The notes beneath the pieces are model-generated. The model ran no database searches and was not told where the DNA came from. It was given only the letters and a program-made list of their open reading frames with translations. Of a stretch of DNA of 64,000 nucleotides, positions 1 to 64,000 are shown in pieces; the stretch's first letter is position 1, and each line of letters begins with the position of its first letter. The position numbers were made by a program, and so were the translations under genes. The DNA comes from an uncultured Bacilli bacterium (GTDB taxonomy: Bacteria > Bacillota_I > Bacilli_A > RFN20 > CAG-631): NCBI GenBank assembly GCA_947599835.1, contig CANQFQ010000005.1, forward strand, positions 1 to 64,000. Direction: 5' to 3'.

Positions 1-63
1 AGTTTTATCGTTCTAACTCGTAGACTTTTTTGACTCCATCTAGATAAAGATTGCAATTCAACA

Positions 64-465
64 TTAAAACCAACTATCTTTTTCATAAGTAATTTTCAAA
101 GCTTTACAAAGATTATAAAACTTTTGATCACTAAAATTTTTGCCTAATTCATGGATAAGACCTTCTTTCAGATCCAAAAACCCCATTTCCTTAAAATAAG
201 TTCTCAATTTTTGCGTATCCATTGCATTTATGTTATAAAAACATTCATAATCATTTCCACCAAAAGCACTAACATTATAATCAACATAGCCTAAACGAAT
301 GCTACCATCCTGATTTTCTTCTAATAATAATCCCGATGTTTCTAACATATGAACCTCCGTTTTTATATTCTTCATTATTGTATCGTATTTTAGATATGAA
401 TGCAATCTTTCACAACGATTAAAAACGCTTTCGTTTGGATTCAAAAAAAAGAAAACATTTTCCAT
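64..465 (-). CDS. hypothetical protein (133 aa)
   Basis: Intact ORF with no recognisable motif, divergent from the lysC-like gene downstream on the other strand. Confidence 0.4.
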   Translation of the reverse strand: MENVFFFLNPNESVFNRCERLHSYLKYDTIMKNIKTEVHMLETSGLLLEENQDGSIRLGYVDYNVSAFGGNDYECFYNINAMDTQKLRTYFKEMGFLDLKEGLIHELGKNFSDQKFYNLCKALKITYEKDSWF

Positions 466-540
466 TGATATCGATGTATTTTTTTGTCAACAATTCAACT
501 TTTTTTTCATATAGTGAATTGATGTAGGTGGTGGCCCATA

Positions 541-1467
541 ATGAAAATTTATAAATATGGTGGCAATATTTTAAAAGATCAATCAACTAGAAATAGTATC
601 TATAAACAATTAAAAAAAGAACAAGAACCCATTCTTTTAGTGGTTTCAGCATTTAAAGAAACACCTTATTCTACCGACAGTTTAACCCATTTATTAGCCA
701 ATCAAGAGGATTTTTATTTAACCCAAAGAATGCAAACTACGGGCGAACTGATTAGTGCAATAATCATTTGTAGCGAACTTAAAAATTTATATTTTAATTG
801 TGATATTTTATATCCAGAGGAATTAGGAATACAAATTAATAAAACCCAAGATAAAATTGAAATAGAAAATTTAGATGCCACTCAATTAAATGCAAAATTA
901 AAAGGCCGTGATATTCTCGTTTGTCCTGGTTTTACCGGAAAAGATAAAAGTCAACAAATCGTCTCTTTGAATCGTGGTGGGAGCGATTTAACTGCCATTT
1001 TATTGGCTCAAATGACACAAACAAAAGAAGTTACTTTTTTTAAAGATGTTCCGGGCGTTGGACTATGCGATCCTAAATATTATACCCATCATAAAATTCT
1101 AGAAAATGTAAGCTACGATAAAATGATTTTATTTGCAAAACATGGTTCCAATTTGATTCAATTAGAGGCTCTTAAAATGGCCAAAGAATATCAAATAGAA
1201 CTAAGAATAAAGCATTTTGCTATACAAAATACAGGAACTTTAATTAACGATAAAAAGGGAGATAGTTCTTTAGGAATTCATATCAAAGATCAAAAAATCT
1301 ATATTGATGGATTCAATAATGCAACCTATATCAAAAAAATTCTTTTTGAAAATGAATTGCCTTATGATTTATTAATTACAATTCAAGATAGTATAGAAAT
1401 TACCACTCCCTACCATAACGAAAAAGAAATTCTTACTCTCATCTGTAAAAATTTATTAAGGAGCTAA
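541..1467 (+). CDS. aspartate kinase-like amino-acid kinase, short form without obvious ACT regulatory domains
   Basis: N-terminal 'IYKYGGNIL...LLVVSAF' matches the amino-acid kinase (aspartokinase) fold signature. It is followed directly by asd and dapF. At 308 aa it is much shorter than canonical LysC. Confidence 0.55.
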   Translation: MKIYKYGGNILKDQSTRNSIYKQLKKEQEPILLVVSAFKETPYSTDSLTHLLANQEDFYLTQRMQTTGELISAIIICSELKNLYFNCDILYPEELGIQINKTQDKIEIENLDATQLNAKLKGRDILVCPGFTGKDKSQQIVSLNRGGSDLTAILLAQMTQTKEVTFFKDVPGVGLCDPKYYTHHKILENVSYDKMILFAKHGSNLIQLEALKMAKEYQIELRIKHFAIQNTGTLINDKKGDSSLGIHIKDQKIYIDGFNNATYIKKILFENELPYDLLITIQDSIEITTPYHNEKEILTLICKNLLRS

Positions 1468-1471
1468 TCAT

Positions 1472-2491
1472 ATGAAAAAATATGCAATCGCAATTGTAGG
1501 TGCTACTGGTGCCGTCGGACAGCAAGTTTTAAAATGGCTTCATGAATTACATTTCCCGTTTTCATCGATAGAAACATTTGCATCTAAACGAAGTTCCGGA
1601 AGATTCATTCACTATAATCGACATTCATATCTCGTTCAAGAATTAAACGAAAATAGTTTTAAAAATAAAAATATTTGTTTCTTTTGCACTGATGAATCGA
1701 TTTCTAAAAAATATATTCCTTATGCATTAAAAGAAAAATGTTTTGTCATTGATAATAGTTCTTTTTTCCGATTATATCATGATGTTCCTTTAATTATTCC
1801 ATCGATCAATGGACACTTGTTTCATCCAAAACATCATTTGATTGCAAATCCAAATTGTGCGACAAGTATTTTATGTAGTGTTTTAAAACCATTAAGCGAT
1901 TTATATTCCATTCAAACGGTCATCGTAAGTACTTATCAATCCATGTCAGGTATGGGTTTAAATGCTATGGAAGAGTTAAAATATCAATCTTTAGCTGAAT
2001 TCAATGGAAAATATAAACGAGAAAGGAAAAATCATTTTCATCTTTCAAAGGATACATTCAAATATAAAATTGCTTTTAATTGTTTACCTCTCGTTGGTAC
2101 TTTATTAGATGATAGTTGGACAACTGAAGAACATAAAATCATTAATGAAACGAAAAAAATTTTAAACCAAGATTTTAAAATAATTCCTAACTGTGTGCGT
2201 GTTCCTACCTTTCACTGTCATGGTGAAACGGTAGTTGTAAAATTTCATCAGAAAATTGATTTAAACGTGATTATCAAACATCTAAAAAAACAAAAAGAAT
2301 TAAAAATATGTCATAAAATTTTACCGATAAATTCAAATTGTGCTCAACGATTAGAAGTCTTTGTAAGTCGAATAAGAAAGGTAGATAACGATACCTTAAC
2401 TTTTTATATCGTCAGTGATAATTTACTGAAAGGCGCGGCGACAAATGCGATTGATATCGCTTTTCTTGCCATTGGAGGTTGTAAGGAATGA
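1472..2491 (+). CDS. asd: aspartate-semialdehyde dehydrogenase
   Basis: N-terminal Rossmann 'IAIVGATGAVGQ'; length and operon context with the aspartokinase-like gene and dapF. Confidence 0.8.
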   Translation: MKKYAIAIVGATGAVGQQVLKWLHELHFPFSSIETFASKRSSGRFIHYNRHSYLVQELNENSFKNKNICFFCTDESISKKYIPYALKEKCFVIDNSSFFRLYHDVPLIIPSINGHLFHPKHHLIANPNCATSILCSVLKPLSDLYSIQTVIVSTYQSMSGMGLNAMEELKYQSLAEFNGKYKRERKNHFHLSKDTFKYKIAFNCLPLVGTLLDDSWTTEEHKIINETKKILNQDFKIIPNCVRVPTFHCHGETVVVKFHQKIDLNVIIKHLKKQKELKICHKILPINSNCAQRLEVFVSRIRKVDNDTLTFYIVSDNLLKGAATNAIDIAFLAIGGCKE

Positions 2492-3213
2492 AATTTTATA
2501 AATATGAAGCAACACAAAATGATTTTATTTTAACATTAAATCAAACCTTTACTAGCGAAGAAATTCAAAAATTATGTGATGTTCATCAAAAAATTGGTGC
2601 GGATGGTGTAATTAATATTACCCATCTAAGAGAAATTACAATTTATAACCAAGATGGCAGTCCTGCCCATATGTGTGGCAATGGATTGCGTTGCGTCAGT
2701 CATTTACTTTACGAATTAACTGCTCAAAAAAAACATATCGTGACGATTAACAATCATGAATACGCCTTAAATTACTTAAGTCCAGATACAGCGGAAGTCA
2801 TCCTTCCTATTCCATCAATGGTAAAAAAGAAAAGTTCCTTGCTCAATGGATATTTTATTGATGTAAAAAACTTGCATTATGTTATCCTTGTTGATGACAT
2901 TAAAAATTTCATTTTTGACGATCAAATCAAAAACTTTTCTACGGAAAATCATTGTAACATAGAAATTGTTTCTATCCAAGATGCCAATACTTTAAACATG
3001 CGTGTATATGAATATGGTGTTGGTGAAACGCGATCTTGTGGTAGCGGAGCCATTGCCGCATTTTATTTGCTTAGACAATTTCACATGCTCGATGCTATCG
3101 CAAACATCCATTTGCCCGGTGGAACTTTAAAAATTGCCGATAAAAACGATTTTTATGTTTTAACTGGACCCGTTCATTACCTTTATACAGGAGAATTACA
3201 ACATGAAGCTTGA
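2488..3213 (+). CDS. dapF: diaminopimelate epimerase
   Basis: 'NDFIL' N-terminus and two catalytic Cys motifs ('CGNGLRC', 'SCGSGA') typical of DapF. Its start overlaps the asd stop by 4 nt. Confidence 0.8.
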   Translation: MKFYKYEATQNDFILTLNQTFTSEEIQKLCDVHQKIGADGVINITHLREITIYNQDGSPAHMCGNGLRCVSHLLYELTAQKKHIVTINNHEYALNYLSPDTAEVILPIPSMVKKKSSLLNGYFIDVKNLHYVILVDDIKNFIFDDQIKNFSTENHCNIEIVSIQDANTLNMRVYEYGVGETRSCGSGAIAAFYLLRQFHMLDAIANIHLPGGTLKIADKNDFYVLTGPVHYLYTGELQHEA

Positions 3214-4417
3214 TGAAATCATTTCAACCCGTTTAGGGGGAAAAAACTTTTTTAAAACAAGTTATTATAAATTTGAAAAATGTAACCAATTGAAACAAAA
3301 GTACCTTAAAGAAAAAAAATTACCTTTAATCAATTTTGGCATTGGTGAAAGTGATCAAATGCCAGATTTAACGATTTTGGATGAACTTACAAAACAATCT
3401 TATGTTTATGAAAATAGAATCTATGCAGATAATGGCATCGATGCTTTTAAAATAGCGGCTAAAAAACATTTAAAAGCAATTTATAATGTCGATTGCGAAA
3501 AAAAGCATTTAAAAATTAATCATGTAATGGGAGCAAAAAGTGGATTAGTCATCATTCCTTTTTCTTTTATTAGTCCGGGGGATTACGTTATTTATACCAC
3601 TCCAGGATATCAAGTTTTACCCACGATAGCTCAATGGTTACAAGCCAAATTATACGAAGTACCTTTGTTAGAAGAAAATAATTATTTGCCAGATTTAGAA
3701 GCTATTCCTGAAGAAATTTATAAAAAAGCAAAAATTTTCTTAGTAAACTACCCTAATTCACCTACAGGAGCTATCGCAAATGTTGCTTTTTATCGAAAGT
3801 TAATAAAAAAAGCTTTAACTTATCATTTTTTGATTGTGAACGATTGTGTTTATGGCCCTTTAACTTATCATCAAAAGCCATTAAGTATTTTCAATTTAGC
3901 AAAAAGTGAAAAATGTTGCATTGAAATCCATAGTTTATCTAAAGCTTTCCATATGACAGGATTTAGAATTGGTTTTGTCGTAGCTAATGCAGCGCTGATG
4001 CATATACTCAAAGAAATTAAAGATAATATGGATTCTGGTCAATATATTCCCATCCAATATGCAGCCATTAAAGCCTATGAAAACGAAAAAAATATCATTG
4101 AAAAAAACAAAGCCTTTTTTTATGATCGATTGCTAAAAGTAAGTCAAATTTTAAATCGATATCATTTAACCTGTAAAGTCCCAGAAGCCACTTTTTATCT
4201 TTATGTAAAGGCTCCCAAAAATTTTAAAACCGGAGAAGAATTTTTTCTTTATTTATTGAATGAAGGTGGAATTTATACCATTCCGTGGGATGAAGTCGGC
4301 CCTTATGTGCGATTTGCGATGACTTATCATATCGAAGAAAATGAAGAAATATTTTATCAAACATTAGAAAATCGTTTAAAATTATTAACAAAAATAAAGG
4401 ATAATGACAATAATTAA
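3203..4417 (+). CDS. class I/II PLP aminotransferase, probable LL-diaminopimelate aminotransferase
   Basis: PLP-lysine motif 'SLSKAFHMTGFRIGF' and its position in a lysC-asd-dapF cluster. The DapL assignment is by context and inference. Confidence 0.5.
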   Translation: MKLDEIISTRLGGKNFFKTSYYKFEKCNQLKQKYLKEKKLPLINFGIGESDQMPDLTILDELTKQSYVYENRIYADNGIDAFKIAAKKHLKAIYNVDCEKKHLKINHVMGAKSGLVIIPFSFISPGDYVIYTTPGYQVLPTIAQWLQAKLYEVPLLEENNYLPDLEAIPEEIYKKAKIFLVNYPNSPTGAIANVAFYRKLIKKALTYHFLIVNDCVYGPLTYHQKPLSIFNLAKSEKCCIEIHSLSKAFHMTGFRIGFVVANAALMHILKEIKDNMDSGQYIPIQYAAIKAYENEKNIIEKNKAFFYDRLLKVSQILNRYHLTCKVPEATFYLYVKAPKNFKTGEEFFLYLLNEGGIYTIPWDEVGPYVRFAMTYHIEENEEIFYQTLENRLKLLTKIKDNDNN

Positions 4418-4433
4418 TATTGTCATTTTTTTT
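4404..4433 (+). terminator. rho-independent terminator after the dapL-like gene
   Basis: Perfect 8-bp stem atgacaat/attgtcat spanning the stop codon, followed by T8. Confidence 0.5.
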
Positions 4434-4454
4434 GAAAAATGGTACAATCAAAAC

Positions 4455-4640
4455 GCAATGAAACGAAGAAGTACTATCTAAATTCTTTATAGAGAGTCAT
4501 CGCTTGCTGGAAGATGATAAGAATATTTAGGAAATTAATCGTGGAGCAACAAGTTTTAATATAAAGGGCATGCTAAATGCATGAACTAAGGTGGTACCGC
4601 GCAATTTAGCGTCCTTAGATAAAGGGCGCTTTTTATTTAA
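4455..4640 (+). promoter_or_regulatory. T-box riboswitch leader controlling leuS
   Basis: Conserved T-box sequence 'AAGGTGGTACCGCG' at 4587-4600, then a terminator hairpin agcgtcc...gggcgct + TTTTT at 4606-4636. An AGAGA-containing stem I region lies upstream. An extended -10 'TGgTACAAT' sits at 4440-4448. Confidence 0.75.
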
Positions 4641-4656
4641 TAAGAGGTGAAATAGA

Positions 4657-7059
4657 ATGCAATATAATCATTTAAAAATTGAAAAAAAATGGCAAGAAAG
4701 ATGGGAAAAAGAAAAAATCTTCAAAACCGATGTGTATGATTTTTCTAAACCAAAATATTATATTTTAGATATGTTTCCTTATCCATCAGGTGCCGGTTTA
4801 CATGTCGGTCATCCTGAAGGCTATACTGCTACGGATATCCTTGCACGAATGAAACGCATGCAAGGTTTTAATGTTCTTCATCCAATGGGATGGGATGCCT
4901 TTGGTTTACCTGCTGAACAATATGCAATTAAAACAAATCATCATCCTGGAGATTTTACTTATAAAAATATTGCGACTTTCAAAAAACAAATTCAATCTTT
5001 AGGATTAAGTTATGATTGGGATAGAGAAATTGCTACCACCGATCCTAGTTATTATAAATGGACCCAATGGATTTTTACTAAACTTTATGAAAAAGGATTA
5101 GCCTATATTGAAGAAAAACCGGTCAATTGGTGTGAAGAATTAGGTACTGTCTTAGCCAACGAAGAGGTAATTAATGGGGTTTCTGAACGGGGTGGATATC
5201 CTGTCGTTCGTAAACCTATGAAACAATGGGTTTTAAAAATTACCGATTATGCTGAACGTTTATTAAATGATTTAGATGAATTAGATTGGCCTGCTGCCAC
5301 CATTGAAATGCAAAAAAACTGGATTGGTAAAAGTGAAGGTGCCATTGTGACTTTTAAAGTAGATCAAACCAATGACTCCTTCGATATCTTTACAACTCGA
5401 GTAGATACCTTATTTGGTGCTAGTTATTGTGTATTAGCACCCGAACATCCCTTAGTACAAAAAATCACAACAAAAGATTACCAAGAAAAAGTAGATGCTT
5501 ATCTTCAATTCTGTTCTAGCAAATCGGATATGGAAAGAACTGAATTAAATAAAGATAAAACTGGTGTTTTTATTGGAGCTTATGCCATCAATCCAGTGAA
5601 TAATAAAAAAATCCCAATTTACATTGGAGATTATGTTTTAGCCTCCTATGGCTGTGGAGCGGTTATGGCGGTTCCTTGTCATGATCAAAGAGATTATGAA
5701 TTTGCTAAAAAATATAACTTAGAAATGATTCAAGTTTTAGAAGGAGATGTAAGTACTCAAGCTTATGTGGATGATGGTGTTCATATCCATTCTTCTTTTA
5801 TCAACGGCATGCATATTAAAGAAGCCAAAGAAGCTATGATTCAATATCTAGAAAAAAATAAACTAGGTTATCGCAAAGTCAATTATAAATTGCGAGATTG
5901 GTTATTTTCTAGACAACGTTATTGGGGAGAACCTATTCCTGTAGTACATATGGAAGATGGAACGATTCATTGCTTAAGTGAAGATGAATTACCACTTGAA
6001 TTACCGGTGCTGGATGCATACAAACCTTCTGGAAATGGCGAATCACCTTTGGCTAATGCTACAGAGTGGTTAAAAGTTGAAATCAATGGTAAAGTCGGAC
6101 GTAGAGAAACAAATACGATGCCACAATGGGCCGGTTCATGCTGGTATTACTTACGTTATATAGATCCACATAACGATAAAATGATTGCGGATCCAGCGCT
6201 ATTAAAACATTGGCTCCCTGTCGATTTGTATGTTGGAGGAGCCGAACATGCAGTTCTTCATTTACTCTATGCACGTTTCTGGCATAAAGTTTTATTTGAT
6301 TTAGGCATTGTCGATACAAAAGAACCTTTTAAAAAGTTATTCCATCAAGGAATGATTTTAGGTGAAAATAATGAGAAAATGTCTAAATCTAGAGGAAATG
6401 TGATTAATCCAGATGATATCGTGAATGAATATGGTGCGGACACTTTGAGAATGTATGAAATGTTTATGGGACCATTAGAAGCTTCTTTGCCATGGTCAAC
6501 GAAAAATCTAGAAGGAAGTCGAAGATTTATAGAACGGGTTTATCGATTATTCACAGATCCTGAATATAGTTGTAAAATTACCGATGAAAACGATGGTTCT
6601 TTAGACAAAATCTATCATCGAACAGTAAAAAAAGTCACAACAGACTTTGAACATTTACAATTCAATACTGCCATTGCTCAAATGATGATTTTTATTAATG
6701 AAGCTTATAAAGCAAAAACGATTTATAAAGAATATGTTCTAGGCTTTATTAAATTAATGTATCCTGTTACCCCTCACATCTGTGAAGAAATGTGGGAATA
6801 TTATGGTCATACAACTTCCATAACTTATGCCGCATGGCCAACTTATGATGAAGATAAAACGGTCGACAATTTGGTCACAATCGCGGTTCAAGTTAACGGA
6901 AAATTAAGAACAACTTTACAAGTAGAAAAAGATACTCCATCCAATACTTTACAAAACTTAGCTTTGCATTGTGACGAAATTCAACGACATATTGATGGAA
7001 AACAAATCATCAAAGTCATTGCTATAGTGAATAAAATTGTCAATATTGTGGTGAAATAA
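4657..7059 (+). CDS. leuS: leucine--tRNA ligase
   Basis: HIGH-type motif '[12 protein letters not shown]', 'KMSKS' motif and an 800-aa length typical of bacterial LeuRS. Confidence 0.95.
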
Positions 7060-7061
7060 CA

Positions 7062-7715
7062 ATGGAACATTTACCTTTTCAAGCCAGTCCTTATTGGGTT
7101 GAGCATTTAATGGAATTTTATAAAGAAAACTTAGGACAAGTGGATGTTGTTTTTTTGGGAGATTCTAATACACAATTATTTCCGATTCATGAATACTTTA
7201 AAGATTTTACTTGTGCAAATCGTGGAATTCAAGGAGATTTATCTGTAGGTATCAATATCACCATGGAAGAGCGTGTATGTAAATTGCAACCTAAAGTGTT
7301 ATATTTAATGATTGGTGGAAATGATATTGCTTATTGGGGATACAATGATGACATTACCATTCAAAATATACATGACGGCTTAAATTATGTTAGACAACTC
7401 AATAAAGGATGTAAAATTATTTTATGCAGCGTAGCGCCTTGTTGTTATTATCAAGCCAAACATATTGTAAATGACCAAAATATTTATCGACCAAAACATC
7501 GTATTTTAGAGTTAAACCAAAAAATTAAACAATATGCTGAGGCACACGACGATATTACGTTTTTTGATTTACACGCTTTGGTTCGTGATGAAAATAATTC
7601 ATTACCTTTAGATTATACGATAGATGGTTTGCATTTAAGTAAAAAAGCTTATGATATCATTGCAGCAGCATTACATCCAATCATTCTCTCTTTGCTTAAA
7701 GAAAATAAATCATAA
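7062..7715 (+). CDS. SGNH/GDSL-family hydrolase
   Basis: GDSL block 'VVFLGDSNT' near the N-terminus and a 'DGLH' catalytic block near the C-terminus. Confidence 0.6.
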   Translation: MEHLPFQASPYWVEHLMEFYKENLGQVDVVFLGDSNTQLFPIHEYFKDFTCANRGIQGDLSVGINITMEERVCKLQPKVLYLMIGGNDIAYWGYNDDITIQNIHDGLNYVRQLNKGCKIILCSVAPCCYYQAKHIVNDQNIYRPKHRILELNQKIKQYAEAHDDITFFDLHALVRDENNSLPLDYTIDGLHLSKKAYDIIAAALHPIILSLLKENKS

Positions 7716-7761
7716 AAAAAATATGGGTTTCACAATCCATATTTTTTTATCTTATTTGAAT

Positions 7762-8193
7762 TTATTCGTCATCCTCTTCTGCATCCACTAAATCATCGAA
7801 TTCATCATATGTTTTAGGTTTTTCATCTTCTGTATCATCTTCAAGATTATACATCATATCACGATCATTTTCTTTTTCTTCAATTGAATCATCCGATAAA
7901 TCATATTCATCATCGGTTTCTTCATCATCTTGATAAATTTCATTCATATCGATGTGGACTCTTTCATAAGGAACACGTTCACGTAAATCCCACTTATTTT
8001 CACCTACATTGACAAAACGACCATCAATCGTTATATTTGTATAGAAAAATGAAATTAACGTATCTATTTCTTCTTGTGATGCCACTTGTAATTGTTCTAA
8101 TACTCGATCCCATAAATCATAAAATAACATTTCTTTTCCATTTGCTTTCATAATTTCATAAGCGATGTCTGTCATTGATTCTTTTCCTATCAT
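7762..8193 (-). CDS. rpoE: DNA-directed RNA polymerase delta subunit
   Basis: N-terminal HARE-HTH-like region 'FYTNITIDGRFVNVGENKWDLRERVPYE' closely resembles Bacillus RpoE. The C-terminal half is a highly acidic D/E-rich tail. Confidence 0.7.
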   Translation of the reverse strand: MIGKESMTDIAYEIMKANGKEMLFYDLWDRVLEQLQVASQEEIDTLISFFYTNITIDGRFVNVGENKWDLRERVPYERVHIDMNEIYQDDEETDDEYDLSDDSIEEKENDRDMMYNLEDDTEDEKPKTYDEFDDLVDAEEDDE

Positions 8194-8211
8194 AATTTTC
8201 CCTCTTTTTCT

Positions 8212-9843
8212 TTACATTTGATTTAAGGCTTCTACGCCTATTAATTCTAAACCATTTTTGATCACAATTCTAGTAATTTTTACAAGCATTAACCGTTGCT
8301 TGCTAGTTTCCATATCTTCTTCATCTATTACCTTACATTCATTATAGAATGCATGGAAATATTGTGCAAGTGTATATAAATAATTTGTCAGCTTATATGG
8401 AGACATCGTTAAAGCCGCATCTAAAACAACTTTTTCATACAAACTAATGTGCTTTAAGAGTTGTATTTCTTTTCCATGAGTTAATTTTGAACTTTCACAA
8501 AGAAATTCAATCTTTCTATCTGCGGCAGTATTTAATATGGATACACATCGAGCATGCGCATATTCAATATAATATAATGGATTTTCATTACTTTTCTTTA
8601 CCGCATCATCAATATTTAAATCCATATGCGTTGCTATACTTTTACTTGCAAAGGAATACCGCGTAGCATCGACACCAATTTCATCACAAAGATCTTTTAA
8701 AGTATACGCTTTTCCAGTACGTTTGGACATTTTTACTTCTTTTCCATCCTTCATTAAACGAACCATTTGATGAATGATGACTTGGATTTGTTCTTTATGA
8801 TATCCTAAGGCTTCAATAGCGGCTTCTAATCTTTTAATATAACCATGATGATCGGCACCTAAAATATCGACTAAATAATCAAATCCGCGTTCTAATTTAT
8901 ATCGATGATAGGCAATATCGGGTAAGAGGTAAGTATAACTACCATCTGATTTTTGAAGCACCCGATCTTTATCATCTTCAAAGGCAGTGGTTTTAAACCA
9001 TGTTGCTCCATCTTTTTGATAAATGTATCCTTTTTTATCAAGATAAGGAATGATTTCATCTACCCAGCCTTTTTGATAAAGCATTCTTTCACTGGTAAAC
9101 ACATCAAATTTAACCCTAAATTGTTCGAGAACTTTAATGATTTTATCTAATTCTGTTTGAATACCAATTTCTTTAAAATCATCCAATGGTCGATTCAATA
9201 AACGATCTTGATATTTTTCTTTTAATGTATTGGCAATGGCAATAATATCTTGTCCATGATATCCATCATCTGGAAAATCAACATGAATTCCAAGTGCTTG
9301 TTGATATCGAACATAGATAGATTTAGCTAAATTATGAATTTGATTTCCTGCATCATTTACATAATATTCACGTGTTACTTGAAATCCGACCGCAGTAAGT
9401 AAACGACAAATACAATCTCCCACAGCGGCTTGACGGGCATGGCCTAAATGCAAATCTCCGGTTGGATTTGCCGAAACAAATTCAACATCATATTTTTGAT
9501 TTTGCCCATAATTGCATGTCCCAAATCGATCGTTTTCTTGTTCAATTTTGCGCATTAAATCTTTAAATGAATTTTGAGATACAAAAAAGTTTAAAAAACC
9601 TGGTGCTGCAATTTCAATTTTATTAATTTCCGTATTTTTTTTTTCAAATTGTTCCAAAATCAATTTTGCAATTTCCATTGGGTTTCTTTTTACCATACGA
9701 GCAAGTTGCATTGCAATATTACTTGCATAATCACCTTTTGAAGTATCTTTTGGAATTTCTACCACAAAATCCACATCAGTAGGTAAATTGGCCCTAACTA
9801 ATGCTTTTTGTAATTCGCTTTTTATAACTTCATTGATGTTCAT
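8212..9843 (-). CDS. argS: arginine--tRNA ligase
   Basis: Class I 'HLGHAR' motif, a C-terminal anticodon-binding DALR-like region and 543 aa. Confidence 0.9.
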   Translation of the reverse strand: MNINEVIKSELQKALVRANLPTDVDFVVEIPKDTSKGDYASNIAMQLARMVKRNPMEIAKLILEQFEKKNTEINKIEIAAPGFLNFFVSQNSFKDLMRKIEQENDRFGTCNYGQNQKYDVEFVSANPTGDLHLGHARQAAVGDCICRLLTAVGFQVTREYYVNDAGNQIHNLAKSIYVRYQQALGIHVDFPDDGYHGQDIIAIANTLKEKYQDRLLNRPLDDFKEIGIQTELDKIIKVLEQFRVKFDVFTSERMLYQKGWVDEIIPYLDKKGYIYQKDGATWFKTTAFEDDKDRVLQKSDGSYTYLLPDIAYHRYKLERGFDYLVDILGADHHGYIKRLEAAIEALGYHKEQIQVIIHQMVRLMKDGKEVKMSKRTGKAYTLKDLCDEIGVDATRYSFASKSIATHMDLNIDDAVKKSNENPLYYIEYAHARCVSILNTAADRKIEFLCESSKLTHGKEIQLLKHISLYEKVVLDAALTMSPYKLTNYLYTLAQYFHAFYNECKVIDEEDMETSKQRLMLVKITRIVIKNGLELIGVEALNQM

Positions 9844-9942
9844 TTTATCACCATACCTATAAAATCTTTATTATTATAACAAAATAATAATAAAATTTGT
9901 ATTATTTTTTTACATAGGGGAAAACTTTTTTTAGGTGAGCAT

Positions 9943-11799
9943 ATGAAAAAAGGAATAAAAATCATATTAATACTTGTTTTTATCGACATTTTTATTGGTT
10001 TATACTATTCAATTTGCTTTATTTTACCCAAAATTTCGCTTTATAGAAATAATGATATTACCGTTTATGATAGTCAAAATGAAATCATCTTTGAAACACA
10101 TCACGATATCCCCGGACATTATGTTGGATTAAATGAGATGAGTCCTTATCTTCCGGTTGCTTTTATTGCGGCTGAAGATCAAAATTTTTATCACCATTAC
10201 GGTTATGATTTGAAAGGCATGTTAAGAGCAACTTGGAATACGCTTTTCAAAGGAAAGCCACAAGGAGGCTCAACCATTACGCAACAACTAGCAAGAAGTT
10301 TATTTTTAACGAATGAAAAAAGTTTTTCTAGAAAAATACATGAAGCCATCCTTACTGCTCGTATCGAGACTAATTATTCAAAAAAGCAAATATTAGAACA
10401 ATATTTAAATACGATTTATTTGGGCCATGATTTATATGGAGTCAGTGTGGGTGCGCAATATTATTTCAATAAGGATTGTAAAAATTTAACATTAGATGAA
10501 GCGGCATTATTAGCGGGTATTGCAAATGCTCCAGCTTATAATGATCCAAATCTTCATTATGATAATGCCATTTATCGACGCAATTATGTTTTAAAAAATT
10601 TATATCATTCTAAAATCATTACCACAAGGGAATATAACGAAAATATCCATAAAACAACACAAATTCATCTTTGTGAACCCGCATTTACGGATGCCAATTT
10701 ATTTTATCATCGTGCCATTGTAAAAGAATTAGAAGAATTAAACTTATATAATAAAAAAAATCTTGCCATAGGTTTAGATGTTTATGTTTCATTACAACAA
10801 AATATTTCTCAACAATTATATCAAATTTTGAAAAAACATCAGCCCAATACAAACACACAAGTGGCTGTGCTGATTCTCAAGCCCTACACGAATCAAATTC
10901 TTGCCATGGCGGGAAGCTTTGATGTTCATGATGAATTTAATCGTTCGATGATGGCCCTTCGTCCCATTGGTTCAACGATAAAGCCTATGATCTATTATAT
11001 GGCCTTGGACTATGGCTTAACCCCGGTAAGTAAATTTATGAGTGAAGAAACTCTTTTTTATATCGATGGGATTGGGGAATATGCACCAAAAAATAGTCAT
11101 CATCAATATCCAAATAAAAAAATAACGATGATTGAAGCTTTAGCGGTCAGTGATAATATTTATGCTACGAAAACTTTATTGTTTATTGGCAGTAAAAATT
11201 TAAATCAATTTTTAAATTTATTTGGCATAAACTACGATAAATCCGTTCCTTCTATGGCATTAGGGGTCAGCGAGATGTCCTTGTTAGATCTAGCTAGTAT
11301 TTACAACACTTTTGCCTCAGAAGGAAAATATTATCAACCCCATTTCATTCAAAAAGTTGTCGATAAAAAAGGAAAAGTTTTATATAAGGCCCCTACCAAA
11401 GGAAAACAAATACTCAATCCAACATCGACGCTGATTTTAAATCAATTATTGCGAGCTCCTTTTGATGAAAAAGCTTATGGTTATGCAAAACCGACCTTAC
11501 TAAATTATCAACCAAAAGCGATCTTTGCGGCAAAAACCGGGACAACGAATTCAGATGCCTATACCATTGGATATAATCCAAATTACACGATTGCGATTTG
11601 GGTGGGTAAAGATGACAATTCACCCCTCTATGAAACGCAGTTATCTAAAACGATTTTTGTGGATTTGGCAAATCAAATTACTTCAGATAATCAATTACAA
11701 ACATGGTATGATCATGGATATTTTATCTATTCTGCCAAAATCAATCCTTTAACGGGAAATAAAGACGCAAATGGCTCTTTTTATTGGTTTAAAAGTTAA
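9943..11799 (+). CDS. class A penicillin-binding protein (transglycosylase/transpeptidase)
   Basis: N-terminal TM anchor. GT51 motifs 'FIAAEDQNFYHHYG' and 'QGGSTITQQLAR'. Transpeptidase motifs 'STIKP', 'SDN' and 'KTGT'. Confidence 0.8.
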   Translation: MKKGIKIILILVFIDIFIGLYYSICFILPKISLYRNNDITVYDSQNEIIFETHHDIPGHYVGLNEMSPYLPVAFIAAEDQNFYHHYGYDLKGMLRATWNTLFKGKPQGGSTITQQLARSLFLTNEKSFSRKIHEAILTARIETNYSKKQILEQYLNTIYLGHDLYGVSVGAQYYFNKDCKNLTLDEAALLAGIANAPAYNDPNLHYDNAIYRRNYVLKNLYHSKIITTREYNENIHKTTQIHLCEPAFTDANLFYHRAIVKELEELNLYNKKNLAIGLDVYVSLQQNISQQLYQILKKHQPNTNTQVAVLILKPYTNQILAMAGSFDVHDEFNRSMMALRPIGSTIKPMIYYMALDYGLTPVSKFMSEETLFYIDGIGEYAPKNSHHQYPNKKITMIEALAVSDNIYATKTLLFIGSKNLNQFLNLFGINYDKSVPSMALGVSEMSLLDLASIYNTFASEGKYYQPHFIQKVVDKKGKVLYKAPTKGKQILNPTSTLILNQLLRAPFDEKAYGYAKPTLLNYQPKAIFAAKTGTTNSDAYTIGYNPNYTIAIWVGKDDNSPLYETQLSKTIFVDLANQITSDNQLQTWYDHGYFIYSAKINPLTGNKDANGSFYWFKS

Positions 11800-11866
11800 T
11801 ATTCATATTGACTTTTAGTTTAAGAATAATCATAATTATTTTGTAATTTATAAAGGTAGTGAGTTC

Positions 11867-12829
11867 ATGTCTAAAGATACAATTGTAAATAGCAAATTTT
11901 ATCATCGAATGATGATGATACGTCATAATAAAGTTTTTGATTGGATTTTTTCAATTGTTTGCGTTGCCATTTGTGCAGCTTTTTATGCCCTTGCTGTCAA
12001 AGTTTTTGTATCTCCAAAACGATTACTTGCTGGAGGCGTTTCTGGGATTTCTTTACTTTTAGGTCGATTTATTGAAGCCACGGGTTGGTTAAAATTTAGT
12101 GAAACCAATATTGCAGGGGTTTTAACTTTAATATTTAATATTCCATTGTTAATTCTTGCTTGGAAAAAATTAAATTTAAAATTTGCAATTCTATCTTCTG
12201 TGCATGTTCTTACCGTTTCTACTTTAGTTGCTTTTTTACCTAATAATATCAGTGAAATCATCTTTCAAAAAGCTTGGAATGATATCGGCATTCTAGATGC
12301 AGCATTATTTGCTGGAGCTATTGTTGGCATTTCAACTGGTATTTGTTTTCATCTTGGTGGAAGTAGTGGGGGCATGGATATCGTAGCTTACTATTTTAGT
12401 AGTCGAAAGCAAATTACCGTCGGTAAATTAAATTCGATTATCAATGCTTCCATCATTATTTTTAGTATTCTTTTATTCCCTAAAGATGGTATTGATAAAG
12501 CATTATATACCTTACTTTATATCTTTACAAATTCTTTAACTTTGGATGCTGTATTTAATAGAAATAAGAAAAACATGATTCATATTATTACCAATAATGG
12601 GGAAGCCGTTTCTAAATTTGTTATGGCAAATTTTTATCGAGGAGTGACGCAAATTGATGCCAAGGGGGCTTATACTGGAAACCATAAAGATTTCTTATAT
12701 GTTGTCGCTACAGCCTTTGAATCCTTAGAAATTGCTAAAGAAGTTAAAAAATTTGATCCCGATTGCTTTATCACAATTATTCCTGTAAGTAAAGTTTATG
12801 GTCGTTTTATTAACAAAGATATTCATTAA
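11867..12829 (+). CDS. YitT-family membrane protein (DUF161 + DUF2179)
   Basis: Multi-TM N-terminal domain with 'GGSSGGMD' and a C-terminal soluble domain, matching the YitT architecture. Confidence 0.55.
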   Translation: MSKDTIVNSKFYHRMMMIRHNKVFDWIFSIVCVAICAAFYALAVKVFVSPKRLLAGGVSGISLLLGRFIEATGWLKFSETNIAGVLTLIFNIPLLILAWKKLNLKFAILSSVHVLTVSTLVAFLPNNISEIIFQKAWNDIGILDAALFAGAIVGISTGICFHLGGSSGGMDIVAYYFSSRKQITVGKLNSIINASIIIFSILLFPKDGIDKALYTLLYIFTNSLTLDAVFNRNKKNMIHIITNNGEAVSKFVMANFYRGVTQIDAKGAYTGNHKDFLYVVATAFESLEIAKEVKKFDPDCFITIIPVSKVYGRFINKDIH

Positions 12830-12838
12830 AGAACTACT

Positions 12839-13549
12839 ATGAATTACTCGAAATTAATGGATTATTATCACACGCTTTCAAGTGGGGAAAAATTTATACA
12901 ATTTAGTTATAAAATGATACCAACCCATTTAAAAATAATGGGGGTTAAAACGCCTTGGATAAAAAAAACGGCAAAAACCATTGCTAAACTTGATAAAGAT
13001 TGTATTTTTACTTATCCGTTGAATCAATATTATGAAATTAATTATACTTTTTTATTGGTTTTAATTTATCAAAAACAAGCGATTGAAGAAAAATTGGCCA
13101 CCTTATGGAAATATTTAGATTATCTAGATAATTGGGCCATTTGTGATGGTTGTGTTTTAGCTTTTCATTTGGATAATAAAGATAAAGATCTTGCTTATCA
13201 TTGGATTGTTAAATGTTTACAAACAAATAAAGAATTTGTCGTTCGATTTGGATTAGTGATGTTATTGAAGTTTTATGTTAATCATGAATATATGGATAAA
13301 ATTTTTAATTTACTAAAAAACTTGAATTATAGCGATTATTATGTAAGTATGGGCTGTGCTTGGTTACTCAGTGTTTGCTATTTAAATTTTGCAGATGCGG
13401 TCGAAAAATTTCTTTTTATCGATAAAATATTACCTCATAATGTAACGTGTATGACGATTCAAAAATGCCTTGATTCTTATCGAGTACCAAAAGATAGAAA
13501 AAATAGCCTTAAAAAGTTAAAAAAATTATACTTGAATCAAGAATTATAA
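12839..13549 (+). CDS. DNA alkylation repair protein (AlkD/AlkC-like HEAT-repeat family)
   Basis: Helical-repeat protein carrying the 'NWAICDGC' motif characteristic of the DNA_alkylation family. Confidence 0.45.
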   Translation: MNYSKLMDYYHTLSSGEKFIQFSYKMIPTHLKIMGVKTPWIKKTAKTIAKLDKDCIFTYPLNQYYEINYTFLLVLIYQKQAIEEKLATLWKYLDYLDNWAICDGCVLAFHLDNKDKDLAYHWIVKCLQTNKEFVVRFGLVMLLKFYVNHEYMDKIFNLLKNLNYSDYYVSMGCAWLLSVCYLNFADAVEKFLFIDKILPHNVTCMTIQKCLDSYRVPKDRKNSLKKLKKLYLNQEL

Positions 13550-13581
13550 AATGATAATATTATTTTGCTTAAAGCAAAAAT

Positions 13582-13655
13582 AGGGACATAGTTAAATGGC
13601 TTAACAATGGTCTCCAAAACCATCAATGTGGGTTCGATTCCTACTGTCCCTGCCA
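13582..13655 (+). tRNA. trnW: tRNA-Trp (anticodon CCA)
   Basis: 7-bp acceptor stem AGGGACA/TGTCCCT, T-loop GGTTCGATTCC, anticodon loop CTCCAAA and encoded 3' CCA. Confidence 0.85.
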
Positions 13656-13762
13656 TCGACGAATAAAGCCCGATTTTTAGGGCTTTTTTATTTTTCATTA
13701 TAGTCATTTAAAAACAGATCTTAGGTAATGTAACAAAGCATTTTTCTAAACCCTTTTTGATG
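13655..13762 (+). repeat. direct repeat, left copy (~107 bp, ~95% identical to 16562-16668)
   Basis: I aligned it by eye with the copy starting at 16562. Both copies begin 'atcgacgaataaagcc' and run through 'ccctttttgatg'. The left copy starts exactly at the tRNA-Trp 3' end. Confidence 0.8.
13665..13690 (+). terminator. rho-independent terminator downstream of tRNA-Trp
   Basis: Stem aaagccc/gggcttt with an 8-nt loop followed by a T-run. Confidence 0.5.
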
Positions 13763-14031
13763 CGTTAAATCATGTCCGTTTCCTCGGTGGCTACAAAATA
13801 TCTTAGTTTTAAGACATTTTCAAATACTAACACTTAAGACATTATCATAGGCTAATCATATGACAAACCATATTTTTTTGTTGTGAATTTGCATTATTCG
13901 ATATTTTTTAATATAATTTAAATAGACAATGTTTTAAATTAAAATCGGAGGTTACAATTTTATTTTGGTAATCATATCATTGTTTATACTTTCTTTATTA
14001 AAAACAAAATATAATTTAGGAGACTTTAGCA

Positions 14032-14469
14032 ATGTATAAAAAAATATCAGTATTTACATTATTTATATCAATGATTTTTCTTTTTTCGGCTTGTACTAGT
14101 AATACTAATTCCAAATATTCTAGTAGTATTGGCGATCGTTTGGATGATAAACCAATGTTGGTCGCTTCAATTCCACAAGAATTTATGTGTTTTGGAAAGA
14201 TTTATATCGATAATAATGAGGAAATTGAAACTTTAGGATCCGGAACAATGATAGGATACTTGGTTAATGAAAATGAATTAGATTTTTGGAAAAGTAAGGA
14301 TAATAACAATAATCTTGTTTACGCTACAGGTAATGATGTGTTTAGAAAAACGGATGAAGGTCAAGAAAACTTAAAAGACAGGTATGAATTATATTCCTTA
14401 GATGAAACGTATGATTGCTTGGCAATAAAAGAATATACAGGTAAGTTTAAGCTGTACTCTAAACAATGA
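14032..14469 (+). CDS. small lipoprotein (145 aa)
   Basis: Signal peptide with lipobox 'LFSAC' (Cys21). Preceded by the RBS 'aggagac'. Confidence 0.5.
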   Translation: MYKKISVFTLFISMIFLFSACTSNTNSKYSSSIGDRLDDKPMLVASIPQEFMCFGKIYIDNNEEIETLGSGTMIGYLVNENELDFWKSKDNNNNLVYATGNDVFRKTDEGQENLKDRYELYSLDETYDCLAIKEYTGKFKLYSKQ

Positions 14470-14488
14470 AAAAAACAAAAATTTAATT

Positions 14489-14791
14489 ATGTTATGTATT
14501 CTTTTGTTATCAATATTTACTATGAATTTAACGGTTAGTAACTATGATACGAAAAGAAATTCCGCTGATACTATTAACCAATTGGAATTCGTGGCTGAAG
14601 AGTTAAGTGATGTACAAGAAAGAATTGATATAACTAATGGTTTTAGCAAATTGGCTGTTAGCCATAGTTATGATGATTTTACATACAAAGCAGCCAATAT
14701 GATTAATTATAATTTATCTACAAAAAATATTTCTTATGAAAATTTCAATATGGATTCATATCAGAATAGACATAATAGTGTAAATATTTAA
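14489..14791 (+). CDS. hypothetical small protein (100 aa)
   Basis: ORF with a hydrophobic N-terminus located inside the islet. No recognisable motif. Confidence 0.3.
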   Translation: MLCILLLSIFTMNLTVSNYDTKRNSADTINQLEFVAEELSDVQERIDITNGFSKLAVSHSYDDFTYKAANMINYNLSTKNISYENFNMDSYQNRHNSVNI

Positions 14792-14830
14792 GATACAACT
14801 TCTACTTATTCGAATGTTAATTTAGATAAT

Positions 14831-16037
14831 TTGGACTATAAAAATATTGAAAAAAGTGAATCTTATATGCCAGAAGATATACAATTTGCGATTTCTCCAA
14901 CTTCAATAATTGGATCTGTTAATAGAACTCAAGTTTTACAAACTAGAGATTGGCCTTATCGTGGCATAGTGAAAATGTATATGACCTTTAACAATGTGTT
15001 AAATCAAATTGATGGAAAATATCATGATCGCATTTTTATTGGGACTGGATTTATAGAAGGACCAAATTTAATGGTCACCACTGAACACTGTGGATATAAT
15101 GATGTAACTAATGATGAAAATTACGAAGATGGCATATCAAATCCTAGATTTCCCGATAAGATTGAAGTGTATGCAGGAATAAATGGTTATAGCGAACGTT
15201 CAACATCCTATATTTATTATGCAGAAGTTTCTGTAATTAATATTCAAAAAGAATATTTTAAAACTACTTCGACAAATTATGATTGGTGTGCTATGCAACT
15301 AGACCGTGACTTGGGAGTACAAACTGGTTATTATGGTAAAATCAGTAATTTGTATGAGAGTAAGGCATCTGTCTACTCTTATGGATATCCAGGAGATAAA
15401 CCAACTAATACAATGTGGGAAACTCATGGGACACTTATTGAAAAAAAATGATTATAAATATAGTTATGATTTTGACACTTATGGCGGTCAAAGTGGTTCA
15501 CCTGTTTTCATGACCGCTACTGATGGAGCTATTTATGTGTGTGGAATACACACGTCTGGTAGTTCATCTGCTAATTATGCAACTAGAATAAATTCATTTA
15601 TTTTTCATTATTTAAATAGCTTTGTGTCTTATCATAATTATGAGCATCTTGCTGCAACAATTGTCCCAACTGATTATGGCTTTGCTGATGCTTATCCAAC
15701 TGATGACTATACAAAAACAAATTATGCCACACATACTTTATCTTCTGGATTCCAATTTCAAACAAGGAGATATCGTACTGGTTATATTCAAAATGAATAT
15801 ATTGTTATGTCGCCATTTAGAAATGGCATTACAGAAGCGTTTATCGAATATAAATTTGATGTACCAGTAACAAAAATTGAGGTTGATTTAGCACATTGGA
15901 GATCTTTATCTAATGAGTGGACGTATAGTGATTATCTCAGTGCTGTTCTTAGAATACCTGATGGTAATGGATATAATAATGTATCGATTTATTATCTTCA
16001 TCAACTAATTTTCCAACAGATAGAACTAATCCGATGA
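14831..16037 (+). pseudogene. V8/glutamyl-endopeptidase-like S1B serine protease, interrupted by a +1 frameshift in an A8 tract (15441-15448)
   Basis: Catalytic His in 'LMVTTEHCG', Asp in 'NYDWCAMQLD' and Ser in 'GGQSGSPVF' are split across two overlapping frames (14831-15451 and 15306-16037). Deleting one A restores the continuous protein '...THGTLIEKNDYKYSYDFDTYGGQSGSPVF...'. Confidence 0.65.
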
Positions 16038-16279
16038 CCTACACAATTGAATTTTCAACACCAGTTTATATATTCCAATTCTATATGCAAAGTAAACGTA
16101 TAAACACAAATGATAATAATCGGGGGAGAATTTGTATTGGCAATCTAAATATTTTTACTAAAGAGGGGTGGTATTGATTCTTAAATTGTTTTAATAAAAT
16201 ATTAGTTCAATTTTTGTTGAAATAGTTAATGAATTTTATAAAAAAGCGTTAAATATAGCATTAATAATTCAAAATATTT

Positions 16280-16310
16280 ACTCACTCATTAAATTGGGTG
16301 AGTTTTTTTA
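16280..16310 (+). terminator. rho-independent terminator at the end of the islet genes
   Basis: Stem actcac/gtgagt followed by T7. Confidence 0.4.
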
Positions 16311-16561
16311 TTATTTAAAATTTGTTGAATATAATACTAGTCATAAATAACCAATAAACGTCCTTAGAGCGAAGGTAGTTAGAATAATGGTTTTAGAAGA
16401 AAAGGCAAAAGAAATTGATTTAAATCAAAAGAACATTAAAGTTAAAAACTTTTTATAATTAAACTATTATAATCTAAAATCGTATTTGAGACGTTTTAGA
16501 TTATGTATTATCGCGTTTTAGTTTTTTAAAAAAATTTGTATTATTTGCGTTTTCATTAGAT

Positions 16562-16668
16562 ATCGACGAATAAAGCCTGATTTTTAGGTTTTTTTATTTT
16601 TCATTATAGTCATTTAAAAACAGATTTTAGGTAATGTAACAAGGCATTTTTCTAAACCCTTTTTGATG
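16562..16668 (+). repeat. direct repeat, right copy (partner of 13655-13762)
   Basis: ~95% identical to the left copy. The terminator hairpin inside it is degenerated (cct..aggttt). Confidence 0.8.
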
Positions 16669-16920
16669 TATTAATTTAGAGTGGAGACGCAAAGATACAC
16701 TTTTGATTTTACTTAGTTTTTGAAATTTAAATTTTAATTAAACCTTATAAAATAAATGCTGCGTTCCATTTATTTTCATTTTTATCGATTTTACCGATAA
16801 AAATGAACATAAATTAGAGGATCAAAAACATTTTTTACACTCATTTTTAATCGTTTTATTCATATATCATTTTTTAGCTTTTGAAATTTTATTCTTAAAA
16901 TTTTGAATTTATGATTTTAT

Positions 16921-16955
16921 AAAAATTGTGCAGCCACCAGCTGCACAATTTCAAT
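16921..16955 (-). terminator. bidirectional rho-independent terminator ending the minus-strand nine-gene operon
   Basis: 9-bp perfect stem ttgtgcagc/gctgcacaa with a 5-nt loop. T-rich tracts flank it on both strands. Confidence 0.55.
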
Positions 16956-17078
16956 TTTAAAATATTCTCGATAAAATTTAATCCTGTTTTAAAGATGAAA
17001 ATTCTTTATGAATTTCAAAAGATAAATTATTAAAAGTACATTAAATAAAATTAAAAGCAACCTTTTTAATTTATTATA

Positions 17079-19805
17079 TTACTTTAACAATAGAACTGCT
17101 AACCAAATTACAGCAATTATCGAAATTATAAAATAAATTATATAAAAAATTTTAAATTCAATATTAACTTCGTCAACACCATCTTCAACATTACATCTTA
17201 CCATGTAATATCCTCTTATAGTATTAGGAATACAACCTACAAAAAAAATCGTAAGAGGTAGAAGAGATTCGTTGTCAATCTTGCATACGAGCCAAACAAT
17301 CATAACATCTAATGCCAAAGTAAAAATAATATCAAATATCACATTAAAAACATTTATTGTTTTTATTTTGGCTCTTGTTTTTCTATCTTGTACATTTACT
17401 ACTTTTCCAAATTGATCTTCTAATTCTCTATCGTTACAAAATTCAATCACGTATCTCATTTTGCCATATAAAGAATGCTTATTTACACTTGCAGGCAGTT
17501 GACTCACTGTTTTAACTTTGTAATATTCAAATAATTCATTTAAATACATATCAAATAATTTCTTACATAAATTTAATGAATTTTTTTTAATAATTTCTAC
17601 GCAATTGTCCTTAAATAAAACTGATTTATCAATAAATACATTATCTAATATTTCTTGTTTAATTTGACATTCAGCTAAAAATTCTTTTACTTTTTTCAAT
17701 TTATCAGGTAAAAATTGAAAAATGTTTTCCGAATTAGGATGTTTTTCAAAATAACAAGTTGTCGCAGAAATGTAATTCTCATCTTCAAAAAGTACACTAG
17801 CATCATCTGCTAAAGACAAATAATTACTATATTTTCGATTAATCATGTATCGAACGATATATGCATTATAATTATATTTATCAATTGATAATAACATATT
17901 ATTATATTTTGTTAATAATTCCCATTTATCTTGACAATTAGAAATTAACAATTTTTTATCTATAAAAGTTTCAATATATTCAATAAATAAATCGTTTTCG
18001 TAACTAGGAATTAACCCTAAAATAAAATCAAAAAGAGGAATAGCTTTAGTAATATCATCATTAGGCACACTTACAATTACATTAAATAACAGATTTTCAG
18101 CTTCTTCATTGAAACTATATGAAAAAAGTTCATTTTCAATCGTTTTGAAATTATTTTGATTAAAGAAATAAGCAGATTTTTGCTTATGATCAAGCAAATT
18201 ATGAACATATAAAAAGTTATTTAACAAAGCAATACTGCATGAAGGATCCACTTCTAATATATTTTTATAATATTTGCTGGAAACAGATAATGACGGAAAT
18301 AAACTAGCAAAGGTTATATTCATATCAATATATTTTTTTGTATCATCTATAGTTTTAATTAATGAATCAAAAAGTTGTGTGTCACAGGTTTCTTTTGCAT
18401 GAGCGTACATTATATTTGTTAATTCATCTATTTTTTTATCGTCTGATTCAGATAAAGTGATATATTCTTCATAGCATATTCTATCTTGTGTATTGTAAAC
18501 TCTCATATAGAGCAAATTATAATATTTACTTCTTTCCTCAAAATTAGAAGTGGCAAGTGCTTTTTCAAAATAATCAATGTAGCCAATAGAACTACTGACA
18601 AGAGTAAAGGTTTTTTCACTATCAATTGCATTTGATGCTAAGAACAATAGCCAATAAACTTTCCCAACATTTGGATTATTCTTAATGAATTCGTTTGCAA
18701 AACGAATGGCTAAATCATATTTTTTAGAAGTTAAAAAATCTTCTATCATTTTTATTTTCGATGTATCAGAAGCGGTTACTTTAGATAATGCATTATTGCT
18801 AGTATCAATATTTCTTTTTTTGATAACTTGTTTAATGGTATCTTTTTTACTAACTTTTACTTTTGAATAATCCTTTCTATCAATATGAAAATCAATGTCG
18901 TTGACTTTGTATTTTTCAATAAATGATTTAATGATATCAAATGCATATGCATTATTATATTGAACACCTTGAATTTTTCCATTTATTTTTGGCAGCTTTT
19001 CAATAATTTGGTTGGTAAACACAATGGTAACGCTATCATTTTCTTTCGATTTATCATTAATCATTTGAATAAATCTAGTATATTCGTTTTGAACCCAAGG
19101 AGTTCTTAAATAATTTTCATCAAGACAAACGATTAACATACATTTCGCTGAGTATAAAGCATATAAAATTCTGGCTTCATATTTTGCACCAGCTTGATTT
19201 TTAATTTCAACTTCAGAATAGAAAGGCTTATAGCCCTCTTCTTTTAATCGGTAATATAAATCTTGAGCAATGCGACTATCTTCAGTAAATCCTTTGTTTT
19301 CATCACGAACTTTAACACAAATAAAACAATCATAAGATAATCCACTTTGTTTTAAATTATAAAATTCATCTTTAATTTCGTCTATTTCCACTGCTTTTTC
19401 TTGATAAATTTTTCTTTGTTCAACATTAGCATATTTTAAAGCGAGTTGATAATCCTTATCAGCAATGAATTTTTTGTTATTAATATCGTGACATATAGGT
19501 TGAAGATGTTTGTTGGCTACATCTTTTAAATATTGTATTTTATGACTTGCTAAGGCCATCCCAAAATAGGCTTCGGGTTCTGTTTCATCTTCTTCAAGAA
19601 CATTTTTAAAAGTTTCATAGGCATTATCAAATTCACACAAATCTAAATGATGTTTAGCTAATTGAATATCATTTAGATTTTCTTTTTTTATTGGTAATGT
19701 ATATGAATTGAAACATCTTTTACATTGAATTACACCATTTTTAGCCGTTGAAATATCTAAGGGTTCCCCACATGTTTCACACGTAAATTTAATTAATCCA
19801 TCCAT
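17079..19805 (-). CDS. zinc-ribbon + TIR-like domain protein with long alpha-helical region and C-terminal transmembrane tail anchor
   Basis: N-terminal C-x2-C...C-x2-C ribbon 'CETCG...CKRC'. Residues ~150-260 'YDCFICVKV...IAQDLYYRLKEEGYKPFYSE...CMLIVCLDENYLRTPWVQNEY' match the TIR fold pattern (compare plant 'DVFLSYRG...LSENYASSSWCLDEL'). The last ~25 aa 'FYIIYFIISIIAVIWLAVLLL' form a hydrophobic helix. Confidence 0.6.
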   Translation of the reverse strand: MDGLIKFTCETCGEPLDISTAKNGVIQCKRCFNSYTLPIKKENLNDIQLAKHHLDLCEFDNAYETFKNVLEEDETEPEAYFGMALASHKIQYLKDVANKHLQPICHDINNKKFIADKDYQLALKYANVEQRKIYQEKAVEIDEIKDEFYNLKQSGLSYDCFICVKVRDENKGFTEDSRIAQDLYYRLKEEGYKPFYSEVEIKNQAGAKYEARILYALYSAKCMLIVCLDENYLRTPWVQNEYTRFIQMINDKSKENDSVTIVFTNQIIEKLPKINGKIQGVQYNNAYAFDIIKSFIEKYKVNDIDFHIDRKDYSKVKVSKKDTIKQVIKKRNIDTSNNALSKVTASDTSKIKMIEDFLTSKKYDLAIRFANEFIKNNPNVGKVYWLLFLASNAIDSEKTFTLVSSSIGYIDYFEKALATSNFEERSKYYNLLYMRVYNTQDRICYEEYITLSESDDKKIDELTNIMYAHAKETCDTQLFDSLIKTIDDTKKYIDMNITFASLFPSLSVSSKYYKNILEVDPSCSIALLNNFLYVHNLLDHKQKSAYFFNQNNFKTIENELFSYSFNEEAENLLFNVIVSVPNDDITKAIPLFDFILGLIPSYENDLFIEYIETFIDKKLLISNCQDKWELLTKYNNMLLSIDKYNYNAYIVRYMINRKYSNYLSLADDASVLFEDENYISATTCYFEKHPNSENIFQFLPDKLKKVKEFLAECQIKQEILDNVFIDKSVLFKDNCVEIIKKNSLNLCKKLFDMYLNELFEYYKVKTVSQLPASVNKHSLYGKMRYVIEFCNDRELEDQFGKVVNVQDRKTRAKIKTINVFNVIFDIIFTLALDVMIVWLVCKIDNESLLPLTIFFVGCIPNTIRGYYMVRCNVEDGVDEVNIEFKIFYIIYFIISIIAVIWLAVLLLK

Positions 19806-19826
19806 ATTATTTCTTCCTTTCGCAAG

Positions 19827-20570
19827 TTATTTTTTAATATTTACTTTACACTCTTCAATAAATTTTTGAATTGTGTTTGATGGGATTGCAAAATTCATAC
19901 CTTCGGCATCCGTTATTCCTGAAACTACCATGCCAATAACTTTTCCATTAGCATCGAACAATGGACCTCCTGAATTTCCACCATTAATAGCACAATCCGT
20001 CATTATTAAAGATTTTCCATTAACATTTCTTAATTTGTCACTAACAATACCTTCAGTGATACATGTTCCATACCCTAATGAATTACCAACAGCAAACACT
20101 TTTTGACCATTCTTTATTAAGTTTGAATCTGCAAAAGTTATATGATTTGTTTTCATTGATACATCCATTAATTTTAATAATGCAAGGTCTACACCAGACC
20201 CTCTACCCCCTTGATCATCGCCAATCGCAATCACTTTAGTTGTTATTTTTTTATTATTTAAAATAACAACAACTGTTTCTGCAATGTTGCTATTAAATGT
20301 GACAACATGGGTATTCGTAATTGCATATCCATCACTTGAAATCAAAAATCCTGAACCAGCAGCAGCTTCGCCATTACTCGATTGTGTAAAGATTTCTAAA
20401 ATGGCATCACAATTTTTTTCATAAACCATAGCGCCACTATCTAATTTTTCATTTTTAAATGATGGATTTTCATCATAATTATCTTTATCAATGGTGGAAC
20501 CACAAAAGTTACAAATATATTTATTATTAACTAGTTTCATTGTGCCACCACAAACTTTACAAATTGCCAT
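19827..20570 (-). CDS. zinc-ribbon + trypsin-like (HtrA/S1C-type) serine protease
   Basis: N-terminal 'CKVCGG...CNFCG' ribbon. Catalytic triad in 'TNTHVV', 'DLALLKL' and 'GNSGGPL'. No PDZ domain. Confidence 0.65.
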   Translation of the reverse strand: MAICKVCGGTMKLVNNKYICNFCGSTIDKDNYDENPSFKNEKLDSGAMVYEKNCDAILEIFTQSSNGEAAAGSGFLISSDGYAITNTHVVTFNSNIAETVVVILNNKKITTKVIAIGDDQGGRGSGVDLALLKLMDVSMKTNHITFADSNLIKNGQKVFAVGNSLGYGTCITEGIVSDKLRNVNGKSLIMTDCAINGGNSGGPLFDANGKVIGMVVSGITDAEGMNFAIPSNTIQKFIEECKVNIKK

Positions 20571-20591
20571 AACTCTTACTCCTTTAAAAAA

Positions 20592-23372
20592 TTATTTTTC
20601 ATTTTTATAATCCCAGATTAGTTGTGATTTATGACTCCCATACCACTGTTTATCCCAATTAGATGGAGTCAATCCCAAAAATGGTTTTTTGCGTTCTAAT
20701 TTAACAATTAAGGAACTAGGGCATAATGAAAATATATCATATCCAATTTTTGAAACACTACTTGGGATAACTATACTTTTTAAAGAATCGCAATTATAAA
20801 ATGCATGAGAACCTATGCTTGATAATTTACTATTTGATTCAAAATTAATAGTTTGTAATGAGAAGCAATTAGAAAATGCAGATTCTCCGATACTTGTTAC
20901 ACTACTTGGAATAACTATGTTGGCTAATGAACTACAAACATTAAATACAGTTTTTCCGATACTTGTTAATTTACTATTTGATTCAAAATTAACAATTTTT
21001 AATGATTTGCAATTAGAAAATGCAGATTCTCCGATACTTGTTACACTACTTGGAATAACTATGTTGGCTAATGAACTACAATCATTAAATACAGTTTTTC
21101 CGATACTTGTTAATTTACTATTTGATTCAAAATTAACAATTTTTAATGATTTGCAATTAGAAAATGCAGATTCTCCGATACTTGTTACACTACTTGGGAT
21201 AACTATACTTTTTAAAGAATCGCAATTATAAAATGCATGAGAACCTATGCTTGATAATTTACTATTTGATTCAAAATTAATAGTTTGTAATGATTCACAA
21301 TTACAAAATGCATATTCTCCGATACTTGTTACACTACTTGGGATAACTATGTTTGTTATTGAAGTACAATCCCTAAAAGCCTTTTTATCTATAACTGCCA
21401 CATCATATTGCTTTCCATTAATAGTAATTGTTGATGGAATGACTACATCATTTCCTAACTGACTTGTATATTTACTTATTACTGCTTTCCCTTCTATAAT
21501 TAAATAATGTATTCCTGCTTGCTCTAAATAATTATTATCATTGATTCCCCAGTAAACAGCTTGATTATCTGGATTCCAATCATTATCCCAACCTTCTGGT
21601 TTTGATAAAGCTGCACAATAGATTGTTAAAGAATAGCAATCGTCAAATACCTCGTATCTTATACTTGTTACACTACTTGGTATTACTATGCTTTCTAAAC
21701 AATAACAATTCACAAAAGCGCGTATTCCTATACTAGTAACATCATATTGTTTTCCATTAATAGTAATTTGTGATGGTATTACCACATCATTTTTTAATTT
21801 ATTTGTATGCCCAGTTACTACTGCTTTGTTATCTATAATTACATAAATTATTCCATTTTGTTCTAAAAAATTATTTTTATTAATTTCAAAATAAACAGGG
21901 TTATGACCATAATTACATATTTTATCCCAATCTCTAGGTTTTGATGTTACTTCACAATATATTGTTAATGTACTACAATCACGAAATACAGAATCTCCAA
22001 TACTTGTTACACTACTTGGTATAACTATACTTGGTAAATATTCACATTTAGAAAAAGCCTCATCACCAATTTCTTTGACGCTACTTGGTATAATTATACT
22101 TTCCAATTTGCTTTTTCTAAATGCATTTTCTTCAATATAAATAAGACTCTTAGGTAGTTCAACACTGGTAACATCAGCATTTTCAAATGCAGATTTTTCA
22201 ATTGTTTCAATAAAATCAGGAATTTTAACTACTGTATCATGACCAATATATTTGATTAATGAAGACCCTTTTATATTGAATTTTCCTTCATCATACATTG
22301 GTTTACTAGAATGACTATTAATAATTATTTGCTTTTGAGCATTACTTAATTCACTGATTTGCTCTTGCATTTTTTTAGTTGCATTTTCTTGCTCTTTATT
22401 TTTTTCTAATTCTTTTTGCTTTTGTTCTTCTTTTCTTTTTTTACTTTCTGGAGTGTGACTCTCTACATACTGAACTATTTTATCTAAGCAACTTAAAGTA
22501 TGACTTCTATCAATACCTTGAAGTTTTTGGTTTCTTCCCGGTATTTTTTCGATAACTTCTCTATTATATATAATGACAATACTATCTGTATCTTTAGTAT
22601 CCTCGTTAATCATTTGCAAAAAACGTGAATATTCATTTTTAACCCATTTCGTCCGTAGATATTCTTCTTTGGAACAGACAATTAACATACATTCACTTTC
22701 ATATAAAGCATATAAAATTCTTGCTTCATAATCTGCACCTGTCGCATTTCTTAATTCTCTTTCTGATAAAAATGGTCTATAGCCTTTGCCTTTTAATTCA
22801 TAATACAATTCATCGGCAAATTGATAATCCTCAGTTTTATTTTGTTGATTCTCATCACTAACTTTTACACAAATAAAACAATCATAGGCCAATCCACTTT
22901 CTTTTAATTGATAGAATTCTTGTTGAATTGTATCAATTTCAGATGCTTTTTCTAAATATATTTTCTTTTGATTTTCTGTTGCATATAAAGTGGCTTTTAA
23001 ATAATTGATATCATCACTCATTTTTTTATTATTAATTTCGTGACATATAGGTTGTAAACGATTGTTTACCTCATCTTTTAGATATTGTATTTTATGGGTT
23101 GCTAAAGCCATACCAAAATAGGCTTCGGGTTCTGTATTATCTTCTTCTAATACTTTATTAAATGAATCATAGGCTTTATCAAATTCACACAAATCTAATT
23201 GATTGTTTGCTATTTGTAGTAATGTTTTTGTATTATTACTAGCATTTTCTTTAGGTAAAGTAAAAATACTATGGCAATATTTACATTCAATTATACCATT
23301 ATGGGCATTAGTTACATCTAAAGTATTTCCACAATTTTTACATACAAAATCATTTAATTGTGCACTCATCAT
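20592..23372 (-). CDS. zinc-ribbon + TIR-like domain + coiled coil + BspA-type leucine-rich-repeat protein
   Basis: Paralog of 17079-19805 in its first ~270 aa ('CKNCG...CKYCH' ribbon, TIR-like 'YDCFICVKVSDEN...CMLIVCSKEEYLRTKWVKNEY'). Then a K/E-rich coiled coil. The C-terminal half is 'IVIPSSVTSIGESAFSNC' BspA-like LRR units. Confidence 0.6.
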   Translation of the reverse strand: MMSAQLNDFVCKNCGNTLDVTNAHNGIIECKYCHSIFTLPKENASNNTKTLLQIANNQLDLCEFDKAYDSFNKVLEEDNTEPEAYFGMALATHKIQYLKDEVNNRLQPICHEINNKKMSDDINYLKATLYATENQKKIYLEKASEIDTIQQEFYQLKESGLAYDCFICVKVSDENQQNKTEDYQFADELYYELKGKGYRPFLSERELRNATGADYEARILYALYESECMLIVCSKEEYLRTKWVKNEYSRFLQMINEDTKDTDSIVIIYNREVIEKIPGRNQKLQGIDRSHTLSCLDKIVQYVESHTPESKKRKEEQKQKELEKNKEQENATKKMQEQISELSNAQKQIIINSHSSKPMYDEGKFNIKGSSLIKYIGHDTVVKIPDFIETIEKSAFENADVTSVELPKSLIYIEENAFRKSKLESIIIPSSVKEIGDEAFSKCEYLPSIVIPSSVTSIGDSVFRDCSTLTIYCEVTSKPRDWDKICNYGHNPVYFEINKNNFLEQNGIIYVIIDNKAVVTGHTNKLKNDVVIPSQITINGKQYDVTSIGIRAFVNCYCLESIVIPSSVTSIRYEVFDDCYSLTIYCAALSKPEGWDNDWNPDNQAVYWGINDNNYLEQAGIHYLIIEGKAVISKYTSQLGNDVVIPSTITINGKQYDVAVIDKKAFRDCTSITNIVIPSSVTSIGEYAFCNCESLQTINFESNSKLSSIGSHAFYNCDSLKSIVIPSSVTSIGESAFSNCKSLKIVNFESNSKLTSIGKTVFNDCSSLANIVIPSSVTSIGESAFSNCKSLKIVNFESNSKLTSIGKTVFNVCSSLANIVIPSSVTSIGESAFSNCFSLQTINFESNSKLSSIGSHAFYNCDSLKSIVIPSSVSKIGYDIFSLCPSSLIVKLERKKPFLGLTPSNWDKQWYGSHKSQLIWDYKNEK
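20760..21310. repeat. near-perfect ~144-bp tandem DNA repeats inside the LRR coding region
   Basis: Units starting at 20878, 21022 and 21166 are essentially identical (48-aa unit 'NFESNSKLTSIGKTVFNDCSSLANIVIPSSVTSIGESAFSNCKSLKIV'). The flanking segments 20761-20877 and 21195-21310 are also mutually identical. Confidence 0.7.
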
Positions 23373-23389
23373 TTTTCCTCCCCTATGAA

Positions 23390-25462
23390 TTAATTTCCAC
23401 TGCGATCATTCATTTGCTTCCATTCTAATAACTTTTCGATATCTTCTTTTTGAACAGAGGATGAAAAAGTTTCAAGAATAGAAGTAAAATCATTCATATT
23501 GATATATTTTTTAGTTCCACCAATTGCTCTTAAGGCAGAACGTTCTTCCACTTGATCTAAGAAGTTTGAAATATCAGAACCATTAAATCCATTCATTCTT
23601 TCAACTAAAGCATCAATATCGATATCATCTATGACTTCAACAATACCTTTTGCCTTCAATTTTTTAAGTCGTAATTCTAACATATATTTTCTAGCATCAT
23701 TATCCGGCAAACCCACATAAACGCGATTTCCAAAACGACCCGGACGAATAAATGCACTATCCACATCCCATGGTTTATTCGTTGCAGCGATGCAAAATAA
23801 GATGTTATTGCTTTTTTTACCATATTCTTCAATGCCTTGAAGTTGTGCTAATAATTCTGATCTTAATTGCTTTGCATATTGGGATTTAGTGTTTTTAGGT
23901 GAAATGGCGTCCATTTCATCAAAATAAATCACAGCACATGGAAATTCCCTTGCTTGACTGAATAAAGCTCTAACTGCTTTTTCCGTATTTCCTGCACCTT
24001 GATTTAATAAATCGGAAGGTTTAACCGAACAAAACTTAGCATGAATTTCATTAGCAATGGCAGCAGCAATCATTGTTTTTCCTGTTCCTGGAGGACCATA
24101 TAAAAATAAACCTCCTCCACTTTTACGAACATAACCTTCAAAGGCCTTCGGCTCTTGTAAAGGTAATAACACTTTAACTTTTACAACATTTTTAACCTCT
24201 TCAAGCCCAGCAATATCATCAAACTTAATGGTGGGCAATTGATCCCAATTAAATTTAAATAAACTATTGTCAGTATTATAATTTTCATCTAACACTTTAT
24301 CTTCTGGTTTACTATTTTTATCATTATGATCAACACGTTCCTCACGAGGTATATTATTATCTTTACGAGATATATTAATATTTAAATCTTGAACACGGAT
24401 AAGGGCGATTTCTTCATTAGATATTTCTTTTAATCTAGCAATGCGTTTGGATTGATTCGTTATTATATTTTCAAACAGATTTCTAACATCTCGGCCATTA
24501 CCAAAATTTCTATCTCGATTTTGGTACAAATCATCAAAATATTGTTTTAAAACTGCTTTTGCTGCAGGTTCTAAAACATATTGATTTTTATCGCATAAAT
24601 TGATGAAAATTTGATATAAATCATCGCCATTATAATCTTCAAAATGAATATAATTCTTAAATCTTGAACGTAATCCTGGATTAGATTGAATAAACTTTTC
24701 CATCAAGTTTTCATAACCAGCAATAATAACAACGAGATTATCTCTTTTGTCTTCCATGTCTTTTAAAATTGTATCGATGGCTTCATTTCCAAAATCTGTA
24801 GCGCCTTTATTGGCTAAAGAATAAGCTTCATCAATAAATAAAACACCCCCATATGCTTTATCTAAAACCGCTTGCGTTTTAAGTGCCGTTTGTCCCACAT
24901 AACCAGCAACTAATTCTTGGCGGTCTACTTCAACTAATTGACCTTCACTTAAAATTCCAAGTGCTGCATAAATTGAAGCCATTAAACGGGCTACAGTTGT
25001 TTTTCCTGTTCCAGGATTTCCAGTAAATACTAGATGATAAGACATATCCGGAATTGACATGTTTCTTTCTTTTCTCATCTTAAAAACTTTGATTTGGTCA
25101 ATCCAGTCGTGAACTTGATTTTTAACTTTTTCAAGACCTATTAATTCATCTAATTGTTTTAAGGCTTCTTCTAATGAAACCTTTTCGTTTTTGATGACTT
25201 TTATATCGTTTGTAACTTCTTTATTTTTTTCTACCGGCTTTGGTTCTTTTTGGATACTATCCGCAAATTGAATGATGCTTTTCGCTCTTTCGTATCTTGC
25301 TTTTTGAAGTTCACCTTTCGTTTCTTTTGCCATATTTAACATTTGTTCTGCGGCTAATAAATAATATCTTTTAGCAAGCATCTTATCGCCTTTTTCTAAA
25401 CATTCTTTGGCTTTTTTATAATATAAATTAAAGGTCTCGTTAAGTATACTAATGTCTTTCAT
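23390..25462 (-). CDS. MIT-domain protein with two AAA+ ATPase domains (Vps4/SpoVK-like)
   Basis: N-terminal three-helix MIT-like region 'YYKKAKECLEKGDKMLAKRYYLLAAEQMLNMAKE'. First AAA of CbbX/SpoVK type 'FTGNPGTGKTTVARL'. Second classical AAA 'LYGPPGTGKTMIAAAIANE...YFDEMDAI'. Confidence 0.7.
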   Translation of the reverse strand: MKDISILNETFNLYYKKAKECLEKGDKMLAKRYYLLAAEQMLNMAKETKGELQKARYERAKSIIQFADSIQKEPKPVEKNKEVTNDIKVIKNEKVSLEEALKQLDELIGLEKVKNQVHDWIDQIKVFKMRKERNMSIPDMSYHLVFTGNPGTGKTTVARLMASIYAALGILSEGQLVEVDRQELVAGYVGQTALKTQAVLDKAYGGVLFIDEAYSLANKGATDFGNEAIDTILKDMEDKRDNLVVIIAGYENLMEKFIQSNPGLRSRFKNYIHFEDYNGDDLYQIFINLCDKNQYVLEPAAKAVLKQYFDDLYQNRDRNFGNGRDVRNLFENIITNQSKRIARLKEISNEEIALIRVQDLNINISRKDNNIPREERVDHNDKNSKPEDKVLDENYNTDNSLFKFNWDQLPTIKFDDIAGLEEVKNVVKVKVLLPLQEPKAFEGYVRKSGGGLFLYGPPGTGKTMIAAAIANEIHAKFCSVKPSDLLNQGAGNTEKAVRALFSQAREFPCAVIYFDEMDAISPKNTKSQYAKQLRSELLAQLQGIEEYGKKSNNILFCIAATNKPWDVDSAFIRPGRFGNRVYVGLPDNDARKYMLELRLKKLKAKGIVEVIDDIDIDALVERMNGFNGSDISNFLDQVEERSALRAIGGTKKYINMNDFTSILETFSSSVQKEDIEKLLEWKQMNDRSGN

Positions 25463-25531
25463 GATGTTATCCCCTTTAAAATTCTTTGTTATATTTCATT
25501 ATTTTAGGTATAAATAAAACGCAAAAAGAAA

Positions 25532-26104
25532 TTAGTTTCCCATTTTCTTTTTTAGTTCAGCTAATTCCTTTTCAATCATTGTGTCTGTCATATTATCTGA
25601 AGTAACTTCATTACCAATAAGGTGCTCTAATTCTTCTTTTTCCTCTGGTGATGAACTAGCATTTGTTTCAAATGCAGATGAAGTTTCTTCCATGAAGTTT
25701 TCCATTTGCGTTGCTTGAATTTCAGCACCAATCATGGCTTCAGAGAATTGTTTTTGAACTTTATCAAATTCTTTTTCTTTTGTCAGTTTTAACATATCTT
25801 TACTTAAAATACTCATTCCCTTTAGAAATTCTTTCGTCATTTGTGTCATATCTTTCATTTGCGAAGTAATTTCAAAATTTAATTTCATTTCATAAATTCT
25901 TCTTTGCTGAGTAATGACCATTTTAAGTCCAGAAATCGCTAAATTATATTGCGCAGTTAAACCTTTTTCTTTTGCTTGTTTTCCAGCATCAATATAGGTT
26001 TGCTTTTGCTTTTCTAACTGTTCGATTTGTTTATTCATCGCATTAATGGTTTGTTTTATTTGCATTCTTTTGGCAATTTCTTTTCTATGATTCATAGCTA
26101 GCAT
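25532..26104 (-). CDS. Snf7/ESCRT-III-family protein with C-terminal MIM1-like motif
   Basis: Helical hairpin pattern 'GLKMVITQQRRIYEMKLNFE...KEFLKGMSILSKDM...FDKVQKQFSEAM' matches the Snf7 core. Acidic linker. C-terminus 'DTMIEKELAELKKK' fits the MIM1 consensus (D/E)xxLxxRLxxL(K/R). Its start overlaps the upstream stop (TAATG). Confidence 0.55.
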   Translation of the reverse strand: MLAMNHRKEIAKRMQIKQTINAMNKQIEQLEKQKQTYIDAGKQAKEKGLTAQYNLAISGLKMVITQQRRIYEMKLNFEITSQMKDMTQMTKEFLKGMSILSKDMLKLTKEKEFDKVQKQFSEAMIGAEIQATQMENFMEETSSAFETNASSSPEEKEELEHLIGNEVTSDNMTDTMIEKELAELKKKMGN

Positions 26105-26709
26105 TACTCCTTCTTCGTTTCAACATTTTTTTGTTTTTCATTAACTTCATATAATTCTTGTTCACTAGCTACTTGGTCTTCTTGTTCAAGCATAGCAAGT
26201 AAAGCATTATCTTGTTCATTCATACCATAAATGGTTTCATTCTTTTCATAACTTTCTTCAATAGCGTTAAATAATTCATCAGAATCAGTTAATATATCTT
26301 CTGCGGCGATTCTAATATTTAATGCTTGATTTAAAAATTTGGCCAAGCCTTTTTGATCACTTAATAGCTTATTTAAAGGCATTTTCGTGTTATTTTTAAA
26401 GAATTGATTATCATCAATTGCATTTTTTAAACGGTTTAATAATTGCGAATTATAAAGTAAATACAAAATTCTTTGTACATCTTGTTCGCGTTCTTTTTTT
26501 AAAACATTAATTTTCTTTGCATATAAAAGTTTAATGGCTTTATCGGTTTCTTTACGACCTTTTTCCATTAATTCATTGACTTTATTTTGTTTTTCCAATA
26601 ATCCATCTTCAAGTTCTTGAGATTGCTTATCTAGTTGACAAATGGCATCGACAACCTCTTCACGTGTTAATTTTTGATATTTGCTTTTAAATGGCCACAT
26701 ATCCATCAC
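26104..26709 (-). CDS. Snf7/ESCRT-III-family protein (second paralog)
   Basis: N-terminal 'MWPFKSK' resembles CHMP N-termini. 'VVDAICQLDKQSQELEDGLLEKQNKVNELMEKGRKETDKAIKLLYAKKINVLKKEREQ' matches the Snf7 alpha1-alpha2 hairpin. Acidic C-terminal region. Confidence 0.5.
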   Translation of the reverse strand: MMDMWPFKSKYQKLTREEVVDAICQLDKQSQELEDGLLEKQNKVNELMEKGRKETDKAIKLLYAKKINVLKKEREQDVQRILYLLYNSQLLNRLKNAIDDNQFFKNNTKMPLNKLLSDQKGLAKFLNQALNIRIAAEDILTDSDELFNAIEESYEKNETIYGMNEQDNALLAMLEQEDQVASEQELYEVNEKQKNVETKKE

Positions 26710-27036
26710 CTATAATTTTGAATTTCTTTCTGCTATTAATACATAAAGTTCTTTGATCATTTTAGCTGTTTTTTCAGCATCATCTTTTTCTTTATATAAC
26801 CATTGCTTGAAGTCATCAATTGCGTTGGCGATTTTTTTATCTCCATCATAAACTTTAGATAAATCAGAAGCCGTTAAATATTGAAGTTTTTCTTGAAGTT
26901 TTTTTAATTCTTCTTTGCAAGTTGCATTACTAGTTAAACTAATTAAAACATCAATCATGACCGCATTTTTTGAAATAAGTTGTTGATCTTCACTTCTTTG
27001 CGTACTTTTTAATTGTTTCTTTTGAAAATAATTCAT
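26710..27036 (-). CDS. small alpha-helical protein of unknown function (operon member)
   Basis: ORF 26710-27069. I prefer the ATG at 27034-27036 (protein starts 'MNYFQKK'), which overlaps the stop of the upstream gene by 4 nt. Predicted helical. Confidence 0.4.
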   Translation of the reverse strand: MNYFQKKQLKSTQRSEDQQLISKNAVMIDVLISLTSNATCKEELKKLQEKLQYLTASDLSKVYDGDKKIANAIDDFKQWLYKEKDDAEKTAKMIKELYVLIAERNSKL

Positions 27037-28106
27037 TTTTTGTCCTCCTCTGTTAATTTTGCTCCACATTCACTACAAAAAATTGCACCGGCATCATTTT
27101 TATGTTTACATTTTGGACATACAATCGGCTCTTTAGATACTCTAAAGCCACATTTAGGACAGAATTTATCACTTGCTTTATAAGTGGCACCGCATTTAGG
27201 ACAAACGTTATGGTGTGCACTCATTTCTTTTTGATTACCCATGATTTTTAAAACTTCATAATAAGCTTGTTTATCTCTAAGTTCTAATTCTCTTAAATAT
27301 TTTTGCTTTTCCCATTCTTTATCATTTAAGCGTTCTATTTCTTTTAAATATTCTTTTAATTGTTCTTGTTTTCTTTTTTCAGCCGCTTCTAATTCTTCTT
27401 GTTTTTTCTTTTCAGCAGCTGCAGTTTCGATTGCTGCCATTTCATCATCTTGTAAATGAATATCTTCAATAATAAAGTTAACAAGACTAATGCCCCATTC
27501 TTGGATAAATTTGTCGCTTAAAAGTTTGCCAATTTCTTCAGCAATTCTTTTCTTATTTAAGGCAAATTTGTCATAAGTCATTTTTTCACTTGTAACTACT
27601 TTTAAGAAGCAATCCGCAAATTCATTGATAACTTCACCAGAAAAACGTCTTTGGAAATCTTCAAGATTAAATTCTTTTTTAGATCCAACTACTTTTCTAA
27701 AAAATTGTTCATGATTAGAAATACTAATACCAAATTGTCCTCTCGCACCAATGGTGATGACTTTATTCGAAACTTCATCGCGATATCTAAACCGATTAGG
27801 CGTTCCCCATAAAATAATCACATTAGTTTCTTTAGGCATATAAACAACTTCCACTGAAATGCCTTTTTTCCAGTTTTTTATTTCGTTTTTACTTTCAAAA
27901 ATAGCATATGTACCACTTTCATAACTCTTAGCATTGCCACCGCCAAGGATGAGCATTGCCTTATGCGTATAAGGAACTTCTAATAAAGCCTTTTTATCGT
28001 TGACAACGCCATTTACACGCACAAATAAAATGTTATTATCATCCACACTAGCCTTACATAAATTTTGTTCAAATTTGATAACTTGGACTTTTTTATTAAA
28101 TATCAT
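27033..28106 (-). CDS. SPFH/band-7-like (YdjI-like) domain protein with C-terminal triple zinc ribbon
   Basis: C-terminus has three CxxC...CxxC pairs ('CPKCG...CPKCG...CPKCK...CSECG'). The middle is a K/E coiled coil. The N-terminal ~200 aa beta-rich domain resembles the Band_7_1/YdjI family found next to pspA in Bacillus; that assignment is inference. RBS AAAGGAG upstream. Confidence 0.45.
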   Translation of the reverse strand: MIFNKKVQVIKFEQNLCKASVDDNNILFVRVNGVVNDKKALLEVPYTHKAMLILGGGNAKSYESGTYAIFESKNEIKNWKKGISVEVVYMPKETNVIILWGTPNRFRYRDEVSNKVITIGARGQFGISISNHEQFFRKVVGSKKEFNLEDFQRRFSGEVINEFADCFLKVVTSEKMTYDKFALNKKRIAEEIGKLLSDKFIQEWGISLVNFIIEDIHLQDDEMAAIETAAAEKKKQEELEAAEKRKQEQLKEYLKEIERLNDKEWEKQKYLRELELRDKQAYYEVLKIMGNQKEMSAHHNVCPKCGATYKASDKFCPKCGFRVSKEPIVCPKCKHKNDAGAIFCSECGAKLTEEDKK

Positions 28107-28687
28107 AATGCACTGTACTCCTTTAGATAAATAGTATATTTCGCCTTTATAATAACCCCCCCCGCTTTATGTCAACTTAAAATTACATTTTTCGACATTG
28201 GTGTTACAAAAAGCATTCAAAGACCTTATATAGACTACATTTGGAAGCTATTCCATCCTCATTATTTTTAGAAAAAGCAACACAAAAAACGGAACTTTGG
28301 ATTCAAAAAGTGAATGCTTAGAACTCTATTTAATCATTAAAAAAATGACACTCATTGGCCTAGAATTGAGCGTATCATGGCTAGTGAAAGTATAGGTAAT
28401 CGCCTATAATCAAACGTAAGATTCTTATCAAAAAGCAAGTTTATTTTGTCTTATGATTTCTATTTAAATATACGATTATATCGGTAATTTTAAAAGTTTT
28501 CAAAATAACGTGTGCCTCATTTTTATGCATCAAAGAGGTCTATTCAAAACAATGATGAAATTCCTTCATCATAACCGCTATTTCCTTTTTTTTGAAGCAA
28601 TTTAATATCATGTTTTCCTTTTTTTTGAAGTTTTTTAGGCGTCTACTTGCCACTTTTTTGAAATTGTGATATTATTTCATTGTAAGG

Positions 28688-30004
28688 ATGGTGCTATTTA
28701 TGGAACGACAAGCTATGGAAAATCTAATCGATTGGAAACAAAATCATAAAGGAAAACCATTAATTATTTATGGCCCTAGGCAAGTAGGAAAAACTTATTT
28801 GGTTAGAGAATTTGCTAAAAAATTTTATGATAATATTTTTGAAATCAATTTTGAAATTGATGATAATGCTAATAAAATATTTGAAGATAATTTAACTATC
28901 AAACAACTTCTAAAGCGGTTATCGGCCTACGATGTTGATAATATCATCATTCCTAAAAGAACGCTTATATTTTTAGATGAAGTTCAAAAATGCCCAAGAG
29001 CAATAACAGCCTTAAAATCATTTGCACAAGATGGTAATTATGATGTCATTGCCTCTGGTTCCATGCTTGGTGTTACTTTAAATAGTGTATCATCCTATCC
29101 AGTAGGTTATGTTGAAACAATCTATTTAAAACCTTTGTCATTTAAAGAATTCTTATGGGCTAATAAATATAGTGATAGTCATGTTCAAGACCTCAAAGAA
29201 TATTATAAAAACGAACAAAAGGTACCCGAAGGATTACATAATATTTATAATAATTTATTTTTACAATATATTGTTGTTGGCGGTATGCCAGAAGTCGTAC
29301 AAACCTTTATAGAAACGAATAATATTGGATTAGTAGTTAAAAAACAACAATCTATTATTGATAGCTACAGCAAAGATATTGCTAAATATTCAACAAACTT
29401 AATCAAAGAAAGAGTTAGAGAATGTTATCATTCGATTCCTGATCAATTAGCAATGGATAATAAAAAATTCCAATATAAATTGCTTCAATCTGGAGGTAAA
29501 TCAAGTCGTTTTTATTCTAGTATCCAATGGATTGAAGATGCTGGGCTAATTAATAAAATATATCGTTTGAAAACATTTGATATTCCTTTAAGAGCCTATC
29601 AAGATAAGTCTTGTTTCAAATTATATTTCATGGATACAGGTTTATTACTAGCTATGTATGGTGGTAAAAATCTCCAAGGAAAGATATTAGCGGGTGAAAT
29701 AGGAATCTTTAAAGGAGCTTTGTTTGAAAATGTAATTGCTCAAATTCTTGTTGGTAATGGCTTAGTCCCTTATTATTATCGTCGTGATGATCGGTTAGAA
29801 ATTGATTTTGTAATTACACTAGATGATAAAATTGTACCAATTGAAGTAAAAGCAGGAACAAATACCAAATCAAAAAGTTTCATAAATATTATCGAGAAAC
29901 AAAACTTAGAATATGGAATCAAATTATCCATGAACAATGTGAATTGTACTAATCCAAAATATAAATGTTTTCCATTATATATGACCATGTTTATTAAAGA
30001 TTAA
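28688..30004 (+). CDS. AAA+ ATPase of the AAA_14/DUF4143 family
   Basis: Walker A 'IIYGPRQVGKTYL' and Walker B 'LIFLDEVQ', with a C-terminal DUF4143-like region. The true start may be the ATG at 28700 ('MERQAMENL'). Confidence 0.55.
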   Translation: MVLFMERQAMENLIDWKQNHKGKPLIIYGPRQVGKTYLVREFAKKFYDNIFEINFEIDDNANKIFEDNLTIKQLLKRLSAYDVDNIIIPKRTLIFLDEVQKCPRAITALKSFAQDGNYDVIASGSMLGVTLNSVSSYPVGYVETIYLKPLSFKEFLWANKYSDSHVQDLKEYYKNEQKVPEGLHNIYNNLFLQYIVVGGMPEVVQTFIETNNIGLVVKKQQSIIDSYSKDIAKYSTNLIKERVRECYHSIPDQLAMDNKKFQYKLLQSGGKSSRFYSSIQWIEDAGLINKIYRLKTFDIPLRAYQDKSCFKLYFMDTGLLLAMYGGKNLQGKILAGEIGIFKGALFENVIAQILVGNGLVPYYYRRDDRLEIDFVITLDDKIVPIEVKAGTNTKSKSFINIIEKQNLEYGIKLSMNNVNCTNPKYKCFPLYMTMFIKD

Positions 30005-30130
30005 ATATTTAAACTAAAGATGTATAATACAATATAAAAACCCATCGATTAAAAATGGGTTAATATCTAATGGTTCTTCTTTAATTAAGCCCAATGGCAA
30101 TCATCATTTGATGGTTATAATATAAAATTA

Positions 30131-30162
30131 AAACCAAGAGGTAGATATAGTGACCTCTTGGT
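30131..30162. terminator. bidirectional terminator between the AAA ATPase gene and the GH16 gene
   Basis: 10-bp perfect stem accaagaggt/acctcttggt with T-rich flanks on both strands. Confidence 0.55.
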
Positions 30163-30198
30163 TTTAATAAAAAGATTTGTCTAGTTAAATTCTTATTT

Positions 30199-31104
30199 TT
30201 ATTGGTAAACTCGCAAATAATCCACTTCCATCGTTTGGATGGAAAAATTCGCATCGATATTAAATCCTGGCCAATTTCCACCCACAGCAACATTAAATAT
30301 GAAATAAAAATCTCTCGTGAAAATGGGATTTGTATTGTTTTCAGTCATAATGTTTGCAGATACGGTAAGATGATCATCTACATAAAATTCCATTTTTTCA
30401 CTGGTCCATAACATTCCATAAGTGTGATATTCTTGTCGATTATCCACTATATAATAACTTTCATTCGTTCCTGGATAAAAGGCTTGTCCATCATTACTTT
30501 GCCAATGAATCGTGGAATAAACTTTATTTTCTGTATTAATGGCTTCCATAATATCAATTTCACCACAGGTAGGCCAATTCACTTCATCAATATTTGCACC
30601 AAGCATCCAAAATGCAGGCCAAATACCTGAAATGGACGGCAATTTTAAACGAGCTTCAACATAACCATAATGAAATTCATATTTATCTTTAGTGATAATT
30701 CTTGCCGATGTATAACTGCTATTTTGATAAAATTCTTTCTTGGCATTAATTTTTAAAGTGCCATCACTTACGCAAACATTTTCTTTTCGATAATATTGTT
30801 GCTCGTTATTTCCCCAACCCCAGTCGCCTGTTCCAATTTGATAAGACCATTTGCTTTCATCTAAATGATCCCCATCAAATTCATCCTGCCAAACTAATTG
30901 TTTTCCATGAGAAGTTAGGATGACATCACTACTTGAACTAGAACGACTCGAATCGTCAACAATACTTGAATCACTCGAAATATTTATACTACTTTCCTGT
31001 GTGGAAGATTGTGCTTTTTGAGATGAACTAATATGATTTTCTAAACGATTACAAGAAGATAAAGTTAAGAACATCAAAAGAAAGAATAAAGTTCTATGTT
31101 TCAT
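30199..31104 (-). CDS. GH16 beta-glucanase (laminarinase-like) lipoprotein
   Basis: Lipoprotein signal 'LTLSSC'. S-rich linker. GH16 catalytic motif 'GEIDIMEA' and 'WPAFWML'. Confidence 0.7.
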   Translation of the reverse strand: MKHRTLFFLLMFLTLSSCNRLENHISSSQKAQSSTQESSINISSDSSIVDDSSRSSSSSDVILTSHGKQLVWQDEFDGDHLDESKWSYQIGTGDWGWGNNEQQYYRKENVCVSDGTLKINAKKEFYQNSSYTSARIITKDKYEFHYGYVEARLKLPSISGIWPAFWMLGANIDEVNWPTCGEIDIMEAINTENKVYSTIHWQSNDGQAFYPGTNESYYIVDNRQEYHTYGMLWTSEKMEFYVDDHLTVSANIMTENNTNPIFTRDFYFIFNVAVGGNWPGFNIDANFSIQTMEVDYLRVYQ

Positions 31105-31115
31105 TTGATACTCCT

Positions 31116-32471
31116 TTAAAAGATAATTTTGCCATCTTCATCATCTGCATCAAAAAGATGGATTTTATTTAAATCAAAAGCAATTTTTATGGATTGTTGA
31201 TTCGTCGCATCTTTATCAGCATGAACTTTTGCAATGATTTCTTGATTTTCAAAAATTAAATGCAAATAATATTCATTTCCTAATAATTCAGCCACCTTGA
31301 TTTGGGCTGTGGCAAGATTACTTTTATTTTTTAAAGTATTCGCATCATTGCCACGAACAATATTTTCTGGGCGAATACCAAATAAAATATCATGTGGATT
31401 ATGAAGATAATGACGATAAGTTTCAATGCGTTCTTCTTGTTCTTTATTTTTATTTTCTAATTTTTTAAGCACTGCGATTTTTTTCTTATAATAGGTATCA
31501 TGTGCTCGAATAATTTTAGCAGGTAAAGTAATTTTAAAATTATTATTAAATACAAGCATACCATTTAAATAAGTGACTTTCATAATGTTCATCGCAGGGC
31601 TTCCAATAAACGTAGCCACAAAAACATTACTAGGATGATTATAAATGTCTTTAGGTGTACCAATTTGTTGGATATAACCCTTTTTCATTACCACAATTCG
31701 AGTAGCCATTGTCATCGCTTCGGTTTGGTCGTGTGTCACATAAATTGTCGTGGCTCCTAATTCATTATGAAGATTTACGATTTCACTACGCATTTGCACT
31801 CTTAATTTAGCATCAAGATTACTGAGAGGTTCATCCATTAAAAAGACTTTAGCATTTCTAACAATGGCCCTACCTAAAGCAACACGTTGACATTGTCCCC
31901 CTGACAAAGCCTTGGGTTTACGATCCAAGTATTCTTCAATTTGTAAGATTTTAGCTGCTTTTTGAATTCGTTGCTTAATTTCGGCCTTCGGTACATGTCG
32001 TACTTCAAGACCAAAAGCTAAATTATCATATACCGTCATATGTGGATATAATGCATAACTTTGAAAGACCATTGCGACATCTCGATCTTTGGGCTCTTTA
32101 TCATTTGCATACATGCCATCAATATAAAGATCCCCTGAAGTAATGTCTTCAAGACCAGCAATCATTCGAAGGGTCGTTGATTTACCACAACCTGAAGGAC
32201 CAACAAAGACAATAAATTCTTTTTCTTTAATTTCCAAATTAAAATCAAAAACAGCTTGCACATGATTAGAATAAATCTTATTTAAATGTTGTAAAGAAAT
32301 AAATGAGTCCGTAGGTGCTATTTTTTCTTCTTTTTTATGTTCTTTTTCATAAGCTACAACATTTTTGTAATGTAATTCTCTTTCTTTTTCTTTTCTTTTT
32401 TCTTCAATTGCCGCTGCTTTTCTTTTTTCTTTTGTCAATTTCTTTTCTTCTTTTGTTAATTTGTTTTTCAT
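31116..32471 (-). CDS. sugar ABC transporter ATP-binding protein (MsmK/MalK-like) with K/E-rich N-terminal extension
   Basis: Walker A 'GPSGCGKST', signature '[10 protein letters not shown]', Walker B '[11 protein letters not shown]' and a C-terminal MalK-type regulatory domain. Start chosen at the ATG at 32469-32471 with GGAGG 7 nt upstream. It is preceded by a ~60-aa K/E-rich segment. Confidence 0.8.
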
Positions 32472-32472
32472 G

Positions 32473-33348
32473 TTAATCCTCCTCGATTTTATGATAAATG
32501 CGTACATATTCAACTTGCATCTTTGCTTCAGTAAAATCATCTGGTGGTAAAATATTACCATCAAAATTACCACCGACTGCCATATTTAGTAAAATATGAA
32601 AATCCCAATCAAAAGGTGCAGTTAAAGAATCTTCATCAGCCATAGAAAACCATTTTGGGCCTCGCGTAGTTTCATGATTATCCATGGTAAAAAATAATTC
32701 ATCATCCACATACCATCGCATTTCAAGTTCTTCCCATTCCAAAGCATAAATATGAAATTTTTCGATAGAATCATTATTATCTCTTATAATATGACTTCGT
32801 GTTTGATAGGTTGAAGAACCTATGGCTCCATAATGCAATGCAGCACTAGTCATATCTTTGACTCTGCCTCTAGCTTCCATAATATCAATTTCGCCTGAAC
32901 TTGCCCAACTACCATAAGGCGTATCGCTTTCAGGTAACATCCAAAAAGCTGGCCACATTCCTTGAATGGCAGGTAGTGCAATCATCGCTTCTATTCTACC
33001 ATATTTGGTATGCACTTTATTCGCCGTTGAAATTCTAGCTGAGGTGTAATTTTTTCCTTCTACCGTTTCTTTTTTTGCTTGGATAATCAATTTACCATCT
33101 TTTAAATAAAGATTTTCTTTTTGATAGTATTGCGCTTCATTATTTCCCCAACCAGGATTATTGTATGAAGACCCATCGCCTAACATATAATTCCAATATT
33201 CTTCATTCAGCGTTTCACCATCAAACTCATCTTCAAAAACAATTTCGTATCCTTCAGGAATCGGATGATTTTGATTTGAAGATTGTTTTTTATTTGTACA
33301 AGAAACAAGTAATAATCCAATACTTAATAAATAGAAATACTTTTTCAT
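32473..33348 (-). CDS. GH16 beta-glucanase lipoprotein (second copy)
   Basis: Lipobox 'LLVSC'. GH16 'GEIDIMEA' and 'WPAFWML'. Confidence 0.7.
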
Positions 33349-36300
33349 TTGCTAACCATCACATCAATTCTATGAATTTTGCCTTCTCGAATATCACTTG
33401 CTATATGAGAAGGAATGACTTCGTACACTTGTTGGTTGATTTGATAAGTTAATTTAATTTTATGATGATAGAAAACATCTAACATCTCTTCATTATGATA
33501 AACAATCGTACAAGTATTAAATAATTTAAAGCTCACTGTCTTATTTTCATCAAATAAATTTTTAGCTAAGGTAGGTTCTAAGACAAAACTTAATTGATGA
33601 TTTATCATCCTAAAAGGTTGCTTACCCACAAATAAATAACATAATATTTGCATAAATTCAGCATTTGCTCCAGTAAGTCTTGCAAAAAATCCTTGACCAT
33701 GTAATTTTGAATCTGGATTACAAGTAGGAACAATGAAAGAACTATTTTCTAATGGATTACGTCCATAAACTTTAGGATCCATAAAACAAGGTAAATTCGT
33801 TTTTATTTCTTGATAAAATTCCTTATCATAACCCGCACTGAGCAAACCTAACAAATATTTAAATGTCATGTGCAAGAAATTACATTCTCTTTCAAGCCAG
33901 CCCTTGGTGAAAGCATGGATTCTACCAATTTCAAAATTCGTATTTTCTAAAGATGCACATGTTTTATAAATTTTCAATCTTTTATCGAATAAATCGCTAT
34001 TTTTAATGGCGATATAATCTTTTTTAGAAAAGTATGCTTTACCTAATTTTAATAATCTAGCTGAAGCTTCTAAAAAAGGTGGAACTTGCTTCAACTGAAA
34101 AGCTTTCGGTTGAATGGTATGATGAGAAATATCATAATCGCTCATTTCATAATATAAATAGGTAGGAAGAATGCCATCTACACGATTTTCTTTTAATGTT
34201 TGAATTGATTTTTTCAGTAATTGAATAAATCGATGAAGCAACATTTGAATCTCAACGATAGAAATGGCGATTTTAGTTCCTTCAATACCCTCATAAATTT
34301 TTTTACGATATTTTTCTTTACTTGTAGCAACAAGATCCCAATAAGTAAAAGCATCGATTTTATTTTTTTCTTTTAAATTTAATGCTTTTTTAATTTCTTC
34401 AAGTAATTCAAATTGTTCTTCAAATAAGAAAATACTTTCTTTATCATAATTGCCTAACAATTGTAAAGTAAATTGAATCAATCTAAATAATTCGATAGTT
34501 TCAGATATTCCTGAACCAAATAAACCAGGAAGCCCGTTCATAGCATCATTCCAACCCGGTTTATCACATTCCATTTCGATACCTAATTGTAATGAATCTA
34601 AACTAGCAAAATTGATTAAAATAAGCCCTATGATTTTACTAATTAAAGGTAATTTTAAAATTTCATTTTGACTATTTCTTTGCCAATCTGTACCTGTTTT
34701 GACTTTTGGAAATTTAAGTGCATTATATTGCCTAATGCCATTATTTGCGGTTTTTACATATTTATCTTTTCTTGCTAGGATTTGTACATGACTATTAAAA
34801 TAAGGATATTCCTTATTTAATAAATCATTGATTTTATCGGGATAAATCGCATAATAATTTTGCAACAAATCCACATTATAAGTCCAATGATCAATCCAAT
34901 AGCCTTCAGAAAAATCAGCACAGATTTCTTGATAGCAATAGCTTAAAATTTGATTAAAATACGTATTCACTAAATGATTTTCTAAATCTTTAGCATCTTT
35001 TAATAAGGTATATAATTCACTTGGTTCAAAGCCCTTATGGAATAAAGAAATAATTTGATCCTTTAAGGAACTATCGATATTTTTTAATACTTCATCAAGA
35101 TTTACATTGTTTTTTAAGTAAAATTTCGGTGGTCTAACCGTTAGTGGATTTTTTCCATCTAAGCCAATTAATGAAAAGAAAATATCAATATTATATTCCT
35201 TTACAAAAGGATAAAAATATAAATCACTTCTACGATTTTGATTGACATCACGAAAGTTTCCACAACCGGATGAATAATATTTGGATGGAATTTCAAAAGA
35301 ATTGTAATCTCTTTCCATATCCCCATGTTTTCTTGAAAAAACATAGTAAATTTCTTGTTGACTTAATTGAATAGGAAAACCGCCCCTTAAATTATTATCT
35401 AAAAAACATTGTTTAGCATATAAATCAAATAAAGGATTACTAGTTTTCACATTTAAGGGTTGTAATAATGCATCTAATAAAGTTTCATTTTCCTTAAATG
35501 CAGCAGATAAACGAGCATAAGTGCTTTGCTTTGTTACATCTAAAAAGATATCCAAAGTATCAAACATTCCATACACAGTAATAAAAGAATAACTTTCATT
35601 AGGTTTTAATGTTTTCTTAACATAATTAAAAGCACATGGTAGTTTATTTTCATCTTGTTGTGCATAATTTAAAAAATCTGATTCTGCTAAATTTTTGAAT
35701 CTTAAAGGTTCAAGTAACGATTTGTCATTTCCAAAAATCATTTCTAAATCGACAATCGGATATAACTTATGATTGTCTTTATCTAGACTAATAAAACCGT
35801 TTCCAACGATTGTTTTACTTACTTCACTATGATCTGCAGTTGAAGTTTTAAATTTTACAAAGGGTGCCATGTTTGAACGATTAAAAATTTCACAATAAGC
35901 ACTCATTAATGAAACTAATTCTTTATAACAATAATTAGATAGTCCATGTGGAAAAAAGATAGGTAATCCATCTAAAACGGTAAAAGTTTCAGAATTGATC
36001 GATAAATTCTTAATCGTAACTTGACGAATTAATCCTGCATAATTTTGATGAGGAACGGTAGTATAACTCACTTCATAAGAAAACAAAGCATTCTTTTCTT
36101 GAATCGTTAGATAAGTATTCGTAAAACGCATTTTTTGCGTTTTATTTTTTTTAAAGAAAGGAGTATAAACTTTATTATTGACTTTAATAAAACTGCGAAA
36201 AGATTTGATTGGAATGTTTTGATAAGCTAAATTAGCACTATCAAAAGGAGTTATCGGTGTTTCTTTAGAATTAACCCCAAAGCCACCTAAGCATTGCCCA

Positions 36301-36431
36301 ACATTTGCATAAAATGCCCACAATGGTTTGCCATCGATACCTGCGATTGCAGGTAAAAAACTTGCAAATGTTTTAGCGTTTTGATAATCCTCAATCACAA
36401 ATTCTTTATTTTGAAAACTATAACTACTCAT
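33345..36431 (-). CDS. large cytoplasmic glycoside hydrolase/phosphorylase-like protein (possible beta-1,3-glucan phosphorylase of the GH94-related families)
   Basis: 1028 aa with no signal peptide, embedded between GH16 genes and the ABC transporter. The function is assigned by size and context only. Confidence 0.3.
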   Translation of the reverse strand: MSSYSFQNKEFVIEDYQNAKTFASFLPAIAGIDGKPLWAFYANVGQCLGGFGVNSKETPITPFDSANLAYQNIPIKSFRSFIKVNNKVYTPFFKKNKTQKMRFTNTYLTIQEKNALFSYEVSYTTVPHQNYAGLIRQVTIKNLSINSETFTVLDGLPIFFPHGLSNYCYKELVSLMSAYCEIFNRSNMAPFVKFKTSTADHSEVSKTIVGNGFISLDKDNHKLYPIVDLEMIFGNDKSLLEPLRFKNLAESDFLNYAQQDENKLPCAFNYVKKTLKPNESYSFITVYGMFDTLDIFLDVTKQSTYARLSAAFKENETLLDALLQPLNVKTSNPLFDLYAKQCFLDNNLRGGFPIQLSQQEIYYVFSRKHGDMERDYNSFEIPSKYYSSGCGNFRDVNQNRRSDLYFYPFVKEYNIDIFFSLIGLDGKNPLTVRPPKFYLKNNVNLDEVLKNIDSSLKDQIISLFHKGFEPSELYTLLKDAKDLENHLVNTYFNQILSYCYQEICADFSEGYWIDHWTYNVDLLQNYYAIYPDKINDLLNKEYPYFNSHVQILARKDKYVKTANNGIRQYNALKFPKVKTGTDWQRNSQNEILKLPLISKIIGLILINFASLDSLQLGIEMECDKPGWNDAMNGLPGLFGSGISETIELFRLIQFTLQLLGNYDKESIFLFEEQFELLEEIKKALNLKEKNKIDAFTYWDLVATSKEKYRKKIYEGIEGTKIAISIVEIQMLLHRFIQLLKKSIQTLKENRVDGILPTYLYYEMSDYDISHHTIQPKAFQLKQVPPFLEASARLLKLGKAYFSKKDYIAIKNSDLFDKRLKIYKTCASLENTNFEIGRIHAFTKGWLERECNFLHMTFKYLLGLLSAGYDKEFYQEIKTNLPCFMDPKVYGRNPLENSSFIVPTCNPDSKLHGQGFFARLTGANAEFMQILCYLFVGKQPFRMINHQLSFVLEPTLAKNLFDENKTVSFKLFNTCTIVYHNEEMLDVFYHHKIKLTYQINQQVYEVIPSHIASDIREGKIHRIDVMVSK

Positions 36432-36446
36432 TTTCGAATACCTTAA

Positions 36447-37874
36447 TTATTCTTTAATTGATGTAGCAATTAATGGATATTTTAAAGTTGGATAAGCATT
36501 TGCAGCTACATTCCAAATGGTTGTATCAAATGAAGCATAAGTAGCAACATCCTTTAATTCATCTGCCGTTTTTGTAAAACAATTGGTAACGCTTCCTAAA
36601 GGTGTTTCCCCACTTGATTGTTTAAGTTCTGGTAAATGTGTTTGCGTGAAATAAACTTCTCTTGCACTACTTTCATATGGTGTTTGTTCAAATTTAATAG
36701 CTAAACTATCTGCAATGGTTCCCCAAGTTTTTCCAGCAAAAGCATAAACACCATTGGTTTGACTTTGATTACTATCGATTTCTTTGCTTGATGTAGCAGA
36801 TACACTACCATCATCATTATATTGTTGAAGAATACGATCCACATTTGCAAATTTCCACCAAGGTTGATTGTTATCCGGAGCCGTTGCAGGATGATCCCAA
36901 CCATTTCCACTTTTACCAATATAATTTTCTGAATAATCCGTAAATTCATTAGGTACGAAAAGATTACTTGTTAGAGAAACAACATTTCGAATAACTCCGC
37001 TGCCAGCAACGATTCCAGCAACAGCACCCATATTGCAATCATTATCATAGAAATGTGTGCCCATTTGTGCACTACAAGTTTCAGTAACAATACAATTTTC
37101 AATCAAACCACTGCAATTACCGGCAATCACGCCAACAATGGTTCTTCCTCTAACTTTAATATTATCAAAACGCACATTACGAACAATGCCACTACTACCA
37201 ATAATTTGGAATAAACCAATATTATCTCCGTTTTGATGGCATTCTTCCTTAAATAAGCCATTATGATTGTAAACATCTTCAGATGAAATCGTTGAATTAC
37301 AATAATAAACTTGTGCATTTTTTACGGTATAACCATTTCCTTCTAAAATGCCATGGAAATAATCATTTCTAATATCTGTTTCTTCATAATATTTGCCTAG
37401 AGGTTCAAAATTAGAAATAGAGGATAAGTCAATATCATTACCTAACACATAAATTCCTTTAAGATTATTATTAATATCTTGAAATTCTTGTGCCGTTTTG
37501 ATTACTTTGGTTGCGATAATGGCAGGAATTTGCGTCCTTGAATTATCACTAAAAGTGACTTGAATCGTTTTTTCACCACTACCAATACTGGAAAAGAAAT
37601 CTTTAGAAATCGTTAAAATTCCATTTTTAAAATTAAAACTATCCTCTTCTGATTTTGCTCTACCACAACTTAATAAAGTAATTTTTTTGGATTTTTGATT
37701 TTCTAATTTTACCGAAACATTGCTAGGATTTGAAGTATCAAAAACGAGTTTTTCTTCATAAATGATATCCCCGCTATGAATGGTTGGCTTGTTATCATTT
37801 TTACTTTTATTACAACTTGCCATAGTTGTTAATAAAAATAAAGACATTATAATTGTAGATAATCTTTTTTTCAT
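36447..37874 (-). CDS. surface lipoprotein with parallel beta-helix-like repeats
   Basis: Lipobox 'TMASC'. Motif 'FHGILEGNGYTVKN' and G/N/V-rich repeats 'GIVAGSGVIRNV' suggest a right-handed beta-helix. Shares the 'DGNGYTI' motif with 41277-43718. Confidence 0.4.
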   Translation of the reverse strand: MKKRLSTIIMSLFLLTTMASCNKSKNDNKPTIHSGDIIYEEKLVFDTSNPSNVSVKLENQKSKKITLLSCGRAKSEEDSFNFKNGILTISKDFFSSIGSGEKTIQVTFSDNSRTQIPAIIATKVIKTAQEFQDINNNLKGIYVLGNDIDLSSISNFEPLGKYYEETDIRNDYFHGILEGNGYTVKNAQVYYCNSTISSEDVYNHNGLFKEECHQNGDNIGLFQIIGSSGIVRNVRFDNIKVRGRTIVGVIAGNCSGLIENCIVTETCSAQMGTHFYDNDCNMGAVAGIVAGSGVIRNVVSLTSNLFVPNEFTDYSENYIGKSGNGWDHPATAPDNNQPWWKFANVDRILQQYNDDGSVSATSSKEIDSNQSQTNGVYAFAGKTWGTIADSLAIKFEQTPYESSAREVYFTQTHLPELKQSSGETPLGSVTNCFTKTADELKDVATYASFDTTIWNVAANAYPTLKYPLIATSIKE

Positions 37875-37902
37875 ATTAAATATTTCCTCCTTATCCTTAT
37901 GA

Positions 37903-38838
37903 TTAACCTTTTAATCCGCCCACTGATGTGTTTTCCATAATGGTCTTAGAAAACATACAAAAGAGCAGCATAATTGGCAATAAAGTTAAAATAATCGTTG
38001 CAAATAACAAAGTATAGGTTCCTCTTTGTGTCATCGTATCGGTCATATATTTTAATCCGACAGCAATCGTAGGTTGTTCAGGCAAATAAATGGAAGGTGT
38101 TAAATAATCGTTCCATAACCCAATTAATTGAATAATCGAAATCGCAATAATGGGTCCTTTTGCCATGGGAACGATGATTCTAAAGAAAATTTTAAAATCA
38201 CTAGCCCCATCTACTTTAGCTGCTTCAACATAAGTCCACGAAAGATTCTTAAAGAAACTATACAGTAATAAAAAGTTCATGCCAAAGCCACCAGAATACA
38301 AAAATATACATCCTATGACTGTATCCGATAAGCCAAGCGCATCCATTAATTGAATTTGACTTGGTAAAGAGCCTACGATAGGTACAATTAAAGAAAAGAT
38401 GACAACACCAAAAATAATGTTTCTACCGAAAAATTTATATTTCGCAACGACATAAGCCGCAGCAGAACTGGTAAATACAGTCACAATTGTACCCACACCT
38501 GCAATAATAATACTCATTCCCATCATTTCGAAAATATTATAGTAACGCGTCGCAGCACTATTATAAGTAAAAGCATTTTCAAAATTTTCTAACGTCCAGG
38601 TTTCAGGAAGTCCAATAAAGTTTGTAGAAAATTCTGTTTGACTCTTTAAAGAGTTAATTAATATCCAAACAAATGGGAAAATAAATGAAATCGCAAAAAT
38701 GACAAAGATGATAAACATAATCAAAAATAGAACTTTTTCTGTCTTATGCCGTTTATATAAAATATCATGTTGCTTTTCATATTTTTCTTGTCTTTTTCTG
38801 GCTTTATAATTTATAAATTTCTCTTTGATCAAGTTCAT
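37903..38838 (-). CDS. carbohydrate ABC transporter permease (MalG/UgpE-like)
   Basis: Six TM segments and the EAA loop 'AAKVDGASDFKIFFRIIVPMAKGPI'. Confidence 0.8.
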   Translation of the reverse strand: MNLIKEKFINYKARKRQEKYEKQHDILYKRHKTEKVLFLIMFIIFVIFAISFIFPFVWILINSLKSQTEFSTNFIGLPETWTLENFENAFTYNSAATRYYNIFEMMGMSIIIAGVGTIVTVFTSSAAAYVVAKYKFFGRNIIFGVVIFSLIVPIVGSLPSQIQLMDALGLSDTVIGCIFLYSGGFGMNFLLLYSFFKNLSWTYVEAAKVDGASDFKIFFRIIVPMAKGPIIAISIIQLIGLWNDYLTPSIYLPEQPTIAVGLKYMTDTMTQRGTYTLLFATIILTLLPIMLLFCMFSKTIMENTSVGGLKG

Positions 38839-39761
38839 TAGAAGCTCACATCCTCATATTTTTTATTAAGTAAATAACGGACCAAAACAATAATAGGCGC
38901 ACCAACTAATGAACAAAATAGACCTAAAGTGGCAGGTTCTTGCAAACCACTCCCCCTACTTTGTTGATAAATTTGTAACCCAATGGTCATGGTATTATAT
39001 CGTCCTTCAATAATAAACATCGGTTGCATAAAGACATTAAATACGGACATCATGCCTAAAACAAATAAAGTCGTAATCGTAGGCCAAGTTAATGGAACGA
39101 TAATTCTTAAAAATTCTTTCATTGGCTTTACTCCGTCCATTTTACAAGACTCTAAAATATCTCTAGGAATTCTTGCCATTCCGGAAGTAAGTAAAATAAC
39201 ATCGTAACCAATACCAGCCCATATACAAAAGATCCAAACCATCCATTGGGCATTATCCCCTACAAATAAATCCGCCGCATTGACTCCCATTTTTACGAGT
39301 AAGTTCCCTAAAAAGCCACTACTAGCATTTAAACTCATTTTATAAACGAAAGTTAAAACAACTAAAGGTAAAATACTTGGAATAAAGAAAATGACCTTAA
39401 AGAAACCATTCCATGCAATTTTTTTGAAAATAAAATAGGAAAAAAACATGGCAATAGGTAAAGTAATAAAACACGAAATAATAAAATAAGCGCCACTTGC
39501 CATAAACATTCTTTGATAGGATTCTAATTTTAAAGATGAAAGTAATGTTTGATAATTATAAAATAATTCATTAAATTTTAAAAATTGTAATTGATTTCTC
39601 ACCGGTGTTTTAAAAGTCAATAAAATGGAATTGATATTCACACCAAACCACATCAATAAAAAATGGGCGACGGGATAAAATAGCATAACGATAATAAAGA
39701 TCGTAGTCCCCTTGATAATTCTCTTTTTTCGTTTTTCTTTTTTATCAATTGTTTTTTCCAT
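38838..39761 (-). CDS. carbohydrate ABC transporter permease (MalF/UgpA-like)
   Basis: EAA loop 'CKMDGVKPMKEFLRIIVPLTWPT'. Start chosen at the internal ATG ('MEKTIDKK'), just downstream of the SBP stop, because the longer ORF would overlap the SBP gene. Confidence 0.75.
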   Translation of the reverse strand: MEKTIDKKEKRKKRIIKGTTIFIIVMLFYPVAHFLLMWFGVNINSILLTFKTPVRNQLQFLKFNELFYNYQTLLSSLKLESYQRMFMASGAYFIISCFITLPIAMFFSYFIFKKIAWNGFFKVIFFIPSILPLVVLTFVYKMSLNASSGFLGNLLVKMGVNAADLFVGDNAQWMVWIFCIWAGIGYDVILLTSGMARIPRDILESCKMDGVKPMKEFLRIIVPLTWPTITTLFVLGMMSVFNVFMQPMFIIEGRYNTMTIGLQIYQQSRGSGLQEPATLGLFCSLVGAPIIVLVRYLLNKKYEDVSF

Positions 39762-39766
39762 AACAA

Positions 39767-41203
39767 CTACCTGACTCCGGCTGTACGCATCCAAGTACTC
39801 CAACTATTTTTAGCTGTATTATAGATTTTTTGACTTAAGATTGCAGAGGTGTTTTCACTAGGTTTAGAACATGCAAGAGCATAATAGTAATTATTTTCAA
39901 TCCAAGGCATTAATTTGTTTACATTGAAATAACTCATAGGATTTTGACTTGCTAAATGGAAACATGTAGAATTCGATAATTTTTCATGAATGGATTTAAC
40001 ATAAGTATCGCTATTTTCAATGCTAGATAAATCGATATCACTATAATCAAAAGCAAGGAAAGGTCCTTCAGCCTTTTCAACGAAAGTTTTGCAAGCTTCT
40101 TCAGTAGCCATATAGGCTAAGAAATCTTTAGCAAGGTCTTTATTTGGTGTGTTTTCTGGAATAATCATAGAATCTCCAAAACCGACCATATAATTGAAAG
40201 GTTGACTTTCTGCTGTGGCTTTTGGTGTTGGCATCATTGCTACATCAAAATCTAATTTTCGATTGATTGCATTTTCAATTTCATGTTTGGCCCATTGACC
40301 ATAAGGAATCATTGCAGCTTCTTTATTTGCAAAGGCAGATTGTGCAATTAATAAATTGTTTCCATAAGCATTTTCAATGGAATAATCTCTATTTTGAGCA
40401 ATTAAATCATACCACATATCATAAGCTGTCCAGAAATCTTTATAAACTCCATTTGGATTATAAACTTCATAACCTGTAGCAATTTTACCATCATCAGGAT
40501 TGACAAAAGCTCTGAATTTATCGATGGTTTCTTGACCTGCAAGTTGTGCCCACCATTCAAATACTAAATAATCCCAATAATATTGTCTATCATCACCGGC
40601 CCAAGCAAAAGGCACTACCGTTTTTCGATTACCGGCATCTATTTTTGCATTTTTAATGGTTTCACATAAAGTTTTTAATTCATCATAAGTTGTTGGCACT
40701 TGCCAACCATTTTCTTCAAACATATCTATATTATAAACGATGCCACCCGCACCTTGCGTATAACATACTTTATAATAATGCATGTCTCCATTTTCATCTT
40801 CAGCTTTAGACATTTCTTCTGCTGCAGGAACTAAACGATCTTTGAATTTTACGCCATCAACATCTTTTTCATAAAGATCGTCCAAATTAGCCAATAATCC
40901 TTGAGCAGCAAAGTTTTGCCAGTTGATATCTTGTGACATATAGATATCATAATCACTCACATTTGTTAATTGATCTTCGATACGATCTAATAAACTCGTA
41001 TCTGCCGTCCATTGAACAGATATTCCTGTTTTTTGTTCGTAATCTTCAGCTAAAGTTTTAATCCAATCGGTACCATAGCCACCATCAAAAACACAAATAA
41101 GAAGTTCATTTTCGTTTCGTCTAACTTTCTTTTTGCCACAACCTGTTAAGCTTAACGCACTTAAACAAGCTACCGTTGCTAATAAATATTTGTTTAGTTT
41201 CAT
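39767..41203 (-). CDS. extracellular solute-binding lipoprotein of the sugar ABC transporter
   Basis: Start at M8 'MKLNKYLLATVACLSALSLTGC' (lipobox) with GGAGGG 8 nt upstream. Family-1 SBP size (478 aa). Confidence 0.75.
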   Translation of the reverse strand: MKLNKYLLATVACLSALSLTGCGKKKVRRNENELLICVFDGGYGTDWIKTLAEDYEQKTGISVQWTADTSLLDRIEDQLTNVSDYDIYMSQDINWQNFAAQGLLANLDDLYEKDVDGVKFKDRLVPAAEEMSKAEDENGDMHYYKVCYTQGAGGIVYNIDMFEENGWQVPTTYDELKTLCETIKNAKIDAGNRKTVVPFAWAGDDRQYYWDYLVFEWWAQLAGQETIDKFRAFVNPDDGKIATGYEVYNPNGVYKDFWTAYDMWYDLIAQNRDYSIENAYGNNLLIAQSAFANKEAAMIPYGQWAKHEIENAINRKLDFDVAMMPTPKATAESQPFNYMVGFGDSMIIPENTPNKDLAKDFLAYMATEEACKTFVEKAEGPFLAFDYSDIDLSSIENSDTYVKSIHEKLSNSTCFHLASQNPMSYFNVNKLMPWIENNYYYALACSKPSENTSAILSQKIYNTAKNSWSTWMRTAGVR

Positions 41204-41223
41204 ATCTATCCCTCCAATTTTCA

Positions 41224-41262
41224 AGTTTTAAAAAAGGCTCTTTGATTTGGCAAAGAGCCTTT
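41224..41262 (-). terminator. rho-independent terminator after the 820-aa lipoprotein gene
   Basis: 12-bp perfect stem aaaggctctttg/caaagagccttt with a 6-nt loop, and a T-run on the minus strand. Confidence 0.55.
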
Positions 41263-41276
41263 AACAATTGTCTTAA

Positions 41277-43718
41277 TTATGCAGCTTCGTCGCCATTAAT
41301 TAATTCTACTTGATCAGCATAAGGAGCAGGGTTGATTGTGCTTCCAGAAGCTGTAGCATTATGATAAGTTACAGTAACATTTTCGATTGTTGCACCCGCA
41401 CCTGCTTGAACTGCAAAGTAATTTGTACAAGCTTTTCCAGTTACAAATGTAACATCAGCTTCACAATCTCTAATAGTTCCATTTCCTGCTTGAGCAAAAG
41501 GAGCATTAGGAGTTCCACCTAAAGCGGTATCAATGCTAATTTTTAATGTTACATCATGAATTAAACCATTATTGCTATAACATAAATAAGCAAAACCTGC
41601 GGTACCTGTATAGGTTCCTTCAAGTGTTAAATCAAATACACTTCCACTTGTACCAATAATATTAAATAAAGTGCTTTTAATGGTTAAATTATATAATCTG
41701 TGACCAGCGCCATCAAACTTAGCAGAAAATTCACCAGCCATGCAGATATCGTGAACATCCCAACCTGCACAATCGATATCCGCACTTAAATAAGCATCTT
41801 TACCTGAATTTGCACCTGTACCATCGAAAAAGGCTTTTAAATCATCAAGATTTTTAATTTCTTGACCGGTATGTTCAGGAGCATCTTCGGATTGAACTGT
41901 AATTGCAAATGGAGCAGAGGTATATTCTTGACCTTCATAAGTCATTGTACAAGTAATGTTTGTAGTGCCTTCTTCTGCGCCAGTAACTGTGGCAACGGCA
42001 CCTTCATTACTAATATTTACTTTTCCTTGTTCACTAGAAGCAAAGGAATAAGTCACTGCTTTACTTGAATCAACAAATGTTGGAACAGCAGTTAAAGTAA
42101 TTGATTGTCCTACTTTAACAGAAGCTGTTTCACCCGTAATTTCAACGGATGGTGACATGGTAACAAAGTTATCACCATCATGAGCTAATTTAGGTAATTG
42201 ATGATCTGCTAATGTCCAAACTGTAGAATCTAAAGTATAATCAGAAGCTAATTTTGTTGTATAATCCCATGCATTGTGGAATTCTTCGACTTCAATTGTA
42301 GAACACCATGCTTGTCCTGGATCTGGATCAAATGGTTTTGATAAATCGTTTGAACCATCCACAATACCATTGGTGTAAACATTGTACATAAAGCCACGAC
42401 CTTCTTCTGGATTTTGTTTATTATTTAATCCATAAGGAGCCGTTGTAATTGTACGATCATTTCTATCGCCATCAGGATTTTCCATTAAAACACTATCCAT
42501 GATAAGACCTTTAGCAAGTGCTGCGATCGTACCATTTCTTTGCCATGTCCAATCTGAAGGAATCGTTGGTGTAATATCTTTCGTAATCACAATAACATCT
42601 TGAACTACTGAATGCGCTAATAATTCTTTAGCTAAAACGCCAGAAAAACCAATAGCTGAATCAATATTTCCTTCTAAACGAATATTTCTTAAAATACCAT
42701 CAAATGTTAAGAAGAAACCACCATCTTGTTCAGAATTTGAAGCAGTTTTAGGTTTTTGCGTAAATCCTTTAATGGTATATCCATTACCATCAATGGTACC
42801 TGTAAATGCATCTCCTTCTTTTCCACCTTCATTTACATAACCTGTTAAATCGAGGTTAGCGCCTAATAAATATTTACCACTATCACCCGTATCTTTTTCA
42901 ACGAGATCGATAAATTGTTTAGGTGTAGTAATGACTGTGTAATCCGCATCTTTTCTAGTGATAGGGAAATTGAAAACTTGAGTGTATTCTTTATCACCAG
43001 CCACATTTACTTTGATTTCTAAGCGATCACGGCCAGCACCTACTGGAACATAACCTTTTATAAATTTATTACTTTGTAAAGCTGTAGCAGCATCTACAAT
43101 GGTATGCATAGCATTATTTAAAGGCCATGTAATTGTAACATCATTTTCTGTTTTTCCACTTGGAAGATTTTCAAGACTTACTTTAATAGAATAAGCACCA
43201 GAGCCTTCTTCCAGTGTATTTACAGGAGTTTCAGCTGTTTCAAAATCTAAAATCGCAACATTAATTTCTAAACTTTGATTTGCTACTACTGTAATTGCAA
43301 TGGTTGCTTTCTTCGTTGCATCTTCTTTAGAAGTTGCAGTGATTGTTGCTTGACCAGCAGCAATTCCTCGAACTGTAGCCGTATTTCCTTCACCAGCAGT
43401 AACTGTAGCATATTCTTCATGATCAGAAGACCAATCCACACCTTGAGTTGAATTTTGTACCGTAGCTGTTAAAGTAATTGTACTATTAACATTAACATTT
43501 TGTTCACCACTAATTGCTACAGAAATTTCTTCTACTTGTGAACTTGAACTACTAGAAGAACTTGAGTTTGAACCATCAACGATAGAGGATGAACTTGATA
43601 ATGAAGAACTTCCAACTTTAGAAGAACTATTTTCTTTATTTGTGTCATCACAACTAGCGAGAGTTAAACCTACGAATAACGTAAACGCAAGAATGGAAAA
43701 AAACTTATTTTTTTTCAT
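41277..43718 (-). CDS. large surface lipoprotein with Big_2 Ig-like domains and a beta-helix-like core
   Basis: Start at ATG 43716-43718 (RBS AAGGGGGA). Lipobox 'LTLASC' and S-rich linker. Big_2-like segments 'ITLTATVQNS...ATVTAGEGNTATVRGIAAGQATITA' and 'ITLTAVPTFVD...ATVTGAEEGTTNITC'. Motif 'FTGTIDGNGYTIKGF'. Confidence 0.5.
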   Translation of the reverse strand: MKKNKFFSILAFTLFVGLTLASCDDTNKENSSSKVGSSSLSSSSSIVDGSNSSSSSSSSSQVEEISVAISGEQNVNVNSTITLTATVQNSTQGVDWSSDHEEYATVTAGEGNTATVRGIAAGQATITATSKEDATKKATIAITVVANQSLEINVAILDFETAETPVNTLEEGSGAYSIKVSLENLPSGKTENDVTITWPLNNAMHTIVDAATALQSNKFIKGYVPVGAGRDRLEIKVNVAGDKEYTQVFNFPITRKDADYTVITTPKQFIDLVEKDTGDSGKYLLGANLDLTGYVNEGGKEGDAFTGTIDGNGYTIKGFTQKPKTASNSEQDGGFFLTFDGILRNIRLEGNIDSAIGFSGVLAKELLAHSVVQDVIVITKDITPTIPSDWTWQRNGTIAALAKGLIMDSVLMENPDGDRNDRTITTAPYGLNNKQNPEEGRGFMYNVYTNGIVDGSNDLSKPFDPDPGQAWCSTIEVEEFHNAWDYTTKLASDYTLDSTVWTLADHQLPKLAHDGDNFVTMSPSVEITGETASVKVGQSITLTAVPTFVDSSKAVTYSFASSEQGKVNISNEGAVATVTGAEEGTTNITCTMTYEGQEYTSAPFAITVQSEDAPEHTGQEIKNLDDLKAFFDGTGANSGKDAYLSADIDCAGWDVHDICMAGEFSAKFDGAGHRLYNLTIKSTLFNIIGTSGSVFDLTLEGTYTGTAGFAYLCYSNNGLIHDVTLKISIDTALGGTPNAPFAQAGNGTIRDCEADVTFVTGKACTNYFAVQAGAGATIENVTVTYHNATASGSTINPAPYADQVELINGDEAA

Positions 43719-43923
43719 AATTGTATTTCCCCCTTTCAATAATACAAAGCGAAAAAATTTAAGAAATCGGTTTCCTTATTCGCAATTCCATTATATACCC
43801 CCCCCGATTTTTTTGTCAACAAGAATGTGAAAGCGGTTACATTTTCTGAATAAATTATTGAAAACTATTAAAAGATATGCTAAATTGATTTTAGGAAAGC
43901 GATTTCCTAAAGGAGAAATTAAG

Positions 43924-45390
43924 ATGAAAACGAATAAAATTCTTTTTTCCATGTTAGCTATAAGTGTTTGTTTTGTTAGTGTGGGCTGTGGCAATAAGAA
44001 AAATTCTCATTCCTCATCCACCTCATCCAATAAACCCATAGACATAGAACACTATTATGAAACAGTTGAAGATAGAGCATTATATGACAATGAAAACCCA
44101 AACAATTTTGTGCAAACGTTTGATAATGGCCTAGATGATAATCTTTTTTATGCTCTGGAAGGTGCATGGCATAACACTACTTTAGGAGCAGAACATGGGG
44201 GCATGAAACATCGAAACTTATTTTATGCCCAAGATGATGAAGATACTTATCTTGCAATCAAAGCTCGGGGGTATTATTCTAAAGAAGATCCAACTACCAT
44301 CGGTCTTCCTGAAGGCGGTTGCATCATCACTAAAAATCATTTGGGTCCAGGTCGATATGAAATTGAAATGGCAGCCATGCCTCGTGAAGGCGGCGTAAGT
44401 ACCATGTGGACCTATTGTACGTTGACTGGTAGTGAAGAAACAAGTCAAAATGAAATCGATATTGAAATTGGTGGCACTACCAATGGAACGAATTTTGAAA
44501 ATATATGGTATACTACTTGGACCAAGAAAACGGTCAAAGATACTGACACAGTCGATGTCACTAATGATCTTTACTTAAATGATGGTAGAATTCATAAATA
44601 TACTTTTGACTGGTATACGGATTATAATTCACAAGGAATTAAAAGAGTTGATTGGTTTATTGATGGTAAATTTTATAAATCTTTAGAAGGCAATGTCGTT
44701 CCTGAACATGAAATGCCTTTATGGATCGGTGTTTGGTTTCCACCTTTATGGGCGGGAAATGCTGCATTTGAAGAAGACTATCTTTTAATTAAATCGATTT
44801 CTTATAAGGCTTTTGATCCAATAAGTCAATTCTATGAAACATGTAGAACACAACCTGGTTATTCAAAAGTTGCTCCATCTAGTTTAAATATTCAAACCAT
44901 CGATCTAGCTACCGTTAGAAATGTCAATAAACTTTCTAATGGTGGTATGGAAAGTTTAGATGTTTCCAGCCGCAATGGTTCTTATTTTGGTTGGAGTGTT
45001 CATAGTGCATCAAAAGGTAGTATCGAACTTACACAAGGAAATCAAAGTGAACATGGATTTTTATTAAAAGCTGCAACGGATAGTAGTGACCGATATCATG
45101 GTGAATATTTAGTTCAAACTTTAACCAATGCCTTTCATGGTTATCACTATAATTTTTCTATCGATGCGAAAAAAATGACTGCAGATACCGATGCAGCCAT
45201 TGAAATACAATATCTAGATGCGAGTGGACGTTATTTTGATAAAATGGTCATTCCAGTTGATTCACTCGAATATAAGACTTATACTCAAAGTTTAATCTGT
45301 CCTGAAAATACCACAAAAATAGAAATCACTTTAGCCGTTGAAGATGGTAGTGCTAGTTATGATAACGCTTCGCTTATTTATGTTCTTTAA
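43924..45390 (+). CDS. GH16-family lipoprotein with additional C-terminal (CBM-like) domain
   Basis: Start at ATG 43924 with AAGGAG 7 nt upstream. Lipobox 'VSVGC'. GH16-type 'EIDIEIGG' catalytic motif and a ~170-aa C-terminal beta-rich extension. Confidence 0.5.
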   Translation: MKTNKILFSMLAISVCFVSVGCGNKKNSHSSSTSSNKPIDIEHYYETVEDRALYDNENPNNFVQTFDNGLDDNLFYALEGAWHNTTLGAEHGGMKHRNLFYAQDDEDTYLAIKARGYYSKEDPTTIGLPEGGCIITKNHLGPGRYEIEMAAMPREGGVSTMWTYCTLTGSEETSQNEIDIEIGGTTNGTNFENIWYTTWTKKTVKDTDTVDVTNDLYLNDGRIHKYTFDWYTDYNSQGIKRVDWFIDGKFYKSLEGNVVPEHEMPLWIGVWFPPLWAGNAAFEEDYLLIKSISYKAFDPISQFYETCRTQPGYSKVAPSSLNIQTIDLATVRNVNKLSNGGMESLDVSSRNGSYFGWSVHSASKGSIELTQGNQSEHGFLLKAATDSSDRYHGEYLVQTLTNAFHGYHYNFSIDAKKMTADTDAAIEIQYLDASGRYFDKMVIPVDSLEYKTYTQSLICPENTTKIEITLAVEDGSASYDNASLIYVL

Positions 45391-46387
45391 GCGGTGCTGT
45401 TGATGTTCCAATTACAATCGATCCCGGAACAATAATTTGTTCCTCGATCGATTTTTTATTTTTCATTTCTAATAAAAGTTGTTTTGCAAGTAAGGTACCA
45501 ATTTTTTTGATATCTTGTTTTGCAGTCGTTAATCTAGGAAAATAAATTTGTCCAACTTCAATACCATCAAATCCAGTAACGGAAATATCTTTAGGACAAT
45601 CTAAGCCGGCTTTTCTTATTGTATCAATTCCTCGCATAGCACTATAATCATCAGGATACATAATTACCGTTGGCTTATTTTTTCTTTTTAAAAGTTCATT
45701 CGTAAGGAGTTCAATGTCTTCTAAATCAACATATCTAGATTGAATAATAGCATTTTCGTAAGCAAGGCCATGTTTTTGTAACGTATCTTTAAATCCTTGA
45801 ATTCGTTGGGCGGTAATATCACTATTTTCACCTGCAATATACACAATATTTTTATGTCCCAAAGAAATAACATGTTCCGTTAATTGAGCCATTAATTCAT
45901 AGTTATTTGAAGATACACCACCCATTAATTCGCCAACATAATCGAATCCTACGCCAGGAATTTTACTACGGATGACTTCGACCATTTCTTTGTTTTTCAT
46001 ATCGCCAAGCATTAAGACACCATCAATGTGTCTAGAAATACAATTTTTATAAAAAGTTTCTGTGTTTCCTGCTACCATTCTAGAAACGAATAAAAGTTCA
46101 TATTTATTTTTATTCATTTCTATTTGAAAAGCATTTAATATTTCCATGAAAAATGGATGTGTAAATGGCGTAATAGAATCTCTAAAATAAGCTAAGATCC
46201 CCACATTATTGGATACGCCTTTAGATAAATATTTTGCACTATTATTTGGAATATAATCTAATTCTTTCATTGCATTCATGACTTTTTGTTTCGTATTCAC
46301 TGAAATCGTTTCATAATTGTTGATAACTTTAGACACCGTTGCAGGAGATACCTTACAATGTTTAGCAATATCGTAGATAGTAATCAT
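45374..46387 (-). CDS. LacI-family transcriptional regulator
   Basis: N-terminal HTH 'ITIYDIAKHCKVSPATVSKVINN' and a periplasmic-binding-protein-like sugar-binding domain. Confidence 0.8.
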   Translation of the reverse strand: MITIYDIAKHCKVSPATVSKVINNYETISVNTKQKVMNAMKELDYIPNNSAKYLSKGVSNNVGILAYFRDSITPFTHPFFMEILNAFQIEMNKNKYELLFVSRMVAGNTETFYKNCISRHIDGVLMLGDMKNKEMVEVIRSKIPGVGFDYVGELMGGVSSNNYELMAQLTEHVISLGHKNIVYIAGENSDITAQRIQGFKDTLQKHGLAYENAIIQSRYVDLEDIELLTNELLKRKNKPTVIMYPDDYSAMRGIDTIRKAGLDCPKDISVTGFDGIEVGQIYFPRLTTAKQDIKKIGTLLAKQLLLEMKNKKSIEEQIIVPGSIVIGTSTAPLKEHK

Positions 46388-46400
46388 AAAACTTCCCCCT

Positions 46401-47720
46401 TTAGATGTTTATCACCATGGTGGAAATCGAACATGGCTTTAAACAAATTTGAATGTTTTGCGATTCAATCTCTATATTTATATTACGTTTCTTATCAGCC
46501 AAATTCAAATAAATTATTACAATCGAATGATCTGGATTTATAAATCCAGAAATTAAAAAATTTTTTCTTCGATGCTGAATTTTAATATTTTTCGCTCCTT
46601 TTTTAATAAAATGAGCAAAATGATAAATAATGTAATAAGAAGCATTAAAAATCAGTTGTTGCTTATCTTGGTGATATAAAATGGGGGCTTCACAATAATT
46701 TCCTACATGATTAGGGCCTCCATTTTTATCGAGTAAAACGTTCCAATCGATAAATCCATTAGAATAATTATTGCAATCATTTAAGTAGTTAATGGCATAA
46801 ACGAGTCCATTTTTAAATTTACCAATTTGACGGGTTGGATCTTTGCTATCAAGTACTAATAATTCAATGCAACCCTCACTAAAAAGAAGATTTTTTTCAG
46901 CAAATCGATGCTTTACTTTGCTTAATTCCTTAAATTGATCACGATCATAAAAATGATAAGCAATACCCTCCACAATTTTTCTAACTTTTTGATTTTTAAA
47001 GCAGGCTATTGCTCTTTTTAAAATCGTATCTCGATTATGATCAAAAAGATATAATTTTACATCATTTATCCGATAATTTTTAAATTCTTCATACACTTTT
47101 AAAAGTAATTTATTTTCTTGTTCTGGACTATATAAACAACTTTCCCAAATTTGATTGGCTTCAGGTTCATTTTGCATCGTCAAATATTGAATGAGATAGC
47201 CTCGTTTTTTCATCATTAAAACATAATTTACTAAATAGTCAGCATATTTTTGATAACAATCTTCTTTTAAATGACCTCCATGATAGTAGTCATTATTGTC
47301 TTTATATTGTTTTGGTGGTGTCCAAGGAGAAGCCATAAGTTTTAATTTTTTATATTGATAAATATCATCCAAAAAAGGAAATAATAGGGTTTCTTCCATG
47401 GCATAATTAAAACTACCATCCTCGTTTAGATAATCATAACTTGAAACAGAAAAATCGGAAGAACCAATACATACTCGGCCCAAATTATAATTTAATCCTT
47501 GTTTGGAATAGACCGCTTTTAAAAATTTTTGTTTATTTTCTTTACTCATTTGATGGTAAACATAAGCAGAAGCCGGTGTTAAAGCGCCGCCAAAGCCAAA
47601 CATCATCTGTCTTTGCTCCTTAAGATTAACTTTTAGACTAGTTTTCTTATGTATACCATATTTATAAGTTAAAGGTGCAAGCTTATGATCTTTATCACTA
47701 TAAATCAATTTAATTTTCAT
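46401..47720 (-). CDS. GH30-family glycosidase (beta-1,6-glucanase/glucosylceramidase-like), cytoplasmic
   Basis: 'MFGFGGALTPASA...GRVCIGSSDFS' N-terminal block and the 'LTMQNEPE' catalytic acid/base block typical of GH30. Confidence 0.6.
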   Translation of the reverse strand: MKIKLIYSDKDHKLAPLTYKYGIHKKTSLKVNLKEQRQMMFGFGGALTPASAYVYHQMSKENKQKFLKAVYSKQGLNYNLGRVCIGSSDFSVSSYDYLNEDGSFNYAMEETLLFPFLDDIYQYKKLKLMASPWTPPKQYKDNNDYYHGGHLKEDCYQKYADYLVNYVLMMKKRGYLIQYLTMQNEPEANQIWESCLYSPEQENKLLLKVYEEFKNYRINDVKLYLFDHNRDTILKRAIACFKNQKVRKIVEGIAYHFYDRDQFKELSKVKHRFAEKNLLFSEGCIELLVLDSKDPTRQIGKFKNGLVYAINYLNDCNNYSNGFIDWNVLLDKNGGPNHVGNYCEAPILYHQDKQQLIFNASYYIIYHFAHFIKKGAKNIKIQHRRKNFLISGFINPDHSIVIIYLNLADKKRNINIEIESQNIQICLKPCSISTMVINI

Positions 47721-48498
47721 CTTTTTTAAGTCCTTTCTTAATCAGGTCTGGATATTGTCTTGCATTAATCGTATGATCAAATAGTTCATGAGAAATCAAA
47801 GTAAAACAGATAACAAACAAACCAAATAAAAGAAAAACAAGAAGGCAAAATGAAAACAAGAAAATGATTTCATTATTAAAAAACTCGATGAGTAAAAAAG
47901 GAAATAAAAGCAATAAACAAAGCAATGTTTTAAGTCCGTTTCCTAAGCAAAATTTTAACCCATTGGCCCATAAGTGAAAAAAGCGATCTTCATAAATCAT
48001 ACATTGAGTTAAAACATAAAAAATAGCGCCACTCATTAAAAGAAAGAAAGCATAACTAATGCCTAAAAAAACAAATTCTGTTTGATTAGAAAATACATTT
48101 GAAACACTAAAAAAATCGCCTAATAAATGAATCCCACCATAAATAAATCCTAAAATAAAGCCGCTCAAAACGGTCTTTTTTGCATTTTTAAACACACCTT
48201 CAAAAAAATCTCGACGAAGATTGCTACCTTCACTCCACACTAATTTCTTAGCAAAAAAGAAAGCGCCCCCTAAGCCAAGGAAAAACAGGATAAATGAAAT
48301 AATATTTAAAACGTATTTCACAAGTCCATTAAATAAATTGATTTCACTAAAAAAAGTACTTTCTGCAAAAAAAATCAAAACAATACGAATGAGAAAAAAC
48401 AATCCCATAAGTAAACTCAAAACCACAACATCTAAAAAACGATATTTCAAAATGTCTTTTAATAATTCTTTTCTTGTACTTGGTAGTTTAGTTTCCAT
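47710..48498 (-). CDS. polytopic membrane protein (YesL/DUF624-like)
   Basis: ~6 predicted TM helices in a sugar-utilisation operon. The family call is by analogy with Bacillus YesL. Confidence 0.35.
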   Translation of the reverse strand: METKLPSTRKELLKDILKYRFLDVVVLSLLMGLFFLIRIVLIFFAESTFFSEINLFNGLVKYVLNIISFILFFLGLGGAFFFAKKLVWSEGSNLRRDFFEGVFKNAKKTVLSGFILGFIYGGIHLLGDFFSVSNVFSNQTEFVFLGISYAFFLLMSGAIFYVLTQCMIYEDRFFHLWANGLKFCLGNGLKTLLCLLLLFPFLLIEFFNNEIIFLFSFCLLVFLLFGLFVICFTLISHELFDHTINARQYPDLIKKGLKKDEN

Positions 48499-48510
48499 AA
48501 AAATTACCTC

Positions 48511-49137
48511 TTAATTTAATAAAGCATTGATAACTTCATAACCAACACTCGTTTTTTTAGAAAAATGAACACTTTTATGATTGATTAAAAGATAATAATC
48601 TTCCTGATTTTGACTTGTAAAATTAAGTACTGTTGTTAATGTAATTTTTTGATTGTAGACGTCATCATTTTTTGAAAATACTTTTAAAGCATAATGATGA
48701 CTCTCATAAGAATAGTATTCATAATTTGCATAGGACGCATCTAATACATCATTTAAAATCATAAAATGATCCATAATTGTATCCTCCATTTCAAGTAAAT
48801 CTTTTTCTTTTAGGATAACAATATCACTTTCAACACCGAATCGACTATAATAACTAGCAATGTCTTTATCTTCTGGTGAATAGAGATAATATTGAAATGA
48901 AGGTACTTTTTTTTCATTTAACATTTGATCGATGGAATCAAAAGTTTCTTGATTTTTTACCCCGTAACACTCGGCAAAAATACTGAATTTTTCCTCTGGT
49001 TTATAGGCATTTATTGCATGCAACACCCAATAAAATGAAACAAAAGTGAAAAGAAAAATCAGTAAAATTAGCCACATCCGATATTGTAAAAAAGTTTTTA
49101 TTTTTTCTGTAGTTTTAGTCATCGCTGATTTCCCCAC
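48511..49137 (-). CDS. membrane-anchored hypothetical protein (208 aa)
   Basis: Single N-terminal TM 'MWLILLIFLFTFVSFYWVL' followed by a soluble domain. Confidence 0.35.
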   Translation of the reverse strand: MGKSAMTKTTEKIKTFLQYRMWLILLIFLFTFVSFYWVLHAINAYKPEEKFSIFAECYGVKNQETFDSIDQMLNEKKVPSFQYYLYSPEDKDIASYYSRFGVESDIVILKEKDLLEMEDTIMDHFMILNDVLDASYANYEYYSYESHHYALKVFSKNDDVYNQKITLTTVLNFTSQNQEDYYLLINHKSVHFSKKTSVGYEVINALLN

Positions 49138-49579
49138 TCATAACGACTTGATGCACTAATTTTAACTGATAATTTTGCCCCACCTCTAAAGCGTTATTTT
49201 CGTCTACTAAAATTTGATATATTTTTTCATTGAGTTGACCTTGATAACCGATAAAACTAACGCCATCATAAGATACAGGTCCTATTTTTTGAACGATTTG
49301 ATAATTATTTTCTTTCATCGGTAAACTTAATAATTTCGTATATAATTTTATTTTTCTTTGATTAGGCAAATAATCCATTAAAAGATAATAACTAAAGATA
49401 CATAAAAAAATGCCACCAAAAAAGCCACCAAGCAAGAAGAAAAGTTTTTCATTTTTTCTTGATTGTAATAATAAAACGAAAACAATAAGTGCAACAAATA
49501 AAAAAAGTGTCATTAACATTTTAAAAAGAATTGTTTTATTGCATTTTTTTATGATTGTGATACGACTTTCATTAATCAT
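49115..49579 (-). CDS. membrane hypothetical protein (154 aa)
   Basis: Two predicted TM helices followed by a small soluble domain. First gene of the minus-strand operon. Confidence 0.35.
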   Translation of the reverse strand: MINESRITIIKKCNKTILFKMLMTLFLFVALIVFVLLLQSRKNEKLFFLLGGFFGGIFLCIFSYYLLMDYLPNQRKIKLYTKLLSLPMKENNYQIVQKIGPVSYDGVSFIGYQGQLNEKIYQILVDENNALEVGQNYQLKLVHQVVMSGEISDD

Positions 49580-49766
49580 TTATTTTTTCCTCATTTGCAG
49601 TAAAGCTTTTATTTGAAAAGCAAAATTATTATAAAAAAAATTATGATTTAAGTCAATGTATCTACTTATTTTAGCAAAAAAATGTAAAACAAAATACTGA
49701 CCTTGTTTTATTCTATTGATTGAGATAACCTCAAAAGAAGCAAGAGATAAATATTTGTTAAGATGA

Positions 49767-49795
49767 TTGTATTTTATAAATTTAAGGAATATAAT
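49767..49795 (+). promoter_or_regulatory. sigma-A-type promoter for adhE
   Basis: -35 TTGTAT (49767-49772), 17-nt spacer, -10 TATAAT (49790-49795). RBS AGGGAG at 49811-49816. Confidence 0.45.
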
Positions 49796-49826
49796 ATTGT
49801 AGGTTTTTTTAAAGGGAGATGTTTTT

Positions 49827-52400
49827 ATGATCGATCATAATGAAATTAATCAATTGGTAATGAATGCCAAGCAAGCATTAACAGAATTCGAAAATTTAAA
49901 TCAAGAACAAGTAGACTATATCGTAGCTAAATGTTCTGTTGCTGCTTTAGATCAACATGCCTTTCTTGCGATGGAAGCAATCAAAGAAACAAAAAGAGGC
50001 GTATTTGAAGATAAAGCTACCAAAAATTTATTTGCTTGCGAGTATGTGGTGAATAATATGAGACATTTAAAAACCGTAGGCATCATTAGTGAAAACCCTA
50101 TCACAGGAATTACAGAAATTGCTGATCCAATCGGTGTTATTTGTGGCATTACGCCTGTCACCAATCCAACTTCCACTGTCATTTTTAAATCATTAATTTG
50201 TTTAAAAACAAGAAATCCAATTATTTTTGCTTTCCATCCTTCAGCACAAGAATGTTCGAAAAAAACGGCTCAAATTCTTTATGAAGCTGCAGTTCATGCT
50301 GGTGCACCCAAAAATTGTATTCAATGGATTGAAAATCCTTCCATGGAAAAAACGAATTTACTTATGAATCATCCTGGTGTTGCGACCATTCTTGCAACCG
50401 GAGGAAATTCGATGGTAAAAGCGGCATATTCTTGTGGAAAGCCTGCAATGGGTGTGGGGGCTGGAAACGTTCCTGCTTATATTGAAAAAACAGCCGATAT
50501 TAAACAAACAGTTTATGATATTGTGATGTCTAAAACATTTGATAATGGAATGATTTGTGCTTCTGAACAAGCAGCAATTATCGATGATGAAATTTATAAT
50601 CAAACAATTGAAGAGTTTAAAAAATATCATGTTTATTTTTTAAATTCTCAAGAAAAAATGAAGCTTCAAGCCTATATGTTTGAAAATAATGGACAAAAAT
50701 TAAATAGTGCCGTGGTTGGACAATCGGCAAATTGGATTGCAATGCAAGCCGGAATTGAAATTCCAAAAAATACAACCATACTTGCAGTGCCTTGTTCAGT
50801 TGTCGGGGAAAATGAGCCTTTTACTCGTGAAAAATTATCTCCAGTCTTAGCCATTATCAAAGTTAAAAATAGTGAAGAAGGTTTAAAAATTGCCGAACAA
50901 ATGGTTGAATTTAACGGCCTTGGTCACTCAGCTGCCATTCATACAGCAAATAAAAATTTAGTTGAAACCTTTGGCAAAACATTGAAAGCAATTCGAATTA
51001 TTTGGAACTCTCCAGCTTCTTTTGGCGGCATCGGAAATATATATAATTCTTTTTTGCCTTCTTTAACTTTAGGATGTGGTTCTTATGGAAATAATTCGAT
51101 AGGGGACAACATCAGTGCAATGAATTTATTAAATATAAAGAAAATTGGAAAAAGGAGAAATAACATGCAATGGTTCAAAGTGCCTTCTAAAATTTATTTT
51201 GAACGCAATTCAATAGAATATTTAAAAACGTGTCGTGATATTCAAAAAGCATTTATCGTAACCGATAGAACGATGGTTGATTTAGGTTATGTAAATCGTG
51301 TTACCAGTCAATTAAATTTAAGAAGAAATCCTGTGCAAATCCAATTATTTTGTGATGTAGAGGCAGATCCGGATATTGAAACTGTAAAACAAGGGGTAGA
51401 ATTAATGAATGCTTTTAGACCCGATACGATTATTGCTTTAGGTGGTGGATCTGCGATGGATGCTGCTAAGGGAATGTGGTTATTTTATGAACATCCCGAA
51501 GTCGACTTTATAGATTTAAAGCAAAAATTTATGGATATCCGTAAACGGGCCTTTAAATATCCTCAATTAGGTAGAAAATCAAAATTAATTTGCATTCCAA
51601 CGACAAGTGGTACAGGATCCGAAGTCACGCCTTTTGCTGTGATTTCAAATAAAAAAGAAAACATAAAATATCCTTTAGCAGATTATTCCTTAACACCTAC
51701 CATTGCAATTATTGATGCTGAATTTACAACAAGTTTACCGGCTAGTGTTACTGCTGATACAGGAATGGATGTTTTAACACATGCCATTGAAGCCTATGTA
51801 TCTGTTCTTGCAAATGATTATACGGATGGTCTTGCTTTACAAGCGATTAAATTAGTTTTTGAATACCTACCTAGAGCCGTTAAAAATGGGGCAAATGATT
51901 TAGAAGCAAGAGAAAAAATGCATAATGCTTCAACGATCGCAGGAATGGCCTTTGCTAATGCTTTTTTAGGTATAAATCATGCGTTGGCACACAAAATAGG
52001 TGGTGTATTCCATGTTTCACATGGTAAGGCGAATGCGATTTTACTTCCTCATACTATTCGTTATAATGGCACGATTCCTGAAAGATTATCGACATGGCCA
52101 AAATATAATTATTATTGTGCGCATGAAAAATATCAACAAATCGCTAAATTGCTTGGTTTGAAAGCATCAACTTTTGAAGAAGGAGTGGAAAGTTTAGCCA
52201 AAGCTTGCAGTGATTTAGCCAAATCCATTGGCATCAAAATGAATTTTAAAGATTGTGGTATTGATCGAAAAACTTATTTTGAACAAATTGATAATATTGC
52301 ATTATTAGCCTATGAAGACCAATGTGCACCTGCAAATCCACGGGTTCCAGTCATTGAGGATATGAAACAAATTTTAATTGATGCTTACGAAAATAATTAG
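49827..52400 (+). CDS. adhE: bifunctional acetaldehyde-CoA/alcohol dehydrogenase
   Basis: N-terminal ALDH domain with catalytic Cys 'GMICASEQ'. C-terminal iron-ADH domain (GGGS, metal-binding His residues). 857 aa. Confidence 0.9.
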
Positions 52401-52496
52401 CAAAAAACTTTTCATAAAAAGTTTCATATGGAATACTAACACTTTACAAAAAGTAAAAATATTGTAAAATATTATCATGATAAAGGTGTAATAGAA

Positions 52497-54698
52497 ATGA
52501 AAGAAAATAAGCGTTATTTATTCCATAAATGGAATATTATTTTATTTGTTTTTAGTGCTCTTTTAATTGAGTGCTCCACTTTTTTATTTAATGGATTAGG
52601 TTTTTTACCCAAATATTTTTTAATTGATTTCGCTTGCATATTATTTTTTGTAGTTATTTTAATGATTATCCCTAACAATATCGCCGATATTGTCATCGCT
52701 TCCATCATTTTGATATTACAAATTGCCATTGCGATTGCGAATTCCAATTTACTTTTAATTACGGGTGAAGTGTTTGCTTGGGATATGCTCAGCGTGATTC
52801 ATGAAGCAACGCAGGCCGTTGGCGAAGGAATAGGATTTTCTATTGGATATGTGTTGATTTCTATTCCAATTTTAATTACTTATATTTTATTTTCCATTCG
52901 GTTACTCATTTATATGACGAAAGGCGAAGCAAAACCAAAAAGAAATTGGACACATTTCAAAAAACATTCTTTACTTACTGTCATTGTATGTTTAGTTAGT
53001 TTATTAATGTTCAATGGACAAAAAATATATATAGAAAATATACCTACGAGTGAAGATACGATGATTAACGATAAATATTTATATGATACCTTTTATTCGC
53101 ATCAAGAAGGCTTTAAAAAATTCGGTACTTTTGGGTATTATTTAATTTCCGGTATTCGTAGTATTAATGAGCATTTGATTTCTAAAAATTCACATCAAAG
53201 AAATTTAAGACAAAATTTAGATAAATATTTTCAAAAAAATAGTAACAAAAACAATCAGAATGATTTTACCGGCATATCTAATGGTAATAACTTAATTTAT
53301 ATCTTATGGGAAACTGGAGATTTTTCCGGTATAAACGAGGATTTAACGCCAAATTTATATTATTTATTCACCAATGGTTTAGCATTAAACGAATATTATG
53401 GTAAAGACCAAACGAATATTTCAGAAGGAAAATTTTTATTTGGTTCTTATCCTAGTGAAGGATTCTTAAATTATAATTTTTTGAAAAATAGTTATCCATT
53501 TACATTACCGAATCGTTTTCGTGATACTTATGGAGATAAATCGCAAATTGTTTCTTTCCATAACAATCGTGGAACTTATTATAAAAGAAATACTTCGCAT
53601 CTTCATTTTGGATTTGATGATCACGTTTCAATGGAAGATATGAAAATTGAACCTAATCCTGATTTTTGGATTAATCGGGATAGCGAAATGTTTAAAATCG
53701 CAACGGAAGAAACGGAAAACAATATTCCTTTAATGGTTCCTATGAATAGTGATGCTCCTTTTTTCACTTATGTTGCAACATTTTCAACTCATGGGCCTTT
53801 TGAAGGCAGACTTAACGAAGAAAAAGTAAGTGAAGATTATTATAATCATTATGCGCAATTAAAAGAAAAACTGGATGCTTATTTACTCACTCATCCAAAT
53901 CCAGTCAATTATCTTGGTTATCCTTTATTACTTGATGAAAATACAGATCCACAAATTGTGGAAATGGTAACAGATATAGATGAGAAATATAATGAACATG
54001 CGAAAGAATATCTTTTAGGTGCTATGGATTTAGACCAAGGAATAGGAAGTTTACTTGAAGCCTTAAGAAGAGAAGATCGTTTACATGATACTACAATTGC
54101 AATTTTATCCGATCATTACGGCTATTATCATGAATACGCTTTCACTTCGAAAGGATTAAACAAAAAAGAAAATGTGAATAATCCAGAGGCCTATCATATT
54201 CCTGGCATTCTTTATGATGAAAAATTAGTGGATGCCATTAAACAACTTCCAAGTGAAAAACTCAGTCAATATCATTTAAGTTATACTACTTATGAATATA
54301 CTCAAGATACGATTTTGGGCAGTGATAAATTCTTTACGAATATTGATATGGCACCCACATTAATGAATTTATTTGATATACCATATGATAGTGCCCTCTA
54401 TTTAGGAAATGATTTATTTAATGAAGATTACTCTTTTATCAATTCTAGAAAAGGCGGTATCTTTGATAATCAATTTTATACTGAAGATGGCACTGATATT
54501 ACTAATCTAGATCCTGACTACTTATTGTATGTAAATGGAGACAAGAAAAACGCGACTCCAGAAGAGTTAGCATATTACAACGAATATGAACAAGAACAAA
54601 AAGAATTCATAATGAAATGTAGTGATTTTATCATAAAATCTTATTACTTGAATACATTATATGAATGCGATTATTTTTCCTATCGTTCAATGATTTAA
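52497..54698 (+). CDS. LtaS-family sulfatase-domain membrane protein (lipoteichoic acid synthase/phosphoglycerol transferase-like)
   Basis: Five N-terminal TM helices, then an extracellular alkaline-phosphatase-superfamily domain with an 'AILSDHYGYY' block resembling the LtaS GDHYG motif. Confidence 0.5.
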   Translation: MKENKRYLFHKWNIILFVFSALLIECSTFLFNGLGFLPKYFLIDFACILFFVVILMIIPNNIADIVIASIILILQIAIAIANSNLLLITGEVFAWDMLSVIHEATQAVGEGIGFSIGYVLISIPILITYILFSIRLLIYMTKGEAKPKRNWTHFKKHSLLTVIVCLVSLLMFNGQKIYIENIPTSEDTMINDKYLYDTFYSHQEGFKKFGTFGYYLISGIRSINEHLISKNSHQRNLRQNLDKYFQKNSNKNNQNDFTGISNGNNLIYILWETGDFSGINEDLTPNLYYLFTNGLALNEYYGKDQTNISEGKFLFGSYPSEGFLNYNFLKNSYPFTLPNRFRDTYGDKSQIVSFHNNRGTYYKRNTSHLHFGFDDHVSMEDMKIEPNPDFWINRDSEMFKIATEETENNIPLMVPMNSDAPFFTYVATFSTHGPFEGRLNEEKVSEDYYNHYAQLKEKLDAYLLTHPNPVNYLGYPLLLDENTDPQIVEMVTDIDEKYNEHAKEYLLGAMDLDQGIGSLLEALRREDRLHDTTIAILSDHYGYYHEYAFTSKGLNKKENVNNPEAYHIPGILYDEKLVDAIKQLPSEKLSQYHLSYTTYEYTQDTILGSDKFFTNIDMAPTLMNLFDIPYDSALYLGNDLFNEDYSFINSRKGGIFDNQFYTEDGTDITNLDPDYLLYVNGDKKNATPEELAYYNEYEQEQKEFIMKCSDFIIKSYYLNTLYECDYFSYRSMI

Positions 54699-54706
54699 TG
54701 ATTATA

Positions 54707-54738
54707 GGTTATGTTTAAATAACATGACCTTTTTTTAT
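54707..54738 (+). terminator. rho-independent terminator after the LtaS-like gene
   Basis: 9-bp stem ggttatgtt/aacatgacc (one G-U pair) followed by T7. Confidence 0.45.
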
Positions 54739-54781
54739 GTTTGAATGCCTGTTAAATGGAAATAAAATGGGGCTGATGTCG

Positions 54782-54810
54782 CAAAAAAAACTTGAATATA
54801 TAAATATATT
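54782..54810 (+). promoter_or_regulatory. consensus sigma-A promoter for the rpsB-tsf operon
   Basis: -35 TTGAAT (54782-54787), 17-nt spacer, -10 TATAAT (54805-54810). A ~110-nt leader precedes the RBS AGGAGG. Confidence 0.5.
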
Positions 54811-54920
54811 CATGTATAATTAACTCGCTATGGAAAACACATAGTAAATTACACACACAGCGCATCCACTTAATGCATATGAATTAGCAGCTGTGGCGGA
54901 AAAAATTAGGAGGAAAATAA

Positions 54921-55982
54921 ATGGAAGAAGAAAAAGTAGTCGCAAATGAAGAAGCGACTGAAGTTGTACAAGAACAAGTACAAGAAGTAGAACAACCTAC
55001 AATGGTTGAGGTAGCACTTGATGAATCTGCACCGATTATTACAATGAAAAAATTGCTAGAAGCAGGATCACAATTTGGTCATCAAACAAAAAGATGGAAT
55101 CCAAAGATGAAACCTTATATCTATGCACCAAGAAATGGAATTTATATCATTGATTTAGCTAAAACTGTAGAATGTATCACAAATGCTTATCTCGCATTAA
55201 AAGAAATTACAAAGAATGGCGGAAAAGTGTTATTTGTTGGAACTAAAAAACAAATCAAAGATGTAATGATTGAAGAAGCAACACGTTCTGGATCATTTTA
55301 TGTAACACAAAGATGGTTGGGTGGTACATTAACAAACTTTAAAACCATTGTAAAAAGAATCAAAAAATTAAAAGATATTGAAAAAATGGAAGAAGATGGC
55401 TTGTTTATGAACCTTCCAAAAAAAGAAGTTTTATCTATTAAAAAAGAACAAGCACGTTTGGAAAAATTCTTTGGTGGCATTAAAGAAATGCGGAAATTAC
55501 CACAAGCTGTATTTGTTGTCGATCCACGCGTTGAACATAACGCTGTCGCAGAAGCTAGAAAATTAGGAATCCCTGTATTTGCAATTGTAGATACAAATTC
55601 TGATCCAGATGTTGTAGATTACGTAATCCCTGCAAATGATGATGCCGTTAAATCAGTAAAATTAATTACAACGGTAATCGCCGATGCTGTATGTGAAGCT
55701 AAAGGCGGCGTTGTTAGCATCGCACATACGAAAGACGAAGGTGAAGAAGTTTCAATGAATGAAGTTTTAAAGATCGCCGATCGTCAAGCAGAAGCCAAAA
55801 AACAAGCTAAATTACAAAAAGAAAAAGAAGAAGCTGAAAAACAAAAAGAACAAAAACGTCCTTATAATAGAACAAAAAAACCAGTTGAAAGAAAAACAAA
55901 ATCCGAAAAGACTGCTGAAACAACTCCAGTAGAAGAAAAGGAAGAAAGTATTGAAACTGAAGTTGAAACTAAGGAGGAATAA
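54921..55982 (+). CDS. rpsB: 30S ribosomal protein S2 with acidic N-terminal and K/E-rich C-terminal extensions
   Basis: Core '[22 protein letters not shown]...IYIIDL'. Strong RBS AGGAGG 8 nt before the ATG at 54921, so the ~40-aa acidic N-terminal extension is supported. ~80-aa K/E-rich C-terminal tail. Confidence 0.85.
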
Positions 55983-55984
55983 AA

Positions 55985-56857
55985 ATGGCTGTTAATGCAA
56001 GTTTAATCAAAGAATTACGTGAAAGAACTAGTGCAGGAATGTTAGATTGCAAAAAAGCACTAGAACAAACAAATAATGATTTAGAAAAAGCAATTGATTG
56101 GTTACGTGAAAATGGTATTGTCAAAGCGGCTAAAAAATCTGGTAGAATCGCAGCCGAAGGAATGGCTGATATTGCAGTTTTAGGTAATGTCGCTGCCATT
56201 GTAGAAGTCAATTCTGAAACAGATTTTGTTGCAAGAAATAGTACTTTTCAAGCATTAGTTAAAGAAATTGCAAAAACTATTGCTAAAAACGCTCCAAAAA
56301 CGTTAGATGATGCTTTAGCATTAGATTGTAATGGCGAAACAATTAACGATAAAATCGTGAATGCTACCGCTACGATCGGAGAAAAGATTAGTTTAAGAAG
56401 ATTTGAAGTTTTGACAAAAAATGAAAATGAAATTTTTGGAACATATCTTCACATGGGTGGAAAAAAAGCCTCTGTTGTTGTTTTAGAAGGAAATAATCCT
56501 GATGTTGCTTTTGATATTGCTATGCAAGTAGTTGCTACATTACCTAGTTATATCAATAAAGAAGATGTTCCTGCTGAATATATTGAAAAAGAATTAAAAG
56601 TTCGTCTTGATGCAAGTAAAGCTAATGGTAGAGAACTTACAAATCCAAAAGCAATTGAAGGTTTAAAATTAAAAATTGCTGATGAAGTTGCATTGGTACA
56701 ACAAGAATATATCAAAGAAGAAAAACTTAAAGTCGGACAATTTTTAAAACAAAACAATTCAACTGTAAAACAAATGGTTTACTATATTGTTGGTGAAGGT
56801 TTAGAAAAGAAAGAAGAAAATTTCGTAGAAGAAGTTATGAGTCAACTCAAAAAATAA
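55985..56857 (+). CDS. tsf: elongation factor Ts
   Basis: N-terminal UBA-like 'ASLIKELRERTSAGMLDCKKAL'. Follows rpsB directly. Confidence 0.9.
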   Translation: MAVNASLIKELRERTSAGMLDCKKALEQTNNDLEKAIDWLRENGIVKAAKKSGRIAAEGMADIAVLGNVAAIVEVNSETDFVARNSTFQALVKEIAKTIAKNAPKTLDDALALDCNGETINDKIVNATATIGEKISLRRFEVLTKNENEIFGTYLHMGGKKASVVVLEGNNPDVAFDIAMQVVATLPSYINKEDVPAEYIEKELKVRLDASKANGRELTNPKAIEGLKLKIADEVALVQQEYIKEEKLKVGQFLKQNNSTVKQMVYYIVGEGLEKKEENFVEEVMSQLKK

Positions 56858-56902
56858 GGACACTATTTTTAGTGTTCTTTTTTTAAAAGGAGGAAGATAC
56901 CC

Positions 56903-57610
56903 ATGTACAAAAGAGTTTTATTAAAATTAAGTGGTGAGGCTTTAAAAGATGAAAAAAGCAATGCCCCTATTGATGTGAAAAAATTAAATGCCCTAGCCAA
57001 AGAAATTAAAGAAATCCATCACTTAGGAGTTCAAATAGCGATCGTGATTGGCGCCGGAAATATTTGGCGTGGTAAATATGGCGAACAAATGGGCATTGAA
57101 CGTGCTGCAGCAGATTATATGGGTATGCTCGCCACGATTTTAAATGCACTTGCAATTCAAAATGCTTTAGAATCTATCGGGGTAGAAACAAGAGTTCAAA
57201 CTTCTTTAACCATTAGTCAAGTCGCAGAACCTTATATTCGCAGAAAGGCGATGACTCATTTAGAAAAAAATCGTGTTTTAATTCTTGGAGGCGGCACAGG
57301 TAATCCATATTTTTCAACAGATACAGCTGCTGCATTGCGGGCAATTGAATTGGATGTGGATGCAATTTTAATGGCCAAAAATGGAGTGGACGGAATTTAC
57401 TCCGCTGATCCTTTCAAAGATCAAAAAGCGAAGAAATTTGATAAGATTTCCTATATGGAAATTTTATCCAAAAAATTAGAAGTCATGGACTTAACAGCAG
57501 TTTCATTATGTATGGGAAACAAAATGAAATTAGTGGTATTTAATATGAATGAAAGCGGAAATATTTTAAAAGTTTGCCAAGGTGAAAAACTTGGAACCAT
57601 CGTAGAATAA
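56903..57610 (+). CDS. pyrH: UMP kinase
   Basis: '[11 protein letters not shown]' and '[10 protein letters not shown]' amino-acid-kinase-fold motifs. Conserved position after tsf. Confidence 0.9.
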
Positions 57611-57625
57611 AAGGAGGACGAGGGT

Positions 57626-58177
57626 ATGGAACAAGAAAATATTATTATACTTGATTGTGAAGAAAGAATGGAAAAATCAATTCAAAATTACAAAGCAGAT
57701 TTACTTAAAGTAAAAACAGGACGTGCAAATGCTAATTTAGTTCGTGATGTTGAAGTGGATTATTGGGGTGCAATGACGCCGCTCTACCAAATTGCTAATA
57801 TTTCAATTCCAGAAGCTTCACAAATTATCATTAAGCCTTATGATAAAAATCAATTAAAAGAAGTCGAAAGAGCCTTAATTAATGCCGATCTTGGTTTTAC
57901 ACCTGTAAATGATGGTGCAGTAATCCGTTGTAATATTCCCCAATTAACCGGAGAAACACGGGCAAAACTAGTTAAAGAATGCTATAAAATGGCTGAAGAA
58001 ACGAAAGTCGCAATTCGTAATATCCGGAGAGATGCCATTTCTGAATTAAAAAAGGAAAAATTACCTGAAGATACAGAAAAAGACCTTGAAGAAGAAGTTC
58101 AAAAAATAACGGACAAATCGACAAAAAAGATCGATGAATTGGCAAAAGAAAAAGAAAAAGAATTAATGATTGTTTAA
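57626..58177 (+). CDS. frr: ribosome recycling factor
   Basis: 183 aa. 'LLKVKTGRANANLV' and 'IRNIRRDA' motifs. Confidence 0.9.
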   Translation: MEQENIIILDCEERMEKSIQNYKADLLKVKTGRANANLVRDVEVDYWGAMTPLYQIANISIPEASQIIIKPYDKNQLKEVERALINADLGFTPVNDGAVIRCNIPQLTGETRAKLVKECYKMAEETKVAIRNIRRDAISELKKEKLPEDTEKDLEEEVQKITDKSTKKIDELAKEKEKELMIV

Positions 58178-58263
58178 TTTAATACTATTAAAAAAATAAT
58201 AAACAAAAAGTAAACACAAAAATTCATTGAAGTAAAACCAAATTGTTAAACAAGGAGGATTCA

Positions 58264-58290
58264 GTAAACATTTGTTGTTTACTTTTTTTT
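58264..58290 (+). terminator. rho-independent terminator downstream of frr
   Basis: Stem gtaaaca/tgtttac followed by T8. Confidence 0.4.
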
Positions 58291-58476
58291 AATAAAATCG
58301 ACGTTCAAAAATGAAGTTTCAAGCTTCATTAAAAAAATAAAAATATTTCTAACTTTAATTGATAAATCTGTTGTTTTTTGCTACACTAATGTGTGTAACA
58401 CATTAAAATCATTTTAATGTTTATATTTCTATTATCAAGAATACTACATATTGAAAATAGGCTGGAGGTTTTTTGA

Positions 58477-59427
58477 ATGAAGCAAAGATTGATTACAGCT
58501 GCAGTGTTACTTGCAATCTGTGTACCTTTATTAATTCTCGGTGGATATTTTTTAGCCATCGCAGTAGCAATTATTGGATGTTATGCTGGATATGAATTGG
58601 TATCTTTAAAAACAAAAAGTTTTGAAAAACAACTTTATCCTGTTGGGGTTTATGTCATTGTTTTTATCGGAATTTTCACTTTATTATTTTTAAATTATAC
58701 TTTTGAAGGAAACACGGTTGTTTTAAATTTTGATTTTAAGCAAGGAATCATGACAAATATTGGCTTTTCCATTGGTAATTTGGCTTTATTTTTTATTTTA
58801 TTACTTTGTAGTTGTGTGATTTCAAAAGATTGTAAAATTATGGATGCTTGTTATTTATTTACCATGGTTGTTGTACTCACATTAGGATTACAAAGTTTTC
58901 TTTATATTAGAAGTTTACCTTTAAATGAAAATTTAATCGGTCTAGTGCAATATCAAGGATATGGTTATGAAAAATTAAATGGCATTTTTATTACAATTTA
59001 TCTTCTAGTGACGACTATGATGACCGATACAGGCGCAATGCTTGGGGGTATGCTTTTTAGAAAATCAAAAAGACCCGTTCATCCATTAATTGAACGTGTA
59101 TCCCCTAAAAAAACCGTCGAAGGTGCGATTACTGGAAGTGTTTGTGGCACTTTATTTGGATCGTTAATTTTTGGCCTTTTAGTGCAACGTTTTGAACTTT
59201 CTTTGCCTATCTATGTGTATATTCTTTTAACTTTTCTTTTAACTATCATGGCTCAATTTGGTGATTTAATTTTTAGTTGTGTGAAAAGACATTATCAAAT
59301 CAAAGATTTTAGTAATTTATTACCTGGACATGGTGGTGTTTTAGACCGCATTGATTCCTTAATTTTTAATAGTATTTTTCTAGGTGTCTTTCTATGTGTT
59401 TGTATTCAAGGATTTGGATGGTTTTAA
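58477..59427 (+). CDS. cdsA: phosphatidate cytidylyltransferase
   Basis: Polytopic membrane protein with the C-terminal CTP-transferase signature '[25 protein letters not shown]'. Confidence 0.8.
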
Positions 59428-59433
59428 AAATAT

Positions 59434-60570
59434 ATGAAAAAAATCGCAATTTTAGGAGCAAGTGGCTCCATTGGAACAACAACTTTAGCTATTATAAAAG
59501 AAAATCCTAAAAAATTTAAAGTTGTCGCTATTAGTGTTTATTCAAACACGAGTTTGTTAAAACAACTTTTAAATGATTTTCCATCGATTCAACTTGTCGG
59601 TGTCAAATCCTTACAAGAAATTTCTTCGTATATTTTAGATTATCCTAACGTAAAATTTTATGAAGGAAATGAAGGATTAAACCAAGTGGCTACTTGTGAT
59701 TGTGACATCGTTGTCAATGCATTGGTAGGTTTTGTAGGTTTACTTCCTACGATTCAAGCCTTAAATGCCAAAAAAGATGTGGCTTTAGCAAATAAAGAAA
59801 CATTAGTTGTAGCCGGAAAAATGGTAATGGATTTAGCAAAGCAAAACAACGTGCATATCTATCCTATGGATAGTGAACATTCTGCTATTTTTCAATGCTT
59901 AGAAAAAAATAATCCTATTCGAAAAGTGATTTTAACGGCAAGTGGTGGACCTTTTTTTCATTATAGTTTAAAAGAAGTGGAAAACGTTCCTGTAGAAAAG
60001 GCACTCGCACATCCAAATTGGAAAATGGGCAAAAAAATAACCATTGATTGTGCAACCATGATGAATAAGGCTTTTGAAATCGTTGAAGCCAAATGGTTAT
60101 TTAACTTGGAGTTAGATCAAATCGAAGTTGTCATTCATCCGCAAAGCAAAATTCATTCAATGATTGAATTTGAAGATGGATCGATAAAAGCTCAACTTGG
60201 AATTTCTAGTATGAGAATTCCAATTAGCTATGCACTTTCTTATCCTAAAAGAATTAAAAATGTTTGTGCTTCTTTATCTTTTTTAGAAAAACAAACATTT
60301 GAATTTTATCCTGTAGATAAACATCGTTTTGAGGCTATTGAATTAGCTTACGAAGGTTTAAAAAGACAAGGAACCTATTTTGCGATAATGAATGCAGCAA
60401 ACGAAGAAGCCGTACAAATGTATTTAAATCATGAAATTCATTTTGGAAGAATTATTGAAATTGTAAAAGAAACTTTAAATGCTTGTCCATTTGAAAATAA
60501 ACTTACACTTGAAAATGTGATCAAAGCAGATGATTTAGCAAGAACGTATGTAAAGGGGTTGAAAAAATGA
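59434..60570 (+). CDS. dxr: 1-deoxy-D-xylulose-5-phosphate reductoisomerase
   Basis: 'KIAILGASGSIGTTTL' Rossmann motif, 'LANKETLV' and 'MDSEHSAIFQCL' motifs. Confidence 0.9.
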   Translation: MKKIAILGASGSIGTTTLAIIKENPKKFKVVAISVYSNTSLLKQLLNDFPSIQLVGVKSLQEISSYILDYPNVKFYEGNEGLNQVATCDCDIVVNALVGFVGLLPTIQALNAKKDVALANKETLVVAGKMVMDLAKQNNVHIYPMDSEHSAIFQCLEKNNPIRKVILTASGGPFFHYSLKEVENVPVEKALAHPNWKMGKKITIDCATMMNKAFEIVEAKWLFNLELDQIEVVIHPQSKIHSMIEFEDGSIKAQLGISSMRIPISYALSYPKRIKNVCASLSFLEKQTFEFYPVDKHRFEAIELAYEGLKRQGTYFAIMNAANEEAVQMYLNHEIHFGRIIEIVKETLNACPFENKLTLENVIKADDLARTYVKGLKK

Positions 60571-61775
60571 TTATCTTTGCGTTTGGTTTTTCAACAATAT
60601 TAAACATTTTAATTTTTTTAATTATTTTATGCTTAACCATTTCGATTCATGAATTAGGTCATCTAACTTTTGCTAAAAATTTTAATGTTTATTGTTATGA
60701 ATATTCCATTGGTTTTGGTAAAGCAATTTATAAAAATAAAAAAGGCGAAACGCATTTTTGTATTCGTTTAATTCCTCTAGGTGGCTTTGTTAGGATGGCG
60801 GGGGAAGAGGGCGTTGAAGACAATGAAGTCCTTTTAGATAACAATGAAAAACCTATCCCAAAAGAAAGAATTTTTGGAAATATTAAAAAAGGCCCTAAAA
60901 TCATGATTTTAGCGGCTGGTGGATTATTTAATATGATTTTGGCCTATATTTGTTTTTTTGTTGTTTTAGTATTTAATGGGGTTCCCATCACCAATCAACC
61001 GATCGTTTCATTAGTTTCTAATCAACCTTTGGTTCAAGAAATTCAAAAAGAAATACAAAATGGAAATCTTGCATTAAAAGAAGTACCGAATCAAATTTAC
61101 ATTCATGAAATGAATATATCTTATACAACCGAACAATCCTTTGATGAAGTAATCATTACCCATAAAGTAAAAAATTGGGAAGATATTAACACCTTATTAA
61201 ATCAATCTCAAGAAAATGCAAAAAAAGAAAGTATCCGGCATTTAGAAATTATTTTTAGTGCTTCGAAAAAAAGTGAAAAATTTTCTATCGATTTATATTC
61301 TAAAACCCATTTAGTAGAAGAAAGTCAAAGTGAATTGTATAATTTTGATACGATTGGCATCACTATGATGAATAAAAAATATAACCTTTTAGAAGCTATT
61401 CCACAAACTTATAAATTTATGTTTGACTATTTTATTGAAGTATGCAAGGCTTTTGGCCGATTATTTGTCGGACATACGGAACAATTATCTGGTCTTGTGG
61501 GCATATATAAAACGGTCGATGCTTCTGCAAGTTCTGGTGCCGGTCTAATTGGAATGATTTATATTGCAGGGGCGATTTCATTTAGTTTAGGATTTTTTAA
61601 TTTAATGCCTATTCCTGCATTAGATGGAGGAAGAATCGTATTTGTTTTAATTGAAGCGATCACACATAAAAAAGTAAATCCGAAAGTTGAAGGATGGATT
61701 CATAGCATTGGCTTCATTCTTTTATTTGGATTAATGATTGTAATTAATCTTAGAGATATTATTAGATTGTTTTAA
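60567..61775 (+). CDS. rseP: RIP zinc metalloprotease RseP/site-2 protease family
   Basis: 'HELGH' zinc motif in the first TM. Central PDZ-like region. 'LDGG' motif near the C-terminus. Confidence 0.8.
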   Translation: MIIFAFGFSTILNILIFLIILCLTISIHELGHLTFAKNFNVYCYEYSIGFGKAIYKNKKGETHFCIRLIPLGGFVRMAGEEGVEDNEVLLDNNEKPIPKERIFGNIKKGPKIMILAAGGLFNMILAYICFFVVLVFNGVPITNQPIVSLVSNQPLVQEIQKEIQNGNLALKEVPNQIYIHEMNISYTTEQSFDEVIITHKVKNWEDINTLLNQSQENAKKESIRHLEIIFSASKKSEKFSIDLYSKTHLVEESQSELYNFDTIGITMMNKKYNLLEAIPQTYKFMFDYFIEVCKAFGRLFVGHTEQLSGLVGIYKTVDASASSGAGLIGMIYIAGAISFSLGFFNLMPIPALDGGRIVFVLIEAITHKKVNPKVEGWIHSIGFILLFGLMIVINLRDIIRLF

Positions 61776-61802
61776 TTTTTAAGTAAATGATGAGGTGGTA
61801 AA

Positions 61803-64000
61803 ATGGAATTAATCGAATTATTAAAAATAGCAAAAATATCGGATACCACTAAGTTTAATGATGGAAAGATTTTAGATGTTTCGTTATATAATGCAAAGTC
61901 TAACAAACCCTATTATGAAATTAAATTACACTTAAAAGATTTTATTCCGGTGGAGTTATATATTGCTCTCGTAGAAGGATTAAAAAATGCCTTAAAAGCT
62001 TCTATTGCATTATATCTTGAAATTGAAAATCAAACGATGGATTCTAAGAAAATTCAAGAATATATTAATCAATACATCGAATTAAAAGAAAATAATCTTC
62101 CCCAACTACAATTTTTAAAAGAACAAACATTAGTTGTTCGAAATAATACTATTCGTTTGTCTTATGATAGTATGCTAAAAGAAAATATTTTAAAAGAAAT
62201 ACAACCAAAGTTACAAAAATTTTTAAATGCGGCTGGGTTTAATCTTAAAATTGAATTTGTGTTTGTTGAACCTGATGGAGTAAAATTCAATTATGAAGAA
62301 GATCTACAAGAAATATTTTCTAAACAAATCGTCGTTGAACCCACCTATAATAATTCAAATGAAAAATTTCGTTATAGAGGTTTTAAAAAACGCCGATTAA
62401 ATATTAATTTTAGAGGAAAAACTTTTATTCCTACGGCGTTAGAGCTTATTGGAGATAATGCAGATATTCTTACTCAAGGGAAAGTTTTTGAAGTGAAACC
62501 TGTAGATTCAGAAAAAGTGATTTATCGAATCTATATTACAAATAATAAAGCCTCTTTTATCACTTTAATTGAAAAAAGTCAAAAATATCCTTCCTCATTA
62601 TTCGAAAGTTTAATTGGAAAATGGATTGAAATTACCGGCACTTATGCCTATGATTCTTATGAAAAAGAAAATGTTATTTATTTAAATACTTTAGATGTTA
62701 TCGATAACAAAGATGAAGTTATCCTAGATACTGCTCCTGTTAAAAGAGTGGAATTACATGCGCATACAGATATGTCGGCAATGGATGGCATTAGTTCAGT
62801 AGAAGAATTAGTGGCTCAAGCCGCTGCTTTTGGACATCCAGCAATTGCCATTACCGACCATAATTCTGTTCAATCTTTTCCTAATGCGCAAAAAATTCAA
62901 AAAGAATTAAAGAAACAAGGTAAAGAAATTAAAATTATTTATGGATTAGAAACCAATGTAGTCAATAGTAAATTAGATACAATTAAAAATCCTAGTGATG
63001 TTTCTTTATTAGATGCTACCTATGTCGCCTTCGATATTGAAACCACTGGATTATCCTCACAATTTGATACAATTATTGAATTTGGGGCCATTAAATTTAA
63101 AAACAATCAAGAAATTGATGCTTTAGATATATTGATTAATCCTGGATTTAAACTATCAGAATTTACAAAATCTTTAACACATATTACAGATGATTTATTG
63201 CAAAATCAACCTACTTTAAATCAAGTTTTACCAAAAATTAAAAAATTTATCGATGGTTGTGTTTTGATTGCGCATAATGCCACATTTGATGTAGGGTTTA
63301 TTGAAGCCGCCTTGGGTTATCCATTAGACAATCCAATTATTGATACACTTTCTTTATCTAGAGCCTTAAATCCAGAAGAAAGCAAACATAATTTGGGTGC
63401 CGTGGCAAGACGTAGTTTTGTCGATTATAACGAGGAAAGTGCACATAGAGCAGATTATGATGCGGATGTTTTACGACAAGTTTACGATATCTTATTATCG
63501 AAAGCAATGGAAGATGAAAGAATCCGGTGTCATAAAGATTTAGACTTATTACAATCGGATGCTGCCATCAAACGAACAAGATCTTATCATATGAATATTT
63601 TAGTAAAAAATCAAAGCGGACTAAAAGACTTATTTAAACTAGTCAGTGTAGCCAACACGGCCTATTTTTCAGAAACTCCTTTAATTCCAAAATCTGTAGT
63701 TGATCAATATCGCAAAGATTTTCTCATTGGAAGTAGCTGTGCTCGAGGAGAAATTTTTGAAATTGCTAGCACTAAAACGATTAATGAATTAAAAGAAATT
63801 ATGAAATTTTATGATTACATTGAAATTCAACCCATTGATCAATACGAACTTTTAGTTGAAACAAATAAAGTTGAATCCATGGAAAAAGTCAACAAGATCT
63901 TAAGAAATATCATTACTGCGGCAAATGAATTAAAATTGCCTATTGTAGCTACAGGCGATGTTCACTATACATATAAATATCAAGCAATTGCTCGAGAAAT
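61803..64000 (+). CDS. polC: DNA polymerase III PolC-type, N-terminal ~730 aa (continues beyond the window)
   Basis: ATG at 61803 with an open frame to the window end. PHP motif 'VELHAHTDMSAMDG' and 3'-5' exonuclease motif 'VAFDIETTGLS'. Confidence 0.85.
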   Translation, partial: MELIELLKIAKISDTTKFNDGKILDVSLYNAKSNKPYYEIKLHLKDFIPVELYIALVEGLKNALKASIALYLEIENQTMDSKKIQEYINQYIELKENNLPQLQFLKEQTLVVRNNTIRLSYDSMLKENILKEIQPKLQKFLNAAGFNLKIEFVFVEPDGVKFNYEEDLQEIFSKQIVVEPTYNNSNEKFRYRGFKKRRLNINFRGKTFIPTALELIGDNADILTQGKVFEVKPVDSEKVIYRIYITNNKASFITLIEKSQKYPSSLFESLIGKWIEITGTYAYDSYEKENVIYLNTLDVIDNKDEVILDTAPVKRVELHAHTDMSAMDGISSVEELVAQAAAFGHPAIAITDHNSVQSFPNAQKIQKELKKQGKEIKIIYGLETNVVNSKLDTIKNPSDVSLLDATYVAFDIETTGLSSQFDTIIEFGAIKFKNNQEIDALDILINPGFKLSEFTKSLTHITDDLLQNQPTLNQVLPKIKKFIDGCVLIAHNATFDVGFIEAALGYPLDNPIIDTLSLSRALNPEESKHNLGAVARRSFVDYNEESAHRADYDADVLRQVYDILLSKAMEDERIRCHKDLDLLQSDAAIKRTRSYHMNILVKNQSGLKDLFKLVSVANTAYFSETPLIPKSVVDQYRKDFLIGSSCARGEIFEIASTKTINELKEIMKFYDYIEIQPIDQYELLVETNKVESMEKVNKILRNIITAANELKLPIVATGDVHYTYKYQAIARE

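What the first reader, a model, noticed from the sequence alone, without database searches (positions are those of the whole stretch)
25532..26104. ESCRT-III-like protein ends in a MIM1-like motif matching the MIT domain of the adjacent ATPase
The last 14 residues 'DTMIEKELAELKKK' fit the eukaryotic/archaeal MIM1 consensus (D/E)xxLxxRLxxL(K/R). In eukaryotes and archaea that motif is the element that recruits Vps4 through its MIT domain. The neighbouring ATPase (23390-25462) begins with a MIT-like helical bundle ('...LEKGDKMLAKRYYLLAAEQMLNMAKE...'). A cognate MIM-MIT pair encoded side by side strongly suggests a functional Vps4/ESCRT-III-type disassembly cycle rather than a chance coiled coil.
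Basis: partly seen in the sequence, partly recalled or inferred. Interest (0 to 1): 0.85.

Follow-up and report, generated by a model that had tools for sequence, protein, structure and literature searches.

The report
Bacterial ESCRT-III and Vps4-like gene cluster
A gut Clostridia genome encodes, side by side, Snf7-type ESCRT-III-like proteins and an ATPase with an MIT-type N-terminal domain, a pairing that recent reviews describe as confined to archaea and eukaryotes.

Summary
The 190-aa protein (25532-26104, minus strand) belongs to a large unannotated bacterial family that is a divergent Snf7/ESCRT-III branch. Of 67 relatives, 26 hit Pfam Snf7. The family profile's best match among solved structures is CHMP2A (E=4.8e-4).

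Its C-terminal DTMIEKELAELKKK fits MIM1 at 5 of 6 consensus positions. The same amphipathic helix recurs at a fixed distance from the C-terminus across the family (41/98 members versus 5.4 expected from shuffles).

More distant relatives carry the plain Vps4 layout: MIT-like domain, linker, one AAA domain with a KW(V/F)GE pore loop, and a Vps4_C helix. One is 38% identical to yeast Vps4.

The window's own ATPase differs. A SpoVK/CbbX-type AAA domain is inserted, and the Vps4-like domain has lost its pore-loop aromatic residue.

The conserved core is SPFH, a small helical protein, two Snf7-like proteins and the ATPase. TIR, trypsin-like, nuclease or BrxL-like genes accompany it variably, which suggests a conflict-system role.

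Direct MIT-MIM binding could not be tested. I found no published description of this system.

The parts
28475..28503 (-). Best sigma-70-like promoter match of the region (TTGAAA-17-TATAAT), upstream of the first gene of the cluster.
   Evidence: 11 of 12 matches, the top hit. The overall count of promoter-like sites equals that in shuffles, so this is only suggestive. No terminator-like site was found on the minus strand between 28106 and 17079.
27033..28106 (-). SPFH (Band_7_1) protein with a coiled coil and a C-terminal double zinc ribbon, 357 aa. First gene of the conserved core.
   Evidence: PF13421 at 1.3e-15, plus Zn_Ribbon_1 and DZR. It is present upstream of the Snf7-like genes in most of the 49 genome loci and in distant clusters L047, L054, L057 and L060.
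26710..27069 (-). Small helical protein. The ORF is 119 aa; the likely start is Met12 at 27036, giving MNYFQKKQ...
   Evidence: It has no family hit and no detectable similarity to the Snf7-like family. It is conserved in 27 of the 49 loci. Orthologues begin with MxFF(K/R)KK or, instead, with a true transmembrane helix, so the N-terminus is probably a membrane anchor.
26104..26709 (-). 201-aa helical protein, a probable second and more divergent Snf7-like paralogue. The likely start is Met4 at 26700, giving MWPFKSKYQK...
   Evidence: hhalign of its family against the Snf7-like family A2 gives P=3.5e-4 over 161 collinear columns, probability 37%. The N-terminal MWPFKSK/MGLFKSK motif is shared with the wider family. 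The C-terminal motif IYGxxxxDDxLLAMFExEE is conserved, and there is no proline-rich MIM2. The gene is always directly upstream of the 190-aa gene.
25532..26104 (-). 190-aa Snf7/ESCRT-III-like protein. The likely start is at 26095, giving 187 aa.
   Evidence: The family has 382 clusters at 50% identity. Of 67 members, 26 hit Pfam Snf7. The profile hits CHMP2A at E=4.8e-4. The AlphaFold model has helices 2-47, 50-107, 110-148, 153-165 and 170-189.
25544..25585 (-). MIM1-like amphipathic C-terminal helix, DTMIEKELAELKKK (residues 174-187).
   Evidence: It matches (D/E)xxLxxRLxxL(K/R) at 5 of 6 positions, with R replaced by E. It is conserved and position-fixed across the family.
23390..25462 (-). 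690-aa ATPase: MIT-like domain, then a SpoVK/CbbX/EccA-type AAA domain (D1), then a classical Vps4/CDC48-like AAA domain (D2) with a C-terminal helix.
25247..25462 (-). MIT-like three-helix bundle (ATPase residues 1-72).
24371..25177 (-). D1, a SpoVK/CbbX/EccA-type AAA domain (residues 96-364). It has intact Walker A (GNPGTGKT) and Walker B (LFIDEAY) motifs and an aromatic pore loop (AGYVGQT).
   Evidence: TIGR02881 at 294.8 bits. CbbX 3syk. AAA_lid_6. This domain is absent from the single-AAA relatives.
23393..24265 (-). D2, a classical AAA domain (residues 400-690). It has Walker A (GPPGTGKT), Walker B (IYFDEMD), RPGRF arginine fingers and a degenerate pore loop 1 (NQGAGNTEK).
   Evidence: alignment with yeast Vps4 and single-AAA relatives that have SKW(V/F)GE. 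Vps4_C at 19.4 bits, below the 21.3 cut-off. CdvC at 190 bits and CDC48 at 195 bits.
20592..23372 (-). 926-aa protein: zinc ribbon, TPR-like segment, TIR domain and BspA-type leucine-rich repeats. A variable accessory gene.
   Evidence: TIR_2 at 7.4e-11 and LRR_5 at 4.4e-99. Only the N-terminal 300 or so residues are conserved between loci, and the gene's position shuffles.
19827..20570 (-). 247-aa protein: zinc ribbon plus a trypsin-like (HtrA-type) serine protease. A frequent accessory gene.
   Evidence: Trypsin_2 at 1e-28. Found in about half of the 49 loci and in distant clusters L050, L054, L057, L059 and L060.
17079..19805 (-). 908-aa protein: zinc ribbon, TPR-like segment, TIR domain, a long helical region and C-terminal hydrophobic segments. 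A variable accessory gene.
   Evidence: TIR_2 at 1.7e-9; the sequence ends in hydrophobic stretches; conservation between loci is variable.

Best explanation
This is the membrane-remodelling core of a bacterial ESCRT-III/Vps4-like system.

Shown:
- The 190-aa protein, and probably the 201-aa protein, are divergent Snf7-type ESCRT-III subunits.
- The adjacent ATPase carries an N-terminal MIT-fold domain.
- The 190-aa protein ends in a conserved MIM1-like amphipathic helix.
- The gene order SPFH, small helical protein, Snf7-like, Snf7-like, MIT-ATPase is conserved over wide sequence distance.
- Distant relatives have a plain Vps4 layout.

Inferred:
- The SPFH protein marks or scaffolds a membrane patch.
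- The small proteins bind membrane through N-terminal hydrophobic-basic motifs (MWPFKSK, MxFFKKK) and co-polymerise. The 201-aa protein would act as the anchored initiator-like subunit.
- The 190-aa protein has lost that anchor in this clade. It would act as the subunit that displays the MIM1-like helix.
- That helix docks on the MIT domain and recruits the hexameric ATPase, which extracts subunits and so turns over or remodels the polymer.
- In this clade, threading is probably done by the inserted SpoVK/CbbX-type ring D1, which keeps an aromatic pore loop. The Vps4-like ring D2 keeps its ATPase motifs but has lost its pore-loop Trp-Met.

More speculative:
- The variable neighbours are zinc-ribbon-TIR proteins, a zinc-ribbon trypsin-like protease and, elsewhere, NERD, TnsA or FtsK fusions and BrxL-like genes. 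They suggest the module serves a conflict or anti-phage system that senses or repairs membrane damage, or that controls effectors.
For: ESCRT-III identity:
- Pfam Snf7 hits in 26 of 67 diverse members, best E=9.6e-7, covering model positions 2-154 of 171. The next most frequent family is hit by only 5 members.
- The family profile's top hit among 177,635 PDB sequences is CHMP2A, E=4.8e-4. CHMP1B and Vps24 are also listed, all collinear. No PspA or Vipp1 appears.
- The AlphaFold topology and the Foldseek top hits are ESCRT-III proteins.
- Relatives start MGLFKSK.

MIM:
- The motif is conserved and enriched at the C-terminus.

MIT:
- AlphaFold pLDDT of 97-99.
- Foldseek gives the same picture.
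- hhalign places the domain in register with Vps4 MIT.

Vps4-likeness of relatives:
- The L047 ATPase passes the Pfam Vps4_C cut-off, 23.9 against 21.3 bits.
- It aligns end to end with the NCBIfam CdvC model, residues 8-377 onto positions 7-364 of 370.
- The L054 ATPase is 38% identical to yeast Vps4 over 274 residues at matching offsets, E=7e-55.
- Three single-AAA relatives (L047, L051, L054) have pore loop SKW(V/F)GE, against SKWMGES in Vps4.

Linkage:
- The core is conserved in 49 species genomes of Christensenellales and other Clostridia, while the three flanking window genes tested have no counterpart in any locus.
- A Snf7-like gene is directly followed by a MIT-AAA gene in 7 of the 8 distant clusters read, and the two share a cluster in the eighth.

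SPFH link:
- SPFH-PspA and SPFH-ESCRT links are known in B. subtilis and in archaea (PMC10936438, read).
Against: - No interaction test could be run.
- The window protein itself has no Pfam Snf7 hit, and its AlphaFold model is only moderately confident, pLDDT 67.6, with about 50 in the C-terminal helix.
- Foldseek E-values for both models are weak, 0.05-1.
- The MIM1 central Arg is Glu here.
- The window ATPase D2 lacks pore-loop aromatics.
- The AAA domain has RPGRF arginine fingers rather than the RR-RF of yeast Vps4, and it scores as well against the CDC48 model as against CdvC. Orthology to Vps4 is therefore unproven.
- The defence role is guilt by association. PADLOC finds no known system, and one relative (L064) has the core alone, next to cell-wall genes.
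Confidence: 0.7

Rival explanations
1. The module is real, but the C-terminal helix of the 190-aa protein is not the MIT ligand. It would act within the polymer, as an autoinhibitory or alpha5/alpha6-type contact. The MIT-like domain would then bind something else, for example the conserved LLAMFExEE motif of the 201-aa protein, the SPFH protein, or the zinc-ribbon/TPR heads of the TIR proteins.
For: - The 201-aa family has its own strongly conserved C-terminal acidic-hydrophobic motif.
- MIT domains are known to read several motif types (title and abstract of PMC9477494, listed).
- The MIM1 central Arg is not conserved here.
- A by-eye search for charge covariation between helix 3 of the N-domain and motif position 6 gave no consistent pattern (sequences).
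Against: - The D-x-x-I-x-x-(K/E/R)-L-x-x-L-K helix keeps the MIM1 spacing and sits at the extreme C-terminus after an acidic linker, as in eukaryotic MIM1-bearing subunits.
- It co-occurs with the MIT-like domain in every cluster read.
- In eukaryotes, autoinhibition and Vps4 recruitment are both functions of the same tail (established ESCRT-III knowledge). The two roles need not exclude each other.
Confidence: 0.15
2. The system is a housekeeping membrane-maintenance or cell-envelope module of Christensenellales and related Clostridia, analogous to PspA-YdjI. On this reading it is not an immune system, and the TIR and protease genes are only loosely associated neighbours.
For: - The core is present in 49 species genomes of one order at 52-71% identity.
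- Some loci lack TIR or trypsin genes nearby (L001, L007, L011, L015, L023, L029).
- L064 has only the core, next to FtsW/RodA and PBP genes.
- In the window the cluster is flanked by housekeeping genes such as ArgRS and a class A PBP.
- PADLOC finds no known defence system.
Against: - The three flanking window genes tested have no counterpart in any of the 49 loci.
- TIR, trypsin, LRR, BrxL-like, NERD, TnsA and FtsK partners recur in unrelated lineages, with shuffled order and hypervariable C-termini. This is typical of conflict systems.
- Snf7-like domains are fused directly to nuclease or translocase effectors inside the same clusters.
Confidence: 0.3
3. The resemblance is chance: an ordinary coiled-coil protein next to a generic AAA ATPase whose N-terminus happens to form a three-helix bundle.
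For: - Coiled coils give spurious weak matches.
- The window protein has no Pfam hit.
- Foldseek E-values are above 0.01.
- BAR domains and designed helical proteins also appear in the hit lists.
Against: - Snf7 is by far the most frequent Pfam hit across the family, 26 members against 5 or fewer for any other family.
- The profile's top PDB hit is an ESCRT-III protein at E=4.8e-4.
- The motif is enriched about 8-fold over shuffles at a fixed position.
- The gene pairing is conserved across clusters that share only about 25-40% identity.
- Distant relatives have the complete Vps4 layout.
Confidence: 0.04

Closest known systems
Archaeal Cdv / ESCRT-III-Vps4 system (CdvB-CdvC of Sulfolobales; Asgard ESCRT-IIIA/B with Vps4)
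   Same: [quoted passage not shown]
- The best structural match of the N-domain is the Sulfolobus Vps4 MIT.
- Single-AAA relatives align end to end with the CdvC model, have a Vps4_C helix and lack the beta-domain insertion that yeast Vps4 carries.
- There are two paralogous subunits, one with a membrane-anchor motif and one with the ATPase-recruiting tail. This resembles the B-type and A-type division described for Asgard and eukaryotic subunits (abstract of PMC11804906, listed).
   Different: - The host is bacterial (Clostridia).
- There are no CdvA or ESCRT-I/II genes.
- Sulfolobus CdvB uses a proline-rich MIM2 (established knowledge; PDB 2w2u), whereas this protein has a MIM1-type helix.
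- The AAA domain has RPGRF fingers and scores far below the CdvC equivalog cut-off, 190-224 against 650 bits.
- The window ATPase has an extra SpoVK-type AAA ring and a degenerate D2 pore loop.
- The cluster is linked to SPFH, TIR and protease genes.
Eukaryotic ESCRT-III (CHMP1/2/3, Vps2, Did2, IST1) MIM1 with the VPS4 MIT domain
   Same: - The C-terminal amphipathic helix has the spacing (D/E)xxFxxxFxxF(K/R), where F is a hydrophobic residue, and follows an acidic flexible linker.
- The N-terminal MGLFKSK motif of relatives resembles CHMP N-termini. This last point is recalled from memory, not tested.
- CHMP2A is the best sequence match of the family profile.
   Different: - The central Arg of MIM1 is Glu in this clade. 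It is Lys in most relatives and Arg in a few.
- Sequence identity to eukaryotic subunits is about 15%.
- There is no Vta1-binding beta-domain.
- The two-ring ATPase is unlike VPS4.
Bacterial PspA/Vipp1 (ESCRT-III superfamily) with partners: PspA-YdjI (SPFH) in B. subtilis, and PspA with a two-AAA ATPase in Clostridia (Ravi et al. 2024, PMC11237479)
   Same: - It is a bacterial ESCRT-III-superfamily protein encoded in one cluster with a Band_7/SPFH protein.
- An association of a bacterial superfamily member with a classical two-domain AAA+ ATPase, and sporadic MIT+Vps4-like ATPases in bacteria, were already noted.
   Different: - The subunits here match Snf7, not PspA_IM30.
- The published PspA-linked ATPase is described as having an inactive N-terminal AAA copy. 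Here D1 has intact Walker motifs and is of SpoVK/CbbX type.
- For the reported bacterial Vps4-like genes, that paper says snf7 is displaced by a TPR-6TM protein.
- No MIT-MIM pairing was described in bacteria. [quoted passage not shown]
SpoVK / CbbX / EccA family AAA ATPases
   Same: D1 (residues 96-364) matches these models strongly: 295, 242 and 283 bits. It also matches CbbX and EccA1 structures and AAA_lid_6. In some relatives (L050, L060) a SpoVK-type pore loop, L(I/V)G(N/Q)TAK, occurs in the only AAA domain, behind the same MIT-like domain.
   Different: All scores are below the equivalog cut-offs. The domain is embedded between an MIT-like domain and a Vps4/CDC48-like AAA domain, a layout not described for those families.
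TIR-based and ATPase-protease anti-phage systems (Thoeris; IetAS)
   Same: The cluster carries TIR-domain proteins and a serine protease next to an AAA ATPase. D2 gives generic hits to IetA models.
   Different: There is no ThsA or ThsB match and no PADLOC system. The IteA score is 120 against a cut-off of 510 bits. The protease is trypsin-like.

Membership tests
ESCRT-III / Snf7 family (Pfam PF03357) | Significant match to the Snf7 sequence model. | tested here: inconclusive
   The window protein has no hit at E<=1. Of 67 family members, 26 hit Snf7, with best E=9.6e-7. The individual scores that were read lie at 16.9-24.5 bits, below the 27.3 cut-off. The family profile hits CHMP2A at E=4.8e-4. 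Membership is therefore transitive, not direct.
ESCRT-III / Snf7 family (Pfam PF03357) | A long alpha1-alpha2/3 hairpin followed by alpha4, alpha5 and a C-terminal helix. | tested here: met
   The AlphaFold model has helices 2-47, 50-107, 110-148, 153-165 and 170-189, with pLDDT 67.6 overall and 76-88 in the hairpin. The top Foldseek PDB hits are CHMP2A/3, CHMP1B, CdvB and Vipp1, with probability up to 0.99 but E of 0.05 or higher.
ESCRT-III / Snf7 family (Pfam PF03357) | An N-terminal membrane-binding motif (alpha0). | tested here: inconclusive
   It is absent from the window's 190-aa protein, which starts MNHRKE. It is present as MGLFKSK in most distant relatives, and as MWPFKSK in the adjacent 201-aa protein. 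Membrane binding itself was not tested.
ESCRT-III / Snf7 family (Pfam PF03357) | Polymerises into membrane-bound filaments. | not testable with these tools
   This needs in vitro reconstitution or cryo-EM.
MIM1 motif | A C-terminal helix matching (D/E)xxLxxRLxxL(K/R). | tested here: inconclusive
   DTMIEKELAELK matches 5 of 6 positions, with Arg replaced by Glu. The family consensus is D-x-E-I-(D/E)-K-K-L-x-E-(L/I)-K, with Lys at the Arg position. L057 has IxxRLxxLK. The motif is conserved and enriched.
MIM1 motif | Binds the alpha2/alpha3 groove of an MIT domain. | not testable with these tools
MIT domain (Pfam PF04212) | An asymmetric three-helix bundle superposable on solved MIT domains. 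| tested here: met
MIT domain (Pfam PF04212) | Match to the MIT sequence model. | tested here: not met
   There is no PF04212 hit at E<=10 for three N-domains. The N-domain profile finds no MIT among PDB sequences. hhalign against Vps4 MIT gives P=0.028 with 32% identity over 41 columns, in register.
Vps4 / CdvC (MIT plus a single meiotic-clade AAA domain) | Layout of MIT, linker, one AAA domain and a C-terminal helix. | tested here: not met
   The window ATPase has two AAA domains. The layout is met in relatives L047, L051, L054, L057, L062 and L064, which are 380-487 aa.
Vps4 / CdvC (MIT plus a single meiotic-clade AAA domain) | A Vps4_C C-terminal helix (PF09336) at the gathering score. | tested here: not met
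   The window protein scores 19.4 bits against a cut-off of 21.3. L047 scores 23.9 bits and passes. A few close homologues carry a precomputed PF09336 hit.
Vps4 / CdvC (MIT plus a single meiotic-clade AAA domain) | Pore loop 1 of the form K-(W/F/Y)-hydrophobic-G. | tested here: not met
   The window D2 has NQGAGNT. Relatives have SKW(V/F)GE, and others have Y(V/F)GE. The reference for Vps4 K205, W206 and M207 is PMC5716660.
Vps4 / CdvC (MIT plus a single meiotic-clade AAA domain) | NCBIfam CdvC equivalog score, and phylogenetic placement inside the Vps4 clade. | tested here: not met
   The CdvC model scores 190 bits for the window and 224 bits for L047, against a cut-off of 650. The CDC48 model scores about the same. 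RPGRF fingers replace the RR-RF of yeast Vps4. No phylogeny was built.
PspA / IM30 (Pfam PF04012) | Match to the PspA_IM30 model or to PspA/Vipp1 sequences. | tested here: not met
   PF04012 is not among the listed Pfam hits of the family, and no PspA or Vipp1 sequence appears in the profile search of PDB sequences. Vipp1 appears only as a weak fold match.
SpoVK / CbbX / EccA AAA subfamily (for D1) | Equivalog-level score. | tested here: not met
   TIGR02881 scores 294.8 against 422.95, CbbX 242 against 459, and EccA 283 against 467. D1 belongs to the broader subfamily only.
Known anti-phage systems (PADLOC; Thoeris, IetAS) | Match to the system's marker proteins. | tested here: not met
   D2 gives only generic AAA hits to IetA and TRIP13, and the TIR proteins give none. 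ThcB4 scores 21 against 220 bits and IteA 120 against 510 bits.

The most novel reading that the evidence does not exclude
A complete Snf7-type ESCRT-III plus MIT-Vps4-like machine, with MIM1-type recruitment, exists in bacteria and is widespread there. The family has 382 clusters at 50% identity, and the organisms that could be named are Clostridia or other Firmicutes. It works with an SPFH scaffold as the membrane arm of a modular immune system whose effectors are TIR NADases, proteases, and nucleases or translocases, some fused directly to Snf7-like domains. If so, the ESCRT-III/Vps4 partnership is either older than the archaeal lineage or has been transferred and re-used for immunity. It would also give a simple bacterial model for Vps4-driven ESCRT-III dynamics.
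Probability: 0.45. Interest if true: 0.9.

Novelty: new variant of a known kind. Interest (0 to 1): 0.8.

Why it matters
[quoted passage not shown] The full-text search found no paper using phrases such as 'bacterial Vps4' or 'bacterial Snf7'.

This cluster, and the large unannotated family behind it, pair Snf7-type subunits with an MIT-bearing classical AAA ATPase in bacteria. The same type of recruitment motif is present.

If confirmed, three things follow:
- It bears on when the ESCRT-III/Vps4 partnership arose.
- It offers a small operon in which ATP-driven ESCRT-III turnover could be dissected.
- It links ESCRT-like membrane remodelling to SPFH scaffolds and to TIR, protease and nuclease immune effectors.

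The insertion of a SpoVK-type ring, together with decay of the Vps4-type pore loop, is also an unusual case of one AAA ring apparently handing the threading job to another.

Tried and rejected
- AlphaFold on a fused construct: ATPase residues 1-80, a Gly/Ser linker and the last 40 residues of the 190-aa protein, with 33 paired rows. The MIT-MIM complex therefore could not be modelled.
- The search for related loci with the diverse alignment A2 failed because no stretch was conserved enough. The close alignment A1 was used instead.
- The last homology search, with the N-domain profile A3, returned only 11 short fragments. It added no diversity and no architecture information.
- Pfam and PDB sequence searches of the N-domain gave no MIT match. 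The MIT call therefore rests on predicted fold and domain position.
- The 119-aa protein was tested as a third Snf7-like paralogue by hhalign. No similarity was found, so the idea was rejected.
Its C-terminal region has no proline-rich stretch and carries DDxLLAMFExEE instead.
- I looked by eye for charge covariation between motif position 6 and helix 3 of the N-domain in eight distant pairs. The pattern was inconsistent and the sample too small.
- PspA membership was considered and rejected.
- IetAS and Thoeris membership were considered and rejected.
- The PDB ranking of the ATPase is dominated by p97/CDC48, because two domains add up in the whole-sequence score. It is not informative for clade assignment.
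Full report
**What is at the locus**

On the minus strand, eight genes run from 28106 to 17079 with short gaps or overlaps. There is no terminator-like site on that strand. The best promoter-like match of the region lies upstream of the first gene, at 28503-28475.

In order, the genes encode:
- an SPFH (Band_7_1) protein with a C-terminal double zinc ribbon (357 aa);
- a 119-aa helical protein;
- a 201-aa helical protein;
- the 190-aa protein of the finding;
- a 690-aa ATPase;
- a zinc-ribbon/TPR/TIR protein with BspA-type LRRs (926 aa);
- a zinc-ribbon trypsin-like protease (247 aa);
- a second zinc-ribbon/TPR/TIR protein with hydrophobic C-terminal segments (908 aa).

The window has about 30% G+C. 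Its closest relatives are gut metagenome-assembled genomes of Christensenellales and other Clostridia.

**Checking the observation**

The 190-aa ORF ends ...DNMTDTMIEKELAELKKKMGN. The quoted 14 residues are 174-187 (nucleotides 25544-25585) and are followed by MGN.

The likely start is the second ATG, at 26095. It sits at a good distance from a GGAG box, and homologues are 187 aa long.

In 23 homologues of 63-71% identity, I177, E180 and L181 are invariant. L184, K185, K186 and M188 are nearly so.

A profile search of 1.84 billion representative proteins found 382 clusters at E<=1e-3. In 98 full-length members, the pattern acidic-x-x-hydrophobic-x-x-x-hydrophobic-x-x-hydrophobic occurs in the last 30 residues of 41. 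Shuffles give 5.4 on average and 11 at most, and other windows of the same proteins give 12 of 475. The motif usually ends 6-7 residues from the C-terminus.

The wider consensus is D-x-E-I-(D/E)-K-K-L-x-E-(L/I)-K-K-K. This is MIM1 spacing with Lys at the position of the MIM1 Arg. The window's clade has Glu there, and one relative (L057) has Arg. The motif is therefore real and conserved, not a chance match.

**Is the 190-aa protein ESCRT-III-like?**

Direct searches of the window protein find nothing. The family gives a clear answer:
- Of 67 diverse members, 26 hit Pfam Snf7, best E=9.6e-7. No other family is hit by more than 5 members.
- The individual scores that were read are mostly below the gathering score, but they cover almost the whole model.
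- A profile of those 67 sequences has CHMP2A as its best hit among all PDB sequences (E=4.8e-4). CHMP1B and Vps24 are further down, all collinear, and no PspA or Vipp1 appears.
- The AlphaFold model (pLDDT 67.6) has the expected long hairpin plus three further helices.
- Its best Foldseek matches are CHMP2A-CHMP3, CHMP1B, CdvB, Vipp1 and an Asgard ESCRT-IIIB, though none has E below 0.01.

Most distant members begin MGLFKSK. From memory, this resembles CHMP N-termini.

I conclude that the family is a divergent bacterial branch on the Snf7 side of the ESCRT-III superfamily.

**The 201-aa and 119-aa neighbours**

The 201-aa neighbour is probably a second, more divergent paralogue. Its family aligns collinearly with the Snf7-like family (hhalign P=3.5e-4 over 161 columns, probability 37%). 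It starts MWPFKSK or MGLFKSK.

It has no proline-rich MIM2. It has a conserved IYGxxxxDDxLLAMFExEE motif instead.

The 119-aa protein shows no similarity to either family. Its orthologues begin either with MxFF(K/R)KK or with a true transmembrane helix. This supports reading these N-terminal hydrophobic-basic motifs as membrane anchors.

**Is the ATPase N-terminus an MIT domain?**

Sequence methods do not say so:
- There is no Pfam MIT hit.
- There is no MIT among PDB hits for the single sequence or the profile.
- hhalign against an alignment of VPS4A, VPS4B and yeast Vps4 MIT gives only P=0.028, although it is in register. Those three sequences were checked against PDB entries.

The predicted structure does say so:
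- Residues 1-69 fold into three helices with pLDDT 97-99.
- Foldseek gives the same picture.

**What kind of ATPase is it?**

Residues 96-364 (D1) are a SpoVK/CbbX/EccA-type AAA domain. It has intact Walker motifs and an aromatic pore loop, AGYVGQT.

Residues 400-690 (D2) are a classical AAA domain that scores equally well against the CDC48 and CdvC models. D2 keeps Walker A and B and the RPGRF arginine fingers. Its pore loop 1 is NQGAGNTEK, at the position where yeast Vps4 has SKWMGES. In Vps4, K205, W206 and M207 form the substrate pockets (PMC5716660). Its Vps4_C match is just below threshold, 19.4 against 21.3 bits.

**Relatives with the plain Vps4 layout**

In Christensenella sp. SUG1028 (L047) and in more distant Firmicutes metagenome contigs (L051, L054, L057, L062, L064), the gene after the Snf7-like gene encodes a 380-487 aa protein. 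It has the same N-terminal domain, a low-complexity linker and one AAA domain.
- L047 passes the Pfam Vps4_C cut-off, 23.9 bits.
- L047 aligns with the CdvC model from residue 8 to residue 377.
- L054 is 38% identical to yeast Vps4 over 274 residues at matching offsets, E=7e-55.
- Pore loops are SKW(V/F)GE in L047, L051 and L054, and Y(V/F)GE in L062 and L064.
- The three relatives aligned with yeast Vps4 (L047, L051, L054) lack its beta-domain insertion and have RPGRF rather than RR-RF fingers.
- In two other relatives (L050, L060), the only AAA domain behind the MIT-like domain has a SpoVK-type pore loop.

The simplest reading is that the ancestral partner was Vps4-like. In the window's clade a SpoVK-type ring was then inserted and took over substrate threading, while the Vps4-like ring kept ATP hydrolysis and perhaps ring assembly. 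This last step is inference.

**Conservation of the pairing**

One scan of species-representative genomes returned 49 loci, all Christensenellales or other Clostridia genomes except one (L026) titled Acidiphilium sp.. In these loci:
- The 201-aa gene and the 190-aa gene are adjacent in every locus that spans both.
- The ATPase follows, with a TIR gene inserted between in some loci.
- The SPFH gene is upstream in most loci and the 119-aa gene in about half.
- TIR and trypsin genes are frequent, but they change place and diverge strongly outside their N-terminal 300 or so residues.
- The three flanking window genes tested have no counterpart in any locus.

In the eight distant clusters read, a MIT-AAA gene accompanies a Snf7-like gene every time. 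It is directly downstream in seven and upstream in the eighth (L050). Every one of those Snf7-like proteins ends with the amphipathic helix.

Partners there include Band_7_1, trypsin, LRR_5, TIR and BrxL-like ATPases. They also include Snf7-like domains fused to RuvB-like ATPase plus NERD or TnsA nuclease, or to FtsK/SpoIIIE ATPase. One cluster (L064) has only the core, next to cell-wall genes.

**Most likely mechanism**

Shown: homologous parts and conserved linkage.

Inferred:
- The SPFH protein provides a membrane platform.
- The small proteins bind membrane through their N-termini.
- The two Snf7-like proteins co-polymerise.
- The C-terminal MIM1-like helix of the 190-aa subunit recruits the ATPase through its MIT domain.
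- The ATPase extracts subunits.

This clade's 190-aa subunit has lost the N-terminal anchor and would be brought in by the 201-aa subunit. That is reminiscent of the initiator and executor subunits of Asgard and eukaryotic systems.

The biological role is uncertain. The variable TIR, protease and nuclease partners point to a conflict system, and I put that at about 50%. A housekeeping envelope role, like PspA with its SPFH partner, is the main alternative.

**Comparison with what is known**

The nearest systems are:
- archaeal CdvB/CdvC and Asgard ESCRT-III/Vps4;
- eukaryotic MIM1-MIT recruitment;
- bacterial PspA with its SPFH and AAA+ partners.

Ravi et al. (PMC11237479) already noted sporadic bacterial Vps4-like ATPases, for which they say snf7 is displaced by a TPR-6TM protein. 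They also noted a PspA-linked two-AAA ATPase with an inactive first domain, and rare bacterial Snf7 homologues.

Makarova et al. [quoted passage not shown] A 2025 review (PMC7619361) states that a Vps4-like ATPase appears absent from bacteria.

Full-text searches found no description of this family or of a bacterial MIT-MIM pair. The proteins carry no annotation in any source.

I therefore rate it a new variant of a known kind. The formal membership tests for Vps4/CdvC are not met by the window's own ATPase, while the functional analogy is strong.

**Limits**

- No interaction or polymerisation test was possible.
- The ESCRT-III model has only moderate confidence.
- The MIT call is based on a predicted structure.
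- No phylogeny was built.
- Only a handful of the 382 family clusters were inspected for context.

Noticed in passing
P0284, P0289, P0318, P0342, P0360, P0373 (RuvB-like) and P0290, P0296, P0297, P0299 (FtsK-like); loci L057 7001-9403 and L060 391-2304: Some members of the Snf7-like family are N-terminal domains of long fusion proteins. The fusion partner is either a RuvB-like AAA ATPase with a NERD or TnsA-like nuclease, or an FtsK/SpoIIIE ATPase. In L057 and L060 these fusions sit in the same cluster as trypsin, Band_7_1, a free Snf7-like gene and a MIT-AAA ATPase.
   Followed up: partly
window 23393-24265 (ATPase D2) against L047, L051 and L054: Pore loop 1 of the Vps4-like domain is NQGAGNTEK in the window clade, with no aromatic residue. 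Single-AAA relatives keep SKW(V/F)GE, as in Vps4. The inserted SpoVK-type D1 keeps AGYVGQT. This suggests the threading role moved from one ring to the other.
   Followed up: partly
L047 12054-13496; L062 8775-10247: A BrxL-like gene (BrxL_N plus BrxL_ATPase, the Lon-like protein of BREX) lies between the MIT-AAA ATPase and a TIR gene in two unrelated clusters.
   Followed up: no
window 26710-27069 and its orthologues in L003, L008, L018, L023, L025 and L036: Orthologues of the 119-aa protein begin either with MxFF(K/R)KK or with a genuine transmembrane helix. This implies membrane anchoring. The window ORF probably starts at Met12 (27036) and not at 27069, where it would overlap the SPFH gene.
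   Followed up: partly
window 20800-21500 (inside the 926-aa TIR-LRR gene): The LRR region contains near-identical tandem repeats (SVTSIGESAFSNCKSLKIVNFESNSKLTSIGKTVFN...). They generate spurious mirrored ORFs on the plus strand, at 20815-21231 and 21247-21462.
   Followed up: no
window 17079-23372: Both TIR proteins carry a W-V-x-N-E motif (RTPWVQNEY and RTKWVKNEY). From memory, this corresponds to the catalytic glutamate region of TIR NADases. Both TIR proteins and the protease start with a zinc ribbon, and the SPFH protein ends with two. This may be a shared adaptor theme.
   Followed up: no
window 16001-18000: G+C falls to 22.8% at the downstream edge of the cluster, against about 30% elsewhere. 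The ORFs at 14032-16037 have no Pfam match. This may mark an insertion boundary.
   Followed up: no
window 28688-30004 (+): An AAA_14/DUF4143 ATPase gene is transcribed divergently from the cluster. No counterpart was found in any of the 49 related loci.
   Followed up: no
L054 2089-5762: In a distant cluster, an FHA-Ser/Thr kinase, a PP2C phosphatase and an RCC1-repeat protein lie directly upstream of the SPFH gene, and a Lon-like protease lies downstream.
   Followed up: no
L047 5412-7703 and 15594-16052: In Christensenella sp. SUG1028 the cluster lies downstream of three ORFs that I took by eye to be SpoIIGA-like, sigE-like and sigG-like, and upstream of one I took to be nrdR-like. None of these was checked against a family library. 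Given the SpoVK-type D1 elsewhere in the family, a sporulation link was considered but not tested.
   Followed up: no
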